Sequence record: OR061068 | Strand: one strand, 5' to 3' | DNA: 45,236 nt | Source: Escherichia phage CR01 | Shown: positions 1 through 45,236 of the stretch, piece by piece | Numbering within the stretch: position 1 is the first letter of the stretch | Layout of the letters: every line of letters begins with the position of its first letter | The notes under the pieces: generated by a model | Database searches by the model: none | Told to the model about the DNA's origin: nothing | What the model saw: only the letters and a program-made list of their open reading frames with translations | Made by a program: the position numbers and the translations under genes

Positions 1-50
1 CCGTAAAGTTCTTTGATGGCGCGTACAACGTTTGCAGTAGCTTTGTTCAT
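1..50 (-). CDS. 5' part of a 72-aa early protein gene that wraps across the window ends (continues at 45071..45236); paralog of 32971..33189
   Basis: ATG at 50..48; reverse complement reads MNKATANVVRAIKELYG, matching the N-terminus MNKATASVVSAIKEVYG of the 32971 ORF; 50 nt here plus 166 nt at the right end = 72 codons exactly. Confidence 0.6.
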   Translation of the reverse strand, partial: MNKATANVVRAIKELY

Positions 51-61
51 TTCCAAATTCC

Positions 62-115
62 TTATCTCTCGTTTTGATGTAATGAATAGTACCCTATTAT
101 ATTGGGGTGCGCAAA
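62..115 (-). promoter_or_regulatory. conserved early promoter/operator cassette, copy driving the wrap-around gene
   Basis: Reverse complement TTTGCGCACCCCAATATAATAGGGTACTATTCATTACATCAAAACGAGAGATAAGGAATTT immediately precedes the ATG; contains TATAAT, palindrome AATAG-N4-CTATT and an AAGGA ribosome-binding site; near-identical copies at 9808-9870, 43428-43495 and 32905-32970. Confidence 0.5.
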
Positions 116-386
116 CTATTTATTTACCTATTCCAGTTATTCCACCGAATTGTAAATGTTGGAATAAACTATTCGAATAGTTGACTTTTCACTAAAAATA
201 TGATAAGCTCCACCTGAGCTTGTGAAGTATGAACAAGCGACCGCGGCGCGGGCAGGTAACGGAGCCGGACGTTAAGTCCGAGTGTAGTTACGCTGACGCG
301 TTCGGAAGGGCCATACTCTATTGCTTGTGTAAAAAGTACCGGGTTTACTGAGATTACGCCGTTTCTATGTTTAAATGATAAGGACT

Positions 387-416
387 AGCGCCCCGCTTTA
401 AGGCGGGGCTTTACTT
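387..416 (+). terminator. rho-independent terminator-like hairpin
   Basis: Stem GCCCCGC / GCGGGGC with loop TTTAAG followed by a T-rich tract. Confidence 0.4.
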
Positions 417-432
417 ATCGAGAAAGGGAAAC

Positions 433-819
433 ATGAATCTTAAAGCAACTGTCGTAGCAGGAGCATGTTTCATCATCCTGGCTTACGCACACGGCATCTA
501 CCAGTACCGCGCTGGTTGGGGCGAAGGCCGCGCTAATCTCGTTTCGCAGCAACAGCAGAAAGCACAGGCTGAGTTAGCGAAGAAAACACAACGGCAGCAG
601 CAGGATGAATCAAAGGCAGCCGCCGCTGACAACGAAGGCAAGACGAAATCAGAGGTAATTACCCGTGAAGTCGTTAAGTACATTAAAACGCCTGGTCGCA
701 GCGTGTGCACTTTTGACGATGCTCGCGTCCTGCTCAAGTCCCGCGCCGTCGCCAACGCCAATTCCATCTCCGGATACGACGATGATGCAGCCACCGTGCA
801 AACTGGCCACGCCAAGTAG
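433..819 (+). CDS. i-spanin (Rz-like inner membrane spanin)
   Basis: 128 aa; N-terminal TM segment, Q/A/K-rich coiled-coil periplasmic region; contains an embedded out-of-frame lipoprotein ORF. Confidence 0.6.
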   Translation: MNLKATVVAGACFIILAYAHGIYQYRAGWGEGRANLVSQQQQKAQAELAKKTQRQQQDESKAAAADNEGKTKSEVITREVVKYIKTPGRSVCTFDDARVLLKSRAVANANSISGYDDDAATVQTGHAK

Positions 820-928
820 CGATGCTGACCAGGACTTAGCTATTGACGTTCAGAACGCCGAATGCGTGCGGCAACTGCGTCTGAAAGTGTTCATGTTGCA
901 GGACTACGTGAGGAATATTCTGGAATAG
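665..928 (+). CDS. o-spanin (Rz1-like outer membrane lipoprotein), overlapping and extending beyond Rz
   Basis: Signal peptide MKSLSTLKRLVAACALLTMLAS followed by lipobox Cys (LASC) and a Pro-rich mature region; starts in a different frame inside the i-spanin gene. Confidence 0.55.
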   Translation: MKSLSTLKRLVAACALLTMLASCSSPAPSPTPIPSPDTTMMQPPCKLATPSSDADQDLAIDVQNAECVRQLRLKVFMLQDYVRNILE

Positions 929-1009
929 TTGCCTTGCATGTTGGAATAATTTATTCTTGACATGTAAATCCGGGGGCCCGGATTCCAACGTCCAGGGGAC
1001 ATACTGACT

Positions 1010-1711
1010 ATGAATCGTTTTTTACGTTATCCGTTCCAGGAAGAAGCTGGAGCAGAAGATAAAGCCGGTGGCGGTGACGCGCCGAAAATGTTCACAGCCG
1101 AAGAAGTTCAGGCGCTGATTGAGAAAGAAGTTGCCGGGCTTAAGGCCAATCAGGAAGCATTGCTGGCGGAGAAGAAAGAAGCCGCTCGCAAAGCAAAAGA
1201 GGCTGAAGAAGAACGGCAGCGCGCACACCAGGAGGCGTTAAAAGCCGCTGGTAAGATGGACGAGTTTGAAAAGACGATTCGTAGCCAGTATGACCCGGTG
1301 TTAGCCGAGAAAGATGGTCGCATCTCCAAAATGGCAGAGCGCATCCTCGGCAGCGAACGTAAAGCGGTGTTAGGCTCTTTCGCGGGGGACTTTATTACCC
1401 CGGAAGCAGTGGACATTCTTGCGCCGTTCGTCAAGACTGAGTTCGAAGGCGATGATGTGGTTACTAAGTTTGTCGGCGCAGACGGCAACGTAATCACGAC
1501 TGACCCGGAACAGTTCCGCAAATACCTGCGCGAACACAAAGCGTTTTCGCATTTGATTAAAGCAAATGCAGCTTCCGGCGGCGGGGCTTCCGGTAGCAAA
1601 GGCGGCGGGGCCGCACCAGCGTTTAAAGACATGAGTGAAGCGGAGCGTTTAGCTCTGTATAAATCGAACCCTGCCGAATTTGAGCGGCAACTTAAAGCCC
1701 TGAGGAAATAA
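1010..1711 (+). CDS. putative capsid scaffolding protein
   Basis: 233 aa, highly charged coiled-coil (EAARKAKEAEEERQRAHQEALKAAG), immediately upstream of the major capsid gene. Confidence 0.45.
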   Translation: MNRFLRYPFQEEAGAEDKAGGGDAPKMFTAEEVQALIEKEVAGLKANQEALLAEKKEAARKAKEAEEERQRAHQEALKAAGKMDEFEKTIRSQYDPVLAEKDGRISKMAERILGSERKAVLGSFAGDFITPEAVDILAPFVKTEFEGDDVVTKFVGADGNVITTDPEQFRKYLREHKAFSHLIKANAASGGGASGSKGGGAAPAFKDMSEAERLALYKSNPAEFERQLKALRK

Positions 1712-1713
1712 TA

Positions 1714-2762
1714 ATGGCAATTACTACTATCGGCGATATCGTAACTGGCAACATCCCGGTCCTGGCGTCTTACATGACCGAGGACCCGGTAGAAAAACCG
1801 CGTTCTTCCAGTCTGGTATTCTGACCCCGACTCCATACGCTGCCGAGATTGCCCGCGGCTCGTCCAACATCGCTAACATCCCTTTCTGGAAAGCGATTGA
1901 TACTTCTATTGAGCCTAACTACTCGAACGACGTATACCAGGACATCGCAACCCCGCGTAACGTGCAGACCGGCGAGATGATGGCGCGCGTTGCATACCTG
2001 AACGAAGGCTTCGGCCAGGCAGACCTGACTGTAGAACTGACCAGTCAGAATCCGCTGCAATCCGTAGCGTCCCGTCTGGATAACTTCTGGCAGCGCCAGG
2101 CGCAACGCCGTCTGATTGCTACCGCGCTCGGTCTGTACAACGACAACGTAGCCGCTACCGATGAATACCATACGCAGAACGATATGGTTATCGACGTGTC
2201 TGCTTCTCTGGGCTTCGACGCTGGCGCATTCATCGACGCTACCCAGACTATGGGCGATGCGCTGATGGGCAACGGCGGTGAAGTGCTGGGCGCTATCGCG
2301 ATGCACAGCTTCGTTTATGCGCAGGCGCGTAAGCAGCAGCTTATCGACTTCATCAAAGATGCTGACAACGACACCCTGTTCGCCACCTACCAGGGCTACC
2401 GCGTGATTGTTGACGACAGCATGACCGTAGTTGGCTCCGGCTCGAGCCGTAAGTTCATCTCCATCATCTTCGGCAACGGCGCTATCGGTTACGGTGAAGG
2501 TAATCCGTCCAACCCGCTGGAATACGAGCGCGAAGCATCTCGCGGTAACGGCGGCGGCGTTGAAACCCTGTGGACCCGTAAGACCTGGTTGCTGCACCCA
2601 CTGGGCTACAGCTTCACCAGTGCGGTAATCACCGGCAACGGCACCGAGACTGTAGCCCGCTCTGCTTCCTGGCAGGACCTGGCGAACGCCTCCAACTGGA
2701 ACCGTGTTGTTGAACGTAAGCACGTACCTATTGCCTTCCTGGTAACTGGTGTCGGTGCTTAA
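1714..2762 (+). CDS. major capsid protein, interrupted by an apparent frameshift near the N-terminus
   Basis: ATG at 1714 reads MAITTIGDIVTGNIPVLASYMTEDPVEK then hits a stop at 1822; the -1 frame is open from ~1794 to 2762 (track ORF 1962..2762); A5 run at 1793-1797; followed by a terminator. Confidence 0.6.
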
Positions 2763-2777
2763 GGTTAAGCTATAATC

Positions 2778-2802
2778 GAGAGGGACTTCGGTCCCTCTTT
2801 TC
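2778..2802 (+). terminator. rho-independent terminator after the capsid gene
   Basis: GAGAGGGAC-TTCG-GTCCCTCTTTTC hairpin plus T-run. Confidence 0.6.
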
Positions 2803-2823
2803 ATTTACTAAGAGGATTCCTAA

Positions 2824-3165
2824 ATGGCAGACGTATTGAAACGACGCACCACCGGCGTCTCCGCTGACGCCCCGGGTGCCAAGATTGACATGGTGACTAT
2901 TTCTCCTGCGTCTTTCTCGTCCGCGCTGGCGGCTACTACCTCCGTTACCGCAGGCGAAACCATGACACTGACCGTAACCGTAACTGGCGGTCTGGAGCCG
3001 TATTCCTACCAGTGGTATAAGAACAACAACGCCATCGCCGGGGCTACCGAGGCCACCTATGCTAAAGCGTCGACCACTACCGCCGATTCAGGCACGTATA
3101 AAGTGGTTGTTCACGATGCGTATGGTAATATTATCTCCAGCAGCACCGTAGCAACTGTGTCTTAA
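2824..3165 (+). CDS. Ig-like domain protein (candidate capsid decoration protein)
   Basis: 113 aa; motifs TLTVTVTGG, YQWYKNNNAI, DSGTYKVVV typical of Ig-like I-set/Big domains; sits directly after the capsid gene. Confidence 0.5.
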   Translation: MADVLKRRTTGVSADAPGAKIDMVTISPASFSSALAATTSVTAGETMTLTVTVTGGLEPYSYQWYKNNNAIAGATEATYAKASTTTADSGTYKVVVHDAYGNIISSSTVATVS

Positions 3166-3201
3166 TACAACGGCCCTTCGGGGCCGTAATAAGGAAAGGT
3201 C

Positions 3202-3381
3202 ATGGCAGATAATTATGTAATCCGCGAAAAGTACACCCACGTTGACGTTGTTGACGGTCAGGTAATGCCTGTTCGCGGTGTGGTAGAAGTGGACGAACTG
3301 GTTGCGACTCAACCGGACAACGAAGAAGCGCACAACAACGGCGGTGGTACTAAGCGTCGTCGCCGTAAGTCAGAGGAATAG
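3202..3381 (+). CDS. hypothetical small protein (59 aa), basic C-terminus
   Basis: ATG 3202 with ribosome-binding site AAGGAAAGG; ends GGGTKRRRRKSEE; below the ORF-track length cutoff. Confidence 0.35.
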   Translation: MADNYVIREKYTHVDVVDGQVMPVRGVVEVDELVATQPDNEEAHNNGGGTKRRRRKSEE

Positions 3382-3384
3382 TAC

Positions 3385-3537
3385 ATGAATATCGTGCGCC
3401 GCTTGCTCTGTACCCACAAATACCGAACGGTAAGAGTCGCGTATGGTGACGAGATAATTGGTAGAAATTACAAGCGATATTGCCAAGAGTGCACAAAATG
3501 CGGCGCAATCAGATACGTGGGTGGTGATAAATGTTAA
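3385..3537 (+). CDS. hypothetical small Cys-rich protein (50 aa, zinc-ribbon-like)
   Basis: CTHK...CQECTKC...C arrangement; start overlaps the preceding stop region. Confidence 0.3.
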   Translation: MNIVRRLLCTHKYRTVRVAYGDEIIGRNYKRYCQECTKCGAIRYVGGDKC

Positions 3538-4039
3538 TTGTAGAAACAGGTCAAATTGTAGATGGGGCCGATTCGTACATCTCGCTAGCTGACGCCCGCG
3601 CGTTAGCGGCTAATTATGGCCTTGAGTTACCTGCCGACGACCCCGCGGCGGAAGTAGCTCTGCGCAACGGTGCTACTTATGTCGGGCTTGCAGAACCACA
3701 GATGTGCGGCCGCCGTGTGTCGGCCGAACAGTCTCTTGCATACCCTCGCACGGGGTAACATTGAATGGCTTCCCTGTAGCTAACAACACCATTCCGAAAC
3801 AGGTGATTCTTGCGCAGGTAATCGCAGCCGCTACATATGGCTCCGGCACAGAAGTGCGGGCTAACTCGGACGGTCGCTCCGTGCAGACTGAGCGTGTCGA
3901 GGGTGCGGTCACAGTGACGTACTTCAACAACGGCAGCAGTGGCGCTACGACCGCGATTACCGCCGCTGACGACGCCTTACGCCCGTTACTGTGTGGTGGT
4001 CTTAACAATGGCTTCTCATTTAATGTGTACCGGGGTTAA
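3531..4039 (+). CDS. head-tail connector-like protein, frameshifted at G-run 3752-3755
   Basis: Track ORFs 3531..3758 and 3704..4039 join in one frame if one G is added to GGGG; N-terminus ISLADARALAANYGLELPADDPAAEV resembles gp6-like head-tail connector proteins. Confidence 0.4.
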
Positions 4040-4041
4040 AA

Positions 4042-4656
4042 ATGGCGAAGACTAAATCAGAGATGTTCACCCTCATCGGCGCGAATCTCCCCGATAACAC
4101 CAACGGTGCCATCACACCCGCGAAGCTACGCGAGGTAATGACGCAGATGGCGGACTCACCTATTTACGCCACTCCCGGTGTTAAAGAGGTTGAAGTTCTC
4201 CGCGCAGCGTCGACCGTGATACAAGTGCCCACCGCAACGAACACGGCGTTGCAGTTAACTTTTGGAGCTGCACAGGGTAGCGCATCCGACCCTGTAATGA
4301 TTAATGCCGCGGGGCTGGTTACGTTCAACACCGCGGGTAACTATGCCGTTCGCATCAAGTTACAGGCTGGGCGCACGGGGGCTAGCGGAACGTCTATCCT
4401 GTTATCACGCCTTCTTCTGAACGGCGCTCAGTACGGCTCGCCCGCAGCTACTAAACTGGTAAGCGCGGATACCACAATCCCGATTGAGTCTCGCGTCGTT
4501 ATTAACCCGACCGCAGGCCAGACGTTTGCCGTTCAGATTATGCGGGATAGCGCCGGGAGTAACTTCGGCGGCGTATACCCGCAAGCGGCTACGGTAACTG
4601 CATGGGGCACAGCACCATCTGCGCTACTGGTTATTTCGAGACTGGAGGCTGCGTAA
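4042..4656 (+). CDS. hypothetical virion structural protein
   Basis: 204 aa ORF in the head-tail gene block; Ala/Thr/Gly-rich. Confidence 0.35.
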   Translation: MAKTKSEMFTLIGANLPDNTNGAITPAKLREVMTQMADSPIYATPGVKEVEVLRAASTVIQVPTATNTALQLTFGAAQGSASDPVMINAAGLVTFNTAGNYAVRIKLQAGRTGASGTSILLSRLLLNGAQYGSPAATKLVSADTTIPIESRVVINPTAGQTFAVQIMRDSAGSNFGGVYPQAATVTAWGTAPSALLVISRLEAA

Positions 4657-4787
4657 TGCGAAAAATAATTAATATGTGGATTAACTCTGATTTTTTGTGG
4701 AAGTACGAATTTTTGGTATCAGTGTTTGCGCTGGTATCAACAACAGCTCTAATTATATTTTTAGCGGTTTGCGGGGAGTCAACATGA
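4656..4787 (+). CDS. small AT-rich membrane protein ORF (43 aa) inside the structural module
   Basis: ATG overlaps the upstream stop (TAATG) and its own stop overlaps the next ATG (ATGA); one hydrophobic helix FLVSVFALVSTTALIIFLAV; local AT content visibly higher than the flanks. Confidence 0.35.
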   Translation: MRKIINMWINSDFLWKYEFLVSVFALVSTTALIIFLAVCGEST

Positions 4788-5143
4788 GCACCGCTTTCAG
4801 CAAACGTATGCAGGGCGTGGGTACACGCCTGCTAACCAAATTCGGCAGCACAGTATCTCTGGTTCGCGCTGGCTCGAAAGTGTGGGATGAAGTTCTCGGT
4901 GAATGCGTCTGGTCCGCCGACGAAGTGTTGCCTTTGAAGGCCGTTCCGGTTCCGGTAAACGCGGGGCTGGTTAACGGTGCGACGATTCAGGCTGACGACA
5001 TGATTGTTAAAGCGGATTACAGCGTCGTTCCGAAGATGGAAGACAAGGTGCAATTCGGCGGCGAGCAATGGTCTGTCGTAGCTATCGAGAAGAAGATGGT
5101 TAACGATGATGTCGTGGCCTACTTTATCCAGGTGAGAAAATGA
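4784..5143 (+). CDS. putative head closure / head-tail joining protein
   Basis: 119 aa from ATG 4784 (the track ORF extends spuriously upstream to 4697); position between connector and neck genes. Confidence 0.4.
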   Translation: MSTAFSKRMQGVGTRLLTKFGSTVSLVRAGSKVWDEVLGECVWSADEVLPLKAVPVPVNAGLVNGATIQADDMIVKADYSVVPKMEDKVQFGGEQWSVVAIEKKMVNDDVVAYFIQVRK

Positions 5144-5640
5144 GTTTCGCGCTTGATGTCTCTAAGTTCGTCGAAAAGGCGAAGAAGAATCCCGAGAAGG
5201 TGATGCGCCAGGTGTCTATCAAGCTGTTTTCCGCTATCATAAAGGCGAGTCCGGTAGATACTGGTCGCTTTCGTATGAACTGGATGGCCTCTGGCGGTAC
5301 TCCTGCTTCCGGCACAAGTCAAGGTACTGACCCTAGCGGAGCTAACGCGATAGGCGCTATGGTTTCTACTGTGTCAGGCTTACCCGACTGGAGCGAGTTC
5401 ACCCTGACAAATAACCTGCCGTATGCGGAAGTTATAGAGTTTGGAGGTTACGCTACCGGCTTCCATGGCCCTAAGCGCCCTTCTAACTTAGGCTCTAAAT
5501 TTGTTGGCCCATTGAGGCCGAAAGCGCCCAGCAGAACAACCACAGACGGATATTCCCTTCAGGCTCCGCAAGGTGTTGTCCGGGTTAACGTTCAGCGATT
5601 CAATAAACTGCTCGAAGAAGAAGCGAGGAAGTATAAATAA
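5140..5640 (+). CDS. HK97 gp10-like neck / tail completion protein
   Basis: 166 aa containing a VDTGRFRMNW motif (DTGxLR-type motif of the HK97 gp10 family). Confidence 0.45.
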   Translation: MSFALDVSKFVEKAKKNPEKVMRQVSIKLFSAIIKASPVDTGRFRMNWMASGGTPASGTSQGTDPSGANAIGAMVSTVSGLPDWSEFTLTNNLPYAEVIEFGGYATGFHGPKRPSNLGSKFVGPLRPKAPSRTTTDGYSLQAPQGVVRVNVQRFNKLLEEEARKYK

Positions 5641-6053
5641 TGGGCTACTTTGAGGACTTAACCAAAGCGTTTGATGTGCCGCTGGTAGCCTTCGGAACAA
5701 CCAACGGCATCAAGGTGGCGCTTGAAAACATCGACGCGCCGACGTCAACCGATACACCGTATCTGGCGAGTTACATGTTGCTGGCAGATACGGAACAGGC
5801 TGACTTATTCTTCACCGAGCAACGTTCTGGTATTTATCAGGTCGACATTAACTACGCATCGGTGAAAGGTAGCGCGCCAATCAATAAAATGGCAGACTTA
5901 CTTAACACGGCGTTTAAAGCAGGTAAGTCATTTTCACGTAACGACATCTGCGCCGAGGTTCAATCGGTTAGCCTGGGGCCACTGATTGTAGAAAACGGAT
6001 GGGCCAAAAGACCATTGTCAATTAACTTTATCGCATTCACCAAGAGGCTGTGA
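5640..6053 (+). CDS. putative tail terminator protein
   Basis: 137 aa ORF immediately upstream of the major tail gene; start overlaps the preceding stop. Confidence 0.35.
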   Translation: MGYFEDLTKAFDVPLVAFGTTNGIKVALENIDAPTSTDTPYLASYMLLADTEQADLFFTEQRSGIYQVDINYASVKGSAPINKMADLLNTAFKAGKSFSRNDICAEVQSVSLGPLIVENGWAKRPLSINFIAFTKRL

Positions 6054-7222
6054 ATATGGCTACAACTCCTTTTAAGGGCGCGAATACCGCGCAATTCTAT
6101 GTGGCGGAAGTCACCCCGGGCGTAACACCGACTAACCCGGTCTGGTCACCGTTGCGTAACACTGGCGGTGTTCCTGCTATCACCCGCGACACGCTGACCT
6201 CCAACGAACTGGACGGCAGCCGTGAAACTACATCCATCCGCACCGGTAACAAACAGGTTAGCGGTGAATACGCGATCGAGCTTAGCTCGAAAAGCCAGGA
6301 TGACTGGCTGGCTGGTGCTTTAGGCTCTACGTGGCAATCCGGTGTTTCCCTGTCCAGTCTGTCGATTACCGTCGCACCCGCAGGCAAGACGTTCACACGC
6401 GCTACCGGCAGTTTTATCACTGACGGAGTTGGGGTAGGCGACCTGATTGCATTTACCGATTTAACAGGCGATAACGCAAAACCATTTATTGTTACTGCAG
6501 TAACGGCTACGGTTGTTACTGGTGCTGGCATCCAACACACCCTGACCACCGAGACAAAAACTAGTAAGGCTAAAACCGGCGACACGCTGGAAACCGGTAA
6601 CACGTGTAAGACGTTCTCTATCCTTACCTGGTACAAAGGCCAGTGCGGCGGTACTAACGCGTACACGTTAACCAAAGGCGTGGAAGTTTCTGGTTTTACC
6701 ATCGAACAGGCTGTTAACGCGATGGTAACTGGCAGCTTCCCATTCATCGGTCGCAGTCAGGAGATTCTCACTACGCCGCCGACCGGTTCCAACTTCTCAT
6801 CTGTTACTTTTGGTGATGAGCCGTTCTCCTCGGTTGACGTTTCTGTGTTCGACGGTTCTACGCCGTTGCGTTGTGATAGCCTGACCATCACCAACGATAA
6901 CAGCGCGTCGGCGCAGTTCGAACTCGGCAACACTAACGTAGCGTTTGTGGAGCGTAGCCGCGCGGCTAACACCTTCTCCATCTCCGGTAAGCTGTACGAC
7001 ATGGCGATGATTCAGAAGTTTATCAACGAACAGCAGGTAGAGATTAACTCTATTCTGGCGGGGGTAAACGGGGCTATGTCTTTCAGTTTAAAACGCGCAG
7101 AGCTTACGGCGGTCACACCAGAGATTGGCGGACCCGAGTCAATCACTCAGTCCATTGAAGGCCAGGCTACCGGCAACCAATACCAGTCGTCTATTGTCAT
7201 CCAGCGTATCACCTACCCATAA
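6050..7222 (+). CDS. putative major tail (tube) protein
   Basis: 390 aa Thr/Gly/Ser-rich protein positioned before the tail chaperone and tape measure genes; followed by a strong terminator. Confidence 0.5.
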   Translation: MNMATTPFKGANTAQFYVAEVTPGVTPTNPVWSPLRNTGGVPAITRDTLTSNELDGSRETTSIRTGNKQVSGEYAIELSSKSQDDWLAGALGSTWQSGVSLSSLSITVAPAGKTFTRATGSFITDGVGVGDLIAFTDLTGDNAKPFIVTAVTATVVTGAGIQHTLTTETKTSKAKTGDTLETGNTCKTFSILTWYKGQCGGTNAYTLTKGVEVSGFTIEQAVNAMVTGSFPFIGRSQEILTTPPTGSNFSSVTFGDEPFSSVDVSVFDGSTPLRCDSLTITNDNSASAQFELGNTNVAFVERSRAANTFSISGKLYDMAMIQKFINEQQVEINSILAGVNGAMSFSLKRAELTAVTPEIGGPESITQSIEGQATGNQYQSSIVIQRITYP

Positions 7223-7225
7223 AAC

Positions 7226-7252
7226 TAAGGCCCCGAAAGGGCCTTTTTCTTA
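7226..7252. terminator. bidirectional rho-independent terminator
   Basis: AAGGCCCCGAAAGGGCCTTTTTC: GC hairpin flanked by A-run upstream and T-run downstream; lies between convergent genes 6050..7222 (+) and 7250..7804 (-). Confidence 0.65.
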
Positions 7253-7804
7253 CAAACCTAATTTTAAAGCAATGTCTATAACGTTCGATTTAACATCACC
7301 TGGTATGATGTAGGTATCGTAATCTTTTACACCATCAACGCCATACAGATAACCACGGCTGTCCCCCTCAAATGTATAGCCTTCTCGGTGCAAGCGAACG
7401 ATTCTTACATCATGACCCGCGGCGACGATAGGGGCTACTTCACTGGCGAATCCACCGTCGGACACTACAAAAACTTCGTTGCCGTCTGGCAAGTTTTCAG
7501 CAAGATACTTACCGAAATAATCATCACCGAATACCGGTTTAATGAATTGCTCAGAAACGGCAATCATGAACTGACGACGGGACAACCCATTAAGAAAACC
7601 CTCTGGCTTTTCTTTCCGTGCCCGGTCGTCGTAGCCGTCGAGAAATTCGCGGTAAGCATCCGGGCCTAACGCTGCCAAAGCAATATCGAACATTGGATTC
7701 TTGAAACTGGTAGTTCCTTTCGCAAAGCCCATTTCTACCAGCGCCATAGCAAGTGTGTCTTTCCCGCAACCCGCCGGACCATTAAGAATAATTACCTTAG
7801 CCAT
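7250..7804 (-). CDS. P-loop kinase, dNMP kinase-like (T4 gp1-like) or polynucleotide kinase-like
   Basis: 184 aa; Walker A GPAGCGKDT at residues 8-16; downstream RRQFMIAV and VFVVSDGG...VRIVRLHREG segments resemble the T4 gp1 family as recalled; start overlaps the upstream stop (TAATG). Confidence 0.5.
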   Translation of the reverse strand: MAKVIILNGPAGCGKDTLAMALVEMGFAKGTTSFKNPMFDIALAALGPDAYREFLDGYDDRARKEKPEGFLNGLSRRQFMIAVSEQFIKPVFGDDYFGKYLAENLPDGNEVFVVSDGGFASEVAPIVAAGHDVRIVRLHREGYTFEGDSRGYLYGVDGVKDYDTYIIPGDVKSNVIDIALKLGL

Positions 7805-8289
7805 TATTTATCACTCCCGTGTGATTTTAAGTGTGTAGAGTTACCGTTACAGTCGTATCCAGTGACAGCGTGTGTGGTTATGCCGAGGCCTCGGAAATGC
7901 TTAATTACCGCCGGAGAATCATCGAATGCACACAAGATTCTCTCCAGCCCGATAGCACGCAACACCTCTTCTTTAATTGCGATGTCTTTTCTGTTGTCGT
8001 GTTTGCTGCGCATGATTAGCTGATAAAATTCGACGCGGTGGCGCTGCAACCACATTCTGGTTTCTTTTTCTGCATCATCACTACGGCCCGTTAAAATAAT
8101 AACGGCGTAGCGACGATTGAGGGCGTTACACAGTTCGATGTTATCTCTAATTGGTTCATCATCTTTGCACGCCATGTTAAAGGGCTTCCACGCCCACGTT
8201 TCGTTGTAGTTATCTTTCGGCAGCAGGTGCAAACGATGCGTACCATCAGCCAATGTCCCATCTAAATCGAAAATTACAATATCTTTCAT
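7804..8289 (-). CDS. HAD-superfamily phosphatase, T4 Pnk 3'-phosphatase-like
   Basis: 161 aa; motif I FDLDGTLA (DxDGT), motif II ILTGRSDD, RKD lysine motif, motif IV AFDDSP; order and spacing match the phosphatase domain of T4 polynucleotide kinase as recalled. Confidence 0.55.
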   Translation of the reverse strand: MKDIVIFDLDGTLADGTHRLHLLPKDNYNETWAWKPFNMACKDDEPIRDNIELCNALNRRYAVIILTGRSDDAEKETRMWLQRHRVEFYQLIMRSKHDNRKDIAIKEEVLRAIGLERILCAFDDSPAVIKHFRGLGITTHAVTGYDCNGNSTHLKSHGSDK

Positions 8290-9035
8290 CCCAGCATCTC
8301 CGGTGAAATAGTTAAACGTGCGACCTCGCCGTATTCGGCGCTATAAGTAATTACATTTGCACTACGGCCTGACATCCATCCGCCGCGGGAGGCGTAGGCA
8401 TCTTTAGCCGCCAGGGTGCGGTGTTGCTCAACAATCATGTTACGGCTTTCTACAATCTTTTGATGGTGGAGATGCCCGACATGTGCGTAACTGTACTCGC
8501 TTTCGCCAAATGCTTTTCTGAACTTAGCTATCATAATTGGCTCGACCACCTCAAACCGGCATTTATGCCCGTGTGTAAAGAACAGCGTCGTTTTGCCGTG
8601 TTGCACCATCTTGTAAACATCCGGCGACGTATCGACGAACACACGAGGCTCGTTGTCGTATAGCGTACTGAACATCTCAGCCAACCAAATCATACCTGAT
8701 TCGTCATGGTTCCCTTGCACGATAAGCAGGCGAACATTTTTATGTTTAACCAGAGCCATATCGACAACACGGCGGACCATACGAATCATGTAGCGGACCA
8801 GTTTCTGATAGCGCGTATCCGCGTCAAGAACATGACCACTCGCTGGCGTAACGGCATCCAGACTATCAAAGTGCGCGAAGTCACCAAGAAGGTTAATAAC
8901 CCCTGTTCCCGCATCTGGCGCTTTCTGAAACGCAGCATCAAACCACCGAGAGAACAGGTCTTCTGCAATCTTCATATCCCAGTCATCGCCGCTCTCGTCG
9001 GCCCATGCCAGCATACCGAGATGGAAATCAGACAC
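8286..9035 (-). CDS. calcineurin-like metallophosphoesterase (Mre11/SbcD-like), probably the C-terminal part of a fusion with the upstream HTH ORF
   Basis: Motifs SDFHLG (DxH), GDFAHFD, GNHDE, THGH, GHLHH in canonical order; annotated start is GTG with no beta-strand before the DxH motif, while the upstream frame is open. Confidence 0.6.
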   Translation of the reverse strand: MSDFHLGMLAWADESGDDWDMKIAEDLFSRWFDAAFQKAPDAGTGVINLLGDFAHFDSLDAVTPASGHVLDADTRYQKLVRYMIRMVRRVVDMALVKHKNVRLLIVQGNHDESGMIWLAEMFSTLYDNEPRVFVDTSPDVYKMVQHGKTTLFFTHGHKCRFEVVEPIMIAKFRKAFGESEYSYAHVGHLHHQKIVESRNMIVEQHRTLAAKDAYASRGGWMSGRSANVITYSAEYGEVARLTISPEMLG

Positions 9036-9412
9036 AGTGTAAAGGTTGAGTAGCTTGTCGTCTCGTTTGGTGCGAACGGCTTTAACAGGAGCAACGGGGT
9101 AATCTCCGACTTCATGCCCTCGATTACGGCCTTCATTAACTCGACCTGACGTTCCGCATCGGTGTCGGTCTTAACCCATTGCAGTTTAGTGTTGCCTAAC
9201 TCGTCCACAAGTGACGATGTTCCTTTAATCTTGTAGCCATCTGGCACAAGGTGGCTAACGTCCCGCCCGTGGCCTACGCCTTTCTTAGCCAGCTTCGCTT
9301 TACGGATGCGAATAACGCGGTCTGAGATGCCGTATTTACGGGCGATGTCGATATTCTTCATACCGGCGTTCAATTCTTCCTGTAACTGTTCGTCGGTTAT
9401 TTTCTTCCGGGC
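8972..9412 (-). CDS. HTH DNA-binding protein (N-terminal part of a probable HTH-metallophosphoesterase fusion)
   Basis: ATG 9412 with ribosome-binding site GAGGAAG; HTH-like DEQLQEELNAGMKNIDIARKYGISDRVIRIRKAK; the C-terminal 20 residues look non-native; adding one C at C-run ~9096-9099 joins this frame to the phosphoesterase. Confidence 0.45.
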   Translation of the reverse strand, partial: ARKKITDEQLQEELNAGMKNIDIARKYGISDRVIRIRKAKLAKKGVGHGRDVSHLVPDGYKIKGTSSLVDELGNTKLQWVKTDTDAERQVELMKAVIEGMKSEITPLLLLKPFAPNETTSYSTFTLCLISISVCWHGPTRAAMTGI

Positions 9413-9480
9413 CATGCTTACTTCCTCGTGTTTAGGATTTGTCCTATTTAACCACAGTGCATTCATTTAAATAAAGGCGA

Positions 9481-9807
9481 CTATTTACTTTCCGCGCCTA
9501 TCGCCCACCCGGTCATCACCATTTGCAGGCGGGTGGCTGTCAGTAGGCTGTAAAACGCGTCTCCGTTTTTCTCTACCGAACGTATTACAGAGTATGTTAC
9601 GGCTTGCGGAGGCAGGCCCGATTTACCAACCCCTACGGCAGCCTCACACTCGCGAACGGTAGAGTCCTTAAATGCCTTTACAATAGTAGGGTCGGCTTTA
9701 TCGAGCACACCAGAAGTCATAAGAACAGATTCACTAAATACCTGTTCGCACGGGGACCCAAAAGCAGCAAAAGACATAAACCCCAGAGCTAATACTAATT
9801 TACGCAT
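9481..9807 (-). CDS. small secreted/periplasmic protein (108 aa), first gene of the moron operon
   Basis: N-terminal signal peptide MRKLVLALGFMSFAAFG; gene sits immediately downstream of a conserved early promoter cassette. Confidence 0.5.
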   Translation of the reverse strand: MRKLVLALGFMSFAAFGSPCEQVFSESVLMTSGVLDKADPTIVKAFKDSTVRECEAAVGVGKSGLPPQAVTYSVIRSVEKNGDAFYSLLTATRLQMVMTGWAIGAESK

Positions 9808-9870
9808 AATTATTTCCTCAGTAAGTTACAGGTGAATAGTACCCTATTATATTGGGGTGCGCAAGTAGTG
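9808..9870 (-). promoter_or_regulatory. conserved early promoter/operator cassette driving the moron operon
   Basis: Reverse complement CTTGCGCACCCCAATATAATAGGGTACTATTCACC...GAGGAAATAATT-ATG; near-identical to the copies at 62-115 and 43428-43495. Confidence 0.5.
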
Positions 9871-9971
9871 TGTTAGAATAAGTTTGCGCCTAGTGTCGCA
9901 CACGAAAAGCGGGTGGTTCCCGTCTGGCGCGTCAACCTTAACTTGTAACCTCTTAACCAAAGGATTAAATA

Positions 9972-10388
9972 ATGAAACTCTCTGATTTTTATTTTGCGGA
10001 CCGCCATGCTGCTGGCACTAAAATGCCCATCCTTCTGCCTAGCGGTAAAGATTCCGGTGAATGGTTGCAAGTCATCGGCCCTGATTGTGACGCTGGCGTT
10101 CGTGCTGGCCGTGCCTATACAACGGCAATTCGACGCCTTACGGAAGAACTTGCGCCGTTAGATAAAGAGTGCGAGGCACTGAATAACTGGGCGCGCTATA
10201 ACGATGAGAAGGGCTGGCGGGTGATGGACTTGAACAAGCAGCTTGCCGTTGAAATCGTCACCGGTTGGTCGTTCGACGAACCTTTCAGCAAAGAGGCACT
10301 GGCTAACCTGTTCGACCAGTACAGTGGGCTGGCGGAGGCCGTAGTTAAGCATCACACCGACAGTCGCGAGAAACTCTCGGAAAAGTAA
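9972..10388 (+). CDS. tail assembly chaperone (lambda G-like)
   Basis: 138 aa ORF immediately upstream of the tape measure gene; ends at a GAAAAG slip site with an open -1 frame downstream. Confidence 0.55.
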   Translation: MKLSDFYFADRHAAGTKMPILLPSGKDSGEWLQVIGPDCDAGVRAGRAYTTAIRRLTEELAPLDKECEALNNWARYNDEKGWRVMDLNKQLAVEIVTGWSFDEPFSKEALANLFDQYSGLAEAVVKHHTDSREKLSEK

Positions 10389-10750
10389 AAGCGCTGTATG
10401 AATTTGCGCAATGGTGCTTTGTCGACCGCCACAAACGTAAGCAATTCGACGACATAGCGGCAGGCCACCAGGCGGCTTTGATTGCAATGGGCGTGATTAA
10501 AGAACCGCAGATGAAAGAAGCGACGGGGCCTGAATGCCCCGTTTCTCTTATCGACGTGTTCGAGAAATACCGCGCCATTAAATTCCTACAGCGCGAAACA
10601 GATGATACTATCGTCATAATCCCGCGCGATGCGCTCAAATGGCAAGATTTGGTAGCGTTTCGTGATGTCGCCGGTTACGGCATAAGTTTGTTCGAAGCCG
10701 AGGTTATCATGGGCTTAGACGGAATATTTGAGGGCAGAGAAGATGGCTGA
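10379..10750 (+). CDS. T-extension of the tail assembly chaperone (G-T product via -1 frameshift)
   Basis: The -1 frame is open from 10349 through 10750 with no start codon until 10478; overlaps the G stop; conserved G/GT arrangement before tape measure genes. Confidence 0.45.
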   Translation, partial: GKVKALYEFAQWCFVDRHKRKQFDDIAAGHQAALIAMGVIKEPQMKEATGPECPVSLIDVFEKYRAIKFLQRETDDTIVIIPRDALKWQDLVAFRDVAGYGISLFEAEVIMGLDGIFEGREDG

Positions 10751-13054
10751 TACGGCTTCCCTAATTGCCAGAGTAAAAACAGAAGGCGCCGACGTAGCCG
10801 CCAAACAGCTTGACGCTATGGCGGCATCCGCAGACCGGGCGGATACCGCGGTAAACAAGCTGACTCCGGATGTCAATAAAGTTAACACAGCTACCTCTAA
10901 AGCAGCCTCTGACGGTTTCGCTAAGTTCCGTAACGCCGCCGGGCAGGTGGGCTTCCAGGTACAGGACATGGTTGTCCAGTTGCAGTCCGGCACGTCTGCA
11001 TTCGTAGCAATCGGGCAACAAGGCTCGCAGCTTGCAGGTGCTTTCGGCCCCGGTGGCGCGGTGCTCGGGGCTGTAATTGCTCTTGCGTCTGCTGTTGGCG
11101 GCGTCCTGTACAAATCGCTAACCGAAGCCGAAGGTAGTTCAAAAGACCTCGAAACCGCACAGAAACAGTTAAAAGATACTTTCCAGCAAACGGCATCTGG
11201 CTCTCTCGAACTGACAGACGGCCTCATCCAGCTTACCCAAATAAGCCGAGAAGCGGCAGAGACTCAGCTTGCTCTGGCTAAGGCTAACGCGGACCTTATC
11301 GCGCAGCAAACAGCTAAAGCTGTTCGTGAGGACGCAGAATCATGGGAAACGTGGAAAGCCTCCACGGCGTCGGCGATTAGCCAGTACGATGCACTGGTCT
11401 CTAAGGGTGCGGATGTAGGCGACACGTTAGAAAAACTAGGCGGCACTTACGAGGGTAACATCGTAGGCGTCAACATGCTGGCGCAGAATATCGCGGAGCT
11501 TAGCAGTAAGTTCGGGGTTAACCGTGACCAGGCGCTGGAGATGATAGCGGCGCAGAGCGCGTTTAACAAAGAGCCAACCGCGGAGAATGCCCGCCGCATC
11601 GCCGATGTGTTTACCGACTGGCTGGGTAACACAAAACAGTTGAACCCGGAGCTTATCCGCCTCACCGATAATGCCAACAAGAACGCCACGGCACTGGAAA
11701 ACGCAGAGAAGTCAGCAAACGCGGCGGCAGAGGCCCAAAAGAATCTTGGTCGTAACGTCAACTCAACCACGCAGAGATTCCAGGAACAGAACGAAGCTAT
11801 CGTCAAGAATCAGCAAATTGCCATCTTAAGCGACCGTGAGCGCATCAGGGCGCAAGCTGAGATGGATAAACAAGCGTTCGCTAAACGTGAAGCTGTCACC
11901 AAAGAACAGATCGCCGCGTATAATGCCGCTCGTGACACGGAAGCACAGCAAGACATCGCCCGCATCGACGCTACCGAAAAAGCGAAGGCAGACCGTGAGG
12001 CTAAATCGAACGAGAAACGTCTGGCGGCGCAGGCCAAACGTGAAGAAACGGCGGCACAACGCCAGAAGAAAGCTGCGGAAGATTTCCTCGCTACGGTTGA
12101 CCGTACAACCGGAGATGAAATTTCTCGCATCACGGCGGCCGAAGAGCAGAAACTGGCGAAACTTGAAGAGTTCAACCGCGCCGGAACGATAAGCCAGCAG
12201 CAGTACGAAAACGCCAAAACTCAGATTATGCTCACAGCTGAGCAGGCCAGACAGGAAGAACTGGATAAGAAAAGAAAAGAGCAGCAGGAAAAGCAGCAGA
12301 AAGGCGAGGACTTCATGGCGCAGATTATGGGTCAGAATGCTGCCGAGCTTGAGCTTCTTGACATCCAGGAACAGCAAAAGCTGGCGGTCGCGGATAAGTA
12401 CCGAGAACAGGGGCTTATTAGCGAGAAGCAGTATCAGGCCGCGCTTAACGCCATCAACGAGCAGTACGCCACGAAGCGTGCCGACGCAACGGCAACCGCC
12501 TTCGGTAACATGGCTTCAAACATCGGTTCGGCTTTGGGGAGGCTTCCGGCGCGTACAAGGCATTCGCTATCGTACAGGCCACTATAGCCACATACACAGC
12601 AGCTATTGAGGCTTATAAGTCAACGGCCGCTATCCCTGTAGTTGGCCCGTTCCTGGCCCCCGTAGCCGCTGCCGCTGCCGTTGGGGCGGGTATGGCGCAG
12701 GTTTCCGCTATCCGGTCCGCGCGTGAACAGGGCGGACAGTTATCCGCAGGGCAGGCTTCCACCATCGCTGAACGCGGTAAACCCGAAGTTATCATGCCCG
12801 CTGGCGCATCGCGTGTGCGCACCGCGCAGCAGATGAAAGAAATTATGGGGCAAAACGGGTCTTCTTCCGGCCCGTCTAATGTTACTATCGTAAACAACAC
12901 GAGTTCTCAAATCGGCAACGTATCCACTGAGCAAGATGATGAAGGCCGTCTACGCATCATCATCGAAGAGCAAGTGGCCGCCTCTTTGCAGAACAGTAAC
13001 AGTAAGATTAGCAAGGCCCGCAAGGCCACAAGAAACGCGCCGGGGTTTAAATAA
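10743..13054 (+). CDS. tail tape measure protein, frameshifted at G-run ~12536-12539
   Basis: Long Ala/Gln/Glu-rich coiled-coil ORF 10728..12587; the C-terminal frame 12692..13054 joins if one G is added to GGGG; fused reading gives a hydrophobic Ala/Gly-rich segment. Confidence 0.7.
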
Positions 13055-14444
13055 TGAGCGACTTATATTTCCCACGTAGCCTTAAGCCTATTGTGTCGAA
13101 AGGCTACTCAATGACCAGACGCAACAACGTCTGGAGTGTCGATTTAGCCGGTGGCGGAGTGCGTCAAGGCCGTGACACGTATTATGATGTGTTCCCAATA
13201 AGCGTAACCCTGATTACATCCGCAATGGGGCGGCAGGCGTTTCTGTCGTTCCTCGAGAAAGTCGATGGTGGCGCGTCAAGTTTCTGGATGGCGCACGACT
13301 TCGGCATGGGTATTGAGGATTATCAAGTCACCATTACATCCACCGTCGCCGAGTCCACCGAAGACGGGATTAACTGGACAATTACTTTCACGGCAACCGC
13401 TGAGAAATCACCGTTCCAGGACCTTGAGAACCAGTGTCTGATTAACAATCTGCCAGATTTGTATGGCTGTTATGGTGATTGCCTGGGCAGTTTCCTGAAA
13501 ATATACGCGAACTATGAAACGACGTTCCCGCGTATCTGGAGTGACGAAGGCCCCGCCGGTTATCCGCCGATTAACCTTCTGGCGTCGACTCTTGATAGCC
13601 GCATTGTGTATGACGGGCCACAGGTTTACTACATCAACAGAAATGGCAATCTTGTGCAGTCCGCCGCCAATGAATGGCCTCTTACGTTCATTGATGGTGT
13701 TGCGGTTGGGCGAGTTCCTCCTGAAAATGCTGCAGAAAATATAATAATTGAGTCTTCAAACATAACTGATGCGTCGTGGGATAAGCAGAGGACAACAGTG
13801 AGCTATGACGGAAGCCTGGTTTTATCTTTCGCCGTTACCCCAGATGAAAACACGGGCGTCCACACCATTAATCAGACAGTTCATGCGCAAATTCTAGAAG
13901 GTGAAAAATACACATTCAGTGTTTTTTTAAGGCTAATGGGTATAATTTTGCCAGGCTCCGCGCGGCAAATCAGGATACTACGCACATCTCTTCCGCGATA
14001 GTAGACCTCACATCCGGGACTATTGTCGATGGCGAAGCATATTCCACAATAACATCTATAGGAGGCGGATGGTATCGAGTTACTGAAACTATAACGGCAC
14101 CACCCGGCGGGTTTGACGGCCTCAATCTGTCGATGTGGATTTACGAAACAGCAACAATATCATCGTTTCCAGGGGATGGGGTTAGTGGCATTCTCGCATC
14201 CACTCCACAAATAGAAAAAACAGAGTTCTCCACGTCCCCAATAGTAACTGAATCGTCATCAGTAACACGCCCATCCGCAGGTGCAAAAGTAGCAATGAAT
14301 GGCGCAATAAGCATCGACATAACCTATTCCGACGGCTCTGTGGTAAACGTTCAGGCTGTTGACGGTTATGCCGCCATCCCCCAAGCGGATTCTTCGTGGG
14401 GCAGTAAATACATCACTCGTATCGACTTTAATGTGGGCGGTTAA
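13054..14444 (+). CDS. minor tail protein (distal tail protein-like), frameshifted at T-run 13922-13928
   Basis: Track ORFs 13054..14001 and 14133..14444 join in one frame when one T is added to the T7 run. Confidence 0.4.
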
Positions 14445-14447
14445 TTT

Positions 14448-14963
14448 ATGAGTCAGGAATCAGTAGAAGCAGCCTATCGCCGTAAGCTGGCCTCAAACCC
14501 CGACGGCGAGATGGACTACATCACGTTGCAAATCAGCCACCCGTTGCTGTCAAAGACGTACTATCTTGTGCGCGGGTTGCAGGAGCTTACAGCAACGCTG
14601 GAGACAGGAGAAACAATCACGTTCGAACCAACCCCGATGGAAGCGTCGGGTGCTTCGAACAATAGTGATATGGACCAGACGACGACGTTTACTCTACCTG
14701 ATATTCTCAATCAACTGGATGATGAGATGGATAAAATCCCGATGAGTAACACCGAGTTGCCGAAGTTTATTTTTCGCCGTTACGTCAGCACAGACCTGTC
14801 TTATCCAGCTGACGGCCCTGTCGTGTATGAGTTGCAGGCTATAAACCAAGAGAAGGGTGAGTTCTCTGCGGATGTCGGTACACCTATGCTGAACCAACGA
14901 AGCACTGGTATACTGATGACACCTAAAGAGATACCGTTATTACGCGGCCTGTTGACCACATGA
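14448..14963 (+). CDS. minor tail protein
   Basis: 171 aa ORF in the lambda-like tail tip gene order. Confidence 0.35.
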   Translation: MSQESVEAAYRRKLASNPDGEMDYITLQISHPLLSKTYYLVRGLQELTATLETGETITFEPTPMEASGASNNSDMDQTTTFTLPDILNQLDDEMDKIPMSNTELPKFIFRRYVSTDLSYPADGPVVYELQAINQEKGEFSADVGTPMLNQRSTGILMTPKEIPLLRGLLTT

Positions 14964-15325
14964 ATATTAACGACTACACGGGCATACCTTACGACTTTCG
15001 CAAACGCAATTGCTGGCATCACGTGCGCATTGTCCGCGCGGATGCCGGGTTAGAAACACCGGCGTTCGACGTTACAAGCCCAACGGCAATTAACGAAGCG
15101 TTTGACGAAGGCCACCGTGACACGAAGGGGCTTACGAAGATTGATAAGCCTGAAAACTTCTGCGCGGTGCTTATGGGGTATCGACGCGGCGGTCGTATCG
15201 TGTGGCATGCGGGGGTTTACTTCGACGGGATGGTGAGTCATTGCGAGCTTGCTTCACGTCAGGTGCGGCTTGACAGGCTGGCGGACCTCAGAGACACGTA
15301 CACGGAGATTGAATTTTGGCGATAA
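14960..15325 (+). CDS. tail assembly protein, NlpC/P60-like (lambda K C-terminal domain-like)
   Basis: 121 aa; Cys-His motif NCWHHV and later His/Cys (WHAGVYFDGMVSHCE); synteny with the K position. Confidence 0.4.
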   Translation: MNINDYTGIPYDFRKRNCWHHVRIVRADAGLETPAFDVTSPTAINEAFDEGHRDTKGLTKIDKPENFCAVLMGYRRGGRIVWHAGVYFDGMVSHCELASRQVRLDRLADLRDTYTEIEFWR

Positions 15326-17874
15326 TCCTGCACTACACGCGAAACGCTGATGGCGCTTTCGACCGTACAAAACACGTCGGGACGCCGATGGAGTTTGTCG
15401 TTAACCGTATTCCTGACGGCGTGCCTGTGCGCGTCTACCTCGGCGAAATTGGTGATGATACAGACGTAACGGACGACTTCGATGCGCTTAAAGACGAGGA
15501 CGCCGTGTACCACATTATTGAGGGAGCGGGTAGCGGGGCGCTTGGTGCCGTTAGTAAGGTATTTGGTTTTATCCTTAAGCCAATTGCCAAGTTGTTCGGC
15601 CTTAACACAGCCACCAACGCCAACTACACGGCGACTAACAACCAGACAACATCACCAAATAACAGCCTCACAGACCGCTCCAACAAACCACGCCCTTACG
15701 AGCGCTCTTATGACATCTGCGGGACTGTACAGACAATCCCTAACGACCTGATGCAGACGTATAAGGCGTTCAACTCCACCGGTGCTTTGCTGGAGTATTC
15801 ATACTACGACGCAGGGCGCGGGCATCTGTATATTGAGGCTGATGGCGTCACGGAAGGTGACACCCTGATAAGCGACATCACAGGTTCCTCTGTTGCCGTG
15901 TATGCGCCGTATACGTCGCCGAACAACACCACATCTCCGCAACTACAAATCGGCGACGTCATTGACCAGAAACTCTATGTGACATACTCCAACGACGACG
16001 TTGACGGTATTGTACTGAAAGCTCCAAACGACATTGGGGCTAACCCAAGCGCCGACGGGAAAGTTCGTTATGACTCGTCAACTAAAATAGGCTACATATA
16101 TGATAGCTCTGGGGATTCCGCCTTCACCGAGTTTCTTAACGTCGGAGACATCGCGGTCTTAACTGAATTTTGGGTTAAGGACGTTGCCGTTTTAGACGGG
16201 GAGTTTGAAGTTCTTTACGTGGACGATTTTGAGGTGAGAATAGCTACAGGCGGTACTAACCAATGGCCTAACCTCGGAAGCACCACCTACAACCTGACCG
16301 AGCAATCAATCACGTTTATCGGGCCTAAAGACACTTATGAACCCTCGCTTTCAGACTGGTACTACATGGTGCGGGGAGAAGTTGACCGGGTGCTCGTTAA
16401 CGTTGCAGGGCAAAACGGTCTCTACAAATACGACGGCGGCTATAACCGCACCAGCGTAACCGTAGAACTCCAGTACCAGATGATTGATTCTCAACGCAAC
16501 CCGTTGAGCGATATCTACACGGTACAGGCTACGATTACCGGTAATAGCACGGATTACGTCGGTACGACCATTTATGGGCAGTTGCCTACCGCATCGCGTT
16601 TCCGCGCCCGTATGCGCCGTATAACGAATTTTGATAAGGACTACGACGGAACGGTAAGCGACGAGATAACCTTCATCAACCTTTATGGGCAATCACTCGA
16701 CACCACCCCACACTACGGCAACAGAACTACCGTACATTGCGCCCGTAAACAGACGCCACGTGCCGCCAGCATAGACAACCCGGAACTGCGCATGATTGCG
16801 ACCGAGATGTGCTACAAATACTTAGGCAATGGGGTGTTCGATACAGTAATGTCGCCAAATACCCAGGCTGTGCAGTCACTAATTCGACTGGCGCGCGACC
16901 CTGCAGTGGGCAATCTGGAACTGACGACGGCAAACATGGACAAGTTACTTGCTGTGCAGGAAGAAATTGAGTCCTATTTTGGTAGCGAATTGGCCGGGCA
17001 ATTCTGCTACACATTCGACGACTACGACACCACGATGCAGGACATCGTCCAGACCATAGCGGAAGCCGTGTTCTGCACCGCGTACCGTAAAGGCGCGGAT
17101 ATTATGCTGCGATTCGACCGTCCGGTTGCGGGGCCTGAAATGGTGTTCACCCACCGCAGTAAAACGACCGGTACGGAGAAATGGACGCGCACGTTCAATG
17201 ATTCCACGACATACGATAGCCTTTCGTTCTCGTACATTGACCCGGATACAAACGTACAGGAAACGATTTATATCCCGGAAGAACTCGGCGCAAACACCGA
17301 GGAATACGAATCGAAGGGTGTACGCAACTACCAACAGGCATATTGGCTGGCGTGGCGTCGATACCAGCGCAACGCGTTAAGTAAAGTTGTCGTAGAGTTC
17401 GAAGCCACTGAAGAAGGCGCGCTCGCCACACCCGGCGGTGTAATCAGCGTGGTTAAAGGTTCACGTATCGCGCCACAGGACGGCTATGTTGTTGCCGTTA
17501 ATGGGCTTACGTTGACGCTGTCTCAGCCTATTACGTTTACTCCCGGTGACGACCACTCCATCATCCTCAAGAAGCGCGATGGCTCCGTGCAGAGTATTTC
17601 TGTTATCAAAGGAAGCCACGACCGCGAAGTGATTATGCTCTCCGCGCCGGAGGAGGCAATCTACACGGGGAATAGCGCACTAAAAACTGAGTTTTCATTC
17701 GGCAACGAAGCAAGGCATAATGCTCAGAAGATAGTTGTTTCTTCAATCGACCCGGGCGACGACCGCACGGTCAAGATTACGGGCTACAACTATGACGACG
17801 GATTCTATAAATACGACGGCGTCGCGCCATACGGCAGCGGTTTCTCCGACGGATTCAGCAATGGTTTTAATTAA
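15316..17874 (+). CDS. tail tip / host specificity protein (J-like), N-terminal region I-like
   Basis: 852 aa ORF after the K-like gene; N-terminal Gly-rich GSGALGAVSKVFGF segment. Confidence 0.5.
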   Translation: MAIILHYTRNADGAFDRTKHVGTPMEFVVNRIPDGVPVRVYLGEIGDDTDVTDDFDALKDEDAVYHIIEGAGSGALGAVSKVFGFILKPIAKLFGLNTATNANYTATNNQTTSPNNSLTDRSNKPRPYERSYDICGTVQTIPNDLMQTYKAFNSTGALLEYSYYDAGRGHLYIEADGVTEGDTLISDITGSSVAVYAPYTSPNNTTSPQLQIGDVIDQKLYVTYSNDDVDGIVLKAPNDIGANPSADGKVRYDSSTKIGYIYDSSGDSAFTEFLNVGDIAVLTEFWVKDVAVLDGEFEVLYVDDFEVRIATGGTNQWPNLGSTTYNLTEQSITFIGPKDTYEPSLSDWYYMVRGEVDRVLVNVAGQNGLYKYDGGYNRTSVTVELQYQMIDSQRNPLSDIYTVQATITGNSTDYVGTTIYGQLPTASRFRARMRRITNFDKDYDGTVSDEITFINLYGQSLDTTPHYGNRTTVHCARKQTPRAASIDNPELRMIATEMCYKYLGNGVFDTVMSPNTQAVQSLIRLARDPAVGNLELTTANMDKLLAVQEEIESYFGSELAGQFCYTFDDYDTTMQDIVQTIAEAVFCTAYRKGADIMLRFDRPVAGPEMVFTHRSKTTGTEKWTRTFNDSTTYDSLSFSYIDPDTNVQETIYIPEELGANTEEYESKGVRNYQQAYWLAWRRYQRNALSKVVVEFEATEEGALATPGGVISVVKGSRIAPQDGYVVAVNGLTLTLSQPITFTPGDDHSIILKKRDGSVQSISVIKGSHDREVIMLSAPEEAIYTGNSALKTEFSFGNEARHNAQKIVVSSIDPGDDRTVKITGYNYDDGFYKYDGVAPYGSGFSDGFSNGFN

Positions 17875-17886
17875 AGAGGACTCTAT

Positions 17887-19332
17887 ATGTCAAGCGGATG
17901 CGGTGACGTTTTAAGCCTGGCGGATTTACAGATCGCCAAAAAACACCAGATTTTCGAAGCCGAGGTTATCACAGGTAAATCCGGCGGGGTTGCTGGGGGC
18001 GCGGATATTGATTACGCGACCAATGCTGTTACGGGTCAGGCACAGAAAACGCTACCTGCTGTGTTGCGCGACGCTGGCTTTTCTCCCGTGTCGTGGGATT
18101 TCTCAACCGGCGGAACGTTAACAGTTAACGACCGCGATAAAGTTGTCTATGACCCTGTAAGTAAAACATGGTACTCGTACTTGGGAACACTACCGGTTAC
18201 GGTTCCAGCGGGTTTTAATCCTGTTGGCAACGCAGACTGGAGACCGCAGACAGACCCGGATTTGCGTACGGAGTTAGGGTCCGCCCAAGGTGCCGATATG
18301 ATCGGACTCCCGCAAGGTGGTACTGTGGCGCAAGGGGTAGATGTGGTAACGCCCGCTATGTTTGGCGCTATTGGCGACGGCGTTGCAGATGACTCAGTTG
18401 CAATACAGGCCGCAATGGATTATTGCCAGATTAACAATAGAAAGCTAGTCATTCCATCCCGGCGCTATCGAATCACCAAGCCATTGCTATATCGCAACCA
18501 GGGATTTTATAACTATGAGATTGAAGGGCACGGAGGTGCTGCTGTACTTATCATGGATTCTCTGGAAAAAACTGGAATTACCGCACCTGATGCCTTTGGC
18601 GATGATTTTAACGTTAACGCCGCGATGGTAGTTCTGAATGACACTAACCAGAGTAAGTATTGCCGCATTAGTGGATTGCGCTTCGAATCACCAGTTGGTG
18701 CTGAATACGCTATTTATGTTGGGCAAACCGAGAATAGCTATATCCATGACTGCTTTTTTACTGGGTTCACATTTGGATGGTACGACATTGGATCATGGAT
18801 ATGCCGGATAGAGCGATGTGTCGCGCGCAGTATTGTAGATACTGGTTTTTTCAAGAAGACTGGGACGAGTACTAATATCAGTGAATGCTATGCGGACCAG
18901 ATGGAGCGAGGGTATTATTTAGGCGGTGGGTATTCGTCGATAGTAAATTGCGCATGTGATAAGACCACGCGCTGGGGTTATTACTTTAAAGGCGGCCCTG
19001 CAGGAACCGATTTAGCTACGTTCAGTATGAAAGGGTGCGGCTCAGAGCAATCAGGTGCAGATTCAGTATTCTACGTGGACGGCTTGGTTTCGCTAAGCAT
19101 AGAAGACCATAACGCGTTCAACGATCCTTCTTTATCCGCCGCGCCAGCTGCATTACTTAGCATGGCTTCGAATACATCATATTCACAAGTTGTGCTGAAA
19201 AATATTAGAACAGTAAATGTAGATACATTAATTTTGGATGCTGCTGACCATAATTATTTTGATTTAACAAACGTCACATGTCGTAGCGCCATGTCTAAAG
19301 AGTTTTACTTAGGAGTAATTCAAGAGTTTTAA
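17887..19332 (+). CDS. tailspike / tail fibre with pectate-lyase-like beta-helix domain (candidate polysaccharide depolymerase)
   Basis: 481 aa; motif FGAIGDGVADDSVAIQAAMDYC typical of pectate lyase-3 / beta-helix glycosidase folds used by phage depolymerases. Confidence 0.55.
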   Translation: MSSGCGDVLSLADLQIAKKHQIFEAEVITGKSGGVAGGADIDYATNAVTGQAQKTLPAVLRDAGFSPVSWDFSTGGTLTVNDRDKVVYDPVSKTWYSYLGTLPVTVPAGFNPVGNADWRPQTDPDLRTELGSAQGADMIGLPQGGTVAQGVDVVTPAMFGAIGDGVADDSVAIQAAMDYCQINNRKLVIPSRRYRITKPLLYRNQGFYNYEIEGHGGAAVLIMDSLEKTGITAPDAFGDDFNVNAAMVVLNDTNQSKYCRISGLRFESPVGAEYAIYVGQTENSYIHDCFFTGFTFGWYDIGSWICRIERCVARSIVDTGFFKKTGTSTNISECYADQMERGYYLGGGYSSIVNCACDKTTRWGYYFKGGPAGTDLATFSMKGCGSEQSGADSVFYVDGLVSLSIEDHNAFNDPSLSAAPAALLSMASNTSYSQVVLKNIRTVNVDTLILDAADHNYFDLTNVTCRSAMSKEFYLGVIQEF

Positions 19333-19341
19333 AAAGGACGT

Positions 19342-19721
19342 ATGATGGCACGCGATTTATTACTAGCAACGACCAAGTTGGTATTGGATTTACGGAATCT
19401 GATATCGTTGACGGATGGACAGATCTCACTTTATCTGGGTTGCGAAATGGGCAGTTTGTAATTAGAAGGTCTATATCCGTATCTAGGACTTCGGGAGACG
19501 CTGGTGCGGCAGTTGTAACACTCCCTTTTAATATGAACACCAATTACACTGTTGCAGCTACGCTTGAAGGTACATTCAGTCAGCTGCAATCCATTTGCCC
19601 TGTGTTCAGTGTTACAGATAAAACATCATCTAGTTTTTCCTTGTGTGCGTCATCGGCAAAAGGCAACACTTCATGGTCGGCTATAACTGTTGAAGTTATT
19701 ATATATGGGTTAAAAGCTTAA
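19342..19721 (+). CDS. tailspike-associated hypothetical protein, apparently frameshifted near 19437-19446
   Basis: ATG 19342 opens a 39-codon frame ending at 19461; track ORF 19440..19721 continues in the -1 frame; the two join if one base is added to a short homopolymer. Confidence 0.3.
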
Positions 19722-19723
19722 AA

Positions 19724-19750
19724 CTAAGGCCCCAAACGGGGCCTTTTCTC
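19724..19750. terminator. bidirectional rho-independent terminator separating late (+) and replication (-) blocks
   Basis: AAGGCCCCAAACGGGGCCTTTTCTC hairpin with flanking A- and T-runs. Confidence 0.65.
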
Positions 19751-19887
19751 TACTCTTCCGATAACTTCTCCAGTACAAACGCCAGTTGCGCATTAGCGGC
19801 ATCTCTCTGTTGCCGTAGTCGTAGAACCTCCTCCTCAAGTTCCTTGATACGTTTTTGCAATGCCGGAATCGGTGCTATGATGTTCAT
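19750..19887 (-). CDS. small coiled-coil protein (45 aa)
   Basis: ATG overlaps the stop of the Toprim gene (ATGA); reads MNIIAPIPALQKRIKELEEEVLRLRQQRDAANAQLAFVLEKLSEE. Confidence 0.3.
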   Translation of the reverse strand: MNIIAPIPALQKRIKELEEEVLRLRQQRDAANAQLAFVLEKLSEE

Positions 19888-20399
19888 CTGGTAAATTTCC
19901 TCGCAAGATACGTTATTTCTTCTTCACAAAGTTCATCAAGGTCGTTTGACACAAATCCTCTGGTGAATGTTTTGCTGAACTTTAAGCCAGCTTTATCATT
20001 GTCGCCCGCGCACACCCAGTCATACGGCAAAAGTGACATTTGCTGCCGTAGGTCGGTTGGTATATTTGACCCAAGTGCGCTTACGGCATTGAACCCGCAA
20101 TTCATCAAAGCAACAGCCTTAAATATGCTTTCGGTAACAAATACGGTCCCGCTTTCCGGAAGGTATTCCAACCCCCATAAACAAGGTCTTGTTGTTCTGG
20201 TGAAGTACCGCGCGTCTTTAGGGTTTTTACAGTTCTTTTCAGCATGTGGCTTGTAATGCTGGTATCCGCGAAGCCTACCATCAAACCCCCACAGGTAAAA
20301 TGTAGCTACTCCAGAGCCTAAGACTACACGTAAACGGTCAGCGTCAAAACCTCGTGACAGCAGATGCACCTTAAGTAGTAACTCCTCGCAATCCATCAT
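19884..20399 (-). CDS. Toprim-domain protein
   Basis: 171 aa; conserved Glu (VFVTESIF) and DxD (VCAGDNDKAG) motifs in Toprim spacing; start overlaps the SNF2 helicase stop. Confidence 0.4.
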   Translation of the reverse strand: MMDCEELLLKVHLLSRGFDADRLRVVLGSGVATFYLWGFDGRLRGYQHYKPHAEKNCKNPKDARYFTRTTRPCLWGLEYLPESGTVFVTESIFKAVALMNCGFNAVSALGSNIPTDLRQQMSLLPYDWVCAGDNDKAGLKFSKTFTRGFVSNDLDELCEEEITYLARKFTR

Positions 20400-21820
20400 T
20401 TCTTACCTCGTCTCTTCATGTAATTAAGCAATTCTTCCTGGACCGATTTCTTCTCGTCGGTACGCGCGGCAACAACCTCGTCCAGCGTATCTTTAGCAAC
20501 GATATGATAGAGGAACACCGGTCGCTCGTGACCCGCCTGTTTCTGGCGTACAGGGCCTATGCGCTCGACAACCTGCAAATAGTGCTCAAGGTTCCAGCCT
20601 TGCGAGATGAATGCCAGATGATGCCCTCCGTCCTGTAAATTCAAACCATGGCCGGCTGACGCGGGGTGAACGCATAAGATTTCGATTTCCCCGCGGTTCC
20701 ACGCTTCCATCTGCTTATTACCCTTCGCACCTTTGGCAAACGCCTGCGCCTGAGGGAATCGCTTAAGGATGCGCTCCAGTTCGTGCTTGAACTGATAAGC
20801 CACCAGTAACGTAGCGCCCTGTAACTCCTCAACGATGGACTCCAGCGCATCCAGTTTCGTGTCGTGCACTTTCTCCCAGTCTTTCGTTGCTTCTCCGTCT
20901 GGCCCCGATACATATACAGCGCCGGATGCAATCTGTAGGCACTTCGACGTCTTAGCTGCAGCGTTAGCCGCTTCGACTTCTCCGCTCTCCAGTTCCGCGA
21001 ATAATTTCTCCTCCATATCGATGTACGCCTGACGCGCTTTCTTCGGCAGGTCGATTTCAACCGGTACAATAATCGGTGCTTCGCACCCGAACCACTCGGC
21101 GGCGTCAATCGTGAGACTAATGTCCTTCATCTTCTGGTGAATTTCATTATCCGCACCAGGGCGCGCATGATACTCCCGCGCCATAGCCGATTTGCCTTTC
21201 TGCACCGAGTTAAACCAGCGGTCGGTGAATGCGGTGTATGAAGACCCCAGGCGCTCGCCAGCGTCGATAAACCAGTTCTGGCCCCACAAATCCTTGAGGC
21301 CGTTAGGTGATGGTGTACCTGTAAGGTTAATGAAACGCTTAACCTTACCGAACGCCACTTTGCTTAGCGCCTTCGCCCGCTTGCTTCCGCCAGAACGGCT
21401 GCGGAAAGATTTAAGCTTCGTGCTTTCATCGGCAACGATAACAGTAAATGGCCAGTCGTCTTTGCCGTAGTAGTCAATCAGCCACTCGATAACTTCGTAG
21501 TTCGTGCACACCACGTTAGCGTCTGACTCCAGCGCCGCGATGCGGCGCTTCTCCGAACCAGTTGCATCGACGACACGAAGACACGGGAAACCCCACTTAG
21601 TTTGTTCTGCGGGCCACGTGCCAGATGCAACTCGCAATGGGGCAAGGATTAACACTCGGTCGTCGTCATTAAGTTGGCCATTGCGGAACAGTCGATTGAG
21701 AACCCACATCGTCGACGAGGTCTTGCCGCCGCCCATACCGCACCAGATATTGCAACGTGGGTGCTGTAGCATAAACGACGTCATTATTTTCTGATATTCC
21801 CTGCGCCTAAACTTACTCAT
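20396..21820 (-). CDS. SNF2-family helicase/ATPase
   Basis: 474 aa; Walker A GMGGGKTS, DEXH-like VIVADESTKLK, C-terminal helicase-like region. Confidence 0.7.
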   Translation of the reverse strand: MSKFRRREYQKIMTSFMLQHPRCNIWCGMGGGKTSSTMWVLNRLFRNGQLNDDDRVLILAPLRVASGTWPAEQTKWGFPCLRVVDATGSEKRRIAALESDANVVCTNYEVIEWLIDYYGKDDWPFTVIVADESTKLKSFRSRSGGSKRAKALSKVAFGKVKRFINLTGTPSPNGLKDLWGQNWFIDAGERLGSSYTAFTDRWFNSVQKGKSAMAREYHARPGADNEIHQKMKDISLTIDAAEWFGCEAPIIVPVEIDLPKKARQAYIDMEEKLFAELESGEVEAANAAAKTSKCLQIASGAVYVSGPDGEATKDWEKVHDTKLDALESIVEELQGATLLVAYQFKHELERILKRFPQAQAFAKGAKGNKQMEAWNRGEIEILCVHPASAGHGLNLQDGGHHLAFISQGWNLEHYLQVVERIGPVRQKQAGHERPVFLYHIVAKDTLDEVVAARTDEKKSVQEELLNYMKRRGKK

Positions 21821-22313
21821 GCCTTGAACTCCCCGAAGTATATTTCCGCGGCTCTTTGGTATACGCGCGACGCTTCTTCTATAGTATCAAAATAGCCAAG
21901 GTGGATGTATTTGTTATTGACGCCTATTCTGGCGCGCCACCTGCCAGAGGATATTTGGTAAACCCCTATCGCGCCGCTAGTGTTATGTGATGAGCAGTCT
22001 CGGTTCTGAATCTGCTGGCTCCTGGCTGCTGGCCTTATATTATTTATGGCGTTATTAGCCCTGTTACGGTCTTTATGGTCAAGCTCACCGTTATGATATT
22101 CTCCGTAGACGAAAGCCCATGCCAGATGGTGGGCTTTTATTCTTACACCGGAGACTGTAATAACTATGTATCCTTTGTCGTTTGGCCCTCCGGCTACCTC
22201 CCCGCATTTCTCCCTTTAATGCTTACTTTTCGTGTAAATATACCTGTTTCGGGGTCATAGTTAAGAAGACGTTTCGCCTCCTCAATATCAGGCCTTCTTG
22301 TTAATTTGTTCAT
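21817..22313 (-). CDS. HNH homing endonuclease with AP2-like DNA-binding domain, frameshifted at C-run 22200-22203
   Basis: Not in the ORF track because it is split; N-terminal MNKLTRRPDIEEAKRLLNYDPETGIFTRK, then after adding one base KAHHLAWAFVYGEYHNGELDHKDRNRANNAINNIR (HNH) and GVYQISSGRWRARIGVNNKYIHLGYFDTIEEASRVYQRAA (AP2-like); ATGA overlaps with both neighbours. Confidence 0.6.
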
Positions 22314-22501
22314 TTCAGCACCAGAACTAATTCCTTACGCCCGAACGCCGTAACGTTACCGGTTACATCTTCGATAACCAGTTTACCGTTCGACTCGACG
22401 TACACCGTATCAACGGCAACAGGTCGGCGCGTCTTAACGTTGAAAATCATGTCGCCAGGTACGATGTCACGTGCTGGTTTGCGGTCATATTCGTGTTTCA
22501 T
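22310..22501 (-). CDS. hypothetical protein (63 aa)
   Basis: Track ORF; downstream of promoter-like copy at 22534-22562. Confidence 0.35.
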   Translation of the reverse strand: MKHEYDRKPARDIVPGDMIFNVKTRRPVAVDTVYVESNGKLVIEDVTGNVTAFGRKELVLVLK

Positions 22502-22531
22502 TTCTCAATTCCTTATATTGTTGGTGTAGGA

Positions 22532-22831
22532 CTAACTATAATAGCTCGCTATTAGGTCGTCAACCTGTTTAAACGAACCAACGACAAAAACATTAGCACC
22601 GCGTTTACACATCCGCTCATGCTCCCGTAACTGGTGCGGGTCTGGCTTCGTGTTTTCGTCTTTCTTCACCTCGACGAACCAGATGATGCCACCAGGGAGA
22701 ATTGCCAGCAGGTCGGGGGCGCCGGAACGTCCTTCGTAGGAGAGCTTACGAACGAGGCCCCCAATGGCCTCGAATCGGTCTTTGCGTATTTCTGAATCTT
22801 GCCTTCCGGGGTCACAGCAAAGGCTCCGCAT
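22532..22831 (-). CDS. VRR-NUC domain nuclease
   Basis: About 99 aa from ATG 22831; motif RSGAPDLLAILPGGIIWFVEVKK (PD...E-x-K). Confidence 0.5.
   Translation of the reverse strand: MRSLCCDPGRQDSEIRKDRFEAIGGLVRKLSYEGRSGAPDLLAILPGGIIWFVEVKKDENTKPDPHQLREHERMCKRGANVFVVGSFKQVDDLIASYYS
22534..22562 (-). promoter_or_regulatory. sigma70-like promoter with operator palindrome
   Basis: Reverse complement TTGACG-ACCTAATAGCGAGCTAT-TATAGT; contains AATAG-N5-CTATT. Confidence 0.45.
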
Positions 22832-23006
22832 CCGGGTTACGCAGGAAGTACGCTTGATAGATGTCGTGTTCCGAATAGTAAACACCTTTGTGTGTGCACC
22901 CCGCACAAACGTCACTAAAGAACCCATCACCCATTACCATGATAAATTCCCATTCCGGCATATCCACTAACGCAGCTAGTTTCTTACTAAATGGCTTGTT
23001 ACTCAT
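22812..23006 (-). CDS. hypothetical Cys-containing protein (64 aa)
   Basis: ATG 23006 (MSNKPFSKK...); contains CAGCTHKG; overlaps the VRR-NUC start by ~20 nt. Confidence 0.3.
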   Translation of the reverse strand: MSNKPFSKKLAALVDMPEWEFIMVMGDGFFSDVCAGCTHKGVYYSEHDIYQAYFLRNPDAEPLL

Positions 23007-23209
23007 AATACGCACCCCTCACGTTTCGTATGCTCAATACCACAGCGCGGACAGATTCGACAGTCTTCTTCATAGAACCAGTAAATTTTCATTCCAGCAC
23101 CCACAGATAAATTGCGATGAACATGCCCAACACGGCTACCATCATGCCGTATTGGCCCTCGTGACAGTAGACACCGGCGGCGAACCCCGCCAGTACCGCG
23201 ATAATCAGT

Positions 23210-25409
23210 TTACTTAGCATAACGTTTTAACTCCTGACCTTCCGCTACAAGAGGGAACCCCTCGGCCCACTCCGGCAACGCACACATTAATTTTTCCAGT
23301 TCAGCCACCGTGTACTCAGGTGTGTCCGGAGTTTCACACACTAATTCATCGTGTACCGAAAGCACGATGGGGTACCCGCCGCCCTCAACATTAATCATCG
23401 CATATGCGAGCAAATCACGGCACAGCGCCTGAACAATGTTTTCGCAGGCTTTGCCGCCGTGGGTGTACAGGGTAGTCCATTGGCGGGTTAACTGGTTTTC
23501 ACCCTGATACTTGATTCGCACATTCGTGTTTACCCGTCCGTCTTCGTCTGTTTCCTTTGTCACACTAACGCCGATTCCCGGATACGAGAGGATGCGACCC
23601 GACGGCAACTCCATACACAACCACCAACCAGGAACCTTCCTGCCGGATGAATCAAATTCTACAGTACGCCATATGCGGATAGCACGCTCGCCATTCTTGC
23701 GCAGATGCGCCCCGCCCAAAATTCACGACCAGGATTACGAACAGCAGCTAAAATTCCGTCTTTAAGGTCGCGCCAGAAAGCTACTGTTTCAGGGTGGGAC
23801 TCCCGCCACATACGCTTGATAGCGTCGCAGGTACGCCACACTTTCTTATCAAGAATATACGATGGTCGGTCATCCTTTTCACCGGGATGTGGCGGTCGCT
23901 TTGCTTCCTGAATACGCGCCCACTCATACCCACGTGCGGTAGCAGCCCAGATGTGGTCGGGGAAAGTCCCGTCCATTGTTTTTGCCATCTCAATAAGGTC
24001 AAGACCTAAGTTTTTAGCAAACGTAACGAACGCTCCGACGCCCCCTCATAGCCGAGGCCAAGCTCGCAAGCCTTGCCTATCTGTCTGATTTCCTTGAAGT
24101 TTTTCTTAATATCATCTGGGTCCATGCCAAACATCTTACCCGCGGTTACACAGTAAATATCCAACCCGGCGCGGAACGTATCAAGCGCGGTTTCCTCCCC
24201 AGCCAGCCACGCAAGCCCGCGACCTTCAACGTTAGAGTAGTCAGCAACAACAAACTTATGCCCTTCTTCCGGTATGATGCAGCTACGCACAGTAGATGCC
24301 GTCAGTTTTGCCACATCGAAACGGCGATGCGCTCGGCCCTTAAGTAACGCTGAAATGCCTTTATCCAGTTCATCATCGTGATAGTACCCGCGTGCGAGAT
24401 TCTGCGGCTGGAAGCCTTTACCCGCCCATCGCAGAGTACGTTTTGCCCCGCCATACTGTAAACAACCGCGACGGCGGTCGTCCGACGAGCGGCCTAACAG
24501 CAGCGGGTTATATTTCGTTGATGCGGTGGACGCGGCCCCGAGGCGCATTTCGATAATCGTGCGGGCGTCGTCAGGTAAATCATCGTCCGCCAGCAGGTCA
24601 TGAAGCGTTGACTTCTGCGCGTTGTGGATGCGGTGCGCGGGGGCGAGTTCACGCAGAATCGGCAGAAAGTCTTTACCGGTAAGCGAGCCGCCGTATTTGC
24701 GTTGGGCTTCTTCCTGTAACTGTGCCTTGTGCTTCTCCACGGCTTCAATCGCGGCTTCCGCCAGTGCAACGTCAACCTTAAACCCACGGTCATTGATTAA
24801 CTGGTCAAGTTCCAGTACACGGTCCTCGAACTCGGAGTTACCCCAACGCGGCAGCTTATGAAAGACTTCACGCATCGCGGTGATGTCGCTCACGGCGTAC
24901 TTGATGAACAGCGCCCACTCGTCCGGGTGTGTTTCGGCGGTGTAACGGCGGATTTTGTAGTTCTTCGGTGTAGGTTTGGAGAAACGCTGAATCAGCGCCT
25001 TGCCGCGTTTATCTTTCGCGTTGTCCGCGGATACACACAACACTTCGCACAATGCATCGAGCGACCCCGGCAGCGCGTGGCGAAACGCCCAAATCATCGT
25101 ATCAATGGTGTTGCTTACCGGAATATCAAAGCCCCAGCAGTGCTTCATGATGAGCCTGTCGAACATTGAGCCGTTGTGCCACACCATCTTAATGCGGCTG
25201 TTCGGCTTAACCAGACGGCGTAGTGCGCGGTGCAAATCACCCGGCATGTCGCTGCTGTCGGTGCAATCCCATACCTGCACAGGCTCGTCGTCAAAAGCAT
25301 AGGTACAGATTAGCACTTCGGTAGTTGGGTGTTCGGCATAAGCGTAGGAGCCGACTTTCTTTAAATCGGCTTCGGAGAATGTTTCAAAGTCCAGGTATAA
25401 GTAGCTCAT
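23210..25409 (-). CDS. family A DNA polymerase with 3'-5' exonuclease domain, split by two homopolymer frameshifts
   Basis: N-terminal exonuclease motif LYLDFETFS; pol motif B-like RQIGKACELGLGYEG; motif C SVHDELV; frame changes at C5 run 24041-24045 and C4 run 23710-23713 are each repaired by adding one base. Confidence 0.8.
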
Positions 25410-25426
25410 TATTTTTGACCCTTAGT

Positions 25427-25450
25427 AAAAAGGCCCAATGAAGGGCCTTA
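25427..25450 (-). terminator. intrinsic terminator/attenuator hairpin between the SSB-like and DNA polymerase genes
   Basis: On the minus strand AAGGCCCTTCATTGGGCCTT followed by TTTTA. Confidence 0.4.
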
Positions 25451-25468
25451 GTTAAATTGATTCAGATA

Positions 25469-26095
25469 TTAGCGGCGACGACGTTCGCGGCGCGGTGCTT
25501 CATCTTCTTCATCGTCTTCCAGGTCATCGACGCTTGCAGCGACTTTAGAACCGCCGAACGCTTTACCTTCGCCGACGTATTTAATCGCCAGCAGGTTAAC
25601 GCCGAGAACTTTATATTTCTGGCTGAACCAGATTTCAACGCTTACATTAGCAACGCAGCCGCTGTAAACCTGTTCACCTTCAATCTGTTCGCCGTCTACA
25701 TTGAAGTCCTGCTCTACCTGAGTCTCGCCTTTTTTAGAGGTTACAATAAGCGGCTGTTTCTGCGCCTTCGCTTTGAAGTAGAAGCCTTCCGGGAAGTCTT
25801 CAAACGGATTGTCGCGCTCTGCAATATCTTTAATCGCGCATTTATCCATGTGCTTACCTTCGCCGTAGTTGGACTTCATCCATTTCTCTGCGGCGGCTGC
25901 GCCTAATGCTTCTTCGACTACAGCGTAAACGGTATCGTAGAGCGCATCGATTTGAGCATGGTCCGACGGCAGGATAATGGTTGCACTGTACTGGCCTTTG
26001 GTGATTGAGCCATCATCGTTTTCACGGTCTTTTTCGCGTTCAAATACGTTAACCCATGCAGTGTTTACTTTACGCAGATTTAATTTCAGTCCCAT
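25469..26095 (-). CDS. putative ssDNA-binding protein with acidic/basic C-terminal tail
   Basis: 208 aa; C-terminus DDLEDDEEDEAPRRERRRR; adjacent to the Cas4-like nuclease. Confidence 0.35.
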   Translation of the reverse strand: MGLKLNLRKVNTAWVNVFEREKDRENDDGSITKGQYSATIILPSDHAQIDALYDTVYAVVEEALGAAAAEKWMKSNYGEGKHMDKCAIKDIAERDNPFEDFPEGFYFKAKAQKQPLIVTSKKGETQVEQDFNVDGEQIEGEQVYSGCVANVSVEIWFSQKYKVLGVNLLAIKYVGEGKAFGGSKVAASVDDLEDDEEDEAPRRERRRR

Positions 26096-26149
26096 CTTAA
26101 TTTCTCGCTTTTCAGTTTCGTTTACTCCGGGAGCTGCCCGGCCAGTGAT

Positions 26150-26182
26150 TAGAAATATAATAGCTAACTATTCAGGTGTCAA
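26150..26182 (-). promoter_or_regulatory. sigma70-like promoter with operator palindrome upstream of the SSB-like gene
   Basis: Reverse complement TTGACA-CCTGAATAGTTAGCTAT-TATATT; contains AATAG-N4-CTATT. Confidence 0.5.
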
Positions 26183-26460
26183 CCCTTCCAGCCAGTTATT
26201 TTCTCAACTATCTCAATATACTTGTTTGGCCATTTCATGTTGTTTATGAAACGTAACGCCTGTGTCTTCCACGATTTGTCATTCAGGATGGCTTCGATGT
26301 CGCGTGTTCGCATTAGGCATATCGTAAGGCACGCTATGATAAATGTTGGTATCATTAGCGGCGACATAAGAACCCAGAAAATAATACACGCCACAAAACC
26401 GCCAATTACTCTGAACATTTTACGAATCATTCCAAATCCTCCTCTGTTACCTGATTCCAC
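26179..26460 (-). CDS. small membrane protein (93 aa)
   Basis: Two hydrophobic segments (VIGGFVACIIFWVLMSPLMIPTFIIACLTICL). Confidence 0.35.
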   Translation of the reverse strand: MESGNRGGFGMIRKMFRVIGGFVACIIFWVLMSPLMIPTFIIACLTICLMRTRDIEAILNDKSWKTQALRFINNMKWPNKYIEIVEKITGWKG

Positions 26461-27533
26461 TCAGGACGTTTGTCGTCCGCCGTTGCGACGCATGGCGCGC
26501 CTGGTTTACGGGTAATGAAGTCTTTCAGTTCTTCTTCCGGTATTACTTTAACCGCTTCGGTCGGCGTCATGAGCACTTCTTTGGTCAGCTTGCCGCCGTA
26601 TTTCTCGGCCACTTTCTCTGCGTCTTTCCACGCGCGATTACCCGGCCGACCCTCAACCAGCTTGTACCCCGGTACTTTCTTGCCAGAATGCAACGCGGCG
26701 GCCATAGCTTTCTCGACCTTGTCGATGTGCTGGCGCAACAACGGCAACTTCTCATACTCAGCCACGAGTTGCTCCGGTGTAAGTTCCAGTGCGAAATCGT
26801 CCTCCAGTTCTTCCGCCAGCGCCGCGTTAACCGTCTTTGTACGCGCTGCGCACTGTTCTGAGAACCGACACCACTGACAGCCGTCGACAGACGGCCTGAA
26901 GTCCGACGCTTTCAGGTTCTTCTTGCCGCGGGAATACGCATCAAGCGCTAACAGTGCCCGTTTCTGCGCAAACTTAGCGAACAGTTCCAGACCTTCAACC
27001 GAGATGTCCCACTCCGACGCACCGCCAGCGTACGGCTGGAAGATGACCAGACGGACAACTGTGATGTTATAACGTCTCTTGAGTCGGCGATAAACACCGA
27101 GAGCGTAAAGCATAAGCTGCTTGTTTTCTTTCGCTTCGACACGATGCCGTCCAGTTTTCAGGTCGCCGATAATGAGCATGTGATCGTCGGTGTTCGCCAG
27201 CTCCTGAACGGCAACAAGGTCAGCGGTTCCGAACGTCTCGACACCTTCATACCCAGGATGCAATACCTCAGTAAGATTGACTCGCATTTCCAGCTTGGCG
27301 TAAGTCGCTACGTCGATAATCGCTTTGCAGTAGTCTGTGTACTTGCGCACCTGCTCAATCATATCCGCCGTAATCAGTACCGCGCCTTTCATCGGGCTGA
27401 TTAGCGCCTTAATCTGGCCTTTACCTTCATCAAGCACGTAAGCACCGACTTCGCGCTCTAACGGCAGCGCAGTACCGCGTATATAGGCGTTGAGATGTAC
27501 CTCAGCTATTGTATGCATAGCTGTGCCTAACAC
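26427..27533 (-). CDS. PD-(D/E)xK nuclease, Cas4/RecB-like
   Basis: 368 aa; GTADLVAV, IIGDLKTG and QLMLYAL motifs plus a Cys cluster CQWCRFSEQC. Confidence 0.5.
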   Translation of the reverse strand: MLGTAMHTIAEVHLNAYIRGTALPLEREVGAYVLDEGKGQIKALISPMKGAVLITADMIEQVRKYTDYCKAIIDVATYAKLEMRVNLTEVLHPGYEGVETFGTADLVAVQELANTDDHMLIIGDLKTGRHRVEAKENKQLMLYALGVYRRLKRRYNITVVRLVIFQPYAGGASEWDISVEGLELFAKFAQKRALLALDAYSRGKKNLKASDFRPSVDGCQWCRFSEQCAARTKTVNAALAEELEDDFALELTPEQLVAEYEKLPLLRQHIDKVEKAMAAALHSGKKVPGYKLVEGRPGNRAWKDAEKVAEKYGGKLTKEVLMTPTEAVKVIPEEELKDFITRKPGAPCVATADDKRPEWNQVTEEDLE

Positions 27534-27663
27534 GGCAGCTTTGCCGGACGTGTTAGGAATATCTTTTCACAGGCCAGTGATGCACTGCACGCCAGCCACT
27601 TTTTAGCACCTGACGGCGATAGTAATGCGTGCACATCGTTATTGCCGCCGCGTTCTTTTAGAA

Positions 27664-28026
27664 TCATCGTAAACTCTCCAAATACAAGTTTAATGCCTGT
27701 AACTGTTCTTCTGTGGGAATGAAAGAATCATCGCGGTGTAAGTCGCTTAACTGTTGCAACATTCCTGCGAACTTACGTCTTGCGTCGACAGCGACCATGT
27801 GATGCTTTTCACTTTTGTATATTAATGTTTTCGGGTAATCCTCAAGCCTGCCAGACGATTTATTCACTCGGAGCGCCCGAGCTTCATGCGCAATGTGTAT
27901 GTACTTTTTACCGTTTTGTAGCACAGTAGCTACACCGCTGTTCTTTCTGCGGTCGCCGACGGTATAAACTTTGTCGCCGCTGCGCAAATTAAGCCACCAT
28001 TTATCAGTCATGCTCTGTTCTCCCAC
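27664..28026 (-). CDS. hypothetical protein (120 aa)
   Basis: Track ORF in co-directional operon. Confidence 0.3.
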   Translation of the reverse strand: MGEQSMTDKWWLNLRSGDKVYTVGDRRKNSGVATVLQNGKKYIHIAHEARALRVNKSSGRLEDYPKTLIYKSEKHHMVAVDARRKFAGMLQQLSDLHRDDSFIPTEEQLQALNLYLESLR

Positions 28027-28280
28027 TGGTCAATTAAATGTCTGGTCTTATGGTCGCAGTGCATAGCCCACCCATACATCGACTCGAAGACATAAAAGTC
28101 AGGTTTGGCGAATGTCGTGCGCTTAATCTGCGACACGTGACGGCCTATATCTTTAGGCCGCGGTACTTTGCCTAAGTACGCCATCTCTTCCATCTGGTGC
28201 GCACCCGACGGCGCACGCAACAGCCACAGAGCCTCTGTGTTATCCCGCCTGTCCACGGCAAGGTAGAGTTGGTAAATCAT
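28008..28280 (-). CDS. hypothetical protein (90 aa)
   Basis: Track ORF in co-directional operon. Confidence 0.3.
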   Translation of the reverse strand: MIYQLYLAVDRRDNTEALWLLRAPSGAHQMEEMAYLGKVPRPKDIGRHVSQIKRTTFAKPDFYVFESMYGWAMHCDHKTRHLIDQWENRA

Positions 28281-28591
28281 TGTGCCTTCTCCTGCATTTC
28301 CAGAAAGACTATCATGGCCGCGCGGAGTGGCTTGCCATAGGCAACACCCACTTCTGTATCGTCGTCGTTAAATAAATCCCGAGCGTTTGACGTCGCACAC
28401 GGCATTGTCGGGTTATCTAAAATAAGGCTGATGTTGTTTTCTTCAATAATAGGCCACGCATCCTCTATCCGATTACAATAGTCTACCGCCCCAGAAGCTA
28501 ACTCCATCTGATGTCCTCGAGAAACATCGCCGTATAGCGTACGGCTAACCCGTGCATTAATTTCTATGTCTGTTAAATTTTCGTAGTTCAT
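28277..28591 (-). CDS. hypothetical protein (104 aa)
   Basis: Track ORF; start overlaps the downstream gene. Confidence 0.3.
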   Translation of the reverse strand: MNYENLTDIEINARVSRTLYGDVSRGHQMELASGAVDYCNRIEDAWPIIEENNISLILDNPTMPCATSNARDLFNDDDTEVGVAYGKPLRAAMIVFLEMQEKAQ

Positions 28592-28634
28592 AATTCCGAC
28601 CCTCAGTTAAAGCGGCCCGAAGGCCGCCAGATAG

Positions 28635-29153
28635 TTATTCTTCTTCGAAATACTTGTTCTTGATTGCCGTCAGGCGCTCCAGGTATTCAGCCAGGTCTTC
28701 GTCTTTAATCGCGGCAATCTTCATCTTCTTACCGGTGAACTCCTCCAGCAGTTCATCGGAATCATCGCACGCAGCATCACTCGGACCTTCATTAATCGCA
28801 TCGTCGATAGCCTGAATCTGGTCACGAAGAGACTGGTAATCGACCTCTTCTTTCTCTTCTTCTGGTTCTGGAGTCGGCTCCTCTACTTTGGCCTTACGCG
28901 GCTTGCGCTTCGGCTTCTCTTCTTCTGCTGGTTTAGTGTCAACGGTGTCTTCACCTTCAACAGGGATTTCTTTTGTTGCTTCTTTCGCAACAGTGGTCTC
29001 GATTGTTGCGGTTTCTGCGACACCACTGTCGACGTCTTTACCATATGGCGCCGTGATAGCCTTCGGCAGTTCGGTACGGCGTGCACTGTTCGCAGCAATC
29101 AGTTCATGCGCAACTACGAAACGTTCCAGTAATTTTAAGAATTGTTCTAACAT
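28635..29153 (-). CDS. hypothetical acidic low-complexity protein (172 aa)
   Basis: Central EEEKPKRKPRKAKVEEPTPEPEEEKEE region. Confidence 0.3.
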   Translation of the reverse strand: MLEQFLKLLERFVVAHELIAANSARRTELPKAITAPYGKDVDSGVAETATIETTVAKEATKEIPVEGEDTVDTKPAEEEKPKRKPRKAKVEEPTPEPEEEKEEVDYQSLRDQIQAIDDAINEGPSDAACDDSDELLEEFTGKKMKIAAIKDEDLAEYLERLTAIKNKYFEEE

Positions 29154-29175
29154 TTGTTTCTCCTGTTTATTTAGG

Positions 29176-29412
29176 TTACTCGCCGTCGCCTTCTGTAAGG
29201 CTATCGTCTATTAATTCAAATTTACCGTTTGAGTGTTGGATAGCTTCTTGCCCGCAATGGTCGCAAACCACCAGTTTATCGAATCCGTCAAACTCGTCCC
29301 CGACTACGCAAGAAAGTACAAATTTATGTTTTGTACATACTTCTTGCGGTTCACCGAAAATTGCCCGGAAACATTTAGCTATAGCTCCTGTGATTATGTT
29401 CATATCTGTCAC
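29176..29412 (-). CDS. hypothetical Cys-containing small protein (78 aa)
   Basis: Five Cys/His positions (C..C..C..C-DHC); ribosome-binding site GAGAGG before ATG; directly downstream of a consensus promoter. Confidence 0.35.
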   Translation of the reverse strand: MTDMNIITGAIAKCFRAIFGEPQEVCTKHKFVLSCVVGDEFDGFDKLVVCDHCGQEAIQHSNGKFELIDDSLTEGDGE

Positions 29413-29525
29413 CTCTCGTTTTGTATGGGCTAACTATAATAGCGAACTATTCACTTGTCAATGGGCTTTTCTAAAATAATTAATATGGTACTATTCACAT
29501 ATCAACTGACTAAGGAGTAATTGAC
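29413..29525. promoter_or_regulatory. divergent promoter region with two operator palindromes
   Basis: Minus direction TTGACA-N17-TATAGT around AATAG-TTCG-CTATT; plus direction a second TACTATTCA copy and ribosome-binding site AAGGAG before ATG 29526. Confidence 0.6.
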
Positions 29526-29741
29526 ATGCAACCATCTGAACTAGGCATCCGTGTAGAACAGCGCCGTAAAGAACTCGGCATCTCCCAGCGCCGTCTGGCT
29601 GTGCTGACCGGGGTTTCCCAGGGCGCAATTAACCAGCTTGCACTCGGTGTAACTCAGGACGTCCGCCCAGCAACGCTGTTTAAACTGGCGGAAGTGCTGG
29701 AAGTAGACGCCAAGTGGCTGGCGCTAGGTGAAGGGGCTTAA
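29526..29741 (+). CDS. XRE/Cro-like helix-turn-helix transcriptional regulator
   Basis: 71 aa; HTH signature LGISQRRLAVLTGVSQGAINQL; only + strand gene inside the minus-strand replication block. Confidence 0.65.
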   Translation: MQPSELGIRVEQRRKELGISQRRLAVLTGVSQGAINQLALGVTQDVRPATLFKLAEVLEVDAKWLALGEGA

Positions 29742-29757
29742 CGCCCCTTTCTTTTAC

Positions 29758-32014
29758 CTACTCCAAATCCTCCTCTGTCACCACCAGCATTTCATTCGGT
29801 TCGTATATTGTCTTCGGCCTTAATCTGTCCCCCATCTTTTCGGGTATCCGGTATGTGCCGGGGACAACTTCACCGTTAACATCACATCCGAGCATCAACT
29901 CCCCGTCTTTCAGCATCTTCTCGAGATGATGGTTGGTGATGGCGTGGTCCCCCGAGTTCGCCACTATCTGCCGTTGGGTAAAACCTCGTCCGGTGTCGTC
30001 GGACTGTTGCAGGTCTTCCAGCGCGGCGAGTATTGATTCCTTACGCCCTTCATCCTTCCCGCGTTTTACAGCATTATTTACGTTTTCTTTACCTTCTTTA
30101 GTTAACCCTTCTTCCCGCTCCTTCTCCTCGTCAGTTTTGAACGGCTCGAAGCCCCACGGCATCAGCACAAGCGCCTTGTGCGGCTCAGGCAGATCGAGGT
30201 TTACGATTGTGCCGTATTCCTCTGTGCTACCGAGGAACTCAACCGCACGGTATTCTTTCGGAGGCGGGGCTTCACGGAACTGTACCGACTCCAGAACCAT
30301 GCCAACCGTTTTCTGTTGAGGCCCATGCTTAAATTTCGAGTGGTATACGTTTATCTGGCGGCCGGTAGCGCGCTCAATTGTCAGCTCCACATCAACACCG
30401 GCATACAGCGCCCCGCTACCACGGGCTTTCTTTCCACCCTTAGGCGTATGGTGGACGACACCCACAGCGGCTTTAGTTGCGTCGCGTACTTTTTAAGGAT
30501 GGCGATAACTTTACCCATGCCAATTGCAGTTGATGAACTGTTCTCGTCGAACTTGTCAATTGTCAGGGCCAGCGTCTGGTTGAGGGTATCGAACGCGACC
30601 ATACCAATAGGCTCGTCCCCTGCAGCTTCACGCATCCTGCGGATTAGCGCGGGGATTTTTTATCACCATGCGCGGCGAGCACCTCACCCATATCAATGAC
30701 ATGTACGTAATCTTTACCTTCCTCGCCGTATTTAGCCGCGAGCGCGTCAATACGTGTGCGTGTAGCTGCGCCTCCCTCACCGTCGATATAGAAATGGTGG
30801 CAACGCTGGGTATCCGCCCCGGCAAACCGGTATCCGGCGGCGCTCAGGTACATCATCCCCAGCGTATAGAACGATTTGTACGTGCCGGATTCCCCAACAA
30901 TATCCCAGATACAATCTGACGGCATGTACCCCTCAACGACGAAATCAGCCTTTACCGGTTCCGGTAGCTCGTCCTCTTCTGAGTCATCATCGTCTTCCAG
31001 GTCGTCGAGGCTGCATGAAACAGATTCACGCGCACCCCATCCGATAGCCCCGGCGACTTCACTGAACGGCAGCCCAGTCGCATCACACGCGTATTTCCAC
31101 ACCTCTTTCGGCGACATGCCTTCGGTTGCCGTGATGTCGGTGTCGTGAATCATCGTTACGTTCGGCGCTTCATATCCCTCGCGCGGGAAGCATAGCAGGA
31201 AGTCGTCCGGACGCGGCGTCGGGTCGCTGTAGTTCTCTGCGTGTTCCGGTGTAGCTGGCATTTTTAGTCCGCGCGGCGTCATGATGCCACCGTACTCGAA
31301 CGCCAGTGCCTCAAACGCATCAGTAAACGCAGTGCGCAGTTCTTCCGGTATCTGGTAGTCAGATGCGCTGCTGATGTCAACGGCTGGGACGCCTTCCAGT
31401 AACTCATCAGGGTCAATCAGGTCGTTGCGGCGCGACCAGATAACAGTAGAGCCAACTGGCGGCAGGTACATCGGCTGCGACAGAGTGAACCCGCTGCGGT
31501 CCGCGCCCATGCCTTTGAAGAAGTGCTCCAGTAATCCATGGCGAACACGGATGATGTCGCCACCTTCAACCGGGCGGGCCAGCGGCATGACGACGCGAAA
31601 GCGCGGCGACTCGTCGGTATGTGATGCCGTGGTGTAGAGACACATCGCCTGGCGGCTGCGCTTAACCAGGCGCACCGCTTCCTGATACTCTTCCGGCGTT
31701 GTGCTGTCGAAGTCCAGGTACGCCAGCGACGATTTGCTTACAGACGCATCACAGCGATAGAAGAAGCCTTTGCGCGCCTGCTTAAAGTCACCGGTTTCCG
31801 GGTCTTTTACGGTGCTGTGCGTAGAGTCGCACGCGGCAGTGATATACCCCGGCGCGGTCTTAGGGCTAATCCCGTCACGAACGGCATCGAGCGGCTGGAT
31901 TAACTCTTTCAGGTCGTCCAGTGTTGCCGTGTGGGTAGTTCTGACGTTTATATCCTTTTTCTCTGCCCGCGCGTTGCGACGTGACCACGAGTAGGATAAA
32001 ATTACATCGGACAT
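29758..32014 (-). CDS. DNA primase-helicase (primase-like N-domain plus RecA/DnaB-like C-domain), split by two homopolymer frameshifts
   Basis: N-domain LAYLDFDS (DxD-type); P-loop-like GESGTYKS; C-region VVHHTPKGGKKARGSGALYAG resembles the DnaB H4 motif; frame changes at T6 run 30656-30661 and T5 run 30490-30494 repaired by adding one base. Confidence 0.6.
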
Positions 32015-32302
32015 GTTGTATATTCCTTAAGCAAGTAATTTGGCCTCGGCGTTCACCGCGTCGGGGCTTTCTTTTATTCCAGGTCTTCTAAAGTAGCGGT
32101 CATTCCGCGAACTTCGGCAACAGCACTATATTTCCCGCCAACATTTTTCACGACACCAGATTTAACCAGTACCTTCAACGACCCTTCAATAATGGCGGAA
32201 CTATAGTACCTAAAATAACTACGGCGCAAGTCCATAACGCTGCACGACCCTTTTTACAGGTTAATGAAACGACTGCCGTAAATACGCGGGACTGGAACTC
32301 GG

Positions 32303-32506
32303 TCATTTTACATTCTCCTTAATCCACGCTTCCACTTTCTCCAGGTCGAAAGTACCCGGCTGCCGGCGGCCCATAATACGGATACAACAATCCGGGAACT
32401 TCCCACTCTTTAACCAGTTATTCAGCGTGCGACGGGTAACCCCAATACGCTCGGCTACTTCATTCTGTGTCATTCTCAAACCCCCATTATCAGTTAACGA
32501 AACCAA
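32303..32506 (-). CDS. AlpA/excisionase-type HTH DNA-binding protein
   Basis: 67 aa; MTQNEVAERIGVTRRTLNNWLKSGKFP; preceded by a TTGATT-N17-TATACT promoter-like sequence. Confidence 0.55.
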   Translation of the reverse strand: MVSLTDNGGLRMTQNEVAERIGVTRRTLNNWLKSGKFPDCCIRIMGRRQPGTFDLEKVEAWIKENVK

Positions 32507-32509
32507 GTA

Positions 32510-32970
32510 TACATTGCGAATAATGGGAAATCAAACATAATCGCACCTATTGACATTAAGAAAATCTTCGTTTAAGGTGCTTCTATATCTTAGTTACTTT
32601 GATTCCTGTTCACCTTGTAAAACCCGCCGAAAACGAGCGCCCAACGCGAAGTGTTAGGCGGCAGTTTACTGAACATTCGAATTATCGTAACTTTCCTTCC
32701 TAAGTATCTCCGGTTGCCCTGGGCAAGCTCTATTCCCATCGGCGGAATATATCTTAAGTATCTGATTTTCTTAAAGTGCCGTAGATTCGCAACCGTAAAA
32801 ATGTAACGATTATTGGGCAGGCTTAGGGCCTGCCCTTTAGTTACCAAGTAATAAGAATAAAGGCACAACCCTACCTGAAGAATCACAACGGCAACGTAAC
32901 TATTCTCTTGCACACCCCAACATAATAGGTTACTATTCACTTATCGAAACGAGACATAAGGAATTTAGCA
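32510..32970. promoter_or_regulatory. 460-bp non-coding control region with divergent promoters and a terminator-like hairpin (candidate origin / ncRNA locus)
   Basis: No convincing ORF; TTGACA at 32552 with -10-like element; hairpin GGGCAGGC-TTAG-GGCCTGCCC plus T-tract at ~32816-32842; conserved cassette at 32905-32970. Confidence 0.45.
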
Positions 32971-33189
32971 ATGAACAAAGCGACTGCAAGCGTAGTTTCC
33001 GCAATCAAAGAAGTTTACGGCATCGATATTTCAGAGCGCGTAATTATCGGGAACAAACGCAGCTTCTTTACGTTCGACACCGACGGAATGGATGAAAATG
33101 ATTTTAACAACGTACAACGTTTCGCCAACGGTAAAGGGCTTCGTAACGAGCCTGCTGGTTACAAGAAATTCGCTATCTACTTTAAATAA
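32971..33189 (+). CDS. 72-aa early protein, paralog of the wrap-around gene
   Basis: MNKATASVVSAIKEVYGIDISERVIIGNKRSFFTFDTDGMDENDFNNVQRFANGKGLRNEPAGYKKFAIYFK; same length and ~80% identical to the wrap-around product; same promoter-leader cassette. Confidence 0.6.
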   Translation: MNKATASVVSAIKEVYGIDISERVIIGNKRSFFTFDTDGMDENDFNNVQRFANGKGLRNEPAGYKKFAIYFK

Positions 33190-33198
33190 GACAAAGGG

Positions 33199-33393
33199 GT
33201 GAGGGTTATGTTTAAGAAAGGTCAGTTGGTTAGGGATAAATTTAGCGGCGATTTATTCACTGTAATAGAGTCGAAGCTAATGTGGTTCGGTTTTGTTGAG
33301 GTTAATAGCGTAGCTGGGTTTGGTAAGGGACTGCTCCGTAAATGTGATTTAACACTCATCGGCAACAATTTTAAATTCAAAGGGGCGAAGTGA
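33199..33393 (+). CDS. hypothetical early protein (64 aa)
   Basis: Track ORF; ribosome-binding site AAAGGGGTGAGGG before ATG. Confidence 0.4.
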   Translation: MRVMFKKGQLVRDKFSGDLFTVIESKLMWFGFVEVNSVAGFGKGLLRKCDLTLIGNNFKFKGAK

Positions 33394-33632
33394 TGGAAGA
33401 ATTAATTTGCGTGAAAAGTAAATTAGCGGAGTTTAAGTCAGGACGTTTGTACAGCGGTTATTCAACACCTGATTACGATTATGTTATTGGTGAAACAGGA
33501 TGCGAATGGGTAGTTGACCAGTTCGGAGATGATGAGTTCGGTATATTTGATGGTGGACTGAGAGCCTCATTCACAACGGCATCGAATCATGATGCTCGTG
33601 CCGACGACTCTGAGGGAGGTTGCCGTGAATAA
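33390..33632 (+). CDS. hypothetical acidic early protein (80 aa)
   Basis: Track ORF with overlapping start/stop. Confidence 0.35.
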   Translation: MMEELICVKSKLAEFKSGRLYSGYSTPDYDYVIGETGCEWVVDQFGDDEFGIFDGGLRASFTTASNHDARADDSEGGCRE

Positions 33633-33898
33633 TTACCCGTTTATTTTAATTGTCAGCGCCGTTTATGCGGTGCACGCGTTGTGGGGGTTGGTGTGGTAGC
33701 CGCGGGATATGCTGTACATCTCTATTGTGATTGCGATGAGTGTAATTCAAAACAATGGAGTATGCCGGACTCAGGGAGTATACCGGGGAAACGTGGTCCG
33801 AGTGTGCAAGGCAAGCAAGGTCCGACGGTTGGGTGATAAGCAAAGACAGAACACGGTGCTATGCCCCTGGGCACAATGTTAGACGCAGGAGTTGAGTT

Positions 33899-34090
33899 AT
33901 GAAAAATTATGATGCGACTAAGTTTGACCAGGCGTTACTAATTAACAAGTTCTATGAAAGATACCCTTTGTCTGAGTTTAAAACAGATTCTGAAAGAGCC
34001 GAAGCACTTGGATATTTTATGGCTGGCGCCGAGTTGCAAAGGCTTGGAGATTTCATAGTGTACCCTGACTTAGAAGACGATGAGGACTAA
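33899..34090 (+). CDS. hypothetical acidic early protein (63 aa)
   Basis: Track ORF; C-terminus PDLEDDED. Confidence 0.35.
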   Translation: MKNYDATKFDQALLINKFYERYPLSEFKTDSERAEALGYFMAGAELQRLGDFIVYPDLEDDED

Positions 34091-34093
34091 GTT

Positions 34094-34285
34094 ATGAGAA
34101 TTCGTATAACAGAGGTGAACAGTTTTCAACCCGCACACTATGGTGACCATCCCCTATACCATTTTGGCGTGGCCGTCGGGGATGAGTTTGAGGTTGTAGA
34201 TGTGCATGGGTACGGGTTTATCGTCGAAACTGATGATGGACCGTTATTCATTAGACGTGGTGAATGTGAAGTTCTGGAGGACTAA
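34094..34285 (+). CDS. hypothetical acidic early protein (63 aa)
   Basis: Track ORF. Confidence 0.35.
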   Translation: MRIRITEVNSFQPAHYGDHPLYHFGVAVGDEFEVVDVHGYGFIVETDDGPLFIRRGECEVLED

Positions 34286-34435
34286 GTTATGAGAGAAGCA
34301 TTCGAACGGTGGGCTGTCGTCGAGGGTCTGCCGGTTAACAAAGGTTCAAAGAAAGAGTACCTGAACGTTAAGACGCGTCTAGCGTGGCGGGCGTGGAAAG
34401 CTGGTGTGCAAGCTGTGATGAATACGAGGTGAGAT

Positions 34436-34636
34436 ATGGGTAAGTGGATTAAGTGCAGTGAGCAGATGCCCGCTCCTTTCTCTCATGTACTTGTGACTGA
34501 TGGGGGAGAGGTTGAGATTAAATGGTTCGATGATGATTCGGATGAGTGGGATAGTTGGGATGAATTCAACTCTGTCATAGACAACGAGGATATAACGCAC
34601 TGGAGGAAATTGCCTAAACCGCCGAAACTGGTGTAA
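34436..34636 (+). CDS. DUF551-like small protein
   Basis: 66 aa; N-terminal GKWIKCSEQMP and C-terminal ITHWRKLPKPP match the DUF551 pattern common in enterobacterial prophages. Confidence 0.5.
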   Translation: MGKWIKCSEQMPAPFSHVLVTDGGEVEIKWFDDDSDEWDSWDEFNSVIDNEDITHWRKLPKPPKLV

Positions 34637-34771
34637 CAGGTCAATAGTTTACTATTTGACTGAGTGACTTACGCTGCTACACAGCAGCGTACAACTTTAG
34701 ATTAGTGTCGTCAAAAAGCGACACTTTCACCGAACGCAACAATAGAAGCGATTATTGCAGGAGATGCAACA

Positions 34772-35002
34772 ATGAAACTAACGAAACGACAGGCAGAGAC
34801 CCTACGGGAAATAGCGAACGGCAGAACTATGCTCATGGGCAGGTTCGACCGTTACTGGTGGCAAGATTCTGATGAGTTATGCACTATGGTCGCCAGACGC
34901 CTCCGTAGTAAAGGGCTTATAAGAACCGTGTACCTCAATGCTGCTCGTGATGTGGTTCAGATAACCGGAGCGGGTGAAAGCGAGTTACTAAAACACCAAT
35001 AA
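34772..35002 (+). CDS. hypothetical protein (76 aa)
   Basis: Track ORF preceded by a promoter-like region and two hairpins. Confidence 0.35.
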   Translation: MKLTKRQAETLREIANGRTMLMGRFDRYWWQDSDELCTMVARRLRSKGLIRTVYLNAARDVVQITGAGESELLKHQ

Positions 35003-35071
35003 AATTTACTTGCACACTGAGATAGAATAGACTACTATTCATTTACACAAACGAGAGGAGAGAGAGAGAAT

Positions 35072-35449
35072 ATGAGTAACAAAAACGAAGTATTCGAGTA
35101 CCTGATTGACCAGCTACGGCAGCAGGTAAATAACAACCAGTGCGAAGACCTGGCGCATGAGGTGCAGTCACTTAAGAATCAGTTGCGTGATGCGTCGGCG
35201 CAGATTAAGGAGTTGCATATTGCTTTGGCTACAGCTACCGGTGACGTAGAGGCGTACAAACTTATCCGTAAAGGTGGGCGCATTTCTGATGGTCAGAGCT
35301 ACGTAGTAGGTGAACACGGACCTGAGCAATCTGGTTGCTGTAAGGAAGACGTGAGGCTGTCTGTATGCCAGTGCGTTCCTGCCCACTGCGGAACTTACCA
35401 CGGCAATATCGTAGTCTGCGATAACCGCGGCGGGGTTATACCCGAATGA
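35072..35449 (+). CDS. hypothetical coiled-coil / Cys-rich protein (125 aa)
   Basis: Track ORF; preceded by a conserved promoter cassette copy (35005-35071) and ribosome-binding site GAGAGGAGAG; C-terminal CCKEDVRLSVCQCVPAHC. Confidence 0.4.
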   Translation: MSNKNEVFEYLIDQLRQQVNNNQCEDLAHEVQSLKNQLRDASAQIKELHIALATATGDVEAYKLIRKGGRISDGQSYVVGEHGPEQSGCCKEDVRLSVCQCVPAHCGTYHGNIVVCDNRGGVIPE

Positions 35450-35649
35450 CCAGCATCTTATTTATATGGGTGTTGCACGCGGGCCAGATGCACCTCGCGG
35501 CATCAGAAACGTTTTACTCGATGGAGGCGTGCCAGTCAGCGGCACGCGCCGCAGAGAACGCGCACTTCCTGTTTCAGGGCGACAAGCCCAACGATTCAGA
35601 GGTACGCGCTATCTGCTCACCTAAGCGACTTGGTAAACAGGAGAAGTGA
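35446..35649 (+). CDS. hypothetical protein (67 aa)
   Basis: Track ORF. Confidence 0.3.
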   Translation: MTSILFIWVLHAGQMHLAASETFYSMEACQSAARAAENAHFLFQGDKPNDSEVRAICSPKRLGKQEK

Positions 35650-35855
35650 TTGTGGTACAGAGATATTCTAAGTATGGGTCTGACAACCATTTCATTGACC
35701 GCCACGGGAAGTGGGTTAAGTTTGAGGACTACCAGAATCTTGACCTAAAGCTGTTGGAAGTTGAAGCCGAGTTACAGAAATACAAAGACCAGTTCCCGGA
35801 TTACGTCGAGTGCGCGAACTGTGGGTCAGTTACACATGTGGAAGGGGTGGAGTGA
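35646..35855 (+). CDS. hypothetical protein (69 aa) with C-terminal CxxC
   Basis: Track ORF. Confidence 0.3.
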   Translation: MIVVQRYSKYGSDNHFIDRHGKWVKFEDYQNLDLKLLEVEAELQKYKDQFPDYVECANCGSVTHVEGVE

Positions 35856-36148
35856 TGTCTCTTGCAACTGACATCCTGAAACGAAGCGGCCTTGCGCCGC
35901 TGTCGCCGAGAGCAAACACACGAATATACAAGCGCTGCCGTAATGCGCTGTACCCTGAGATTCAGGCCAGGCGCAAAGCTATCCGAGCCTGCGGATTCCA
36001 GAACGGGAAGGCCGTGAATCTCGGTGAGTTTAAAACACAGGAACGCGCCGCTATCGCTAATCGGCTATTTAATTACTGGAAATCGCTGGGGTACGATGAT
36101 ATTCCAACGAAACCGCAGAGACGACAATACATCTGGAGACACAAATGA
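35855..36148 (+). CDS. hypothetical basic protein (97 aa)
   Basis: ATG 35855 overlapping the upstream stop (TGATG); Arg/Lys-rich. Confidence 0.35.
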   Translation: MSLATDILKRSGLAPLSPRANTRIYKRCRNALYPEIQARRKAIRACGFQNGKAVNLGEFKTQERAAIANRLFNYWKSLGYDDIPTKPQRRQYIWRHK

Positions 36149-36585
36149 CGACTATCGCGTTTGACGGAAAGACAATGGCCTGTGACACACGTGTTGTGTG
36201 CGGGAGTAACTGCTACAACACAGACACAAAGATATACGAGAATGATACTTATGTTATAGGGGTAGCGGGTGATGCTGGAGTTGGCACTATGCTTATCGAC
36301 TGCCCGTATATCCTCCAGGCCAGACCATACGAATTCGATTTCGAAGCCCTGGTGTTCGTGAAAGACACAGAAAAGGTGTACAAAGTCGCGTTCTATAAAT
36401 CATGGGATTGTGCACTTAGTTCAGTTATTCCGGTTGCTGATGTGTACGCCGCCGTGGGGTCTGGCTCGCCATATGCATTAGCCGCTATGGAGTGCGAATA
36501 TTCGGCGCATGGCGGCGTAGCCGTTGCATCGAAGTTCGACACTAACACCGGCGGCAAGATTATTACCAAACAACTATTAGGATAA
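36145..36585 (+). CDS. HslV/proteasome beta-subunit-like Ntn-hydrolase
   Basis: 146 aa; starts MTTIAFDG (Thr directly after Met), VIGVAGDAGVG and AAVGSGSPYALAAMEC align with the E. coli HslV motifs TTIVSV, VIAGFAGG and IAIGSGGPYAQAAARA as recalled. Confidence 0.45.
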   Translation: MTTIAFDGKTMACDTRVVCGSNCYNTDTKIYENDTYVIGVAGDAGVGTMLIDCPYILQARPYEFDFEALVFVKDTEKVYKVAFYKSWDCALSSVIPVADVYAAVGSGSPYALAAMECEYSAHGGVAVASKFDTNTGGKIITKQLLG

Positions 36586-36644
36586 TTCCTACCCGTGGTA
36601 TCCTCCAGTTACTGCATACTTAATACGCACCTGGAGGATTCATC

Positions 36645-36953
36645 TTGGATAAATTTACTGAAACAGTGACGGGGTGGCTTCTCGCTGCCGCGCTAGCCGG
36701 AGGGGTCATCGGACTACGACAACATAAGTCCGCTATTTCCGGCCCTATCGACGGCTTCTGCTTTATTGCAACCGGCTTCACTTGCGCAGTATTTGGCGCG
36801 CCTCTCGCAGCTCAATGGTTTGGAATCACGGGCGACCGTGAAATCGCCGGGTTGGGCTTCATTATCGCCATTCTCTGGATGCCTATCTATTCCCGTCTCT
36901 CTGGTATCGTCGCCGGAGAATACATCGCACGTCGAGGAGGCACAGATGAATGA
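36645..36953 (+). CDS. putative holin
   Basis: 102 aa with multiple TM segments, directly upstream of the endolysin. Confidence 0.5.
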   Translation: MDKFTETVTGWLLAAALAGGVIGLRQHKSAISGPIDGFCFIATGFTCAVFGAPLAAQWFGITGDREIAGLGFIIAILWMPIYSRLSGIVAGEYIARRGGTDE

Positions 36954-37218
36954 ACTATTCTGGTTCGGCGGTATGCTGGCAATCGGGGGCACATCGCTGT
37001 TTAATGTGTACCACCCCAGCGTGGACGACGGGCTGTTTGGTCGGGTGCTCTATATCCTGACCGCTATCGTCTGCGTCGCCGGATGCATCCACCTGTTACA
37101 GGGCAGCATGTCCCCGACGTTGCCGGAGACGTTAATCACATTAGTTGCGCTGCGCCAGATTCGTCAGGCGTGGCTGTCATACGGAGGGCATAAGCGTGTC
37201 TCGAAACATTTCAGATAA
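36950..37218 (+). CDS. second small membrane protein (holin/antiholin-like)
   Basis: ATG 36950 overlapping the holin stop (ATGAATGA); two hydrophobic segments. Confidence 0.4.
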
Positions 37219-37681
37219 TGGGCTGCATTTCACCGCCGCGTGGGAGGATTTCCGCGGAACTGCGTATCGTGCTACGCCTGACGAGAAGTACCTTACTATT
37301 GGCTATGGTCACTACGGGCCTGACGTAACACCTGGTAAGACCATCACCCCCGGACAAGGCCTCCTGTTACTGAATCGCGATATGGCTAAGGCCGTAGCTG
37401 CGGTTGACGCAGCAGCACACCATTCACTGACACAGGCTCAGTTTGACGCGGTGTGTGACCTGGTGTATAACGCCGGAGCAGGTGTGATTGCCGCTACTAC
37501 AGGCACAGGTAAGGCGCTGCGTTCCGGTGACATCGCTACGCTGCGTGCTAAGCTGGCGCTGTTCATTAACCAGAACGGCAAACCATTACTTGGTCTGCGC
37601 CGCCGTACCGCCGGACGTCTGGCGCTGTTCGACGGTAAACCGTGGCAAGAGGCTGAGGCTATTGGGAGGGCTGTTAAATGA
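37196..37681 (+). CDS. endolysin, phage lysozyme (GH24, T4/P22 lysozyme-like)
   Basis: GTG 37196 preceded by ribosome-binding site GGAGGG; WEDFRGTAY...TIGYGHYG and QFDAVCDLVYNAG resemble P22/lambda-type lysozymes as recalled. Confidence 0.7.
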   Translation: MSRNISDNGLHFTAAWEDFRGTAYRATPDEKYLTIGYGHYGPDVTPGKTITPGQGLLLLNRDMAKAVAAVDAAAHHSLTQAQFDAVCDLVYNAGAGVIAATTGTGKALRSGDIATLRAKLALFINQNGKPLLGLRRRTAGRLALFDGKPWQEAEAIGRAVK

Positions 37682-37810
37682 TGGACGAATACGAAGGCGT
37701 TTAGTAAACTTACTTCCACGCTGTTTGTGCTTGCACACTAAGCCCTGGTAAACCTGAAGCAGCAGCCCAAGCGGTGGAGACTGCGTAGGGTTCAGGGGCT
37801 TATGACCGAA

Positions 37811-37839
37811 ACCCGGACCGCGAATCCGGGTTTTATTTT
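37811..37839 (+). terminator. rho-independent terminator after the lysis genes
   Basis: ACCCGGACCGCGAATCCGGGTTTTATTTT. Confidence 0.6.
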
Positions 37840-37913
37840 ACCAATTGACACCCGAGACTAATCCGACGATACTTAAATCACCTCCTGTTCCATCCCTCTA
37901 CTATCCAGTTTTA

Positions 37914-37944
37914 TCCCGGCCCTGACCCAGCCGGGATTTTTTTA
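37914..37944 (+). terminator. second rho-independent terminator
   Basis: TCCCGGCCCTGACCCAGCCGGGATTTTTTTA. Confidence 0.55.
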
Positions 37945-38173
37945 TCTATTTTCTGCAATGACTAGTTGACTATTACCTACGACCCTATTATATTTACTCC
38001 ATCGACAACGAGAACGGAGTAGAGAAGATGAAAATCACAGATATCGAAGCCTTCAAAGACGCACAACTGATGGCACGCATCGCCGTTGGTAACCTGAGCA
38101 ACAGCATTCCAGCGGACGCGTTCTGGTTCGCCGCGATGCAGACACTGAAAGCAGCTTATGCAGGAGAGAAGAA

Positions 38174-38371
38174 ATGAAAGTTAAAGCCGCTAAAATTCTC
38201 TGGTTAGCCACCCTTGACTATGTGACAGAGGGTAAAGTGTATGATGTATACAACCCGACAGCTACTGGTTTCGGTTATATAGTCTCCGACGACGACTGCG
38301 ATATTTTCATAGACTTTGGTAACGATGAAGGTGATGGTTTCCACGGCGTTAAATGGGAGGTTGTAGAATGA
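38174..38371 (+). CDS. hypothetical acidic protein (65 aa)
   Basis: Track ORF; part of a string of ATGA/TAATG-coupled small ORFs 38028-39714. Confidence 0.35.
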   Translation: MKVKAAKILWLATLDYVTEGKVYDVYNPTATGFGYIVSDDDCDIFIDFGNDEGDGFHGVKWEVVE

Positions 38372-38519
38372 GCGAACAAGGTCAAGTAAGCCAACCATTA
38401 CGAGTAGGCCGCAAAGTTAGTCACACCCCGTTCCCTACACGCGAGGAACTGATGAAACGTAACAGTTTCCCTGGGCCGGACAAGAACAAGTATCTCAATC
38501 GCATGTGGGGAGAGAAGAA

Positions 38520-38717
38520 ATGACTGACCGCGAATACGAAAAGATGATGGTAGAGGCTGTTAACGGCGGCGTAGACATCAGCCACGTGATGCACGTCCTG
38601 AATACTAAAATCGCTGTAGCTGAACAAATGGTAGAGTCGCTTTACGAGACACGTCGTGAACTGATTAACCGCTTCAACCTTAACAAAGCCTCCGGTGATG
38701 GGTATGAAAGCGCCTGA
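38520..38717 (+). CDS. hypothetical protein (65 aa)
   Basis: ATG 38520 overlapping the upstream stop. Confidence 0.3.
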   Translation: MTDREYEKMMVEAVNGGVDISHVMHVLNTKIAVAEQMVESLYETRRELINRFNLNKASGDGYESA

Positions 38718-38886
38718 GCCAGTAGTTATAGATGGCGTCTTGTGGAAACCCTACTCGGTTAACCATATCGACGCCGACGGGAAGAAGTTCAGCTTCTACA
38801 TTTTTGCAATTAGCCGTGAGCACGCTGCGTGTGTAGTAGACGATATACGAGAAACGGCGTGGCTTGGCGATGAGATAGTGGGGTGA
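38695..38886 (+). CDS. hypothetical protein (63 aa)
   Basis: Track ORF. Confidence 0.3.
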   Translation: MMGMKAPEPVVIDGVLWKPYSVNHIDADGKKFSFYIFAISREHAACVVDDIRETAWLGDEIVG

Positions 38887-39137
38887 GAGCATGAGTCTTG
38901 AGGTTGTTATAAGTCTGGTTGGTCTTAGTTACTTCATTGGGCTATTGGTCGGTTTTCTGTGGGGTAGATACTAATGTTCAGCGACATCAACGCAGCAATC
39001 GAAGAAGCAATCTGGCGTCGCTACAACGGCGAGCAGCAACGGCACTTCTGCCTGGTGCAACGGGGTAACATGATTGCCGTAGTGCAGGACCGCGATAACA
39101 AATATCCGAATGCGATGTGGACAACGAGGAATTTCTT

Positions 39138-39335
39138 ATGATGAAACGTTTCTTTATCAGTTATGCCTGGACAAGCGTCGCAGGAACTGGCTTCGGCAAC
39201 TGTACGGCGTCACCAGAAAAAGGTGAAAAACTTACAGTAAAGGATATTCGATCGATTGAATCAGATGTGGCCTCGCGTATGCCACCCAACTCGAAGGTTG
39301 CAATTATATCCATAGTGGAGATTGCTGCAGAATGA
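39138..39335 (+). CDS. hypothetical protein (65 aa)
   Basis: ATG 39138 overlapping the upstream stop. Confidence 0.3.
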   Translation: MMKRFFISYAWTSVAGTGFGNCTASPEKGEKLTVKDIRSIESDVASRMPPNSKVAIISIVEIAAE

Positions 39336-39568
39336 TTACCAGCATTCCGAACCTGATAAAAGAATACGGCACGATGGCGGAGACATGCCGACAAACCGGC
39401 ATCAACGAAATGACGATTGCGAAGTACAGCAAAGACGTTGACTGCGAGCGCCACGTAATTTATAACAACCGTCTTATGACGCACGTTAAGACAAGCCCGG
39501 TGTTATTCACGCGCAGGGGCATCACTAAAACTGAGCAACGTATTGCTAAAGAGGAGAGTGGGGAATGA
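39332..39568 (+). CDS. hypothetical protein with HTH-like segment (78 aa)
   Basis: AETCRQTGINEMTIAKYSKD resembles a helix-turn-helix. Confidence 0.3.
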   Translation: MITSIPNLIKEYGTMAETCRQTGINEMTIAKYSKDVDCERHVIYNNRLMTHVKTSPVLFTRRGITKTEQRIAKEESGE

Positions 39569-39840
39569 TTGAGTTTGATGATGTTTTATTTGAGGAATAC
39601 CGCGGAACGGTGTTTTTGACTGTGATGTACGGTGTTTACTCAAAGTCCTTTAACGGGTTTTCGAAAGCAGATTGCATAAATCAATTACTGCAATGGGTGG
39701 TAAGCCGAAAATAGCCACACCACAAGCCCTCTACGGAGGGCTTTTCTGTACATCCCGCCCAATCCCCTTATATAATCCCTTTAGACGCGTAGGGCGCGTC
39801 TGGTGCGCTCTGATGGTCAGACGCATATGCAAGGGATTCT

Positions 39841-40386
39841 ATGAAGCTGAAACTTAAGCAGCCATCGCCAGAGGTGGTGCAAGCGGCACATGAAGAAGCT
39901 GTTAGCGCAAACCGTCGTCGTAAACGACCGCGCGGCAAACAGAGCCTTTACCAGTCATCCCGTAATTCCGCCGCGTTGTGGGACCCGGACTATTGCGACG
40001 CGTTAATCGAGTTCTTCGACCGAAACTCATGGGAACTTGTGCCTACGTCTAAGGGTGACGAACGCCCGCTGATTCAGGATAAACCGCCGTCACTGGCCCG
40101 CTTCGCCTTGCACATCGGCGTCACTATCCCGATTATTAAGCTGTGGCTGCGTGAGATTCCCGCATTTGCCGAAGCCTATGAAACAGCGCAGGCACTTGAA
40201 GAGGCATACTTCACCGAGACAGGGGCCGCCGGTATTTCTGCTACGTTTGCCGCCGCTAAACTGGGTCTCAGCAAAGAGAAACCGGTTGAATCCACCGAAG
40301 AAACAGCACCGACTGAGATTATTTTCAGTGTCGCGGAGCCTGTAGGTAAAATCGTAACAACGAATATGGGCGAGGTAGAGGAATGA
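39841..40386 (+). CDS. terminase small subunit
   Basis: 181 aa ORF immediately upstream of and overlapping the large terminase gene; basic N-terminus. Confidence 0.5.
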   Translation: MKLKLKQPSPEVVQAAHEEAVSANRRRKRPRGKQSLYQSSRNSAALWDPDYCDALIEFFDRNSWELVPTSKGDERPLIQDKPPSLARFALHIGVTIPIIKLWLREIPAFAEAYETAQALEEAYFTETGAAGISATFAAAKLGLSKEKPVESTEETAPTEIIFSVAEPVGKIVTTNMGEVEE

Positions 40387-41631
40387 GTATTCAGCTATCC
40401 GCGCCACAGGCACTGTTCCTGAATTGCGATAACAAGTACAAAGCCTATGTCGGCGGCTTCGGTAGCGGCAAGACATTCGTCGGATGTCTCGACCTGCTTA
40501 CGTTTATGCTCAAGCACCCCGGTACGCGCCTGGGCTACTTCGGCCCGACATACCCGGCCATACGTGACATCTTCTACCCGACATTCGAGGAAGCGGCTAA
40601 CCTGCTTGGCCTTGATGTGCTGGTTAAATCCGGCGACAAAGAAGTCGTTGTAACTCGCGGTAAGACTGTGCTCGGGACCGTTATCTGCCGTTCTATGGAT
40701 AACCCCGGCTCGATAGTCGGCTTCAAAATCGCGGCTGCGGTCGTGGATGAGCTGGACGTATTGAGCCGTGAGAAAGCCGAGCTGGCGTGGAACAAAATCG
40801 TAGCCCGCATGCGTCTGGTTATCCCGGGGTAATTAACCACATCTCCGTCACCACGACTCCGGAAGGGTTCAAGTTCGTTTACGCCAAGTTCAAGGAGAAC
40901 CCGACGCCGAGTTACTCAATGGTGCAGGCGTCCACTCACGAGAACGCCAGATTCCTGCCGCCGGATTACATTAGCTCGCTGACTGAGACTTACCCGGCGC
41001 AACTGATTAACGCGTATCTGAACGGTGAGTTTGTCAACCTGACATCCGGAAGCGTGTATTACGCATACGACCGACGCAAGCACCGCAGCAAAGAGACAAT
41101 TCAACCGGGCGACACGCTGTACATCGGGCAGGACTTCAACGTTACGAAGAACGCCAGCGCCGTGTATGTGCAGCGTAAAGATGGATGGCACGCGGTTGCA
41201 GAACTGAAGGGCCTGTTCGATACGCCGGACACCGTGCGCGTAATTACCGAGAAGTGGAAGTCACAAGGCCACCGCATCGTCGTTTACCCCGACGCTAGCG
41301 GCAAGAACCGTAAGACAAACTCGGCGTCAATCTCTGATATTGCATTACTCCAGCAGGCGGGTTTCGATGTTCGCGCTAAATCAGCCAACCCCCGGTTAAA
41401 GACCGCGTTTTAGCCGTGAACACCGCGCTGGAAAAAGGTAAGCTGTGGGTTAATGACCACTTATGTCCTGAGATAGCCAAGACGCTGGAACAGCAGGCAT
41501 ACGACGATAACGGAGAGCCGGCTAAAGACGGCGTCATTGACCATATGGCTGATGCTCTCGGCTATCCTGTAGTTTATGAGATGCCGGTGGTTAAACCAGT
41601 AATCAACATCCCGGTGACTTTCGCACTTTAA
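40383..41631 (+). CDS. terminase large subunit, split by two homopolymer frameshifts
   Basis: Walker A VGGFGSGKTF and Walker B AAVVDELD; three successive frames (40383..40832, 40787..41413, 41416..41631) join when one base is added at G-run ~40826-40829 and C-run ~41388-41392. Confidence 0.75.
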
Positions 41632-41643
41632 GAGGATTATTAA

Positions 41644-43112
41644 ATGTTAACTATGAACGGTCAGAATCAGGGTGTTAAGACAAAACACCGGGAATGGCTG
41701 CATCACTTCGATAAATGGCAGAAGGTGCGCCACGCACTGGAGGGCGACCTTATCCGCTATCTGCGCAACGTCGGGAAGAACGAGCCGGACCCGACCTACG
41801 CGGCACAGCGCCAGGAAGAATACGAGAACGGGGCTATCTGCTATAACTTCACCAAGCGCACCCTGGCGGGGATGGTTGGGTCGGTGATGCGCAAAGACCC
41901 CGAACAGATTATTCCGCCTGAGCTTGAGTACCTGTTACGTAACGCCGACGGTTCTGGTGTCGGGCTGTGGCAGCACGCGCAGGATACTTTGATGGAGATT
42001 GACTCGGTGGGCCGTGGCGGGTTGCTGGTGGACGCCCCGGAGACAGCCGCGGCAACGGCGGCAGAACAGAACGCGGGGCTATTAAACCCGGTCATTGCAT
42101 TCTATACCGCAGAGAACATCATAAACTGGCGACTGACCCGCGTTGGTTCAGTTAACCGTGTGACGATGGTCGTGCTGCGTGAGGTGTGGGAATACTCGGA
42201 ACCGGGCGCAGAGTTCGAAACAAAGTTCGGTGAGCAATACCGCGTTCTCGATTTGATTGATGGTCGCTACCGCCAGCGCATTTACCGCTTCGATGCCGAA
42301 GGTGGTGCGCAGGGTGAAGTAATCGAAATATTCCCTGAACTTGGTGAACAGTTGCGCGGCAAAATCCCGTTCACGTTCATTGGGGCGAGCAACAACGACG
42401 CCACTATAGACGATGCACCTTTGCTGCCGTTGGCTGAGCTCAATATCGGACATTTCCGCAACAGCGCGGACAATGAGGAGTCCAGCTTCGTTGTAGGGCA
42501 GCCCACCCTGTTCATTGCCCCAGGTGAGAACATGAGCATGGAACAGTGGAAAGAGGCCAACCCTCACGGCGTCCGCACGGGGTCGCGTTCAGGCCACAAC
42601 ATTGGTTACGGCGGCAATGCGTTTCTGGTTCAGGCAGGGAGAACAACCTCGCCAAACAGAACATGCTGGATAAAGAGAATCAGGCGATTCAGATTGGTGC
42701 GCAGCTTATCACCCCGACGCAGCAAATCACCGCTGAATCGGCCCGTCTGCAACGTGGTGCTGATACTTCAGTTATGGCAACAATCGCACGTAACGTAAGC
42801 ATGGCGTACACTGATGCGCTGCGCTGGGTGGCTGCGATGCTTGGGCTGCGTGAAGGCACAGAGATTGAGTTCAAGCTGAATATGGAGTTCTTCCTGCAAC
42901 CGATGACCGCTCAGGACCGTGCTCAGTGGATGGCGGATATTAACGCGGGTCTGTTACCGGCTACCGCTTATTATGCTGCGTTGCGCAAGGCAGGTGTAAC
43001 TGACTGGACGGACGAGGACATTCAGAACGCTATTGAGGACGCACCTCTGCCGTTGGGTGCTGTTACTCAGGTGGCTGGAGAGATTCCGCAGTCGGCGCAA
43101 CAACAGGAGTAA
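41644..43112 (+). CDS. portal protein, frameshifted at G-run ~42637-42639
   Basis: Track ORFs 41644..42798 and 42546..43112 join with one added G; position between TerL and the head morphogenesis gene. Confidence 0.6.
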
Positions 43113-43116
43113 ATAG

Positions 43117-43140
43117 AAAGGCCCCTTAAGGGGCCTTATC
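43117..43140. terminator. bidirectional rho-independent terminator
   Basis: AAAGGCCCCTTAAGGGGCCTT followed by T-rich tract; between convergent portal (+) and 43146..43427 (-). Confidence 0.6.
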
Positions 43141-43145
43141 TTTCT

Positions 43146-43427
43146 TTATACAAATATGAATCCATTGCTGGAAGAGGTGTATCGGGTGGTGCCGTTTTTC
43201 GTTTCGGGCCAACAGATATATGAGCGACCATGATACTCTACCCACCAAAGTTCTACATCGGCATCCCCATTAGGTCGCGTCAACCACCCGTGGTGCAGCC
43301 AATACTTGCGCCCTATTTTAAATATGCCTTCTTCGCATGAAGGCCTGCAACAGGCGACGCACTCTACTTGAACACCATCAACATGCACACATGTCATATG
43401 TAAATTACTGTTTGAATATTTAGCCAT
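43146..43427 (-). CDS. Cys-rich small protein (93 aa) driven by a conserved early promoter cassette
   Basis: MAKYSNSNLHMTCVHVDGVQVECVACCRPSCEEG...; lone minus-strand gene inside the late region. Confidence 0.5.
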   Translation of the reverse strand: MAKYSNSNLHMTCVHVDGVQVECVACCRPSCEEGIFKIGRKYWLHHGWLTRPNGDADVELWWVEYHGRSYICWPETKNGTTRYTSSSNGFIFV

Positions 43428-43495
43428 TTCTAAATTCCTTATCTCTCGTTTTGATGTAATGAATAGTACCCTATTATATTGGTGTCTGCAAATAT
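43428..43495 (-). promoter_or_regulatory. conserved early promoter/operator cassette
   Basis: Reverse complement TTTGCAGACACCAATATAATAGGGTACTATTCATTACATCAAAACGAGAGATAAGGAATTTAGAA-ATG. Confidence 0.5.
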
Positions 43496-43535
43496 TATTT
43501 TTATGCGTTACACTGTCTATACTACAGGAGGGCTT

Positions 43536-44578
43536 ATGAGCTTACTTACATCCCTAATCAGCCACCAGATATGGCTACAACGCGCCGCATCCGGTGAAGT
43601 GAAAGACCTCGCACCGTTTATTAAGGAGATGCGGGACGAAATCAAACGGCAGGTGCTGTTATTCGGCGACGACGGGCGAAGCACTGCGCGACTGAATAAA
43701 CTGTTACGCGACCTCGAAGAAGCACTGACAGGGCTTACAGGTGACTGGCAAACAAAGCTGACAGAAGACCTTAAGGAACTGGCGGCGTATGAGGCGGAGT
43801 GGAACGTAAAGGCACTGACCGCCAACGTAGACGCGGAGTTTGTTACACCTACCGCCGAACAGGTGTGGGCTGCTGCCGAGTTTCAACCGCTCTCATTGAG
43901 CGACAAGCCTGTTGATTTCTCTAAGCTGATGACCGGCTGGGGCGAAACAGAAGTCGAGCGCCTGGTAACCGGCGTTAAGATGGGCTTTGTACAAGGCCAA
44001 ACCACACGGCAGATTGTTAAGAATGTCGTAGGCGCTGGCGGACTGGCCGACGTCTCTGAGCGTAACGCCGCTACCGTCATCCGCACCGCGCTGTCCCACG
44101 TGTCTAACGAAGCCCGTAACGAGACGTACCGCCAGAACGAAGACATCATCGAGAAGTACGAGTGGGTGTCGACGCTAGACAGCCGTACCAGTACGATTTG
44201 CAGAGCCAGAGACGGAATGACGTGGGAAATCGGTAAAGGGCCAATGCCCCCGCCCATCCGAACTGCCGGTCGTGCACGGCTCCGGTAATCAGTTCAGAGT
44301 TCGATTTCCTGGATAAAGGTGCAAAGCGAGCGGCTAAAGGTGCGGACGGCGGTACTCAGGTAAGCGCAGACACCACCTATTACGAGTTCCTGAAGCAACA
44401 ACCGTCGTGGTTTATCGATGAAGCGCTCGGCCCGGTGCGAGGCAAGATTTTCCGTAACAGCGGTATATCACCGGAAGAGTTTCGCGTAATATCTGTAGAT
44501 GGTTTCGGGAATCCGCTGACGCTTAAGCAGATGGCGGAACTCGATAAACGTGTTGCTGATTATCTGAAAGGGGAATAA
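43536..44578 (+). CDS. head morphogenesis protein (phage Mu F-like), frameshifted at C-run ~44247-44255
   Basis: ATG 43536 with ribosome-binding site AGGAGGG; adding one C gives MPPPHPNCRSC, the PPxHxNCRC signature of Mu F / SPP1 gp7 family proteins, and extends the frame to 44578. Confidence 0.6.
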
Positions 44579-45039
44579 TGATGGGCTTTTTCAAAGTAAC
44601 TGATGTACCGTCACGTCGCGTAGTCCAGTTTGCTCGTGTGTCAGGCTCCGGTGAGAACGTGGTGTCTATTGGGGATGAAAGTGTACTGGGTACGCCGGTA
44701 GATGATATGCCGTTTGCAGATAAAACCGGTATTGCGTTACCCGCGGCGGGCATGCTTTATGAGATTCCGTATCTGGCGGACGCTGGCGATGTGTATTTCT
44801 CTGTGCAACCGAAAGACGCTGAACTGGTTGACGGCAGCGCGACTATCACTGTCGAAGTTAAGGCAGGTAAAGCGCCGTATACGCTGACCTGGTACAAAGA
44901 CGGTAAGGAAGTAGTAAACGCCCCGGAAGAGGCTTTGTCTCTGACGGTTAATGCAGTTGGTGAATACTTCGTTAAAGTTACTGACGCCGATGGGGTAGAG
45001 GCGGTAAGCAAAGCGGCAAAGGTTACTAAGCCAGAATGA
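44578..45039 (+). CDS. Ig-like domain protein (second; candidate virion decoration/accessory protein)
   Basis: 153 aa; TLTWYKDGKEV and GEYFVKVTDADG motifs typical of Ig-like domains. Confidence 0.45.
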   Translation: MMGFFKVTDVPSRRVVQFARVSGSGENVVSIGDESVLGTPVDDMPFADKTGIALPAAGMLYEIPYLADAGDVYFSVQPKDAELVDGSATITVEVKAGKAPYTLTWYKDGKEVVNAPEEALSLTVNAVGEYFVKVTDADGVEAVSKAAKVTKPE

Positions 45040-45040
45040 T

Positions 45041-45070
45041 AAAAGGCCCCATTACGGGGCCTTAGTTTTA
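45041..45070. terminator. bidirectional rho-independent terminator
   Basis: AAAAGGCCCCATTACGGGGCCTTAGTTTTATTT between convergent genes. Confidence 0.6.
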
Positions 45071-45236
45071 TTTGAAGAATATCGCGAATTTCTTGTAACC
45101 CGCTGGCTCGTTGCGCAGACCGTGTTCGTTAGCAAAACGTTGTACATTGTTAAAGTCATTTTCACCCATTCCGTCCGTATCGAACGTAAAGAAATTACGT
45201 TTGTTCCCGATAAGCACACGGCTTGTGATATCAATG
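45068..45236 (-). CDS. 3' part of the wrap-around 72-aa early protein gene (start at 50..1)
   Basis: Reverse complement reads IDITSRVLIGNKRNFFTFDTDGMGENDFNNVQRFANEHGLRNEPAGYKKFAIFFK-stop, collinear with residues 18-72 of the 32971..33189 product. Confidence 0.6.
   Translation of the reverse strand, partial: IDITSRVLIGNKRNFFTFDTDGMGENDFNNVQRFANEHGLRNEPAGYKKFAIFFK

What the first reader, a model, noticed from the sequence alone, without database searches (positions are those of the whole stretch)
26427..29790. Primase-helicase and Cas4-like nuclease share an identical C-terminal heptapeptide and 3' nucleotide block
Both proteins end in VTEEDLE followed by a stop, and the DNA encoding it is about 95% identical (TCCAAATCCTCCTCTGT[C/T]ACC on the + strand at 29761-29782 and 26431-26452). 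Acidic C-terminal tails on replication proteins commonly dock onto a shared partner such as the polymerase or SSB (the T7 gp4 and gp2.5 tails are the classic case). A duplicated tail implies both are recruited by the same partner.
Basis: seen in the sequence. Interest (0 to 1): 0.5.

Follow-up and report, generated by a model that had tools for sequence, protein, structure and literature searches.

The report
Shared acidic docking tail on phage replication proteins
A coliphage nuclease and its primase-helicase really do end in the same seven amino acids. That ending is one copy of a short acidic, leucine-containing motif carried only by the phage's replication proteins, probably a common docking peptile like the one known from phage T7, though the binding partner is not yet identified.

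Summary
The window is a Kagunavirus genome (Guernseyvirinae). The DUF2800/Cas4-like nuclease and the primase-helicase both end in VTEEDLE*, with a 17-nt identical core. A 77-aa protein ends in TLEDLE*. The gp2.5-like SSB carries SVDDLED just after its OB fold, and the primase-helicase linker carries SLDDLED. [DE]DL[DE] occurs five times in the whole predicted proteome, always in replication proteins.

The D-L core is kept in nuclease and primase-helicase across about 85 related phage genomes, down to about 45% identity, with free synonymous change. Selection is therefore on the peptide. More distant phages with the duf2800–gp2.5–polA module share other tails across the same proteins (Chi-like ..DDEDEV*). 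The polymerase never has one.

Best reading: a T7-style acidic docking motif for a common phage-encoded receptor. Candidates are the polymerase or the SSB's ssDNA groove; the receptor is unresolved. AlphaFold places the nuclease tail docked in cis.

The nucleotide identity is secondary. It reflects the same peptide plus GAG-GAG codons, which form a Shine-Dalgarno site with an ATGA overlap for coupled downstream accessory ORFs.

This is a new variant of a known kind and moderately interesting.

The parts
26430..26450 (-). Codons for the C-terminal heptapeptide VTEEDLE of the DUF2800/Cas4-like nuclease (stop TGA at 26427-26429)
   Evidence: D-L is invariant in homologues.
29761..29781 (-). Codons for the C-terminal heptapeptide VTEEDLE of the primase-helicase (stop TAG at 29758-29760)
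   Evidence: D168 and L169 are the only invariant tail columns in alignment A6.
32077..32094 (-). Codons for TLEDLE, the C-terminus of a 77-aa protein of unknown function (phrog_5169) just upstream of the primase-helicase (stop at 32074-32076)
   Evidence: It reads TLEDLE in Kagunavirus and TPEDLE in Jerseyvirus, with different codons.
25517..25534 (-). Internal copy of the motif (SVDDLE) in the gp2.5-like SSB, directly after the OB fold
   Evidence: The same position reads ATDDDLEG, ATDSDLDD or CSDEDLGD in other lineages. AF2 pLDDT is 50-70 here against below 50 in the flanks.
30995..31012 (-). Internal copy of the motif (SLDDLE, followed by DDDD) in the linker between the primase and helicase parts of the primase-helicase
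   Evidence: C-x-x-[DE]-D-L-[DEM]-D is conserved at this position in most related lineages.
26427..27667 (-). DUF2800 / PD-(D/E)XK (Cas4/AddB/AdnA-like, four-Cys) nuclease gene. It is broken in this window by a one-base deletion in a T run at about 27563.
   Evidence: Pfam PF10926 and PF12705. Fold match to AdnA, MGME1, AddB and Cas4. Frameshift. AF2 mean pLDDT is 93.6, with tail pLDDT of 88-94.
29758..32014 (-). Replicative primase-helicase gene (AAA_25 helicase core). It is split into three frames in this window by one-base deletions in T runs at about 30489 and about 30655.
   Evidence: Pfam PF13481. phrog_3228, replicative helicase-primase. Frameshifts.
32074..32306 (-). Gene for the 77-aa tail-bearing protein, broken by a one-base deletion in a T run at about 32250
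25469..26095 (-). Gp2.5-like (Enc34-type, PF10991) ssDNA-binding/annealing protein. It carries the motif internally and is also a candidate receptor through its OB groove. It ends in an acidic run followed by RRERRRR.
26437..26444 (-). Shine-Dalgarno-like GAGGAGGA formed by the Glu-Glu-Asp codons of the nuclease tail, 7 nt upstream of the ATG at 26430-26428. That ATG overlaps the nuclease stop codon (ATGA).
   Evidence: Nuclease alleles with GAG GAG..TGA always have an overlapping downstream ORF. Alleles with GAA GAA..TAA have none.
26179..26430 (-). 83-aa putative membrane protein ORF (MIRKMFRVIGG..), translationally coupled to the nuclease. This position holds variable accessory genes in related phages.
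23213..25409 (-). Family A DNA polymerase gene (frameshifted in this window). It never carries the tail and is the candidate common receptor by analogy with T7 gp5.
29730..29750 (+). Terminator-like hairpin between the convergent HTH repressor gene (29526-29741, +) and the end of the primase-helicase gene. No coupled ORF follows the primase-helicase tail in this window.

Best explanation
VTEEDLE is one instance of a short linear motif, roughly [S/T]-x-[D/E]-D-L followed by acidic residues or the C-terminus. The motif marks the replication and recombination proteins of this phage. It sits at the C-terminus of the Cas4-like nuclease, the primase-helicase and a 77-aa protein. It sits internally in the gp2.5-like SSB, right after the OB fold, and in the primase-helicase linker.

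It most likely works as the acidic tails of T7 gp2.5 and gp4 do. It would be an acidic peptide with one hydrophobic anchor (Leu here, Phe in T7) that docks on a basic site of a common phage-encoded receptor. The SSB, helicase-primase and end-processing nuclease would then be brought to, and exchanged at, the same place on the fork.

By elimination and by analogy the receptor is the family A DNA polymerase and/or the ssDNA-binding groove of the gp2.5-like SSB. When not engaged, the nuclease tail probably sits on the nuclease itself.

The identity of the DNA is a by-product. The peptide is the same, and the GAG-GAG-GAT codons form a ribosome-binding site. Together with an ATGA stop/start overlap, this site drives translation of variable accessory ORFs inserted directly after these two genes.

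Shown here: the motif, its conservation, its co-variation, its restriction to replication proteins, and the dual coding. Inferred: that it binds anything, and what it binds.
For: Motif occurrence and specificity
- Exact heptapeptide at both ends, plus a third EDLE* protein.
- [DE]DL[DE] occurs 5 times in about 13,500 aa of predicted proteome. All five are in replication proteins. Expected in the replication module is 0.39, and 0 of 2000 shuffles reach 5.

Conservation
- In about 85 Guernseyvirinae, Dhillonvirus and related genomes, every locus holding both genes has nuclease and primase-helicase tails ending ..D-L-x(0-3)*, apart from three isolated variants: one nuclease EEDSE, one nuclease with a 4-residue extension after DDLE, one primase-helicase DDLGD.
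- Leu uses all six codons and Asp uses both.
- The 20 nearest 50%-identity clusters of the nuclease, down to about 36% identity, keep the D-L.

Co-variation within genomes
- HK578: nuclease TDEDLKN, primase-helicase TDDDLKD, SSB SDEDLGD.
- One uncultured lineage: SDEDLS and SDEDLNS.
- The nuclease and primase-helicase C-terminal regions are not homologous (hhalign probability 2%), so the tail is not inherited with a shared domain.

Distant duf2800-gp2.5-polA modules share other tails across the same proteins
- Chi-like phages: ..DDEDEV on primase, nuclease, SSB and an acidic protein.
- One lineage: ..DDEI on four proteins.
- APSE-like: NDFDDVS..ADLI and DDFDDIS..GELI.
- Staphylococcus P240: AEDDFDKL and AEDDFDEL.

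Permutation tests
- Tails within a genome are more alike than tails across genomes: nuclease vs primase-helicase p=0.007, nuclease vs SSB p=0.004, SSB vs primase-helicase p<0.0002.
- Controls are flat: nuclease vs polymerase p=0.92.
- The hydrophobic anchor residue agrees between nuclease and SSB in 22 of 34 lineages against 12.8 expected.

Precedents
- T7 gp2.5 ..EDGDF* and gp4 ..NDTDF* bind the front basic patch of gp5 (PMC12339929).
- In the crystal of the Enc34 SSB, which belongs to the same Pfam family as the SSB here, the acidic C-terminus lies in the groove of a neighbouring molecule (PMC5686142).

Dual coding
-.
Against: No binding data exist and none could be computed.

AlphaFold2 puts the nuclease tail in a defined, confident position: pLDDT 94 for residues 401-410, 88 for residues 411-413, and a helix at 409-412. 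For the nuclease, then, the motif may be partly a structural or cis-acting element and not a free tail.

The polymerase is too distant from T7 gp5 to map the T7 basic patch by sequence.

The DUF2800 nuclease is dispensable in the Dhillonvirus Bas14, where truncation mutants are viable (bioRxiv 10.64898/2026.07.14.737667). Whatever the tail does on the nuclease is therefore not essential there.

The permutation tests do not correct for shared ancestry. The Leu-type tail probably arose once, so the number of independent co-variation events is small.
Confidence: 0.6

Rival explanations
1. Cis-acting DNA-mimic tails. Each acidic Leu motif folds back onto the DNA-binding groove of its own protein, giving auto-inhibition or specificity control. 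The proteins look alike only because ssDNA-binding grooves select similar acidic/hydrophobic peptides. There is no common partner.
For: AF2 docks the nuclease tail on the nuclease with pLDDT 88-94. The SSB motif has raised pLDDT relative to its flanks. The T7 gp2.5 and Enc34 SSB tails occupy the ssDNA groove.
Against: This reading does not explain why the exact form of the tail changes together in different proteins of the same genome: terminal V, I or L, spacing to the C-terminus, and the Chi-like versus D-L types. It also does not explain why a 77-aa protein with no detectable nuclease or helicase domain carries the tail. The primase-helicase tail sits at the end of a linker of variable length and sequence, as expected for a free peptide.
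Confidence: 0.2
2. The conserved thing is the DNA, not the peptide. The block ACAGAGGAGGATTTGGA(A)TGA would be a ribosome-binding site plus overlapping start codon. It would act as a 'landing pad' for translationally coupled accessory genes and perhaps a short-homology recombination site. The peptide would simply be whatever that DNA encodes.
For: In Kagunaviruses the GAG GAG..TGA form of the nuclease tail is always followed by an ORF starting at the ATGA overlap. At least five unrelated ORF families occupy that slot, and at least four more occupy the same slot after the primase-helicase. Alleles without a downstream ORF use GAA GAA..TAA.
Against: The peptide is conserved where the DNA is not. 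The same D-L tail is written with all six Leu codons and without any SD-like sequence. It is present in genomes with no downstream ORF, as in BUCT825, the Dhillonviruses and the 77-aa protein. The window's own primase-helicase tail has no coupled ORF after it. So this explains the nucleotide identity in this window well (probability about 0.8 as a contributor) but does not explain the motif.
Confidence: 0.08
3. The tail is recognised by a host factor and not by a phage protein. Candidates are a host replication or repair protein that normally binds the SSB C-terminus, a chaperone, or a protease adaptor.
For: The tails resemble bacterial SSB C-termini in style: an acidic run plus a hydrophobic residue near the end. 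This rests on established knowledge of E. coli SSB-Ct, DDDIPF. Phage proteins often hijack host hubs.
Against: Phages that infect the same hosts (E. coli, Salmonella) use clearly different tails. Kagunavirus and Dhillonvirus have ..DL.., Chi-like phages have ..DDEDEV, and T7 has ..DF. This fits a co-evolving phage receptor better than one fixed host site.
Confidence: 0.07
4. Recent gene conversion, a duplication of a 3' end, or plain chance in an acidic low-complexity ending.
For: There is a 17-nt exact identity within one genome. Both ends are hot spots for gene insertion.
Against: Identity stops at the motif, and the adjoining regions are not homologous. The motif is old and present in both proteins in lineages that are only about 45% identical. 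Chance sharing of seven residues occurred in 2 of 2000 composition-preserving shuffles.
Confidence: 0.05

Closest known systems
Acidic C-terminal tails of phage T7 gp2.5 (SSB) and gp4 (helicase-primase) that bind the DNA polymerase gp5
   Same: Two or more replisome proteins of one phage end in a similar acidic peptide with a hydrophobic anchor. T7 gp2.5 ends ..EEADEDGDF* and gp4 ends ..DWSNDTDF*. The SSB here belongs to the gp2.5-like superfamily. The polymerase lacks the tail.
   Different: The anchor is Leu, 0-3 residues from the end, not a terminal Phe. The identity is seven residues, not two. The tail is also on a Cas4-like nuclease and a 77-aa protein, which has no T7 counterpart. In the SSB the motif is internal and is followed by an acidic/basic extension ending RRERRRR. 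The primase-helicase is an AAA_25-type protein, not a gp4 homologue by Pfam. The polymerase is not detectably gp5-like by sequence search. Binding is untested.
Enc34 ORF6 / T7-type SSBs (PF10991), whose acidic C-terminus lies in the ssDNA-binding groove of a neighbouring molecule
   Same: This is the same protein family as the SSB in the window (weak match to 5odj). The Enc34 segment ..SDAWDED.. aligns with SVDDLED here. It offers a concrete receptor site for such peptides (PMC5686142).
   Different: In Enc34 only the SSB's own tail was studied. The finding that the primase, nuclease and other proteins of Chi-like phages end in the same ..DDEDEV was not reported in the Enc34 paper or in the other papers searched.
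C-terminal tip of bacterial SSB (E. coli ..DDDIPF) as a hub for many genome-maintenance proteins
   Same: It is an acidic peptide with hydrophobic residues near the C-terminus, used as a universal docking handle (established knowledge).
   Different: There, one protein carries the tail and many partners have pockets for it. Here many proteins carry the tail and presumably one partner has the pocket.
Exonuclease-annealase pairs of phages (lambda Exo-Red beta; the duf2800-gp2.5-polA module)
   Same: The nuclease and the gp2.5-like annealing protein are adjacent. They form a recognised conserved module with the polymerase (PMC8093625). Such pairs usually interact physically.
   Different: In lambda the contact is made by the folded C-terminal domain of Red beta, not by a shared short motif. 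No shared tail has been described for the DUF2800 module in the papers searched.
Translational coupling by ATGA stop/start overlap with the Shine-Dalgarno sequence inside the upstream gene; moron-type accessory gene slots
   Same: GAGGAGGA lies 7 nt upstream of an ATG that overlaps the nuclease stop codon. Unrelated small ORFs occupy the slot in different phages.
   Different: Here the SD is written in the codons of a conserved functional peptide. Codon choice (GAG versus GAA) therefore tracks the presence of the downstream gene.

Membership tests
T7-type acidic C-terminal docking tails of replisome proteins | Acid-rich C-terminal segment with a hydrophobic or aromatic anchor at or near the C-terminus | tested here: met
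   The tails are TEEDLE*, TEEDLE* and TLEDLE*. D-L is invariant across homologues. The anchor is Leu, not Phe.
T7-type acidic C-terminal docking tails of replisome proteins | The same tail is present on the SSB and on the helicase-primase of the same phage | tested here: met
   The SSB has SVDDLED after its OB fold and the primase-helicase has TEEDLE*. The two co-vary across lineages. In the SSB the motif is internal, not terminal.
T7-type acidic C-terminal docking tails of replisome proteins | The tail is flexible or disordered in the free protein | tested here: inconclusive
   The primase-helicase tail follows a linker of variable length. The SSB motif has pLDDT 50-70. The nuclease tail is predicted docked, with pLDDT 88-94.
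T7-type acidic C-terminal docking tails of replisome proteins | The tail binds a basic patch of the DNA polymerase, and the tails compete with each other | not testable with these tools
The polymerase could not be aligned to T7 gp5 by sequence search.
T7-type acidic C-terminal docking tails of replisome proteins | Removal of the tail abolishes replication | not testable with these tools
   This needs genetics. The nuclease as a whole is dispensable in Bas14.
DUF2800 / PD-(D/E)XK Cas4-AddB-AdnA-like nucleases | Pfam DUF2800 and PDDEXK_1 matches, the catalytic D..D-x-K, and four conserved Cys | tested here: met
   PF10926 at 6e-69 and PF12705 at 6e-9. D150, D169, K171 and C27, C264, C267, C273 are invariant in 85 sequences. 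Fold matches to AdnA, MGME1, AddB and Cas4.
Gp2.5-like / Enc34-type SSB (PF10991) | OB-fold SSB of the T7 type followed by an acidic C-terminal region | tested here: met
   PF10991 at 4e-16. phrog_112. The OB fold is modelled at pLDDT above 85. The basic RRERRRR end is atypical.
Replicative primase-helicase (AAA_25 / phrog_3228) | RepA/DnaB-like P-loop helicase core with an N-terminal primase region | tested here: met
   PF13481 at 5e-20 over residues 349-528. phrog_3228 over the full length, and primase phrogs over residues 87-208. No Pfam primase domain was found.
Bacterial beta-clamp-binding motif (QL[SD]LF type) | Gln at position 1 and two hydrophobic positions (L..F or L..L) | tested here: not met
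   No Gln and only one hydrophobic residue in TEEDLE. The consensus is from established knowledge.
Translationally coupled gene pair (SD within the upstream gene, ATGA overlap) | SD-like sequence 5-10 nt upstream of a start codon that overlaps the upstream stop codon, with a conserved downstream ORF | tested here: met
   This holds for the nuclease tail only: GAGGAGGA-N7-ATGA, with a downstream ORF conserved in several genomes. It does not hold for the primase-helicase tail in this window. Expression was not tested.

The most novel reading that the evidence does not exclude
The duf2800-gp2.5-polA replication/recombination module, found widely in phages of Gram-negative and Gram-positive bacteria, may be held together by a lineage-specific, multivalent peptide code. 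Every accessory protein (SSB, Cas4-like nuclease, primase-helicase, sometimes the SNF2 helicase and small proteins) would carry one or two copies of the same acidic-hydrophobic motif, and all would compete for one receptor. This would couple end resection and annealing directly to the replisome, that is, recombination-dependent replication. The motif would also act as a compatibility barrier between phages. In Kagunaviruses the DNA that writes the motif has been co-opted as a ready-made ribosome-binding site and start codon at which new accessory genes are captured.
Probability: 0.25. Interest if true: 0.7.

Novelty: new variant of a known kind. Interest (0 to 1): 0.55.

Why it matters
If the motif is a docking peptide, it gives a simple, testable wiring diagram for a very common but little-studied phage replication module. 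It says which proteins meet at one site. It says that the Cas4-like nuclease, which also triggers a retron defence, belongs to the replisome network and is not a free-standing enzyme. It also says which residues to mutate, the D and the L.

The lineage-specific tails could explain why replication genes travel together as a module. They could also be used to predict compatibility when phage genomes are engineered. The dual use of the tail codons as a ribosome-binding site is a neat example of a constraint on synonymous sites, and of how accessory genes are plugged in behind conserved genes.

Tried and rejected
No model coordinates are exposed, so the surface that holds the nuclease tail could not be read.
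- The first protein search with the nuclease returned only near-identical sequences. Diversity had to come from phage records, IMG/VR loci and the representative library.
- I tried mapping the T7 gp5 basic patch onto this polymerase. phmmer finds Pol I and Taq but not gp5, so no reliable residue mapping was possible.
- Longer DUF2800 proteins (P0133 and others) were checked as possible 'Rosetta stone' fusions. They have no recognisable extra domain.
- I tested whether the nuclease C-terminal domain and the primase-helicase C-terminal region are homologous, so that the tail is shared by descent. BLASTP gave a weak hit (E = 7e-5) that aligns the primase-helicase tail to an internal nuclease segment. 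Profile-profile comparison gave 2% probability, so this was rejected. The 77-aa protein shows no similarity to the primase-helicase C-terminus.
- The polymerase's internal LLADDDLPDDAR was considered as a sixth copy of the motif. The loop is conserved as D-P-D/N-L-P in lineages with quite different tails, so it is a structural feature. Rejected.
- The helicase frameshifts were considered as programmed events. All four frameshifts in the primase-helicase, nuclease and 77-aa genes that were compared with BUCT825 are single-T losses in T5-T7 runs, so they are taken as sequencing errors. The polymerase is also frameshifted, but its indels could not be pinned to homopolymers because its 3' part is too divergent from BUCT825.
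- A beta-clamp-binding motif and a C-terminal degron were considered from memory. Neither fits the sequence pattern or explains the internal copies.

Full report
**What the window is.** The region matches Kagunavirus genomes (Guernseyvirinae). It is 95% identical to Escherichia phage M01 and 94% identical to BUCT825. The genes around the finding lie on the - strand and form the replication module:
- SNF2-type helicase (20399-21736)
- family A DNA polymerase (23213-25409)
- gp2.5-like SSB (25469-26095)
- small membrane-protein ORF (26179-26430)
- DUF2800 nuclease (26427-27667)
- several small ORFs
- a convergent HTH repressor gene on the + strand (29526-29741)
- primase-helicase (29758-32014)
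- 77-aa protein (32074-32306)
- an HTH protein

The primase-helicase, nuclease, 77-aa and polymerase genes are frameshifted in this window. In the first three genes the cause is the loss of one T from a T5-T7 run, relative to BUCT825. I treat these as sequencing errors and used intact relatives where full-length proteins were needed.

**The observation.** Both ORFs end in VTEEDLE plus a stop codon. The coding DNA is 20/21 identical (26431-26451 against 29762-29782), with a 17-nt exact core. The 17-mer occurs only at these two places; 0.04 matches are expected even when three mismatches are allowed. No other pair among 576 six-frame ORFs shares its last five or more residues. A shared heptapeptide arose in 2 of 2000 shuffles that kept local composition.

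**More copies of the motif.**
- A third protein, 77 aa and of unknown function, ends in TLEDLE*.
- The SSB has SVDDLEDDEEDE directly after its OB fold.
- The linker between the primase and helicase parts reads SLDDLEDDDD.

In a greedy gene set of 90 ORFs (13,538 aa), [DE]DL[DE] occurs five times. All five are in these four replication proteins. The expected count in the replication module is 0.39, and no shuffle in 2000 reached five.

**Peptide or DNA?** In BUCT825 the nuclease ends SEEDLE*, written AGT GAA GAA GAT TTA GAA TAA. The 77-aa protein uses GAA GAC CTG GAA. I examined four further complete phage genomes and 80 IMG/VR loci. Every locus that holds both genes has nuclease and primase-helicase tails ending ..D-L plus 0-3 residues, with three isolated exceptions: one nuclease ending EEDSE, one nuclease with a 4-residue extension after DDLE, and one primase-helicase ending DDLGD. 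The Leu is written with all six codons and the Asp with both. D and L are the only invariant tail columns in both alignments. The 20 nearest 50%-identity clusters of the nuclease, down to about 36% identity, all keep ..DL.. at the end. Selection therefore acts on the peptide.

**Co-variation between proteins of one genome.**

| Lineage | Nuclease | Primase-helicase | Other |
|---|---|---|---|
| Kagunavirus | VTEEDLE | VTEEDLE | 77-aa TLEDLE; SSB SVDDLED |
| Jerseyvirus | TEDDLEA | TEGDLE | 77-aa TPEDLE |
| Serratia phage Tsm2 | SDVDLA | TYDDLE | SSB TDDDLEG |
| PSDA-2 | TDNDLAN | EEDDLEN | SSB TDSDLDD |
| Dhillonvirus HK578 | TDEDLKN | TDDDLKD | SSB SDEDLGD; nuclease linker TDEDLGD |

The nuclease C-terminal domain and the primase-helicase C-terminal region are not homologous (hhalign probability 2%). 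The 77-aa protein is unrelated to either. The tail was therefore not inherited with a common domain.

**The same principle in distant relatives.** The duf2800-gp2.5-polA module is a recognised unit (PMC8093625).
- In Chi-like phages the primase (..PFDDEDEV*), nuclease (..WDDEDDDEV*), SSB (..DWEDEV*), an acidic protein (..GEEDDV*) and the SNF2 helicase (..VWDDEE*) share a different tail.
- One uncultured lineage has ..DDEI* on four proteins. Another has ..DDDDEL* on three.
- APSE-like prophages have nuclease NDFDDVSDDALAADLI* and SSB DDFDDISEGADAGELI*.
- Staphylococcus phage P240 has AEDDFDKL* and AEDDFDEL...

Across 42-53 lineages, tails within a genome are more alike than tails paired across genomes:
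- nuclease vs primase-helicase, p=0.007
- nuclease vs SSB, p=0.004
- SSB vs primase-helicase, p<0.0002

The nuclease-polymerase and nuclease-SNF2 controls are flat, at p=0.92 and p=0.68. The hydrophobic anchor (L, F, W or V) is the same in the nuclease tail and the SSB motif in 22 of 34 lineages, against 12.8 expected. These tests ignore phylogeny, so the number of independent changes is smaller than the number of lineages. The polymerase never has such a tail. Its internal DDDLPDD is a structural loop that does not follow the tail type.

**How it most likely works.** The pattern is that of T7. There the SSB gp2.5 (..EEADEDGDF*) and the helicase-primase gp4 (..DWSNDTDF*) use similar acidic tails with a terminal Phe. 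Both bind the front basic patch of the polymerase, and the SSB tail also competes with ssDNA for the SSB's own groove (PMC12339929; references in PMC5686142). The SSB here belongs to the Enc34/gp2.5-like family. In the Enc34 crystal the acidic C-terminus lies in the groove of the neighbouring molecule, and the Enc34 segment SDAWDED aligns with SVDDLED.

I therefore read the motif as a common docking peptide for a phage-encoded receptor. The polymerase is one candidate, as the only constant module member without the tail. The SSB groove is the other. Phages of the same hosts use different tails, which argues for a phage receptor over a host one. None of this is shown by binding data.

**A complication.** AlphaFold2, run with 85 diverse sequences, models the intact nuclease at mean pLDDT 93.6. 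It gives the tail high confidence: 94 for residues 401-410, 88 for residues 411-413, with a short helix over EEDL. The nuclease tail thus appears docked on the nuclease itself, at least at rest. This fits either an exchangeable auto-docked tail, as AF2 also draws for T7 gp2.5, or a purely cis-acting element. In the SSB model the motif has intermediate confidence between disordered flanks. The primase-helicase tail follows a linker of variable length. The nuclease fold matches AdnA, AddB, MGME1 and Cas4, so 'Cas4-like' is a fair label. A Dhillonvirus homologue is dispensable and triggers a type IX retron (bioRxiv 10.64898/2026.07.14.737667).

**Why the DNA is so alike in this window.** On the coding strand the nuclease tail reads ACA GAG GAG GAT TTG GAA TGA. 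GAGGAGGA is a strong Shine-Dalgarno sequence 7 nt upstream of an ATG that overlaps the stop codon (ATGA). That ATG starts the 83-aa ORF at 26179-26430. Among Kagunaviruses, every nuclease allele of this form is followed by an overlapping ORF, drawn from at least five unrelated families. Alleles with GAA GAA..TAA have none. The same cassette..GAGGAGGATTTGGAATGA plus unrelated ORFs, is found after the primase-helicase in other genomes. In this window the primase-helicase ends GAG TAG and is followed by a terminator-like hairpin and the convergent repressor gene. So the tail codons are dual-use. This explains the identity at synonymous sites without any duplication.

**Novelty.** I found no paper that describes a shared tail on DUF2800 nucleases, gp2.5-like SSBs and primase-helicases, or this D-L motif. 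The principle is known from T7, so this is a new variant of a known kind. It has a new anchor residue, new carriers (a Cas4-like nuclease and a 77-aa protein), internal copies, and an overlap with a translation signal.

**Verdict.** The partner is unresolved. Interest is moderate (0.55).

Noticed in passing
window 27563, 30489, 30655, 32250 (and the polymerase gene at about 23700-24045): The nuclease, primase-helicase (twice) and 77-aa genes are each frameshifted by the loss of one T from a T5-T7 homopolymer, relative to phage BUCT825. The polymerase is also split into three frames. The closest record (phage M01) is fragmented in the same way. This looks like homopolymer sequencing error, not biology.
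   Followed up: yes
window 25469-25516 (SSB C-terminus); also P0287-P0311: In the lineages with the D-L tail, the gp2.5-like SSB does not end in the acidic tail. It continues with alternating acidic and basic blocks and always ends in an Arg run (RRERRRR, PRKRRRR). In some lineages the extension is 60 residues of repeated ..DEDDEDEEEERPRRRR.. . This is unlike T7 or Enc34 SSBs and is unexplained.
   Followed up: partly
window 26179-26430 and the equivalent slots in L007-L055: The positions directly after the nuclease and after the primase-helicase are hot spots where unrelated small ORFs are inserted. All of them start at an ATGA overlap with the upstream stop codon. They include membrane proteins and others of unknown function.
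   Followed up: partly
window 28635-29153 (-): This is a 172-aa, very acidic, low-complexity protein (phrog_3127, annotated '13.88 kDa late protein'). It has a conserved ending ..KYFEEE* (YYEEE, YFELED in other genera) and an internal DEDLAEY. Its apparent Chi-like counterpart ends ..GEEDDV* like the other Chi-like replication proteins.
   Followed up: partly
window 33899-34090 (+): A 63-aa ORF on the opposite strand ends ..YPDLEDDED*. This is acidic with a D-L, but it lacks the acidic residue before D-L. It is not known whether it belongs with the motif.
   Followed up: no
window 29433-29461 and 26154-26182 (- strand): Two near-consensus sigma-70-like promoters (TTGACA-17-TATAGT and TTGACA-17-TATATT, 11/12 matches). 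One lies downstream of the repressor gene region, the other just upstream of the SSB gene, inside the end of the 83-aa ORF.
   Followed up: no
L003 32749-35847 (Salmonella phage S528) and L071, L136: Some relatives carry a much longer polymerase gene (about 1030-1060 aa), annotated as intein-containing. The window's polymerase has no such insert.
   Followed up: no
window 24540-24580 region of the polymerase; alignment: The polymerases of this module share a conserved acidic loop, L-L-A-D-D-D-L-P-D-D-A-R (D-P-D-L-P in distant lineages). It superficially resembles the motif but does not vary with tail type.
   Followed up: yes

What the first reader, a model, noticed from the sequence alone, without database searches (positions are those of the whole stretch)
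29413..29741. Lone XRE/Cro-like regulator embedded antisense in the replication block, behind back-to-back operator-containing promoters
The 71-aa HTH gene is the only + strand gene in a 12.7 kb minus-strand block and converges on the 3' end of the primase-helicase gene with a 16-nt gap. Its promoter region carries two copies of the palindromic operator: one overlapping a consensus TTGACA-N17-TATAGT promoter for the divergent Cys-rich gene (29176..29412), one overlapping its own promoter. This looks like an autoregulatory switch without any integrase or long CI-type repressor, and it may time the early-to-middle transition.
Basis: partly seen in the sequence, partly recalled or inferred. Interest (0 to 1): 0.5.

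Follow-up and report, generated by a model that had tools for sequence, protein, structure and literature searches.

The report
Cro-like repressor gene with genome-wide operators
A small Cro-type DNA-binding gene of a lytic E. coli phage (Kagunavirus) sits between two copies of a 14-base palindrome, but the same palindrome is built into about ten other promoters across the genome, so this looks like one node of a genome-wide transcription brake and not a private local switch.

Summary
A 71-aa XRE gene (29526..29741, +) is the only plus-strand gene in a 12.6 kb minus-strand block. It ends 16 nt from the primase-helicase stop. Upstream lie two copies of AATAG-N4-CTATT: 29438-29451 (exact) and 29482-29495 (one mismatch). 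The first fills the spacer of a TTGACA-17-TATAGT promoter pointing at the Cys-rich gene.

The window is a complete Kagunavirus genome, about 94% identical to phage BUCT825 over the tested segment. The protein is a 434-Cro-like five-helix domain.

The interpretation needs widening. The palindrome is not private to this locus. It occurs 14 times (about 1 expected), almost always in the spacer of a sigma-70-like promoter. A related 16-bp form, TAWTAN-N4-NTAWTA, is enriched at matching promoter positions in Jerseyvirus, Cornellvirus and STP-1. A 2023 paper had already listed it as a repeated "phage promoter" motif.

Best reading (about 0.5): the XRE dimer binds these palindromes, represses the divergent promoter and many others, and limits its own synthesis through the weaker proximal site. 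Binding is inferred, not shown. The recognition helix differs between genera that share the palindrome, which counts against it.

This is a new member of a known kind and moderately interesting.

The parts
29526..29741 (+). XRE / 434-Cro-like regulator gene, 71 aa
   Evidence: The ORF is listed. Pfam HTH_3 matches at E 2.3e-12. The closest solved sequence is 434 Cro 1zug, E 7.9e-6, aligned over the full length. The AF2 model has five helices and pLDDT 85. Foldseek gives 434 Cro 2cro TM 0.77/0.83.
29438..29451 (.). Site A: exact palindrome AATAG-CGAA-CTATT in the spacer of the leftward promoter
   Evidence: Found. In about 37 distinct Kagunavirus upstream regions the half-sites never change, while the central 4 bp vary (CGAA, CTAA, CCAA, TGAA, CAAA, CTAG, CGAG).
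29482..29495 (.). Site B: AATAT-GGTA-CTATT, with one conserved mismatch; its 16-bp form starts 45 nt upstream of the XRE start codon
   Evidence: Found. The AATAT mismatch and the position are conserved in all Kagunavirus variants. It is the same site as PP5 of phage fBC-Eco01.
29433..29461 (-). Leftward sigma-70-type promoter TTGACA (29461-29456), 17-nt spacer, TATAGT (29438-29433)
   Evidence: The promoter scan scores it 11/12. The -35 and -10 hexamers are conserved in Kagunavirus relatives.
29450..29486 (+). Candidate promoters of the XRE gene: TTCACT-16-TAAAAT (29450-29477), or a -10-only TAATAT (29481-29486)
   Evidence: The first scores 9/12 but is not conserved in other Kagunavirus lineages. 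TAATAT is conserved. Neither has been shown to be active.
29730..29750 (+). Intrinsic terminator of the XRE transcript; the stop codon lies in the loop
   Evidence: The scan finds an 8-bp stem with 5 G-C pairs followed by a T-run. The fold is -20.7 kcal/mol, z -2.7. On the minus strand the same hairpin has no U-run after it (sequence). The homologous site is annotated as a terminator in phage Shelanagig.
29176..29403 (-). Cys-rich 75-aa gene, first gene downstream of the leftward promoter
   Evidence: The ORF is. It has no Pfam match. It matches phrog_32657, function unknown. It is annotated as 75 aa in BUCT825 and is absent from Jerseyvirus.
29758..32014 (-). Primase-helicase gene converging on the XRE gene; read here as three ORFs
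   Evidence: tblastn with the intact 752-aa BUCT825 protein covers it in three frames. The breaks are two 1-nt deletions in T-runs near 30490 and 30656.
32924..32937 (.). Same palindrome (AATAGGTTACTATT) in the promoter region between the HTH_17/primase-helicase operon and the rightward small-gene block
   Evidence: On the minus strand it reads TCGATA-17-TATGTT.
26159..26172 (.). Same palindrome in a TTGACA-17-TATATT minus-strand promoter upstream of the ssDNA-binding and DNA polymerase genes
22540..22553 (.). Same palindrome in a TTGACG-17-TATAGT minus-strand promoter
9835..9848 (.). Same palindrome between divergent genes 9481..9807 (-) and 9972..10388 (+); GTTACA-17-TATATT on the plus strand
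85..98 (.). Same palindrome upstream of the spanin, scaffold and capsid genes; TTGATG-18-TATATT on the plus strand
   Evidence: This is part of a repeated ~80-110-nt cassette.
43462..43475 (.). Same palindrome in a cassette copy between a 93-aa minus-strand ORF and the minor capsid gene
35026..35039 (.). Same palindrome upstream of gene 35072..35449
34643..34656 (.). Same palindrome, extended to TCAATAG-TTTA-CTATTGA, with no recognisable promoter around it
32303..32473 (-). HTH_17 (MerR-like winged-helix) 56-aa gene; the rival candidate for binding the palindrome
   Evidence: Pfam HTH_17 matches at E 3.6e-7. The AF2 model resembles the gpNu1 DNA-binding domain, BldC, RacA and Xis. Homologues are found only in Kagunavirus and Jerseyvirus.

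Best explanation
The window is a complete genome of a lytic Kagunavirus (subfamily Guernseyvirinae). The 71-aa protein is a single-domain XRE regulator of the phage 434 Cro type.

The most likely mechanism is that it binds as a dimer to the 14-bp palindrome AATAG-N4-CTATT. The outer 5 bp of each half would be contacted and the central 4 bp left free.

At site A (29438-29451) the dimer would lie across the spacer and the first base of the -10 of the strong leftward promoter TTGACA-17-TATAGT. This would block RNA polymerase and repress the operon that runs from the Cys-rich gene to the exonuclease.

At site B (29482-29495) the dimer would lie over the regulator's own -10 and start region. Site B carries a conserved mismatch, so it should fill only at higher protein levels. 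That gives negative autoregulation which caps the protein concentration.

The same palindrome is built into the spacer of most other recognisable promoters: the replication-block promoters at 32924, 26159 and 22540, and the structural and accessory promoters at 85, 9835, 43462 and 35026. The protein is therefore predicted to be a genome-wide, Cro-like turn-down factor and not a private switch.

Shown here: the gene, the fold class, the sites, their promoter context, their enrichment and their conservation. Inferred: that this protein is the one that binds, the direction of the effect, and the timing.
For: 1. Protein class. HTH_3 matches at E 2.3e-12. The best solved-structure sequence matches are 434 Cro (71 aa, aligned end to end, E 7.9e-6) and the N-terminal domain of the 434 repressor. 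The five-helix AF2 model has TM 0.77/0.83 to 434 Cro. From established knowledge, 434 operators are also 14 bp with conserved outer bases and an uncontacted centre.

2. Site footprint. In about 37 distinct Kagunavirus upstream regions the half-sites of site A never change while the central 4 bp vary freely. Site B always keeps its mismatch and lies at a fixed distance from the start codon.

3. Two phased sites flank the regulator's own promoter. They are 43-45 bp apart in Kagunavirus and 55 bp apart in Jerseyvirus, so the two genera differ by about one helical turn.

4. Enrichment. There are 14 hits against 1.03 expected. Eight of the 9 exact copies are intergenic, and 7 sit in the spacer of a -35/-10 pair that points at the downstream genes.

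5. Distribution across lineages. A related 16-bp motif, TAWTAN-N4-NTAWTA, is enriched at homologous promoters in all four lineages examined. Exact hits are 6, 7 and 7 in Jerseyvirus, Cornellvirus and STP-1, against 0.15-0.30 expected. Of the three small DNA-binding proteins compared across the four genomes, the XRE gene and a NinH-like protein are present in all four, and the HTH_17 protein is not.

6. Gene order. In Cornellvirus and STP-1 the XRE gene heads the operon that contains the primase-helicase gene, like cro ahead of O and P in lambda.
Against: No binding data exist for any member.

The helix-turn-helix is the most divergent part of the protein between Kagunavirus and Jerseyvirus: 12 of 33 residues are identical, and helix 3 reads SQGAINQ against SQSLITH. 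Yet both genera use essentially the same AATAG half-site.

Jerseyvirus helix 3 resembles that of Cornellvirus (TQSAISH), whose sites differ more (TATTA/TAATA, with a variable sixth base).

Cornellvirus and STP-1 have only one weak site next to their XRE gene.

A repressor acting on the promoters of structural genes is odd for a strictly lytic phage.

Other DNA-binding proteins are encoded in the genome: the HTH_17 protein and a NinH-like 78-aa protein.
Confidence: 0.5

Rival explanations
1. Another factor reads the palindrome. Candidates are the HTH_17 protein at the head of the primase-helicase operon, the NinH-like 78-aa protein, or a host protein. On this reading the XRE protein binds a different, genus-specific operator at its own locus, and the two palindromes there simply place the XRE gene and its neighbour under that other factor's control.
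For: The XRE recognition helix differs between Kagunavirus and Jerseyvirus although the palindrome is the same.

The HTH_17 protein is 79-98% conserved across both genera, in parallel with the palindrome. Its own promoter carries a site.

A Kagunavirus RNA-seq study lists a 'helix-turn-helix domain' gene among only four early genes (PMC12645636).

The NinH-like protein is present in all four lineages at 63-69% identity.
Against: HTH_17 is absent from Cornellvirus and STP-1, and those lineages still carry the related 16-bp palindrome family at homologous promoters.

The HTH_17 model is a bare MerR-like winged helix, similar to BldC, Xis and the gpNu1 DNA-binding domain. From established knowledge, such proteins usually bind direct repeats or asymmetric sites.

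The 14-bp 5-4-5 palindrome is the geometry expected for a 434-type XRE dimer.
Confidence: 0.22
2. No dedicated repressor exists. The palindrome is an intrinsic part of a promoter cassette that has been duplicated around the genome. For example, it could be the overlap of two back-to-back promoters, or a spacer or initial-transcribed element that tunes host RNA polymerase. On this reading the XRE gene is a relic Cro from a temperate ancestor with little present role.
For: Stretches of ~80-110 nt around several sites are copies of each other, at 84-100% identity.

The opposite strand of each site carries a TATAAT and a conserved leader that ends at a start codon 39-44 nt downstream. The sequence could therefore be constrained by two promoters at once.

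A previous paper simply catalogued the motif as a promoter (PMC9825357).
Against: The three strong replication-block promoters (22540, 26159, 29438) share the palindrome but not the rest of the cassette.

The half-sites are invariant while the centre varies. That is the pattern of a protein-binding site and not of a polymerase element.

Site 34643 is an extended palindrome with no promoter around it.

The XRE gene is intact and conserved in more than 500 phage records.
Confidence: 0.15
3. The XRE protein acts mainly on something other than phage promoters. It could be an antitoxin-like or anti-defence module, or a regulator of host genes. Some records annotate it as DicA-like.
For: Fold matches include the HipB and HigA antitoxins and R-M controller proteins. 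Some database records call it 'transcriptional repressor DicA'.
Against: The gene is monocistronic. It has its own terminator and no adjacent toxin or restriction gene. These fold matches are generic to the XRE domain.
Confidence: 0.06

Closest known systems
Phage 434 Cro with the 434 OR/OL operators
   Same: Both proteins are 71-aa, single-domain, five-helix XRE proteins. Sequence similarity is detectable (E 7.9e-6, about 36-40% identity) and the model's fold matches. Both operators are 14-bp palindromes with conserved outer bases and a variable centre. In both, the sites overlap promoters, including the regulator's own. The Gln at the first position of helix 3 and an Arg-Pro after helix 3 are retained (alignment).
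   Different: There is no partner CI repressor, no integrase and no lysogeny. The operators are not clustered as three sites between two promoters. They are spread over about ten promoters around the genome. The half-site is AATAG, not ACAA. Binding has not been shown.
Restriction-modification controller (C) proteins such as C.AhdI and C.BclI
   Same: Both are small XRE dimers with good fold matches. Both have two adjacent palindromic sites of unequal strength upstream of their own gene, which gives concentration-dependent autoregulation and a timing delay.
   Different: There are no restriction or modification genes downstream. The sites are 44 bp apart and not adjacent. The motif also occurs in many other promoters.
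Cluster A mycobacteriophage repressor (L5 gp71) and its 'stoperators'
   Same: One phage repressor site is repeated many times across the genome and is not confined to a single immunity region (established knowledge).
   Different: L5 sites are asymmetric 13-mers that lie within transcription units and act in a lysogen. The sites here are palindromes inside promoter spacers of a phage with no known lysogeny.
PHIRE 'phage promoter' motif of Kagunavirus fBC-Eco01 (PMC9825357)
   Same: It is the same sequence, with consensus tgAATAGTa-ccTATTat-T. Seven copies are listed. PP5 lies immediately upstream of the 'transcriptional repressor' gene and corresponds to site B here.
   Different: That paper attributed the motif to a phage-encoded RNA polymerase and made no link to the repressor gene. 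No RNA polymerase gene is annotated in the relatives examined. Here each copy sits inside a host sigma-70-type -35/-10 pair.

Membership tests
XRE / HTH_3 family (Pfam PF01381) | Match to the family profile above the curated threshold | tested here: met
   47.2 bits against a cut-off of 23, E 2.3e-12, covering profile positions 2-55 of 55.
434 Cro-type single-domain regulators | A protein of about 70 aa made only of the five-helix DNA-binding domain | tested here: met
   The protein is 71 aa. The AF2 model has helices at 5-17, 21-28, 32-39, 48-57 and 62-66, with pLDDT 85. TM to 2cro is 0.77/0.83. The phmmer alignment covers residues 6-68 against 4-64 of 434 Cro.
434 Cro-type single-domain regulators | Binds as a dimer to palindromic operators that overlap promoters | not testable with these tools
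   Suitable 14-bp palindromes overlap the divergent promoter and the gene's own promoter region.
Lambdoid immunity region (cI - OR - cro) | Divergently transcribed long CI-type repressor next to cro, together with integration functions | tested here: not met
   The divergent neighbours are a 75-aa Cys-rich protein and a 172-aa acidic protein with no Pfam match. No CI or integrase is annotated in BUCT825 or Shelanagig.
Lambdoid immunity region (cI - OR - cro) | cro is the first gene of the operon that carries the replication genes | tested here: inconclusive
   Not met in this window or in Jerseyvirus, where the gene is monocistronic and converges on the primase-helicase gene. Met in Cornellvirus FSL SP-031 and STP-1, where XRE precedes the primase-helicase gene on the same strand.
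R-M controller (C) proteins | Located immediately upstream of, and co-transcribed with, a restriction endonuclease gene | tested here: not met
   A terminator follows the gene and the next gene converges on it.
Type II toxin-antitoxin antitoxins (HipB/HigA type) | Adjacent co-transcribed toxin gene | tested here: not met
   No co-directional neighbour exists on either side.
HTH_17 / MerR-like winged-helix proteins (the rival binder, 32303..32473) | Profile match and winged-helix fold | tested here: met
   PF12728 matches at 30.8 bits against a cut-off of 27. The model has the order H-H-strand-strand-H and resembles the gpNu1 DNA-binding domain, BldC, RacA and Xis at Foldseek probability 0.9-1.0.

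The most novel reading that the evidence does not exclude
A whole subfamily of phages regarded as strictly lytic, and widely used for therapy and biocontrol (Guernseyvirinae), runs nearly all of its promoters under one Cro-like protein. The protein would act through a palindrome embedded in each promoter spacer. This would be a genome-wide governor left over from a temperate ancestor. It could time the infection programme, limit collisions between transcription and replication or packaging, or give resident genomes immunity-like control over superinfecting relatives or a carrier state.
Probability: 0.3. Interest if true: 0.55.

Novelty: new member of a known kind. Interest (0 to 1): 0.38.

Why it matters
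Kagunavirus and Jerseyvirus phages are common candidates for therapy and biocontrol, and they are proposed as small chassis for phage engineering. Hundreds of their genomes carry a gene labelled "repressor" that is usually ignored or treated as a safety question.

If this protein controls most phage promoters through one short palindrome, three things follow. It explains why a lytic phage keeps a repressor. It gives a single handle for tuning or switching the whole infection programme. It also corrects the published reading of the motif as a promoter for a phage RNA polymerase.

If the protein does not bind the palindrome, a widespread promoter-embedded operator in these phages still lacks a known reader.

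Tried and rejected
1. A first covariation test appeared to tie the palindrome to the HTH_17 protein. AATAG-N4-CTATT is enriched in Kagunavirus and Jerseyvirus and absent from Cornellvirus and STP-1, and HTH_17 has the same distribution. This failed on closer reading. The Cornellvirus/STP-1 palindrome ATATTA-N6-TAATAT, taken one base inward, has the same 6-N4-6 geometry and a related half-site. The general motif TAWTAN-N4-NTAWTA is enriched in all four lineages.

2. I looked for HTH_17 relatives of intermediate divergence to test covariation. All hits in the phage records and in IMG/VR are at least 78% identical, apart from one partial 54% hit (L054) on a short contig, so the search was uninformative.

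3. I looked for XRE relatives outside the subfamily that keep the Kagunavirus recognition helix, in order to read their operators. None were found in the protein database, in IMG/VR or in the genome collection.

4. I considered host-factor sites (CRP, ArgR, IHF, Fis, H-NS) by eye. None fits both half-sites. This rests on memory of the consensus sequences and is not a test.

5. A hairpin or RNA-level role for the palindrome was rejected. The arms are 5 bp, the centre varies, and Rfam finds nothing in the window.

6. Literature searches found no experimental study of this protein or motif. The gene table of the RNA-seq paper held as text covers only host genes, so the phage gene numbers could not be mapped with certainty.

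Full report
**What the window is.** The tested 1.9-kb segment (28600-30500) is 94.5% identical to Escherichia phage BUCT825 (Guernseyvirinae, Kagunavirus), and 477 phage records match it. Most of the rest of the window aligns with BUCT825 at 78-98% identity. The first 3 kb has no large duplicate at the other end of the window, so the window appears to be one complete, circularly permuted genome.

**Checking the observation.**
- ORF 29526..29741 (+) encodes 71 aa and matches Pfam HTH_3 at E 2.3e-12.
- By homology with the BUCT825 annotation, all other genes between 19884 and 32506 are on the minus strand.
- The gene ends 16 nt before the stop of the convergent primase-helicase gene at 29758.
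- A hairpin with a T-run at 29730-29750 holds the stop codon in its loop. On the minus strand the same hairpin has no U-run after it (sequence). Transcripts of the helicase operon may therefore run antisense through the XRE gene. That last point is an inference.
- The intergenic DNA holds a 25-nt direct repeat. Each copy contains AATAG-N4-CTATT: exact at 29438-29451 (site A) and AATAT-GGTA-CTATT at 29482-29495 (site B).
- Site A fills spacer positions 5-17 and the first base of the -10 of a minus-strand TTGACA-17-TATAGT promoter, which matches 11 of 12 consensus positions.
The Cys-rich gene more likely starts at the ATG at 29403, as annotated in BUCT825.

**The palindrome is genome-wide.**
- With at most one mismatch it occurs 14 times in the window, against 1.03 expected and a maximum of 5 in shuffles.
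- The nine exact copies are at 85, 9835, 22540, 26159, 29438, 32924, 34643, 35026 and 43462. Eight are intergenic.
- When each is placed in one orientation, seven sit in the same register of a sigma-70-like promoter: -35, four bases, AATAG-N4-CTAT, then T-ATAnT as the -10.
- Three minus-strand promoters in the replication block have consensus or near-consensus -35 hexamers (29438, 26159, 22540). The others have 4/6 hexamers and share a longer ~80-110-nt cassette that is repeated at 84-100% identity.
- On the opposite strand each cassette carries a TATAAT and a conserved leader, AGGGTACTATTCA..., that ends in a ribosome-binding site and a start codon 39-44 nt away. Site B relates to the XRE start codon in the same way. 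The modules may therefore fire in both directions. Start sites have not been mapped.
- The motif has been seen before. Phage fBC-Eco01 was reported to have seven "phage RNA polymerase promoters" with consensus tgAATAGTa-ccTATTat-T. One of them, PP5, lies just upstream of its "transcriptional repressor" gene (PMC9825357). No RNA polymerase gene is annotated in the relatives examined, and the paper did not link the motif to the repressor.

**The protein.**
- The closest solved sequences are phage 434 Cro (71 aa, aligned over residues 6-68, E 7.9e-6) and the DNA-binding domain of the 434 repressor.
- The AF2 model has pLDDT 85 and five helices. It matches 434 Cro at TM 0.77/0.83. It also matches HipB, SinR, P22 c2 and R-M controller proteins.
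- From established knowledge, 434 operators are 14 bp with conserved outer bases and an uncontacted centre. That is the geometry seen here.
- The Gln at the first position of helix 3 and an Arg-Pro after helix 3 are retained (alignment).

**Comparative evidence.**
- The XRE gene is found in 538 phage records. It is at least 90% identical within Kagunavirus, about 48% in Jerseyvirus and 41-43% in Cornellvirus and STP-1.
- In about 37 distinct Kagunavirus upstream regions the half-sites of site A never change, while the central four bases do (CGAA, CTAA, CCAA, TGAA, CAAA, CTAG, CGAG).
- Site B always keeps its AATAT mismatch, and its 16-bp form starts 45 nt before the start codon. This is the pattern expected of a protein-binding site with a deliberately weaker proximal copy.
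- Jerseyvirus also has two sites at its XRE gene: TAATCG.TACT.CTATTA and TATTAC.TGTA.CTATTA. They are 55 bp apart, against 43-45 bp in Kagunavirus, a difference of about one helical turn.

**Who binds it.** My first test pointed away from XRE.
- AATAG-N4-CTATT is enriched in Kagunavirus (14 hits against 1.3 expected) and Jerseyvirus (9 against 1.35), but not in Cornellvirus or STP-1.
- The MerR-like HTH_17 protein at 32303..32473 has exactly this distribution.
- The XRE recognition helix differs between the two genera that share the palindrome: SQGAINQ against SQSLITH.

Re-reading the Cornellvirus/STP-1 palindrome changed this.
- That palindrome is ATATTA-N6-TAATAT, with 5 hits against 0.02-0.05 expected.
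- Taken one base inward, it has the same 6-N4-6 geometry and a related half-site.
- The general motif TAWTAN-N4-NTAWTA has 6, 7 and 7 exact hits in Jerseyvirus, Cornellvirus and STP-1, against 0.15-0.30 expected. These sit at homologous promoter positions.

Lineages without HTH_17 therefore still have the operator family. Of the three small DNA-binding proteins I compared across the four genomes, XRE and a NinH-like 78-aa protein are present in all four and HTH_17 is not. The HTH_17 model is a bare winged helix of the BldC, Xis and gpNu1 kind. From established knowledge, such proteins usually read direct repeats.

The balance favours XRE. The divergence of the recognition helix remains real counter-evidence. 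I put the XRE reading at about 0.5.

**Most likely mechanism.**
- An XRE dimer at site A occludes the strong leftward promoter.
- A dimer at the weaker site B covers the gene's own -10 and start region and limits its own level.
- The same protein turns down the other palindrome-bearing promoters across the genome.
- In Cornellvirus and STP-1 the gene heads the operon that contains the primase-helicase gene, like cro before O and P. This suggests descent from a lambdoid-type early region that has lost cI.
- Timing is unknown. The only RNA-seq study of a Kagunavirus places a "specific DNA binding" gene next to the AAA helicase gene in its middle class, and an HTH gene in its early class. Its sampling ran from 5 to 120 min, and I could not confirm its gene numbering (PMC12645636).

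**Verdict.** The feature is real and more extensive than described. It is a new member of a known kind, a Cro/434-type regulator with palindromic operators, and its operators have an unusual genome-wide distribution in a lytic phage. It is moderately interesting, and the central link between protein and site awaits a simple binding experiment.

Noticed in passing
window 29758-32014 (breaks near 30490 and 30656); also 29752 and about 27563: The primase-helicase gene reads as three ORFs because of two single-base deletions in T-runs relative to BUCT825. The XRE terminator T-run is also one base short. The DUF2800 exonuclease gene (26427-27667) changes frame near 27563. Indels confined to homopolymers suggest sequencing error and not pseudogenes.
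   Followed up: partly
window 1-50 joined to 45068-45236 (minus strand), and 32971-33189 (+): If the ends of the window are joined, a 72-aa minus-strand gene (MNKATANVV...) starts at position 50. It is a close paralogue of gene 32971..33189 (MNKATASVV...). Each lies directly behind a copy of the promoter cassette. Its function is unknown.
   Followed up: partly
window 43105-43535: About 430 nt here have no counterpart in BUCT825. The stretch carries a Cys-rich 93-aa minus-strand ORF (43146..43427) and a further copy of the palindrome cassette, inserted between the portal and minor-capsid genes. It looks like a small gene cassette that arrived with its own promoter.
   Followed up: no
L003 (FSL SP-031) 2992-5643; L004 (STP-1) 2992-5882: In Cornellvirus and STP-1 the XRE gene is on the same strand as the primase-helicase gene and lies upstream of it. 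These genomes have no HTH_17 gene. The replication module is therefore inverted relative to Kagunavirus and Jerseyvirus.
   Followed up: partly
window 34640-34657: An extended perfect palindrome, TCAATAG-TTTA-CTATTGA, lies between two plus-strand small genes with no recognisable -35/-10 around it. It could be an operator acting as a roadblock and not as a promoter site.
   Followed up: no
window 99-112, 9849-9862, 32910-32923 (minus strand), 43476-43489: The cassette copies share a second conserved element just beyond the -10, GGGGTGCGCAA, which contains the 6-bp palindrome TGCGCA. On the other strand it reads TTGCGC seven bases before TATAAT. That spacing does not fit a normal -35. The purpose of the element is unknown.
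   Followed up: no
window 32507-32970: A 464-nt stretch without an annotated gene lies between the HTH_17 operon and the rightward small-gene block. BUCT825 likewise has no annotated gene in the corresponding ~500-nt gap. It holds only short repeats and has no Rfam match. It could contain the replication origin or untranslated leaders.
   Followed up: partly
L005 (Shelanagig) 36437-36476: In Jerseyvirus the site at the main divergent region is a 30-bp perfect palindrome, CCTGTAATAATAG-TACT-CTATTATTACAGG. It is much longer than the other copies.
   Followed up: no

What the first reader, a model, noticed from the sequence alone, without database searches (positions are those of the whole stretch)
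32510..32970. 460-bp non-coding control region between replication and early blocks: candidate origin or small RNA
The largest intergenic region has divergent sigma70-like promoters (TTGATT-N17-TATACT toward the AlpA-like gene; TTGACA at 32552 on the + strand), repeated CGTAAC-like elements and a strong GC hairpin with T-tract (32816-32842) that would terminate a ~250-nt + strand transcript with no ORF. The only ORF in the track here (32590..32940, minus) is low-complexity and implausible. The arrangement fits a replication origin, a regulatory RNA locus, or both.
Basis: seen in the sequence. Interest (0 to 1): 0.45.

Follow-up and report, generated by a model that had tools for sequence, protein, structure and literature searches.

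The report
Conserved noncoding early RNA locus
The largest gap between genes in this E. coli phage genome is a real, strongly conserved control region whose rightward promoter most likely makes a folded RNA of about 250 bases that codes for no protein; no such RNA is in Rfam or in the papers I could search for this much-used phage group, and its job is still unknown.

Summary
The window is a complete Kagunavirus genome (Guernseyvirinae). The gap is 497 bp (32474-32970), the largest in the genome. It holds back-to-back sigma70-type promoters, six GTWAC motifs and a GC hairpin with a short T tract. No ORF of 20 aa or more is kept across relatives, apart from one 20-aa frame over the invariant promoter block.

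About 440 Kagunavirus and Jerseyvirus genomes carry the region. Against Jerseyvirus, 32700-32900 is 84-94% identical, while the adjacent primase-helicase gene is 41-79%.

From the plus-strand promoter (TTGACA 32550-32555, N17, TAAGGT) a transcript of about 250 nt would run to the hairpin at 32815-32835. It folds into a 100-nt hairpin (SL1), a CU-rich linker and a second hairpin (SL2). SL1 is supported by compensatory changes: 18 of 41 pairs, against 1-7 in slid controls.

Rfam has no match. Relatives carry non-homologous 5' domains and 3' hairpin modules in the same layout, and these track the neighbouring HTH gene type.

I read it as an early transcription hub producing a structured non-coding RNA or leader. 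An origin has no specific support: no DnaA boxes, no iteron array, and the GC-skew minimum coincides with a gene-strand switch. It is not excluded. No transcript data exist.

The parts
32303..32473 (-). HTH_17 (AlpA/excisionase-like) regulator gene, 56 aa. It is the first gene of the leftward replication operon and forms one inherited module with the control region.
   Evidence: Pfam HTH_17, E = 2.4e-7. Annotated as 171 nt in relatives. 87-90% nucleotide identity to Jerseyvirus. Its sequence type changes together with the 5' domain type of the intergenic region.
32506..32534 (-). Leftward sigma70-type promoter TTGATT-N17-TATACT, driving the HTH-replication operon.
   Evidence: Consensus scan. 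Both hexamers lie in blocks that are invariant across 14 relatives.
32550..32578 (+). Rightward sigma70-type promoter: TTGACA (32550-32555), N17, TAAGGT (32573-32578). Predicted start near 32585.
   Evidence: Read from the sequence. CCTATTGACATT is invariant and the -10 is TAAGGT or TAAGTT in all type-1 relatives. The other region types have a TTGAC(A/T) or TTGAAA -35 with a TAAGCT, TAAAAT or TATAAT -10 at the equivalent place.
32585..32845 (+). Predicted non-coding transcript of about 250-260 nt.
   Evidence: MFE -76.1 kcal/mol, z = -2.88 against shuffles. No ORF kept across the two genera. One ATG, followed at once by TAA; ATG depleted at 2.0 observed against 4.4 expected. The distance from the promoter motif to the end of the first GC hairpin is 279-297 nt in the type-1 relatives that have a matching hairpin, whichever 3' module they carry. 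No transcript data exist.
32592..32692 (+). SL1, a 100-nt irregular hairpin. P1 32592-97/32687-92; P2 32600-05/32679-84; P3 32607-12/32670-75; P4 32617-21/32665-69; P5 32624-28/32657-61; variable tip.
   Evidence: Single-sequence folds of 32 relatives give the same architecture. 19 apical variants in about 7 sequence families keep P4 and P5. A covariance model built from Jerseyvirus alone finds the Kagunavirus copies at full length. 94.3% of cells are paired, against 29-47% in slid controls, and 18 of 41 pairs show changes on both sides, against 1-7.
32693..32712 (+). CU-rich, predicted single-stranded linker (CTTTCCTTCCTAAGTATCTCC). It includes direct repeat 1, TCCTAAGTATCT, at 32698-32709.
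   Evidence: GTAACTT-CCTTCCT-AGTATC is nearly invariant. TAAGTATCT occurs only twice on the plus strand of the whole genome, both times here.
32714..32745 (+). SL2, a short two-part hairpin (UGCC/GGCG and UGGG/CCCA) with loop GCUCUA.
   Evidence: Recurs in most single-sequence folds. 12 pairs, 94.3% of cells paired, with several G-U to A-U or G-C changes (helix 4).
32752..32763 (+). Direct repeat 2, TCTTAAGTATCT, 54 nt after repeat 1. It lies at the point where alternative 3' modules are joined in relatives.
   Evidence: A TAAGTATCT-like motif followed by CTGAT and TGCCGT recurs in the otherwise unrelated region types.
32803..32844 (+). 3' module: GTAAC (32803-07) / GTTAC (32840-44) outer stem around the GC hairpin 32815-22/32828-35, then TTTAGTT. 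Terminator-like.
   Evidence: Terminator scans. The top pair of the stem covaries: C-G in 7 sequences, U-A in 3. My own d-score is +14.4, a modest terminator.
32845..32907 (+). Conserved stretch upstream of the early promoter, A-rich at first, then GAAGAATCACAACGGCAACGTAACTATTCTC.
   Evidence: 92-95% identical to Jerseyvirus. Present in every Kagunavirus region type read. Not shared with the other three cassette copies.
32908..32970 (+). Promoter and 5'UTR cassette for the 72-aa gene: TTGCAC (32908-13), N17, TACTAT (32931-36), AAGGAA ribosome-binding site, ATG at 32971.
   Evidence: Three more copies lie on the minus strand. The same consensus was reported as a PHIRE 'phage promoter' in phage fBC-Eco01 (PMC9825357).

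Best explanation
The region is the early transcription hub of the phage.

Two back-to-back host-type (sigma70) promoters fire in opposite directions. The leftward one expresses the small HTH regulator and the replication operon. The rightward one (TTGACA-N17-TAAGGT) transcribes about 250 nt that encode no protein and fold into a long hairpin (SL1), a CU-rich single-stranded linker, a second hairpin (SL2) and a 3' GC hairpin with a short U tract. A separate early promoter cassette then starts the first rightward gene.

I infer that the conserved functional unit is this plus-strand RNA. It would act either as a released small RNA ended at the hairpin, or as a structured leader or attenuator of rightward transcription, for example a processing or read-through control element.

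Shown by sequence comparison: the conservation, the absence of coding capacity, the promoter conservation and the covarying structure. Inferred only: that the RNA is made, where it ends, and what it does.
For: - Spread and conservation. The region is in 444 phage records. Against Jerseyvirus, 32700-32900 is 84-94% identical and the HTH gene 83-89%, while the primase-helicase gene is 41-79%.
- Promoters. Both are invariant in the relatives aligned.
- No coding capacity. No ORF of 20 aa or more is kept across the two genera, apart from a 20-aa frame that overlaps the invariant promoter block. There are frame-breaking 1-nt indels. ATG is depleted and the one conserved ATG is followed by TAA.
- SL1 on a plain MAFFT alignment. 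91.7% of cells are paired, against 33-50% when partners are slid; covariation score 0.148 against at most 0.054.
- SL1 on the alignment fitted by a Jerseyvirus-only covariance model. 94.3% paired against 29-47%; 18 of 41 pairs changed on both sides against 1-7; score 0.370 against at most 0.075; 0 of 500 shuffles reach it.
- SL1 tip. 19 apical variants keep P4 and P5. The fifth pair of P4 is A-U, G-C or U-A; the third is A-U, G-U or G-C.
- Strand. G-U cells outnumber A-C cells, 106 to 33 and 48 to 9, which fits the plus strand.
- Fixed layout. A GC hairpin ends 279-297 nt from the promoter motif whichever 3' module is present. Four or more unrelated 5' domains in relatives keep the order promoter, 210-290 structured non-coding nt, hairpin, cassette.
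Against: - No transcript evidence exists. The one Kagunavirus RNA-seq paper counts annotated genes only.
- The -10 matches the consensus at only 3 of 6 positions, and the U tract is short.
- The alternative 3' hairpins in relatives score negative on my terminator score, so termination may not be the conserved role.
- High identity between Kagunavirus and Jerseyvirus could partly reflect recent module exchange rather than purifying selection. The locus is visibly mosaic.
- Most compensatory changes separate a few clades, so independent events are few.
- The covariance-model alignment is fitted to the structure.
- Watson-Crick covariation alone cannot tell RNA from a DNA hairpin, and the G-U excess is modest.
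- No target was found. Complementarity to the cassette and HTH translation-start regions is no better than to shuffled targets.
Confidence: 0.6

Rival explanations
1. Replication origin. The region would be where the phage primase-helicase starts DNA synthesis, possibly opened or primed by transcription from the plus-strand promoter. My recollection of phage T7's primary origin is promoters followed by an AT-rich stretch. This could hold together with the RNA explanation.
For: - It lies next to the replication operon.
- GC content is 40.6%, against 50.9% for the genome.
- The cumulative GC-skew minimum falls at 32-33 kb.
- A promoter is followed, after the hairpin, by a short AT-rich stretch (32836-32863).
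- A two-copy 12-nt direct repeat is spaced 54 nt apart, about five helical turns.
Against: - There are no DnaA boxes, even relaxed ones.
- There is no array of three or more iterons.
- TGTTCACC occurs once and becomes TGTTTCACC in Jerseyvirus.
- The skew minimum and maximum sit exactly where the genes switch strand, so the skew is explained by transcription direction.
- K1G has a primase-helicase N-part 91% identical to the window's but an unrelated 5' domain. The domain type follows the HTH gene instead.
- Compensatory and G-U changes in stems are not expected of protein-binding origin DNA.
Confidence: 0.15
2. Purely DNA-level regulatory region. The conserved blocks would be operators for the HTH proteins and promoter elements. 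The hairpins would be ordinary terminators or insulators between divergent units, and any RNA made would have no function of its own.
For: - GTWAC motifs are enriched. Three of the six share TAGTTAC and one has AAGTTAC.
- Jerseyvirus has a perfect 15-bp palindrome, GTAACTTCAAGTTAC, close to the predicted start site.
- The region type changes with the HTH gene type, as regulator and operator pairs do.
- TAAGTATCT occurs only here.
Against: - Operators would not need about 35 stacked base pairs kept by compensatory changes across very different tip sequences.
- Conservation extends through 250 nt far from either promoter.
- G-U pairs are tolerated in the stems.
Confidence: 0.2
3. An unannotated small protein gene. 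Some annotators call a 48-106 aa minus-strand ORF here.
For: Hypothetical proteins are annotated in the gap in Bas73, NTEC3, AMO_3701M, Kenya-K6 and TU03.
Against: - The calls differ in position and length between genomes.
- None of the four window ORFs of 34 aa or more is kept at 80% coverage or more in any of 22 Jerseyvirus relatives.
- There are 1-nt indels inside conserved blocks.
- The plus strand has almost no ATG.
Confidence: 0.03

Closest known systems
Lambda pR' - 6S RNA - tR' late leader (from my own knowledge, not tested here)
   Same: A strong host-type promoter makes a short non-coding transcript of about 200 nt that ends at a terminator at the head of a long same-direction gene array. 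Here that array contains small genes, then lysis, packaging and structural genes. In both cases the leader and its neighbouring regulator gene vary together as a module between related phages.
   Different: No Q-type antiterminator was identified; the neighbour is a 56-aa HTH_17 protein. A separate early promoter lies between the hairpin and the first gene. Candidate promoters also exist further downstream. There is no sequence similarity, and read-through control is untested.
HK022 put RNAs, cis-acting antiterminator stem-loops just downstream of early promoters (from my own knowledge)
   Same: Stem-loops kept by covariation lie directly downstream of an early sigma70 promoter and upstream of a terminator-like hairpin. 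No trans target is evident.
   Different: As I recall, put elements are about 70 nt with two adjacent stem-loops. Here SL1 alone is 100 nt and a 20-nt CU-rich linker separates it from SL2. No sequence or model comparison was possible.
T7 primary origin, promoters followed by an AT-rich stretch and primed by transcription (from my own knowledge)
   Same: A promoter followed by non-coding DNA and a short AT-rich stretch, close to the primase-helicase operon. The helicase has a RecA-type domain (AAA_25).
   Different: Here the non-coding DNA carries a covarying RNA structure. There is no phage RNA polymerase gene in the annotated relative. No functional evidence bears on replication.
Leader-derived immunity RNAs of P4 (CI) and P1/P7 (c4) (from my own knowledge)
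   Same: A small structured phage RNA next to an AlpA/Vis-like HTH gene and a primase-helicase operon.
   Different: The RNA here is on the strand opposite to that operon. Rfam, which to my knowledge includes a C4 family, gives no match. No internal target repeats complementary to the RNA were found. The helicase shows AAA_25 only and matches none of the Pfam domains I would expect for a P4 alpha-type protein.

Membership tests
Any Rfam 15 RNA family | Covariance-model score at or above the family's gathering threshold | tested here: not met
   No match in the whole window at gathering thresholds. In E-value mode the best hit is E = 0.4 at 19 bits (sbrA), driven by the terminator hairpin.
Sigma70 promoter (rightward) | -35 close to TTGACA, 16-18 nt spacer, -10 close to TATAAT | tested here: inconclusive
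   The -35 matches 6 of 6 and the spacer is 17 nt. The -10, TAAGGT, matches only 3 of 6, though it keeps T1, A2 and T6. It falls below the scan tool's threshold. All elements are conserved in relatives. Activity was not measured.
Intrinsic (Rho-independent) terminator | GC-rich stem, 3-8 nt loop, U-rich tract directly after the stem | tested here: met
   9 pairs, 7 of them G-C, by the scan tool's count, then TTTAGTT with 5 T in 8. My d-score is +14.4. The alternative hairpins C, D and E in relatives score negative, so efficiency and a shared role are uncertain.
Structured RNA (general) | Base pairs kept through compensatory changes more often than in controls | tested here: met
   18 of 41 pairs changed on both sides against 1-7 in slid controls; 0 of 500 shuffles reach the covariation score; 19 tip variants with the same architecture. 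Caveats: few independent clades, and alignment A8 was fitted to the structure.
Iteron-type origin (plasmid, lambda or P4 style) | Array of three or more direct repeats for the initiator, next to an AT-rich unwinding element | tested here: not met
   Only two-copy repeat families were found. TGTTCACC occurs once and is not conserved.
DnaA-dependent origin | DnaA boxes (TTATCCACA or the relaxed TTWTNCACA) | tested here: not met
   No plus-strand match to either pattern in the gap or in the genome. The reverse complement was not scanned.
Transcription-primed origin (T7 or T4 style) | A promoter whose transcript opens or primes an adjacent AT-rich region; initiation mapped there | not testable with these tools
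   A promoter and a short AT-rich stretch are present. The GC-skew minimum is confounded by the gene-strand switch.
Lambda-type late leader with Q antitermination | A Q-family antiterminator gene beside the promoter, and a Q binding site within it | not tested
   Only five neighbouring proteins were scanned. The adjacent gene is HTH_17, not Q.
Protein-coding gene | An open frame kept across relatives | tested here: not met

The most novel reading that the evidence does not exclude
Guernseyvirinae phages (Kagunavirus and Jerseyvirus) carry an undescribed family of early, highly expressed, structured non-coding RNAs of about 250 nt. Their 5' domains and 3' hairpins are swapped as modules together with the neighbouring HTH regulator. 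The RNA would act on the transcription machinery or on a host factor, for example as a cis antiterminator or attenuator, or as a decoy, rather than by base-pairing with phage messages.
Probability: 0.35. Interest if true: 0.65.

Novelty: new member of a known kind. Interest (0 to 1): 0.45.

Why it matters
Kagunavirus and Jerseyvirus phages are among the most often isolated E. coli and Salmonella phages proposed for therapy and food safety. About 440 genomes are deposited, yet in most of the records I inspected this 0.5-kb stretch is left unannotated or is given inconsistent 'hypothetical protein' calls.

If the RNA is real, three things follow:
- It would mark the main early control point of these phages.
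- It would correct those gene calls.
- It would add a phage RNA family that is absent from Rfam.

Its modular exchange with the regulator gene would also make it a tractable case for studying how phage regulatory modules evolve. If only the promoters matter, the result is an ordinary divergent promoter region.

Tried and rejected
- **Rfam.** Gathering and E-value modes gave nothing meaningful.
- **tRNA or tmRNA.** None in the window.
- **Host or prophage origin.** No match in 5,426 E. coli genomes, in near or distant mode.
- **P4-type iteron TGTTCACC at 32607.** A single copy that becomes TGTTTCACC in Jerseyvirus. I treat it as chance.
- **DnaA boxes.** None.
- **Minus-strand terminator-like hairpin at 32660..32638.** It is the tip of SL1 read on the other strand, and the T-rich tail is not kept in Jerseyvirus.
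- **Inverted repeat 32553-66 / 32764-77.** Not conserved in Jerseyvirus, and one arm lies upstream of the start site.
- **Minus-strand promoter-like site 32774..32746.** Its -10 is not conserved.
- **Small ORFs.** Not conserved.
- **Antisense pairing.** Pairing of the RNA with the four cassette translation-start regions or with the HTH leader is no better than with shuffled targets, z from 0 to -1.
- **Loose 'core' DNA pattern (TAAGTATCT...ACTGA...TGCCGT).** It returned mostly chance hits in IMG/VR and missed type 1. A wasted scan.
- **SL1 covariance model on other region types.** It does not detect the alternative 5' domains of K1G-like and other relatives, so those are not shown to be structural homologues.
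- **GC skew as origin evidence.** Rejected as confounded.

Full report
**What the window is.** The 45,236-bp window is a complete, circularly permuted genome of a Kagunavirus (subfamily Guernseyvirinae). The 901-nt region queried is 99.3% identical to Escherichia phage vB_EcoS_UTEC10. The finding lies where two gene blocks diverge. To the left, on the minus strand, are a 56-aa HTH gene, a 77-aa gene and a primase-helicase. To the right, on the plus strand, are many small genes, then lysis, packaging and structural genes.

**Checking the observation.**
- Relatives annotate the HTH gene as starting at the ATG at 32473. The non-coding gap is therefore 32474-32970, 497 bp.
- In UTEC10 this is the largest gap between annotated genes, 497 nt against 420 for the next.
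- The leftward promoter TTGATT-N17-TATACT (32534..32506) is found by the scan tool.
- The rightward TTGACA is at 32550-32555, followed by 17 nt and TAAGGT at 32573-32578. Its -10 is too weak for the scan tool's threshold.
- The hairpin GGGCAGGC-TTAGG-GCCTGCCC (32815-32835) followed by TTTAGTT is the top-listed terminator-like site between 32400 and 45236.
- There are six GTWAC motifs, about four times the genome density.

The description is therefore accurate, apart from a 2-nt shift in the TTGACA position and a slightly larger gap.

**Is it more than chance? Conservation says yes.**
- 444 phage records match the gap, all Kagunavirus or Jerseyvirus or close kin. 298 match over at least 80% of it.
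- Against Salmonella Jerseyvirus genomes, the primase-helicase gene is 41-79% identical in 100-nt windows. The HTH gene is 83-89% and the gap at 32700-32900 is 84-94%.
- In a 14-genome alignment both promoters fall in invariant blocks. Further invariant or nearly invariant blocks run through the gap: AGTTACTT, TTCAC(C/T)TTGT (one variable base), ACTGAA, GTAACTT-CCTTCCT-AGTATC and TCTTAAGTATCTGA.
- One caution applies. The locus is mosaic, so part of the high identity may come from exchange between lineages rather than from selection alone.

**Not coding.**
- None of the window's ORFs of 34 aa or more in the gap is kept at 80% coverage or more in any of 22 Jerseyvirus relatives. The 116-aa minus-strand ORF is intact in only 7 of 15 Kagunavirus-type relatives.
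- The only frame that is kept is a 20-aa one lying over the invariant promoter block.
- Conserved blocks contain 1-nt indels.
- The predicted transcript has one ATG, followed at once by TAA. Across 32 relatives ATG is at half its expected frequency.
- The 'hypothetical proteins' annotated here in some genomes differ in place and length.

**Structure.** From a start near 32585 the plus strand folds at -76.1 kcal/mol, z = -2.88 against shuffles. Single-sequence folds of 32 distinct relatives repeat the same elements: a 100-nt hairpin SL1 (32592-32692, helices P1-P5), a CU-rich linker, and a short hairpin SL2 (32714-32745).
- On a plain MAFFT alignment the structure pairs 91.7% of cells, against 33-50% when partners are slid.
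- The tip of SL1 exists in 19 variants from about seven sequence families. All keep P4 and P5. The fifth pair of P4 is A-U, G-C or U-A, and the third is A-U, G-U or G-C.
- A covariance model built from Jerseyvirus SL1 alone finds every Kagunavirus type-1 copy at full length on the plus strand, with E from 3e-8 to 0.03.
- On that alignment 94.3% of cells pair, against 29-47% in slid controls. 18 of 41 pairs have changes on both sides, against 1-7. The covariation score is 0.370 against at most 0.075, and no shuffle reaches it.
- G-U cells outnumber A-C cells, 106 to 33 and 48 to 9. This favours an RNA read from the plus strand over a DNA hairpin or a minus-strand RNA, though modestly.
- Caveats: the changes mostly separate a few clades, and the second alignment is fitted to the model.

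**The 3' end.** The GC hairpin is flanked by GTAAC and GTTAC, which can extend the stem. Its top pair covaries. By a terminator score written from memory of d'Aubenton-Carafa's formula it is a modest terminator, +14.4.

Relatives replace this module at a fixed junction just after TAAGTATCTGA with other hairpin modules. These end at nearly the same distance from the promoter, 279-297 nt, but they lack a U tract and score negative. A hairpin at this position is therefore conserved, but efficient termination may not be. I cannot decide between a released RNA of about 250 nt and a structured leader that is partly read through.

**The right-hand end is something else.** Positions 32908-32970 are one of four copies of a promoter and 5'UTR cassette: TTGC(A/G)(C/G)-N17-TACTAT, then an AAGGAA ribosome-binding site. 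The other copies lie at 114..55, 9865..9832 and 43491..43430 on the minus strand. The same consensus was reported as a PHIRE-predicted 'phage promoter' in phage fBC-Eco01 (PMC9825357).

**Variants in relatives.** Other Kagunaviruses (K1G and several IMG/VR contigs) have unrelated 5' domains. They keep the same order: leftward promoter, rightward TTGAC(A/T) or TTGAAA promoter, 210-290 structured non-coding nt, GC hairpin, conserved upstream block, cassette. The type of 5' domain follows the type of HTH gene. It does not follow the primase-helicase: K1G's primase-helicase N-part is 91% identical to the window's while its 5' domain is unrelated. Short motifs recur across types: TAAGTATCT-like, CTGAT and TGCCGT.

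**Origin hypothesis.**
- The gap is AT-richer than the genome, 40.6% GC against 50.9%.
- It holds the cumulative GC-skew minimum. However, the skew extremes coincide with the two points where the genes switch strand, so the skew carries no independent information.
- There are no DnaA boxes and no repeat family with more than two copies. The lone TGTTCACC is not conserved.
- The helicase carries only an AAA_25 domain.
- An origin opened by transcription cannot be excluded, and it could coexist with the RNA.

**What is known.**
- Rfam has no match.
- E. coli genomes have none.
- A conserved 20-base pattern from the linker hits only 41-45 kb phage contigs of this family in IMG/VR. It also hits one scaffold in a Taishania pollutisoli assembly that carries the full Jerseyvirus-type element, most likely contamination.
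- Literature searches found no description of this region. The one Kagunavirus RNA-seq study reports annotated genes only and places the HTH gene among four early genes.

**Verdict.**
- The 'regulatory RNA' reading is supported by comparative evidence but has no transcript data behind it.
- The 'origin' reading is unsupported but not excluded.
- I commit, at about 0.6, to a plus-strand structured non-coding RNA or leader at an early divergent-promoter hub.
- It is a new candidate family of a familiar kind, of moderate interest.

Noticed in passing
window 32908-32970 (+), 114..55 (-), 9865..9832 (-), 43491..43430 (-): A promoter and 5'UTR cassette in four copies: TTGC(A/G)(C/G)-N17-TACTAT, with an unusually conserved spacer that contains TATAAT, then a shared leader and an AAGGAA ribosome-binding site. 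The three minus-strand copies head genes set against the surrounding plus-strand late genes. The same consensus was published as a PHIRE 'phage promoter' for fBC-Eco01 (PMC9825357).
   Followed up: partly
window 32971-33189 (+) and a paralogue running from about 50 on the minus strand across the window ends to about 45070: The 72-aa gene after the gap has a paralogue (MNKATANVVRAIKELYG...) that is cut by the window boundary. The window is therefore a circular permutation of the genome, opened inside a gene. Pfam has no match for the 72-aa protein.
   Followed up: partly
window 29758-32014 (-) and 32074-32306 (-): The primase-helicase is split into at least two frames (30644..32014 and 29758..30465, with 30381..30635 between). 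The 77-aa gene is also split (32074..32235 and 32175..32306). Both are intact in UTEC10 and K1ind1. These are frameshifts, either real or from assembly errors.
   Followed up: partly
window 7227-7245, 43118-43137, 45043-45063: Three near-identical two-way terminator hairpins (AAGGCCCC-loop-GGGGCCTT).
   Followed up: no
window 7250-9807 (-): A minus-strand island headed by one cassette copy. By the UTEC10 annotation it encodes a metallophosphoesterase, a polynucleotide kinase and a 'superinfection immunity' protein. This could be an RNA-repair or anti-defence set.
   Followed up: no
L108 (NZ_JACVEL010000022.1, Taishania pollutisoli CZZ-1), 2100-2280 (-): An 18,987-bp scaffold of a bacterial genome assembly carries the complete Jerseyvirus-type version of this non-coding element. 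It is probably phage contamination of the assembly.
   Followed up: partly
L006 3455-4429 and L007 3455-4455 (Salmonella phages VSe103 and S101): About 1 kb is left unannotated after the HTH gene in these genomes. The stretch holds the hairpin modules B and C one after the other.
   Followed up: no
L002 and other Jerseyvirus loci, at the position equivalent to window 32582-32597: Jerseyvirus has a perfect 15-bp palindrome, GTAACTTCAAGTTAC, near the predicted start of the plus-strand transcript. The window lacks it. It could be an operator, or an alternative hairpin that competes with P1 of SL1.
   Followed up: no
window 37845-37873 and 37966-37994 (+): Two of the best sigma70-like matches in the rightward array (TTGACA-17-GATACT and TTGACT-17-TATATT), after the lysis genes. 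They are possible middle or late promoters.
   Followed up: no

What the first reader, a model, noticed from the sequence alone, without database searches (positions are those of the whole stretch)
32971..33189. Two divergent paralogs of a 72-aa early protein at distant loci and opposite orientations, with the same promoter cassette
The gene at 32971..33189 (+) and the wrap-around gene (45068..45236 joined to 1..50, minus strand) encode 72-aa proteins about 80% identical (MNKATASVVSAIKEVYG... versus MNKATANVVRAIKELYG...). Each is preceded by the same ~60 bp promoter-leader. One copy sits at the head of the early region, the other is a lone minus-strand insert between late genes. Retaining a diverged duplicate under early control suggests dosage need or diversification, as seen for anti-defence or host-specificity factors.
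Basis: seen in the sequence. Interest (0 to 1): 0.5.

Follow-up and report, generated by a model that had tools for sequence, protein, structure and literature searches.

The report
Two early Ip9-like phage accessory genes
A Kagunavirus phage genome carries two diverged copies of a small protein related to Ip9, an "internal protein" that T4-like phages inject with their DNA; here it lacks the packaging signal and sits behind copies of the phage's standard early promoter, so it is probably an anti-defence accessory gene of a known kind whose target is unknown.

Summary
Copy A (32971-33189, +) and the wrap-around copy B (45068-45236 joined to 1-50, -) encode 72-aa proteins. They share 61/72 aa and 179/219 nt with no indels, and their promoter-leaders are 57/67 identical. 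The window is a complete, circularly permuted Kagunavirus genome, and the junction is genuine.

The protein belongs to PHROG 7673, the "Ip9" family of T4-like phages. All T4-like members carry the N-terminal capsid-targeting sequence (MKTYQEFIxE). The Kagunavirus proteins start where the mature domain begins. "Internal head protein" is therefore probably a misnomer here.

The promoter cassette is not private to the pair. It is a genome-wide σ70-like promoter family of 8-9 copies, each holding the palindrome AATAG-N4-CTATT. It heads the early operon, the replication operons and three minus-strand "moron" slots among the late genes.

The copies are not a recent duplication (dS≈1, dN/dS 0.09). 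They represent locus-specific lineages: A at the early head, B between the Hoc-like and Rz-like genes, and a third type beside the portal gene in another contig. About 30 related genomes or contigs each showed one copy; not every contig reaches the second slot.

Function is inferred only: an immediate-early inhibitor of a host defence, by analogy with Ip1-3 and Ip6.

The parts
32908..32939 (+). Class I σ70-like promoter of copy A and the early (+) operon: TTGCAC, 17 nt, TACTAT, containing the palindrome AATAGGTTACTATT
   Evidence: The same promoter is conserved in relatives whether or not copy A is present. It is a sequence-based prediction with no expression data.
32940..32970 (+). Leader and ribosome-binding region of copy A (…CGAAACGAGACATAAGGAATTTAGCA)
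   Evidence: In relatives without copy A the leader is shared only up to …GAGACA. The ATAAGGAATTT…ATG part therefore travels with the gene.
32971..33189 (+). Copy A: 72-aa Ip9-like protein without a capsid-targeting sequence (A-type, early-locus lineage)
   Evidence: PHROG 7673, E 3e-27; AF2 pLDDT 94.7. The identical protein is the first gene of the early operon on 6 other contigs.
32815..32835 (+). Terminator-like hairpin just upstream of the copy A promoter
45068..45236 (-). Copy B, 3' part (codons 17 (last two bases)-72 and the stop codon)
1..50 (-). Copy B, 5' part (codons 1-17 (first base)); B-type, Hoc/Rz-slot lineage
   Evidence: PHROG 7673, E 1e-26.
51..82 (-). Leader and ribosome-binding region of copy B (TTACATCAAAACGAGAGATAAGGAATTTGGAA)
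   Evidence: It is nearly identical to the leader of the unrelated 93-aa gene at 43146-43427 (repeat D2, 79 nt, 89%).
83..114 (-). Class I promoter of copy B (exact match to the core pattern)
   Evidence: It is conserved in relatives whose slot holds other cargo.
45043..45063 (.). Bidirectional intrinsic terminator shared by the Hoc-like gene (+) and copy B (-); it makes copy B a monocistronic promoter-ORF-terminator unit
   Evidence: hairpin called on both strands.
43146..43491 (-). Sister cassette: class I promoter (43460-43491), the same leader, and an unrelated 93-aa Cys-rich gene in the portal/Mu-F slot. In another phage this slot holds a third Ip9-like lineage.
   Evidence: no PHROG match; L143.
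9481..9864 (-). Sister cassette: class I promoter (9833-9864) and a 108-aa gene with a signal-peptide-like N-terminus, lying among the tail genes
   Evidence: PHROG 14165, unknown function.

Best explanation
SHOWN. The window is a whole Kagunavirus (Guernseyvirinae) genome. Both genes encode members of the Ip9 family of T4-like phages (PHROG 7673). They consist of the mature domain only: a compact 8-kDa α-β-β-α-β-β fold without the N-terminal capsid-targeting sequence that every T4-like member carries. Each gene is plugged in directly behind a copy of a repeated σ70-like promoter. This promoter also heads the early operon, the replication operons and two other minus-strand inserts, and it always contains the palindrome AATAG-N4-CTATT. 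Copy A is the first cistron of the early operon. Copy B is a self-contained promoter-leader-ORF-terminator unit (a 'moron') in a cargo slot between the Hoc-like and Rz-like genes, a slot that holds other genes or almost nothing in relatives. The two copies belong to old, locus-specific lineages under strong purifying selection.

INFERRED. The cassette, made of ribosome-binding site plus ORF, moved between slots by recombination through the repeated promoter-leader. This genome acquired both occupied slots by recombination between phages. The proteins are not packaged into the head. They are made from host-RNA-polymerase promoters immediately after DNA entry. They act as small stoichiometric binders that neutralise a host defence acting on incoming or replicating phage DNA. 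The T-even internal proteins Ip1, Ip2, Ip3 and Ip6 do this for GmrSD and McrBC. The two copies differ at 11 positions, five of them charge-changing, and plausibly cover two variants of the target. Because kagunaviruses are highly sensitive to ordinary restriction-modification systems, their DNA is presumably unmodified. The target is then unlikely to be a modification-dependent nuclease.

I rate the family assignment and architecture at about 0.9, non-virion early expression at about 0.7, and the anti-defence function at about 0.4.
For: Family: PHROG 7673 matched at E 3e-27 and 1e-26, covering profile positions 20-90 of 90. tblastn found 170 phage records, 158 of them T4-like at 50-58% identity, with the gene annotated ip9 in the ip locus downstream of 57B. 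T4-like members equal MKT[FY]xEFIxE plus a linker plus the homologous 72 aa. The name Ip9 comes from RB15.

No capsid-targeting sequence: the alignment shows its absence, and no such motif occurs in any frame of the window. No protease family appears among the head genes of relatives.

Fold: AF2 pLDDT 94.7, pTM 0.80.

Promoter family: 4 matches against 0 expected. The palindrome occurs 9 times against 0.03 expected, and none lies upstream of a late structural gene.

Cassette and slot logic: the promoter is conserved with different cargo in Bas70, Golestan, M01 and metagenomic contigs. In XY1 and Bas74 the early promoter drives the next gene directly. Homology to relatives breaks exactly between the promoter and the terminator. 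The terminator is bidirectional.

Lineages: dN/dS 0.09 and dS about 1.0. A-type genes are 96-100% identical to each other, B-type 84-100%, and A versus B 78-82% at nucleotide level, each tied to its own locus. A third type sits in the portal slot.

Single copy elsewhere.

Functional analogy: Ip1-3 each inhibit a distinct GmrSD (PMC12373910). Bas37_0260 inhibits McrBC (10.1101/2025.11.20.689424) and is 60/77 identical to VR25 Ip6, which lies two genes from ip9. Kagunaviruses are highly sensitive to restriction-modification systems (PMC11990801).
Confidence: 0.6

Rival explanations
1. The genes are real, but the two-copy state is an assembly chimera. Two co-occurring kagunaviruses, one with an A-type gene and one with a B-type gene, were merged into one consensus genome.
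For: The window has frameshifts in the portal, major capsid, Mu-F-like and large terminase genes, so it is a low-accuracy sequence. None of about 30 related genomes or contigs showed both copies. Kagunavirus backbones are 90-98% identical, which would allow merging.
Against: Both loci lie in fully native, collinear contexts. The genome length of 45.2 kb is normal for the genus. Natural recombination between such phages would give the same product. There is no duplicated or missing backbone segment at the junction.
Confidence: 0.07
2. The proteins are true internal head proteins of the siphovirus, as the database annotation says, packaged by a mechanism that does not need the T4 capsid-targeting sequence.
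For: They are homologous to T-even Ip9. GenBank and PHROG label the family 'internal head protein' in Bas70 and SHAK7858. Copy B lies among head genes. The predicted pI is mildly basic, 9.0 and 9.5.
Against: The capsid-targeting sequence is missing, and in T4 it is what directs internal proteins into the scaffolding core (PMC3012670). No T4-type core or prohead protease is evident among the head genes of relatives. Copy A is the first gene of the early operon. Copy B is on the opposite strand to the head genes and shares its promoter type with the replication genes, not the structural genes. The label is transferred by homology alone.
Confidence: 0.05
3. The domain is a degenerate R3H-like nucleic-acid or nucleotide-binding module. 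It acts on phage or host DNA or RNA, for example by protecting ends or modulating transcripts, rather than by inhibiting a defence protein.
For: A profile search of PDB sequences gives its best, weak hit to the Smubp-2 R3H domain (E 0.71), with the local match AEEHGLRHDSSG against ANDKGLRHESAG. Foldseek lists the same R3H structure, 2lrr, at E 0.2 and TM about 0.5. R50, R58 and K65 are invariant and K66 nearly so. The Ip7 of OLB35 shares only this C-terminal half.
Confidence: 0.15
4. This is a recent in-genome tandem-to-dispersed duplication kept for dosage.
For: Both copies have the same length and the same promoter type, and both are intact.
Against: dS is about 1.0, the longest identical run is 17 nt, and nucleotide identity is 82% while genus backbones are 90-98% identical. 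Each copy is orthologous to locus-specific genes in other phages.
Confidence: 0.03

Closest known systems
Ip9 of T-even phages (PHROG 7673; first named in phage RB15, UniProt Q38376; annotated ip9 in VR5, VR7, VR20, VR25 and VR26)
   Same: The 72-aa domain is homologous at 50-58% identity over its full length, with the same invariant motif N-x-x-R-F-A-x-x-x-G-L-R-x-E-x-x-G-x-K-K. It is likewise a small non-essential accessory gene in a hypervariable locus.
   Different: The T-even proteins are about 90 aa long. They carry the capsid-targeting sequence MKTYQEFIxE plus a linker and lie in the ip locus after gene 57B. The Kagunavirus proteins lack the targeting sequence, start where the mature domain begins, and sit behind early σ70-like promoters. 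No function has been tested for any member.
T4 internal proteins Ip1 (IPI*), Ip2 and Ip3, and the Ip6-type Bas37_0260: injected inhibitors of type IV restriction (GmrSD variants, McrBC)
   Same: They are small accessory proteins of the same T-even hotspot that act at the very start of infection. Several diverged inhibitors can coexist in one phage, each specific for one enzyme variant. This is the working model for why two copies might coexist here.
   Different: There is no sequence or fold relationship to Ip9; only the targeting sequence is shared among the T-even proteins. Those proteins are delivered pre-made in the capsid and protect glucosyl-hmC DNA. Kagunavirus DNA is restriction-sensitive and presumably unmodified, so a modification-dependent nuclease is an unlikely target.
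Morons: accessory genes with their own promoter and terminator inserted between late genes of lambdoid and other siphophages
   Same: Copy B has the classic anatomy: opposite strand, own promoter, own (bidirectional) terminator, between two structural or lysis genes, with presence/absence and cargo polymorphism among close relatives and lower GC (42.5% against 50.9%).
   Different: This is a virulent phage, so the unit is not a lysogenic-conversion gene. The promoter is not foreign: it is one copy of the phage's own repeated early promoter, which stays in place while the cargo changes.
CTS-less homologue in the Seuratvirus phage SHIN8 (Queuovirinae)
   Same: It is a 74-aa family member without a capsid-targeting sequence in another siphovirus, located in a cluster of small early-type genes.
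   Different: Identity is only 37-40%. It is a single copy, and the promoter context was not analysed.

Membership tests
Ip9 / PHROG 7673 sequence family | Significant full-length sequence similarity to the family profile | tested here: met
   E 3.4e-27 for copy A and 9.7e-27 for copy B, covering profile positions 20-90 of 90. tblastn gives 50-58% identity to T4-like ip9 genes over 72/72 residues. Fourteen columns are invariant in the joint alignment.
T4-type internal (capsid-packaged, injected) proteins | N-terminal capsid-targeting sequence (about MKTYQEFIAE) ending in a prohead-protease cleavage site | tested here: not met
   Both proteins start at the position that follows the targeting sequence and linker in T4-like homologues. 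A regex scan of all six frames of the window finds no such motif.
T4-type internal (capsid-packaged, injected) proteins | The phage has a T4-type scaffolding core and a gp21-like prohead protease to load and process such proteins | tested here: not met
   The head modules of the window and its relatives comprise terminase, a DUF4055 portal, a Mu-F-like protein, a Hoc-like protein, scaffold and major capsid protein. No protease family is recorded. Absence rests on annotation and Pfam, so a novel protease is not formally excluded.
T4-type internal (capsid-packaged, injected) proteins | Physical presence in the virion and ejection with the DNA | not testable with these tools
   This needs virion mass spectrometry or western blotting.
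Moron-type accessory cassette (copy B) | Autonomous promoter and terminator, insertion between late genes, and presence/absence or cargo polymorphism among close relatives | tested here: met
   The promoter lies at 83-114 and the terminator at 45043-45063. The same slot holds a 67-aa gene in Bas70, two other genes in Golestan, and about 130 bp in M01. Promoter activity itself is predicted, not measured.
Early (host-RNA-polymerase) transcription unit | σ70-type promoter and transcription in the first minutes of infection | tested here: inconclusive
   The promoter reads TTGCRC, 17 nt, TACTAT. Its type is shared with the head of the early operon and, through the palindrome, with the replication operons, and it is absent before structural genes. 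In the related phage K1B4 the orthologue vB_Eco_K1B4_009 is called as a gene and the divergent HTH gene 008 is early, but the class of 009 is not given in the text (PMC12645636).
Anti-defence (anti-restriction) protein | Demonstrated inhibition of, or binding to, a host defence system | not testable with these tools
   Only analogy is available (PMC12373910; 10.1101/2025.11.20.689424). There are no matches in Pfam, NCBIfam or PADLOC.
R3H domain (Pfam PF01424) | Conserved Arg-x3-His motif on the first helix and a match to the family model | tested here: not met
   There is no Pfam hit at E ≤ 1. In the weak alignment to Smubp-2 (E 0.71), the Arg and His align to non-conserved residues. Foldseek to 2lrr gives E 0.2. 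This is a lead only.

The most novel reading that the evidence does not exclude
The Ip9 domain is a portable inhibitor module whose delivery route has been swapped during evolution. T-even phages inject it pre-made through the capsid-targeting sequence. Siphoviruses (Kagunavirus, Seuratvirus) make it from the first early promoters. The three locus-specific Kagunavirus lineages (A, B and the portal-slot type) would each neutralise a different variant of one modification-independent E. coli defence that also threatens T-even phages. This genome would then be a natural 'double-armed' recombinant with broadened host range.
Probability: 0.2. Interest if true: 0.6.

Novelty: new variant of a known kind. 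Interest (0 to 1): 0.35.

Why it matters
It corrects an annotation that is spreading through databases: 'internal head protein' for a siphovirus gene that lacks the packaging signal. It shows that one family from the T-even internal-protein hotspot also circulates among unrelated siphoviruses as an early-expressed cassette. If Ip9 is an anti-defence factor, this offers a tractable way to find its target. The 8-kDa protein can be expressed in trans, and the small, easily engineered Kagunavirus genomes allow single and double knock-outs. The CTS-less versions argue that pre-injection is not required for function. The repeated promoter-plus-cargo-slot design may also be useful as a map of where kagunaviruses keep their accessory genes. 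In itself the finding is an ordinary example of phage mosaicism.

Tried and rejected
1. Pfam, NCBIfam and PADLOC scans of both proteins gave no hits.

2. The word-indexed homologue search with copy A found only close Kagunavirus relatives. A second search with VR25 Ip9 was needed to collect T4-like members.

3. An exhaustive profile search of 1.84 billion representatives found only 20 clusters. Two larger proteins embed the domain (P0049, 861 aa, PHROG 3867; P0051, 237 aa), but neither carries an informative partner domain.

5. I tested whether the McrBC inhibitor Bas37_0260 is an Ip9 homologue. It is not; it is an Ip6 homologue.

6. A 17-mer scan of the metagenome collection for further two-copy genomes returned mostly chance hits and one true single-copy Kagunavirus contig.

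7. Rfam and tRNA scans of the whole window found nothing.

8. The generic σ70 scanner did not call the repeated promoter, which scores below its 9-of-12 threshold. The promoter assignment rests on conservation boundaries and repetition.

9. The K1B4 transcriptome paper and its supplements do not give the temporal class of the orthologue.

10. Recent duplication, dosage and mis-join explanations were rejected on the divergence and context evidence.

Full report
OBSERVATION

Copy A is 32971-33189 (+). Copy B is 45068-45236 joined to 1-50 (-). Both encode 72 aa.

The proteins share 61/72 residues (84.7%). The genes share 179/219 nt (81.7%) without indels. The longest identical run is 17 nt.

The promoter-leaders upstream align at 57/67 nt.

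The wrap-around is genuine. A 1200-bp segment across the window ends aligns collinearly at 98.2% with one gap to two independent metagenomic contigs. The joined protein differs from cluster representative P0010 at one residue.

Megablast places the window in Kagunavirus (Guernseyvirinae). The nearest records are M01, AMO_3701M and UTEC10. The window is therefore a complete, circularly permuted 45.2-kb phage genome.

WHAT THE PROTEIN IS

Pfam, NCBIfam and PADLOC give nothing. PHROGs gives family 7673, 'internal head protein', at E about 1e-27. Only profile positions 20-90 of 90 are covered.

tblastn against 50,697 phage records finds 170 records. Of these, 158 are T4-like myoviruses at 50-58% identity. 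Only 12 are Guernseyvirinae.

In T4-like phages the gene is annotated ip9. It lies in the internal-protein locus just downstream of 57A/57B, next to other ip genes and the tRNA cluster. The name goes back to phage RB15.

Every T4-like member examined is about 90 aa. Each consists of MKT[FY]xEFIxE, a linker of about 9 residues, and then the homologous 72 aa.

That N-terminal decapeptide is the capsid-targeting sequence. It loads T4 internal proteins into the scaffolding core (PMC3012670; PMC12373910).

The Kagunavirus proteins begin (MNKAT…) where the T-even domain begins (…[IV]K-I-[NS]-K-A-V…). No CTS-like motif exists in any frame of the window. The head modules of the window and its relatives show no protease family.

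A second siphovirus lineage, Seuratvirus SHIN8, also has a CTS-less member among small early-type genes.

An exhaustive profile search of 1.84 billion cluster representatives finds only 20 clusters. Some carry the targeting sequence and some do not. It is a small, phage-restricted family.

STRUCTURE

AlphaFold2 on a 23-sequence alignment gives a confident model: pLDDT 94.7, pTM 0.80, order α1-β1-β2-α2-β3-β4.

- Foldseek against PDB gives nothing at E ≤ 0.001.
- BFVD gives one uncharacterised 535-aa protein at E 1e-4.

One lead is recurrent but statistically weak: the Smubp-2 R3H domain. A profile search against PDB sequences gives E 0.71, with AEEHGLRHDSSG aligned to ANDKGLRHESAG. Foldseek lists 2lrr at E 0.2. 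The eponymous Arg and His are not conserved, and Pfam R3H is not matched. I record it as a lead, not as membership.

THE PROMOTER CASSETTE IS GENOME-WIDE

The 32-nt core TTGCRCACCCCAAYATAATAGGKTACTATTCA occurs at 83-114(-), 9833-9864(-), 32908-32939(+) and 43460-43491(-), against 0 expected. A diverged copy lies at 35010(+).

It reads as a σ70-like promoter: TTGCRC, 17 nt, TACTAT.

The embedded palindrome AATAG-N4-CTATT occurs nine times in the window, against 0.03 expected.

- Five sites are these class I promoters.
- Three sites lie in a second promoter class (TTGACr, 17 nt, TATAgT) ahead of the minus-strand replication operons: 22540, 26159 and 29438.
- One more site is at 34643.
- None precedes a structural gene.

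The leader and ribosome-binding site ATAAGGAATTTrGmAATG is shared by copy A, copy B, the unrelated 93-aa gene at 43146-43427 (79 nt, 89%) and partly by a replication operon. The 'same promoter cassette' is therefore the phage's standard early or middle promoter with a probable operator. It is not a property of these genes.

SLOTS AND CARGO

In relatives the promoters stay in place and the gene behind them changes.

The Hoc/Rz slot holds:
- an Ip9-like gene in the window, five ENA contigs and Kagunavirus BCH953P1;
- a 67-aa gene in Bas70;
- two other genes in Golestan;
- about 130 bp in M01.

Homology to relatives lacking copy B breaks exactly between the terminator (about 45070) and the promoter edge (about 68-83). 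That terminator, at 45043-45063, is bidirectional. Copy B is therefore a monocistronic promoter-leader-ORF-terminator unit, with classic moron anatomy.

At the early locus, XY1 and Bas74 lack copy A. There the same promoter drives the next gene (MFKKGQL…) directly. Copy A plus its ribosome-binding site is an insertion after …GAGACA.

The portal/Mu-F slot holds the 93-aa Cys-rich gene in the window and in M01. In Logan contig L143 it holds a third Ip9-like gene with the same promoter tail, leader and terminator.

AGE AND ORIGIN OF THE TWO COPIES

Nei-Gojobori analysis gives dN 0.095, dS about 1.02 and dN/dS 0.09. The copies are old and under purifying selection.

Across 20 Kagunavirus genes the sequences fall into locus-specific clades:
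- A-type genes are always behind the early-locus promoter variant and are 96-100% identical in nucleotides.
- B-type genes are always in the Hoc/Rz slot and are 84-100% identical.
- A versus B is 78-82%.

The portal-slot type is equidistant from both, at 61-62/72 aa. All three are much closer to each other than to T-even Ip9 (36-41/72). This fits one acquisition by the Guernseyvirinae lineage followed by spread among the repeated promoter-leader sites.

Both copies have 42.5% GC against 50.9% for the genome, like other early and moron genes.

No other genome or contig examined showed two copies:
- 12 GenBank Guernseyvirinae;
- 7 IMG/VR contigs;
- at least 12 ENA or Logan contigs;
- one further metagenomic genome.

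Not all of these contigs reach the second slot. The window is best seen as a recombinant that combines two usually alternative cargo states.

CAVEAT ON SEQUENCE QUALITY

tblastn with intact orthologues shows frame changes in the portal, major capsid, Mu-F-like and large terminase genes. The sequence is error-prone. A chimeric consensus of two co-occurring phages cannot be ruled out, and I give it about 7%.

LIKELY FUNCTION (INFERRED)

All four T-even internal proteins with known targets inhibit type IV restriction enzymes.

- Ip1, Ip2 and Ip3 each block a distinct GmrSD (PMC12373910).
- Bas37_0260 blocks McrBC (10.1101/2025.11.20.689424).

I fetched Bas37 (MZ501089). Bas37_0260 is an Ip6 homologue, 60/77 identical to VR25 Ip6, and not Ip9. 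In VR25, ip6 lies two genes from ip9. Ip9 itself is untested.

Kagunaviruses are reported as highly sensitive to restriction-modification systems (PMC11990801). Their DNA is therefore presumably unmodified, and a modification-dependent nuclease is an unlikely target in this host-phage pair.

My best reading is an immediate-early, cytoplasmically made small binder that disables a host defence. The two lineages differ at 11 positions, five of which change charge (S10R, E22S, D41G, G54E, K55H). I put this reading at about 0.4.

The rivals are a degenerate R3H-like nucleic-acid binder (0.15) and a true virion protein (0.05).

In the related phage K1B4, the orthologue is a called gene (vB_Eco_K1B4_009) next to an early HTH gene. 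Its temporal class is not stated in the text (PMC12645636).

VERDICT

It is wrong on mechanism: this is not a retained duplicate, and the cassette is not private.

This is a CTS-less variant of a known but uncharacterised phage protein family, placed in the cargo slots of a repeated early promoter. It is ordinary phage mosaicism with one useful twist. Interest is 0.35.

Noticed in passing
window 85, 9835, 22540, 26159, 29438, 32924, 34643, 35026, 43462 (14-nt sites): The palindrome AATAG-N4-CTATT occurs 9 times against 0.03 expected. At least eight sites lie inside one of two σ70-like promoter classes; the ninth (34643) has no clear -35. None lies upstream of a late structural gene. It looks like the operator of a phage regulator that controls the whole early and middle regulon. 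Candidate regulators are the 71-aa HTH_3 protein at 29526-29741(+) and the HTH_17 protein at 32303-32506(-).
   Followed up: partly
window 181-416 (+): A strong promoter (TTGACT, 17 nt, TAAGCT with upstream TG) is followed about 190 nt later by a strong terminator (390-409), directly upstream of the Rz-like, scaffold, capsid and tail genes. It runs divergent from copy B. The transcript is structured (z = -2.2) and has no Rfam match. It could be a small RNA, or a lambda PR'-tR'-like late promoter and attenuator unit needing antitermination. A palindrome CTATTCGAATAG abuts the -35 element.
   Followed up: partly
window 1714-2762, 40380-41628, 41644-43112, 43479-44575: The major capsid, large terminase (two frame changes), portal and Mu-F-like head morphogenesis genes are each split by frameshifts relative to intact orthologues. 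The window sequence contains indel errors, as do its nearest GenBank relatives M01 and AMO_3701M, which show split annotations.
   Followed up: yes
window 43146-43427 (-) and 9481-9807 (-): Two further minus-strand moron cassettes sit behind the same promoter. One is a 93-aa Cys-rich protein with no PHROG match, in the portal/Mu-F slot. The other is a 108-aa protein with a signal-peptide-like N-terminus (PHROG 14165, unknown function) among the tail genes. Both slots carry different cargo in relatives.
   Followed up: partly
L143 1-290 (Logan SRR25448317 contig): A third Ip9-like lineage (P0009, 61-62/72 identical to both A and B) occupies the portal-adjacent slot, with the same promoter tail, leader and terminator. 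The family therefore uses at least three of the promoter slots across the genus.
   Followed up: yes
L006 2866-3099 (phage OLB35 'ip7'): Ip7 of a Mosigvirus shares only the C-terminal 32 residues (about 78-80% identity) with Ip9. Its N-terminal half is different and has no canonical capsid-targeting sequence as annotated. This suggests domain shuffling within the T-even ip locus.
   Followed up: no
L041 7554-7787 (-) (phage Bas37 / KarlGJung, MZ501089) and L005 4582-4815: The recently reported McrBC inhibitor Bas37_0260 is 60/77 identical to the protein annotated Ip6 in VR25. The old Ip6 family therefore now has a function. In VR25 it lies two genes downstream of ip9.
   Followed up: yes
proteins P0049 (861 aa, residues 660-734) and P0051 (237 aa, residues 82-157): The Ip9-like domain also occurs embedded in larger phage proteins. 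One is PHROG 3867, of unknown function. The other carries a T4-type capsid-targeting sequence at its N-terminus. Their context was not examined.
   Followed up: no

What the first reader, a model, noticed from the sequence alone, without database searches (positions are those of the whole stretch)
36145..36585. HslV / proteasome-beta-like Ntn-hydrolase in the early region, next to the lysis genes
The 146-aa product begins MTTIAFDG, so a Thr becomes the N-terminal nucleophile after Met removal, and carries AAVGSGSPYALAAMEC in the position of the HslV GSGG-PYA signature. It is shorter than HslV (about 175 aa), so it may lack the surface that docks the HslU ATPase. A phage peptidase of this fold sitting between early genes and the holin, rather than in the head module, is unexpected. 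It could be a host-takeover or anti-defence protease, or a decoy that poisons host HslUV.
Basis: partly seen in the sequence, partly recalled or inferred. Interest (0 to 1): 0.6.

Follow-up and report, generated by a model that had tools for sequence, protein, structure and literature searches.

The report
Phage mini-proteasome homologue (PPH family)
This Kagunavirus gene encodes a stripped-down relative of the proteasome beta subunit and HslV with an intact active site; the family (PPH) was described in 2021 and is routinely annotated in phage genomes, but what it cuts is still unknown.

Summary
The ORF at 36145-36585 (+) is real. Its start is pinned, so Thr becomes N-terminal once Met is removed. 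The window is a Kagunavirus (Guernseyvirinae) genome.

It is not HslV. It scores 13 bits against an NCBIfam cutoff of 158. It lacks helix H2 and the Arg86/Arg89/Lys90 pore cluster, and no HslU-like gene lies nearby.

[quoted passage not shown] PHROG 1040 and GenBank already label it "peptidase HslV family".

Its place beside the holin is a transcription-unit boundary. It is the last gene of a block of small genes, and 34 PPH lineages share no partner gene.

So the fold call is right, the novelty is low, and the function is untested.

The parts
36145..36585 (+). CDS of the PPH-type proteasome-beta/HslV homologue (146 aa plus stop)
   Evidence: dN/dS 0.05-0.22 against relatives
36135..36138 (+). 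Shine-Dalgarno GGAG, 6 nt before the ATG. The ATG overlaps the upstream gene's TGA (ATGA, 36145-36148).
   Evidence: read from the sequence
36148..36150 (+). Codon for Thr2, which becomes Thr1 (the nucleophile) after Met removal
   Evidence: Thr in 117 of 119 sequences (118 close homologues plus the query). All 117 rows of alignment A2 have it, and 140 of the 146 candidate representatives listed from the unbiased search passed the filter that required Thr at position 2. Aligned to Thr1 of proteasome beta5.
36184..36186 (+). Asp14, equivalent to proteasome/HslV Asp17
36229..36231 (+). Lys29, equivalent to Lys33
   Evidence: invariant; aligned
36268..36270 (+). Gly42, equivalent to the oxyanion-hole Gly47
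36274..36330 (+). Residues 44-62: a 5-residue remnant of helix H1 plus a loop that replaces helix H2. This is the most variable stretch among Kagunavirus copies.
   Evidence: AF2 secondary structure; about 28-residue deletion relative to E. coli HslV; pN/pS 0.41
36457..36465 (+). Gly105-Ser106-Gly107, equivalent to the Ser129-Gly130 loop of the active site
36538..36549 (+). Asp132 to Thr135, equivalent to Asp166 and Ser169
35855..36148 (+). Context: upstream 97-aa gene of unknown function (phrog_9632), translationally coupled to PPH
36600..36639 (+). Context: hairpin (AUCCUCCAG...CUGGAGGAU) between PPH and the lysis cassette. It sequesters the SD of the next gene.
   Evidence: z -3.3. A canonical terminator lies at the same place in Jerseyvirus.
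36645..37681 (+). Context: lysis cassette with two holin-like genes (36645-36953 and 36946-37218) and a lysozyme-type endolysin (37196-37681)

Best explanation
[quoted passage not shown] PPH is a minimal proteasome-beta/HslV-type N-terminal-nucleophile hydrolase of about 140 aa.

Shown here:
- The fold.
- The N-terminal position of Thr.
- The full catalytic set: Thr1, Asp17, Lys33, Gly47, Ser129, Asp166 and Ser169 equivalents.
- Purifying selection on the gene.
- Loss of helix H2 and of the HslU-responsive basic pore cluster.
- No conserved partner gene and no unfoldase gene.

Inferred:
- Host methionine aminopeptidase exposes Thr1, as it does for E. coli HslV, which also starts MTTI.
- The protein is an active, ATPase-independent threonine peptidase made from the operon of small genes that precedes the lysis cassette.
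- Because it cannot unfold proteins, it probably cuts peptides or exposed, disordered segments of a limited set of host or phage proteins. This would be an accessory host-takeover or counter-defence role, not bulk degradation and not capsid maturation.
- The retained H3/H4 helices could support ring-to-ring contacts, so a BPH-like stand-alone ring is the default guess. The assembly state was not tested.
For: - **Catalytic residues.** Invariant or nearly invariant across 141 distant representatives and in 117-119 of 119 sequences (118 close homologues plus the query). They align to the proteasome residues.
- **Selection.** dN/dS 0.05-0.22 overall; 0.01 for codons 1-15.
- **Missing H2.**, matching the published description of PPH.
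- **Phage and prophage contexts.** PPH sits among small or nin-type genes, often just before the lysis or terminase genes.
- **No shared neighbour.** No neighbour family is shared beyond 5 of 34 PPH lineages, and that one is endolysin.
- **No unfoldase.** No AAA+ unfoldase is annotated in a related Kagunavirus genome.
Against: - No biochemical or genetic data exist for any PPH in the literature searched.
- BPH, the closest stand-alone relative, was inert in standard peptidase assays, so activity cannot be assumed.
- Isolated proteasome subunits are inactive unless assembled (statement in PMC8665760), and assembly could not be modelled here.
- Expression timing is inferred from gene order only. 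The one Kagunavirus transcriptome paper does not report this gene.
- The HslU C-terminal tails bind grooves formed by a beta-hairpin and the neighbouring subunit body. Loss of H2 alone therefore does not prove that HslU cannot dock.
Confidence: 0.6

Rival explanations
1. PPH is an alternative proteolytic core that hijacks the host HslU (ClpY) ATPase. This would redirect ATP-dependent degradation, or poison host HslUV by forming mixed or competing complexes.
For: - Same MTTI N-terminus and same catalytic set as E. coli HslV.
- Hosts of these phages encode HslUV (general knowledge).
Against: - Only about 23% identity to E. coli HslV.
- Helix H2 and the Arg86/Arg89/Lys90 cluster, which respond to HslU and are needed for HslV activity, are deleted.
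- NCBIfam HslV score is 13 bits against a cutoff of 157.75.
- BPH, a similar HslV descendant, does not bind HslU.
Confidence: 0.1
2. PPH is a monomeric, sequence-specific peptidase or transpeptidase that works like archaeal connectase, not a ring-shaped compartment.
For: - Connectase is the one characterised family member that lacks the H1/H2 helix pair and is monomeric.
- Here H2 is gone and H1 is cut to 5 residues.
- The segment replacing them is the most variable part of the protein.
Against: - The two-helix S3/S4 insertion that gives connectase its specificity is absent. The model shows a plain beta-hairpin at residues 16-26.
- H3/H4, the ring-ring contact helices, are retained and conserved.
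Confidence: 0.12
3. PPH is an Ntn amidohydrolase acting on a non-protein substrate, such as a small-molecule signal or a cell-wall-related amide, and not a peptidase.
For: - Endolysin is the only neighbour that recurs across lineages.
Against: - The complete proteasome-type residue set is present: Asp17, Lys33, Ser129, Asp166 and Ser169 equivalents.
- The top structural hits are all T1-family peptidases.
- Endolysin adjacency occurs in only 5 of 34 lineages and is explained by gene order.
- There is no signal peptide, and the protein starts directly with the catalytic Thr.
Confidence: 0.06
4. PPH is a virion-maturation (prohead or scaffold) protease.
For: A related Kagunavirus annotation lists a scaffold and a major head protein but no prohead protease.
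Against: - The gene lies far from the head module, in the block of small genes before lysis.
- In other phages it sits in nin-like or early clusters, for example Xp10 50L and prophages.
- Known prohead proteases have other folds (general knowledge).
- Phages with a separate scaffold often need no protease.
Confidence: 0.04
5. PPH is a catalytically dead structural protein or decoy.
For: BPH was inert in standard assays.
Against: - All catalytic positions are invariant or nearly so across hundreds of 50%-identity clusters, and codons 1-15 have pN/pS 0.01.
- A decoy would not need them.
Confidence: 0.03

Closest known systems
[quoted passage not shown]
   Same: About 140 residues; found in tailed phages and prophages; no propeptide; Thr1/Asp17/Lys33/Gly47 present; helix H2 missing; nearest relatives are BPH and HslV.
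   Different: - The Guernseyvirinae copies carry small insertions in the S7-S8 region (residues 75, 78-80, 87-89).
- They lack the family's conserved Trp at position 53.
- H1 is reduced to 5 residues.
- Direct comparison with the authors' reference set was not possible.
HslV (ClpQ), the peptidase of the HslUV ATP-dependent protease
   Different: - 30 residues shorter.
- No H2 and no Arg86/Arg89/Lys90 pore cluster.
- Shorter H3-H4 loop.
- No adjacent hslU.
- Fails the NCBIfam equivalog cutoffs.
BPH (Betaproteobacteria proteasome homologue; PDB 5OVS/5OVT)
   Different: BPH is about 185-200 aa, keeps H1 and H2, and has a long acidic pore loop. It is chromosomal and linked to stress genes. PPH deletes that whole region and is phage-borne.
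Connectase (MJ0548; PDB 6ZW0)
   Same: A proteasome-beta relative with a reduced first helix pair. It shows that such a reduced form can be monomeric and sequence-specific.

Membership tests
Proteasome-beta / T1 Ntn-hydrolase superfamily (Pfam PF00227) | Nucleophilic Thr (or Ser) at the mature N-terminus | tested here: met
   The ATG at 36145 is the first start after the in-frame stop at 36097-36099. Thr is residue 2, and a start codon precedes Thr-Thr in all 88 loci. Met removal itself is inferred.
Proteasome-beta / T1 Ntn-hydrolase superfamily (Pfam PF00227) | Asp17, Lys33, Gly47, Ser129, Asp166 and Ser169 equivalents | tested here: met
   D14, K29, G42, S106, D132 and T135 are conserved and aligned to the proteasome/HslV residues.
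Proteasome-beta / T1 Ntn-hydrolase superfamily (Pfam PF00227) | Alpha-beta-beta-alpha sandwich fold | tested here: met
Proteasome-beta / T1 Ntn-hydrolase superfamily (Pfam PF00227) | Score at or above the Pfam gathering threshold | tested here: met
   23.0 bits against 22.4, which is marginal. The family profile against PDB beta5 gives E about 1e-15.
HslV (NCBIfam TIGR03692 / NF003964) | Score at or above the equivalog cutoff | tested here: not met
   13.1 bits against 157.75, and 12.4 against 137.
HslV (NCBIfam TIGR03692 / NF003964) | Helices H1 and H2 with the Arg86/Arg89/Lys90 pore cluster that responds to HslU | tested here: not met
   About 28 residues are deleted in the hhalign alignment, and the model has no H2. 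The role of the cluster is as described in PMC5777263.
HslV (NCBIfam TIGR03692 / NF003964) | Partner HslU ATPase gene in the same operon or genome | tested here: not met
   No AAA+ unfoldase is annotated in a related Kagunavirus, and none appears beside PPH in the surveyed loci.
HslV (NCBIfam TIGR03692 / NF003964) | Dodecameric double hexamer | not testable with these tools
   Only single-chain prediction is available.
PPH (Fuchs et al. 2021) | About 140 residues, no propeptide, no C-terminal S12/H5 | tested here: met
   146 aa; the family median is 146 aa; the model ends after the last strand.
PPH (Fuchs et al. 2021) | Encoded by tailed phages or prophages | tested here: met
   The window is a Kagunavirus. 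322-489 phage records carry homologues. The bacterial copies examined lie in prophages.
PPH (Fuchs et al. 2021) | Lacks helix H2 while keeping H1, H3 and H4 | tested here: met
   Model helices are 46-50 (short H1), 108-116 (H3) and 121-131 (H4), with no H2. This matches the description.
PPH (Fuchs et al. 2021) | Clusters with the authors' PPH sequence set (representative WP_042125023.1) | not tested
   The reference sequence and alignments are not held. Assignment rests on the features above and on PHROG 1040.
BPH | Long acidic pore loop after H2 | tested here: not met
   The region is deleted; the feature is described.
Connectase | Two-helix insertion between S3 and S4 covering the active site | tested here: not met

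The most novel reading that the evidence does not exclude
PPH is an ATPase-independent, substrate-specific threonine peptidase that many unrelated phages make before lysis to cut one or a few host proteins. The target could be a defence or stress-response factor. PPH might act as a monomer or as an unusual small oligomer made possible by loss of the H1/H2 layer. That would make it the first functionally defined viral proteasome homologue and a new class of phage counter-defence enzyme.
Probability: 0.25. Interest if true: 0.7.

Novelty: already known. Interest (0 to 1): 0.3.

Why it matters
For this window, the result matters little. The gene belongs to a family that was named and described bioinformatically in 2021, it has its own PHROG, and near-identical copies are already labelled in GenBank.

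The wider family remains a real open question. It forms hundreds of 50%-identity clusters, occurs in at least 489 sequenced phages (including Xp10, Jersey-like phages, PAK_P1-like phages and SPN3US-like jumbo phages), keeps a perfect proteasome active site, and has no known substrate, assembly state or phenotype. A Kagunavirus or Jerseyvirus infecting E. coli or Salmonella would be a convenient system for settling what a viral "mini-proteasome" does.

Tried and rejected
- **Conserved partner gene.** I called ORFs in 87 loci, clustered 648 neighbours within ±4 genes, and grouped PPH into 34 lineages. Only endolysin recurred (5 lineages), followed by terminase- and portal-like proteins, so no partner was found.
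- **Neighbouring window genes.** Pfam, PHROG and PADLOC scans gave no informative hits.
- **Erwinia phage RAY gp116.** It is described as 'HslVU protease family' and localises to the phage nucleus, so I checked whether it is a PPH. It is a 569-aa HslU-like ATPase and is not relevant.
- **Expression timing.** The Kagunavirus K1B4 transcriptome paper does not report this gene.
- **Literature.** Searches for experimental work on PPH or HslV-like phage proteins found only the 2021 bioinformatic paper.
- **PPH reference sequence.** I could not retrieve it from the paper's supplement. Ramachandran et al. 2002 on HslV-HslU contacts is not held.
- **Variable presence among Kagunaviruses.** I suspected this from differing BLAST counts. 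The discrepancy arises because many records match only the lysis genes in the 3-kb query. NTEC3 and Bas73 both carry the gene.
- **Positive selection.** The variable segment 44-62 has pN/pS 0.41, which indicates relaxed constraint and not adaptive change.

Full report
**1. What is in the sequence**

Its start is unambiguous:
- The nearest in-frame stop upstream is TGA at 36097-36099, and no ATG, GTG or TTG follows it before the ATG at 36145.
- GGAG lies 6 nt upstream of that ATG.
- The ATG overlaps the stop codon of the preceding gene (ATGA), which is typical of translational coupling.

Residue 2 is Thr. E. coli HslV has the same first four residues, MTTI (sequence checked against PDB entries), and exposes its Thr by Met removal. 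The same processing is inferred here.

**2. Where the window comes from**

A 3-kb stretch around the gene matches Escherichia phages of the genus Kagunavirus (Guernseyvirinae) at 88-96% nucleotide identity. In those records the orthologous gene is labelled 'protease', 'ATP-dependent protease', 'peptidase HslV family' or 'hypothetical protein'.

In a fully annotated relative (Bas73) the layout is:
- A leftward replication operon.
- A divergent control region.
- A rightward run of about a dozen small genes of unknown function, ending with this gene.
- Two holin genes, a small ORF and an endolysin, then more small genes, then terminase and the structural genes.

Jerseyviruses of Salmonella carry a 59%-identical copy in the same place. 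There it is followed by an annotated canonical terminator before the lysis genes.

In the window, the 59-nt spacer after the gene folds into a hairpin at 36600-36608/36631-36639. The fold energy is -23.8 kcal/mol with a z-score of -3.3. The hairpin buries the GGAGG of the TTG-start holin-like gene. The neighbourhood with the holin is therefore a transcription- or translation-unit boundary, not evidence of a shared function. 'Early' expression is inferred from position only; I found no transcript data for this gene.

**3. What the protein is**

Sequence-level hits:
- Single-sequence Pfam is marginal: Proteasome PF00227 at 23.0 bits against a gathering score of 22.4.
- PHROG 1040 'peptidase HslV family' matches at E 1.8e-34.
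- NCBIfam HslV equivalog models are missed by a wide margin: 13 bits against cutoffs of 137-158.

An exhaustive HMMER search of 1.84 billion representatives found 911 clusters (at 50% identity) with E ≤ 1e-3. Nearly all are 135-155 aa, align from residue 1, and begin MTTIA[FWY]DG.

Across 141 such representatives, the following positions (window numbering) are invariant or at least 90% conserved: T2, T3, A5, A12, D14, K29, G42, A103, G105, S106, G107, A111, A114, A124, A128, D132 and G136. T135 is Thr or Ser in 130 of 141.

A profile of the family matches proteasome beta5/beta5i at E about 1e-15, and matches HslV and BPH at 1e-13 to 1e-11. These residues align as follows:

| Window residue | Proteasome/HslV equivalent |
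|---|---|
| T2 | Thr1 |
| D14 | Asp17 |
| K29 | Lys33 |
| G42 | Gly47 |
| S106 | Ser129 |
| D132 | Asp166 |
| T135 | Ser169 |

Among 118 close homologues from metagenomes plus the query (119 sequences), the same residues are kept in 117-119.

Pairwise dN/dS against Kagunavirus and Jerseyvirus copies is 0.05-0.22. Codons 1-15 have pN/pS 0.01. This is a functional protein under selection for an intact active site.

**4. Structure**

AlphaFold2, run with a 117-sequence alignment, gives pLDDT 95.1 and pTM 0.90.

Structural matches:
- Foldseek ranks BPH first.
- 38 viral structure clusters in BFVD share the fold.

The model has the two central sheets and helices H3 (108-116) and H4 (121-131). On the other face it has only a 5-residue helix (46-50) followed by a loop.

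In the hhalign alignment to E. coli HslV (probability 97.4%), about 28 HslV residues have no counterpart. They correspond to helix H2 and the Arg86/Arg89/Lys90 cluster. The H3-H4 loop is also about 9 residues shorter. The BPH paper states that mutations in that basic cluster severely reduce HslV activity and that HslU binding remodels the region.

It is not proven, because the grooves that hold the HslU C-termini are formed by a beta-hairpin and the neighbouring subunit. No multimer modelling was possible.

**5. Comparison with what is known**

Fuchs, Alva and Lupas (Bioinformatics 2021, PMC8665760) described 22 new proteasome homologues, among them PPH. [quoted passage not shown] They place PPH next to BPH and HslV and note that PPH and RPC lack helix H2.

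Every one of these features was found here independently, so I assign the gene to PPH. The one test I could not run is direct clustering with the authors' reference sequences. No experimental study of PPH turned up in the library searched.

**6. Context across phages**

Homologues occur in 322-489 phage records. Examples:
- Jerseyviruses.
- Xanthomonas phage Xp10, gene 50L. It lies in the leftward cluster five genes upstream of the RNA-polymerase inhibitor 45L. From my memory of the Xp10 transcription literature, this cluster is early.
- PAK_P1-like Pseudomonas phages.
- Klebsiella and Vibrio siphoviruses.
- SPN3US-like jumbo phages, where it is gene 1.
- Ruegeria phage RpAliso, where it lies between polynucleotide kinase/RNA ligase genes and NAD-salvage genes.
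- Prophages, where it sits in the nin-like region between the replication genes and terminase.

In 87 loci grouped into 34 PPH lineages, no neighbour family is shared by more than 5 lineages. The one that is shared by 5 is endolysin, which follows from gene order. No HslU-like gene accompanies PPH in any examined locus.

**7. Most likely mechanism and rivals**

The best-supported reading is a catalytically competent, ATPase-independent threonine peptidase used as an accessory gene before lysis. Lacking an unfoldase, it would be limited to peptides or exposed segments of particular proteins.

Mapping the alignment to beta5 puts V40 (family F/I/G) at proteasome position 45, which shapes the S1 pocket. 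Taken with general knowledge of proteasome pockets, this suggests a preference for hydrophobic P1 residues.

Rivals, in decreasing order of my estimate:
- A connectase-like monomeric specific peptidase or ligase (0.12).
- Use or poisoning of host HslU (0.10).
- A non-peptide amidase (0.06).
- A capsid-maturation protease (0.04).
- An inactive decoy (0.03).

The decoy idea is the least compatible with the data, because the catalytic residues are the most conserved part of the protein.

**8. Verdict**

However, the gene is an ordinary member of an already named and routinely annotated family, and its position is conserved and explained by operon structure. The interest lies only in the unanswered question of what PPH proteins do. 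This window does not answer that question, though it offers a tractable system for asking it.

Noticed in passing
window 36600-36647: A hairpin (AUCCUCCAG...CUGGAGGAU; MFE of the 86-nt stretch -23.8 kcal/mol, z -3.3) pairs the GGAGG Shine-Dalgarno (36633-36637) of the TTG-start holin-like gene at 36645. In Jerseyvirus Shelanagig, the same spacer holds a canonical intrinsic terminator. This may provide translational or transcriptional gating of the lysis cassette.
   Followed up: partly
window 36538-36585: The last 15 codons of the PPH gene have much lower synonymous divergence among Kagunaviruses (pS 0.14) than the rest of the gene (0.44-0.74). Promoter-like hexamers lie at 36536-36563. This could be an embedded regulatory element for the lysis genes or a recombination boundary.
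   Followed up: no
window 36274-36330 (residues 44-62): The segment that replaces helices H1/H2 is the most variable part of the protein among close relatives (pN/pS 0.41, against 0.01 for residues 1-15). This indicates relaxed constraint, not clear positive selection.
   Followed up: yes
L008 6001-6855 (P0346); also P0326: A 284-285-aa PPH with a C-terminal extension of about 140 residues that has no Pfam match. It lies in a 73-kb phage contig next to PhoH and ribonucleotide reductase genes. [quoted passage not shown]
   Followed up: no
L033 3560-3958 and L065 5001-5405 (both from IMGVR_UViG_3300047469_000099): One 42-kb viral contig carries two divergent PPH copies near its two ends.
   Followed up: no
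L003 (Ruegeria phage RpAliso) 1438-8860: PPH ('proteasome subunit beta') lies directly after polynucleotide kinase and RNA ligase genes and before NAD-salvage genes (NMN adenylyltransferase/ADP-ribose pyrophosphatase and nicotinamide phosphoribosyltransferase). This neighbourhood is typical of repair and counter-defence functions.
   Followed up: no
L090 1353-3062 (Erwinia phage RAY gp116): This jumbo phage encodes a 569-aa HslU-like ATPase reported to localise to the phage nucleus. Related SPN3US-like jumbo phages carry a PPH as gene 1. Whether the two ever work together was not examined.
   Followed up: no
Escherichia phage M01 OR061069.1 42468-42909 (hit H66): This is the closest nucleotide match to the gene (98.0%), but it spans 442 nt for a 441-nt query, and it was not among the 9 sampled rows at or above 59% identity in the spread listing of protein-level hits. 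This suggests a 1-nt indel or frameshift in that record's copy.
   Followed up: no
window 34436-34636: A small DUF551 protein (Pfam E 1e-12) lies in the same rightward block of small genes. The other genes between 34772 and 36148 have no informative family hits.
   Followed up: partly

What the first reader, a model, noticed from the sequence alone, without database searches (positions are those of the whole stretch)
43146..43427. Cys-rich 93-aa protein as a lone early-promoter gene between portal and head morphogenesis genes
A single minus-strand gene, flanked by a bidirectional terminator and a conserved early promoter cassette, interrupts the late operon. Its product has six Cys in the N-terminal 31 residues (CVHVDGVQVECVACCRPSC), suggesting metal binding. 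Together with the wrap-around paralog and the moron operon at 7250-9870 this is the third self-contained promoter-gene-terminator unit placed antisense within late genes. Such units often carry host-interaction or anti-defence functions.
Basis: partly seen in the sequence, partly recalled or inferred. Interest (0 to 1): 0.45.

Follow-up and report, generated by a model that had tools for sequence, protein, structure and literature searches.

The report
Swappable small phage gene, Gp54-like fold
A 93-amino-acid gene sitting backwards between two head-assembly genes of an E. coli phage is a real, optional, self-contained cassette; its cysteines are not conserved, so metal binding is unlikely, and its predicted shape matches only one solved protein, a small phage protein that sets off a bacterial immune sensor, though its own job is untested.

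Summary
The ORF at 43146-43427 (-) is real. It is under purifying selection (pN/pS 0.31). It lies between a bidirectional terminator hairpin and a conserved promoter and leader. That promoter pattern occurs exactly five times in the window (0.015 expected). The window is a Kagunavirus-like coliphage, 99.9% identical to phage M01.

The gene is optional: 5 of 109 related phage records carry it. The same slot is empty or holds unrelated genes in relatives, and the same gene sits in a second slot in two relatives. Homologs at 37-41% identity occur in 19 Wifcevirus-type myophage records, inside arrays of small hypothetical genes.

The metal-binding idea fails. Only C72 is invariant, and C26, C27 and C31 vary even among close relatives.

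Best reading: an accessory, probably early-expressed, Gp54-like host-protein binder, plausibly immunity-related. Its function is inferred, not shown.

The parts
43109..43534 (.). Whole insert relative to the empty site of phage UTI-CM001
   Evidence: The blastn match to L002 stops at 43108 and resumes at 43535. The empty site has only about 85 bp there.
43113..43500 (-). Transferable unit: terminator, ORF, leader and promoter. It is found intact in the other slot (after the decoration gene) in EP-B-K_E2 and in the P0005 contig.
   Evidence: Window 43113-43500 matches L003 3001-3388 at 93.3%, and 43117-43500 matches L011 at 84.2%.
43118..43137 (.). Bidirectional intrinsic-terminator-like hairpin AAGGCCCC-TTAA-GGGGCCTT. 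It ends both the portal transcript and the antisense gene.
   Evidence: One search reports 8 pairs (6 GC) with T-rich tails on both strands. It belongs to the hairpin family D4.
43146..43427 (-). 93-aa ORF. Predicted six-stranded beta protein with strands at 13-26, 41-49, 58-65, 68-77, 80-85 and 90-92. The variable beta1-beta2 loop (27-40) ends in the FKxG motif.
43139..43459 (-). Cargo plus cargo-specific leader. This segment is replaced by unrelated genes in K-02 and UTEC10.
   Evidence: Matches to L004 and L005 stop at 43138/43147 and resume at 43460. The unrelated proteins are shown.
43432..43451 (-). Conserved leader AAACGAGAGATAAGGAATTT, which includes the Shine-Dalgarno AAGGA at 43436-43440.
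   Evidence: An identical 20-mer lies at 55-74. Near-identical leaders precede the ORFs at 32971 and 35072.
43463..43491 (-). Class-A sigma70-like promoter TTGCAG-N17-TACTAT. The -10 element lies in the right arm of the palindrome AATAGGGTACTATT (43462-43475).
   Evidence: The pattern gives 5 hits against 0.015 expected. The palindrome occurs 9 times against 0.03 expected. Transcription itself is not shown.
86..114 (-). Sister class-A promoter of the wrap-around 72-aa gene in slot B
9836..9864 (-). Sister class-A promoter of the antisense operon 7250-9807
32908..32936 (+). Sister class-A promoter heading the rightward array of small ORFs from 32971
35010..35038 (+). Sister class-A promoter heading the rightward array of small ORFs from 35072

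Best explanation
The gene is the cargo of a modular, exchangeable accessory cassette made of terminator, ORF, leader and promoter. The phage is a virulent Kagunavirus-like coliphage.

Host RNA polymerase probably transcribes the gene from its own TTGCAG-N17-TACTAT promoter. The same promoter class, with the same palindromic element, heads the arrays of small ORFs at 32.9 and 35.0 kb. Expression would therefore be independent of the late operon it interrupts and probably early.

The product is a cytoplasmic six-stranded beta protein of the Gp54(Bas11) type. It has a conserved core (FKxG, HGW, E-WW-EY-G) and a variable 14-residue beta1-beta2 loop.

By analogy with Gp54, it most likely acts stoichiometrically by binding a host protein through that loop and the adjoining sheet. 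The most plausible class of partner is a component of host immunity. The protein could inhibit that partner, be sensed by it as a trigger, or both.

Shown at sequence level: the cassette anatomy, its optional and mobile distribution, purifying selection, and non-conservation of the Cys. Predicted: the fold. Inferred: the timing, the binding mode and the target.
For: Real gene: pN/pS is 0.31, and homologs at 37-41% identity occur in Wifcevirus.

Optional and mobile: 5 of 109 related records carry it. Slot A is empty in UTI-CM001 and holds unrelated genes in K-02, UTEC10 and the P0005 contig. The gene itself is in slot B in EP-B-K_E2 and the P0005 contig. The boundaries are nested and modular.

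Promoter class: exactly 5 copies against 0.015 expected, each 28-35 nt before an ATG. Two of them head arrays of small proteins of unknown function. The same motif was reported as a repeated promoter-like consensus in another Kagunavirus (PMC9825357).

Both AF2 models have a 14-residue beta1-beta2 loop with FKxG ending 2 residues before beta2. F, K and G are invariant in both families. G24D in Gp54 is a CapRel escape mutation.

Similar context: Gp54 is also small and non-essential, and escape mutations map to a probable promoter just upstream of it. The Wifcevirus homolog is also preceded by a promoter-like site.

The family is absent from 185,579 species-representative genomes.
Against: No sequence method links the family to Gp54. 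The Pfam Gp54 model PF25180 gives no hit at E up to 10. BLASTP finds nothing. hhalign gives E 0.36 over 10 columns. Reciprocal HMM searches find nothing.

The native function of Gp54 is itself unknown. Its homologs differing by 3 residues do not trigger CapRel, so no specific partner can be transferred by analogy.

The variable loop shows no positive selection (pN/pS 0.42, with pS also raised).

There are no transcription data, and the -35 element matches the consensus at only 3 of 6 positions.
Confidence: 0.45

Rival explanations
1. The fold and cassette are as in the best explanation, but the target is a housekeeping host protein (transcription, replication, division or metabolism). That would make it a classical early host-takeover factor rather than an immunity-related one.
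For: The gene shares its promoter class with arrays of small early-type ORFs. The Wifcevirus homolog sits in a long array of small hypothetical genes and is present in 19 Wifcevirus-type records; fewer than 20 isolates of the genus were sequenced according to PMC11990801. That suggests a general rather than a strain-specific role there. Gp54's native role is unknown.
Against: In Kagunavirus the gene is rare (5 of 109 records) and is swapped with unrelated cargo. That pattern fits niche-specific accessory functions such as counter-defence better. The only experimentally known partner of this fold is a defence protein.
Confidence: 0.25
2. One reading: a metal-binding (zinc) protein that uses the N-terminal Cys cluster C23-x2-C26-C27-x3-C31.
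For: This allele has five Cys within 19 residues. The cluster lies at the end of beta1 and in the following loop, where a small site could form. The same cluster is present in P0001, which stands for 20 member sequences.
Against: C26 is R or Q, C27 is E, and C31 is G or S in relatives 76-89% identical. C23 is Y in P0018. Wifcevirus homologs keep at most two or three Cys, and only C72 is invariant. No Pfam zinc-finger or zinc-ribbon match appears at E up to 10. Gp54 has no such site.
Confidence: 0.07
3. A miniature relative of PLL/tectonin-type beta-propeller blades: a Trp-rich beta-meander that might oligomerise and bind a glycan or another small ligand, rather than a Gp54-like barrel.
Confidence: 0.08
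4. A virion or assembly protein, such as an internal head or decoration protein, as its position among head genes might suggest.
For: It lies between the portal and head-morphogenesis genes. The cargo of the sister slot in this window matches a PHROG annotated 'internal head protein'.
Against: It is antisense to the head operon and has its own promoter and terminator. It is absent from about 95% of relatives, and unrelated genes replace it. Its Wifcevirus homolog is not in the structural module. It matches no structural-protein family.
Confidence: 0.04
5. Not a functional protein: a chance ORF inside a regulatory spacer or an antisense-RNA unit.
For: No family annotation exists.
Against: pN/pS is 0.31 with no indels across six alleles. 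There is 37-41% protein identity to Wifcevirus homologs. The AF2 model is confident. A conserved RBS is present.
Confidence: 0.02

Closest known systems
Gp54 of Escherichia phage Bas11 (PDB 9AXB; Pfam PF25180 'Phage antiviral trigger protein Gp54'), the second direct trigger of the CapRel(SJ46) toxin-antitoxin defence protein (Zhang et al., Nature 2024, PMC11578894)
   Same: - Both are small cytoplasmic proteins of coliphages and dispensable: Gp54 is non-essential, and the target is absent from most relatives.
- Each is the first gene after its own promoter-like site.
- Both have a 14-residue beta1-beta2 loop ending in an invariant FKxG two residues before beta2.
   Different: - There is no detectable sequence homology, and Foldseek does not recover the match.
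- The target is 93 aa rather than 66, with about 12 extra N-terminal residues, longer strands and a longer beta2-beta3 connection.
- Its conserved core motifs (HGWLTR-N, E-WW-EY-G) are absent from Gp54.
- It occurs in different phage groups (Kagunavirus and Wifcevirus rather than Drexlerviridae).
- CapRel binding is untested.
Morons of lambdoid phages: promoter-gene-terminator units inserted between late genes (Juhala et al. 2000 and Hendrix et al. 2000, cited from my own knowledge)
   Same: It is an autonomous transcription unit with its own promoter and terminator, inserted between two genes of a late operon. It is present or absent between close relatives with sharp boundaries.
   Different: - The host phage is virulent, so there is no expression from a prophage.
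- The unit is antisense to the operon.
- The promoter and terminator are shared backbone modules at two fixed slots, between which different cargos and the same cargo are exchanged. This looks more like cassette swapping than independent insertions.
PLL / tectonin-type beta-propeller lectin blades (e.g. Photorhabdus PLL3, PDB 6T96)
   Same: There is a local motif resemblance, F-x-x-G ... H-x-W-x-T-x-P-N and G-R-S-Y-x-x-W ... N-G-T, over about 40 residues.
[quoted passage not shown] T7 Ocr with restriction-modification systems and PARIS), as discussed in PMC11578894
   Same: It is a small, dispensable, probably early accessory protein. The proposed logic of action is direct protein binding.
   Different: There is no structural or sequence relation to Ocr, and no experimental link to any defence system.

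Membership tests
Gp54 family (Pfam PF25180) | Sequence match to the family profile above the gathering score (27 bits) | tested here: not met
   hmmscan of the window protein and of homologs P0004, P0007 and P0018 gives no PF25180 hit at E up to 10, whereas Gp54 itself scores 116 bits. A local HMM of 14 Gp54 homologs finds nothing in the window. hhalign gives E 0.36.
Gp54 family (Pfam PF25180) | Six-stranded small beta-barrel with a prominent beta1-beta2 loop (the 9AXB fold) | tested here: met
Gp54 family (Pfam PF25180) | Direct binding to and activation of CapRel(SJ46) | not testable with these tools
   This needs co-expression toxicity, ITC or co-IP as in PMC11578894. Even Gp54 homologs with 3 substitutions fail to trigger CapRel, so no prediction is possible.
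Gp54 family (Pfam PF25180) | Dispensable small accessory gene with its own upstream promoter | tested here: met
   The gene is absent from about 95% of related Kagunavirus records. A conserved promoter-like element lies 35 nt upstream. Promoter activity is not shown.
Moron (autonomous promoter-gene-terminator insert in a late operon) | Own terminator directly downstream | tested here: met
   The hairpin at 43118-43137 lies 8 nt after the stop codon.
Moron (autonomous promoter-gene-terminator insert in a late operon) | Own promoter directly upstream | tested here: inconclusive
   A conserved TTGCAG-N17-TACTAT is present, with 5 copies against 0.015 expected. However, the -35 element matches at 3 of 6 positions, the generic scan did not call it, and there are no transcript data.
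Moron (autonomous promoter-gene-terminator insert in a late operon) | Presence or absence between close relatives, with sharp boundaries between conserved flanking genes | tested here: met
   The empty site is in UTI-CM001, and the boundaries are 43108/43535.
Moron (autonomous promoter-gene-terminator insert in a late operon) | Expression from a repressed prophage to the benefit of the lysogen | tested here: not met
   A Kagunavirus genome paper reports no integrase or lysogeny genes (PMC9825357). No homolog was found in 185,579 bacterial and archaeal species genomes.
Zinc-ribbon / Cys-rich metal-binding small proteins | A conserved set of at least three or four Cys/His ligands | tested here: not met
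   Only C72 is invariant. C23 is Y in P0018. C26, C27 and C31 are replaced in close relatives.
Zinc-ribbon / Cys-rich metal-binding small proteins | Match to a known zinc-binding domain profile or fold | tested here: not met
PLL/tectonin-type propeller lectins | Tandem blade repeats of about 47 aa with a significant profile match | tested here: not met
   There is no internal repeat: the best self-score of 14 compares with a shuffle mean of 16.4. The best single-blade match is 8.8 bits with i-E 16. The hhalign probability is 4.6%.

The most novel reading that the evidence does not exclude
The target family, Gp54 (PF25180) and several other small hypothetical proteins would belong to one widespread, fast-diverging superfamily. 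The other candidates carry the same 'Cys-strand, loop, FK-x-G-xx-Y-x-L' signature: bas11_0048, bas11_0071 and Bas100_0084/Mansfield_101. The motif gives 7 hits against 0.2 expected.

On this reading the superfamily consists of six-stranded mini-barrels that coliphages use as interchangeable host-protein binders. The refoldable beta1-beta2 loop would set the specificity. Host immune sensors such as CapRel would have learned to recognise the scaffold. It would thus be a shared, PAMP-like effector fold shuttled between phages on promoter/terminator-bounded cassettes.
Probability: 0.2. Interest if true: 0.65.

Novelty: new variant of a known kind. Interest (0 to 1): 0.4.

Why it matters
Gp54(Bas11) is one of the few phage proteins known at atomic detail to be read directly by a bacterial immune sensor. 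Its native function is unknown, and its fold was described as very rare.

A second, sequence-unrelated family with the same predicted fold would give comparative leverage on what this scaffold does. This family occurs in two other coliphage genera. In Kagunavirus it behaves as an optional cargo at a cassette-swapping hotspot.

It would also give a simple experimental handle: natural phages with and without the gene, with the gene in two different slots, and with Cys-rich or Cys-poor loops.

The two slots, bounded by a shared promoter and terminator, are also ready-made sites for engineering Kagunaviruses, which are being used as synthetic-biology chassis (PMC11990801). If the fold assignment is wrong, what remains is an ordinary ORFan moron.

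Tried and rejected
1. Family assignment by sequence. Pfam, PHROGs and PADLOC gave nothing. phmmer against 1.84 billion representatives gave only the Kagunavirus and Wifcevirus clusters, plus repeat proteins (P0006, P0008-P0011) whose E-values come from many short stretches. These repeat hits were rejected as sum-of-repeat artefacts.

2. A profile search of 5.8 billion proteins added only Wifcevirus-type members. IMG/VR gave 2 Wifcevirus-size contigs, and the species-representative genomes gave none.

3. Foldseek against BFVD and the PDB found nothing significant and did not recover 9axb.

4. Sequence link to Gp54. BLASTP, hhalign and reciprocal HMMs were all negative, apart from the FKxG motif.

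5. Positive selection on the Cys-bearing loop. pN is three times that of the core, but pS is also higher, so omega is 0.42 and there is no signal.

6. Internal duplication or a two-blade lectin architecture: no repeat signal.

7. A plus-strand reading of the cassette (TTGATG-18-TATATT) as the main promoter. This was rejected because its -35 element lies in the cargo-specific leader and is lost in K-02 and UTEC10. The minus-strand -35 and -10 elements are conserved in every copy. A weak divergent promoter that restarts late transcription is not excluded.

8. The 100% identity of 43146-43500 to phage AMO_3701M, against about 90% in the flanks, as evidence of very recent transfer. This was not used, because the two records have identical length and gene coordinates, which suggests a reference-guided assembly.

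9. Rfam and tRNA scans of the window found nothing.

Full report
WHAT THE WINDOW IS. The 801 bases around the finding are 99.9% identical to Escherichia phage M01 (Guernseyvirinae). They match 109 phage records, nearly all Kagunavirus-type coliphages. Joining the window's end to its start gives an intact 72-aa gene with its leader and promoter across the junction, so the two ends appear contiguous, as in a permuted genome.

THE OBSERVATION. The ORF 43146..43427 (-) exists, has an ATG start and encodes 93 aa. Eight bases past its stop codon lies the hairpin AAGGCCCCTTAAGGGGCCTT (43118-43137). The hairpin has T-rich tails on both strands. It also closes the portal gene, which ends at 43112.

Upstream of the ORF there is a Shine-Dalgarno AAGGA (43436-43440) and a leader, AAACGAGAGATAAGGAATTT. 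The same leader occurs at 55-74. Further upstream is TTGCAG-N17-TACTAT at 43463-43491. The 79-nt stretch 43425-43503 is 89% identical to 48-126, and its core recurs at 9833-9874.

The pattern TTGC[AG][CG]-N17-TACTAT occurs exactly five times in 45 kb, against 0.015 expected. The copies are at 86-114(-), 9836-9864(-), 43463-43491(-), 32908-32936(+) and 35010-35038(+). Each lies 28-35 nt before an ATG on the same strand.

All five copies contain the palindrome AATAG-N4-CTATT. The palindrome occurs nine times in the window, against 0.03 expected. It is also part of three near-consensus TTGACA-N17-TATAGT/TATATT promoters in front of the leftward genes at 22.5, 26.2 and 29.4 kb. The same motif (tgAATAGTa-ccTATTat-T) was reported as a repeated, PHIRE-predicted promoter consensus in Kagunavirus fBC-Eco01 (PMC9825357).

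- There are five Cys in the first 31 residues and six in all.
- The wrap-around gene shares only the promoter and leader with the target. Its 72-aa product is a paralog of the gene at 32971-33189.
- 'Early' is an inference. Two sister promoters head arrays of small ORFs of unknown function, but no expression data exist.

IT IS A REAL GENE. Six alleles, all 93 codons long without indels, give pN/pS = 0.31. Proteins of 97-101 aa (120 aa in one longer gene call) with 37-41% identity are encoded by 19 Wifcevirus-type myophage records. According to PMC11990801, fewer than 20 isolates of that genus had been sequenced, so the gene is close to universal there.

IT IS OPTIONAL AND MODULAR IN KAGUNAVIRUS. 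Only 5 of the 109 related records carry the gene. The states of the junction between the portal and head-morphogenesis genes (slot A) are:
- UTI-CM001: only about 85 bp, an empty site.
- K-02: an unrelated 94-aa gene.
- UTEC10: two unrelated genes.
- The P0005 contig: three other small genes.
- 22664BS2 and the P0003 and P0004 contigs: a homolog of the target.
These states are shown.

In EP-B-K_E2 and the P0005 contig the same 93-aa gene sits in a second slot, after the decoration gene (slot B). In this window, slot B holds the 72-aa wrap-around gene.

The blastn boundaries are nested:
- 43109-43534 is missing from the empty site.
- 43113-43500 (terminator to promoter) is what the slot-B copies share.
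- 43139-43459 (cargo plus leader) is what is replaced when the cargo differs.

Across the four alleles compared by region (excluding the identical M01), the promoter and leader are more conserved (94-100%) than the flanking structural genes (89-92%). In the three diverged alleles the ORF itself is less conserved (about 84%). My inference is that cargos are exchanged by recombination within the shared promoter and terminator modules.

THE CYS CLUSTER IS NOT A FAMILY TRAIT. In relatives 76-89% identical, C26 is R or Q, C27 is E, and C31 is G or S. Wifcevirus homologs read VCVALNESY in this stretch, and C23 is Y in P0018. Only C72 is invariant. No zinc-binding family matches. A metal site could exist at most in this particular allele.

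The conserved positions are F36, K37, G39, Y42, L44, H46, G47, D57, E59, W61, W62, E64, Y65, G67, C72, G79, Y83, G89 and F92.

THE FOLD. AlphaFold2 on the 16-sequence alignment gives pLDDT 82.3 and pTM 0.72. The model has six strands (13-26, 41-49, 58-65, 68-77, 80-85, 90-92) and a 14-residue loop (27-40). That loop carries the variable Cys and ends in FKIG.

I retrieved Gp54 from MZ501085.1 and modelled it. Its beta1-beta2 loop is also 14 residues (12-25) and also ends in FKKG two residues before beta2. F, K and G are invariant in both families, and G24D is a CapRel escape mutation.

Several results count against the link:
- The Pfam Gp54 model does not hit the target.
- BLASTP finds nothing.
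- hhalign aligns only the FKxG segment, with E 0.36.
- Reciprocal HMM searches are negative.
- Foldseek did not list 9axb or any BFVD relative.
I therefore treat the Gp54-like fold as likely (about 0.7) and common ancestry as open.

HOW IT MOST LIKELY WORKS. Shown at sequence level: an autonomous, exchangeable unit, antisense in the late operon, under purifying selection. Inferred: host RNA polymerase starts about 7 nt after TACTAT and makes a short monocistronic mRNA that ends at the hairpin. Timing would follow the other class-A promoters, and the shared palindrome suggests a common regulator. Predicted: a cytoplasmic Gp54-type mini-barrel. Inferred by analogy: it works by stoichiometric binding of a host protein through the beta1-beta2 loop and the adjoining sheet. 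An immunity component is the most plausible partner class, either as a target or as a sensor. No specific partner can be named, because Gp54 homologs that differ by three residues already lose CapRel activation.

DISTRIBUTION. Searches of 1.84 and 5.8 billion proteins, of IMG/VR and of 185,579 species genomes find the family only in Kagunavirus- and Wifcevirus-type phage sequences.

VERDICT. The metal-binding reading is not supported. The accessory, host-interaction reading is plausible and now has a concrete, testable structural lead. In novelty terms it is a new, sequence-unrelated variant of the Gp54 kind of small accessory protein, carried on a moron-like swap cassette. Interest is moderate.

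Noticed in passing
L009 37578-37943 (bas11_0048), L009 45147-45338 (bas11_0071), L006 4555-4896 (Bas100_0084), L007 4155-4496 (Mansfield_101): Other small hypothetical proteins of Bas11 and Wifcevirus carry the same signature: a Cys-containing strand, a loop, then FK-x-G-xx-Y/F-x-L/I/V. The motif gives 7 hits against 0.2 expected in shuffles (three are the target family itself). This may point to a wider superfamily of Gp54-like mini-barrels. All match only PHROGs of unknown function or nothing.
   Followed up: partly
window 40383-41631, 41644-43112, 43538-44578, 8286-9466: Essential genes are split into overlapping or adjacent ORFs: large terminase in 3 pieces, portal in 2, head morphogenesis in 2, and exonuclease in 2. 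The M01 and AMO_3701M records annotate several of the same splits. These are probably frameshift sequencing errors rather than biology. The target ORF itself is intact and agrees with independent assemblies.
   Followed up: partly
window 85-98, 9835-9848, 22540-22553, 26159-26172, 29438-29451, 32924-32937, 34643-34656, 35026-35039, 43462-43475: The 14-bp palindrome AATAG-N4-CTATT occurs 9 times, against 0.03 expected. Eight of the nine copies overlap the spacer or the -10 of the two promoter classes described above; the copy at 34643 was not assigned to either class. This looks like an operator for an unidentified phage regulator. The same motif was published as a PHIRE consensus for Kagunavirus fBC-Eco01.
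   Followed up: partly
window 45052-45236 joined to 1-50 (-), and 32971-33189 (+): Two 72-aa paralogs (both phrog_7673, annotated 'internal head protein') each sit behind a class-A promoter and the same leader. One is the cargo of slot B and the other is the first gene of the rightward small-ORF array. So a cargo gene in this genome has a copy in the presumed early region.
   Followed up: partly
window 7250-9807 (-): The antisense operon encodes a 108-aa protein with a signal-peptide-like N-terminus, a metallophosphoesterase/exonuclease (split), a PNKP-type HAD phosphatase and a P-loop kinase. This is a nucleic-acid end-repair set, reminiscent of the T4 Pnk tRNA-repair counter-defence (from my own knowledge).
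   Followed up: partly
window about 130-400 (+): A promoter-like TTGACT-N17-TAAGCT is followed by about 230 nt without an ORF. The stretch ends in the hairpin GCGCCCCGC-TTTAA-GGCGGGGC plus a T-run, just before the spanin genes (433-819). It may be a small RNA. Rfam gave no hit.
   Followed up: partly
L014 (PQ474795.1) compared with window 42600-44000: Phage AMO_3701M has the same record length and gene coordinates as M01. It is 100% identical across 43146-43500 but only about 90% identical in the flanks. This is either a very recent cassette transfer or a reference-guided assembly artefact.
   Followed up: no
L009 39981-40020 compared with window 43428-43456: The leader of Bas11 gene 54 (CAAAACGAAACTGAGGAATCAAAAATG) resembles the class-A leader (CAAAACGAGAGATAAGGAATTTAGAAATG). 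The resemblance is short and A-rich, so it may be chance.
   Followed up: no
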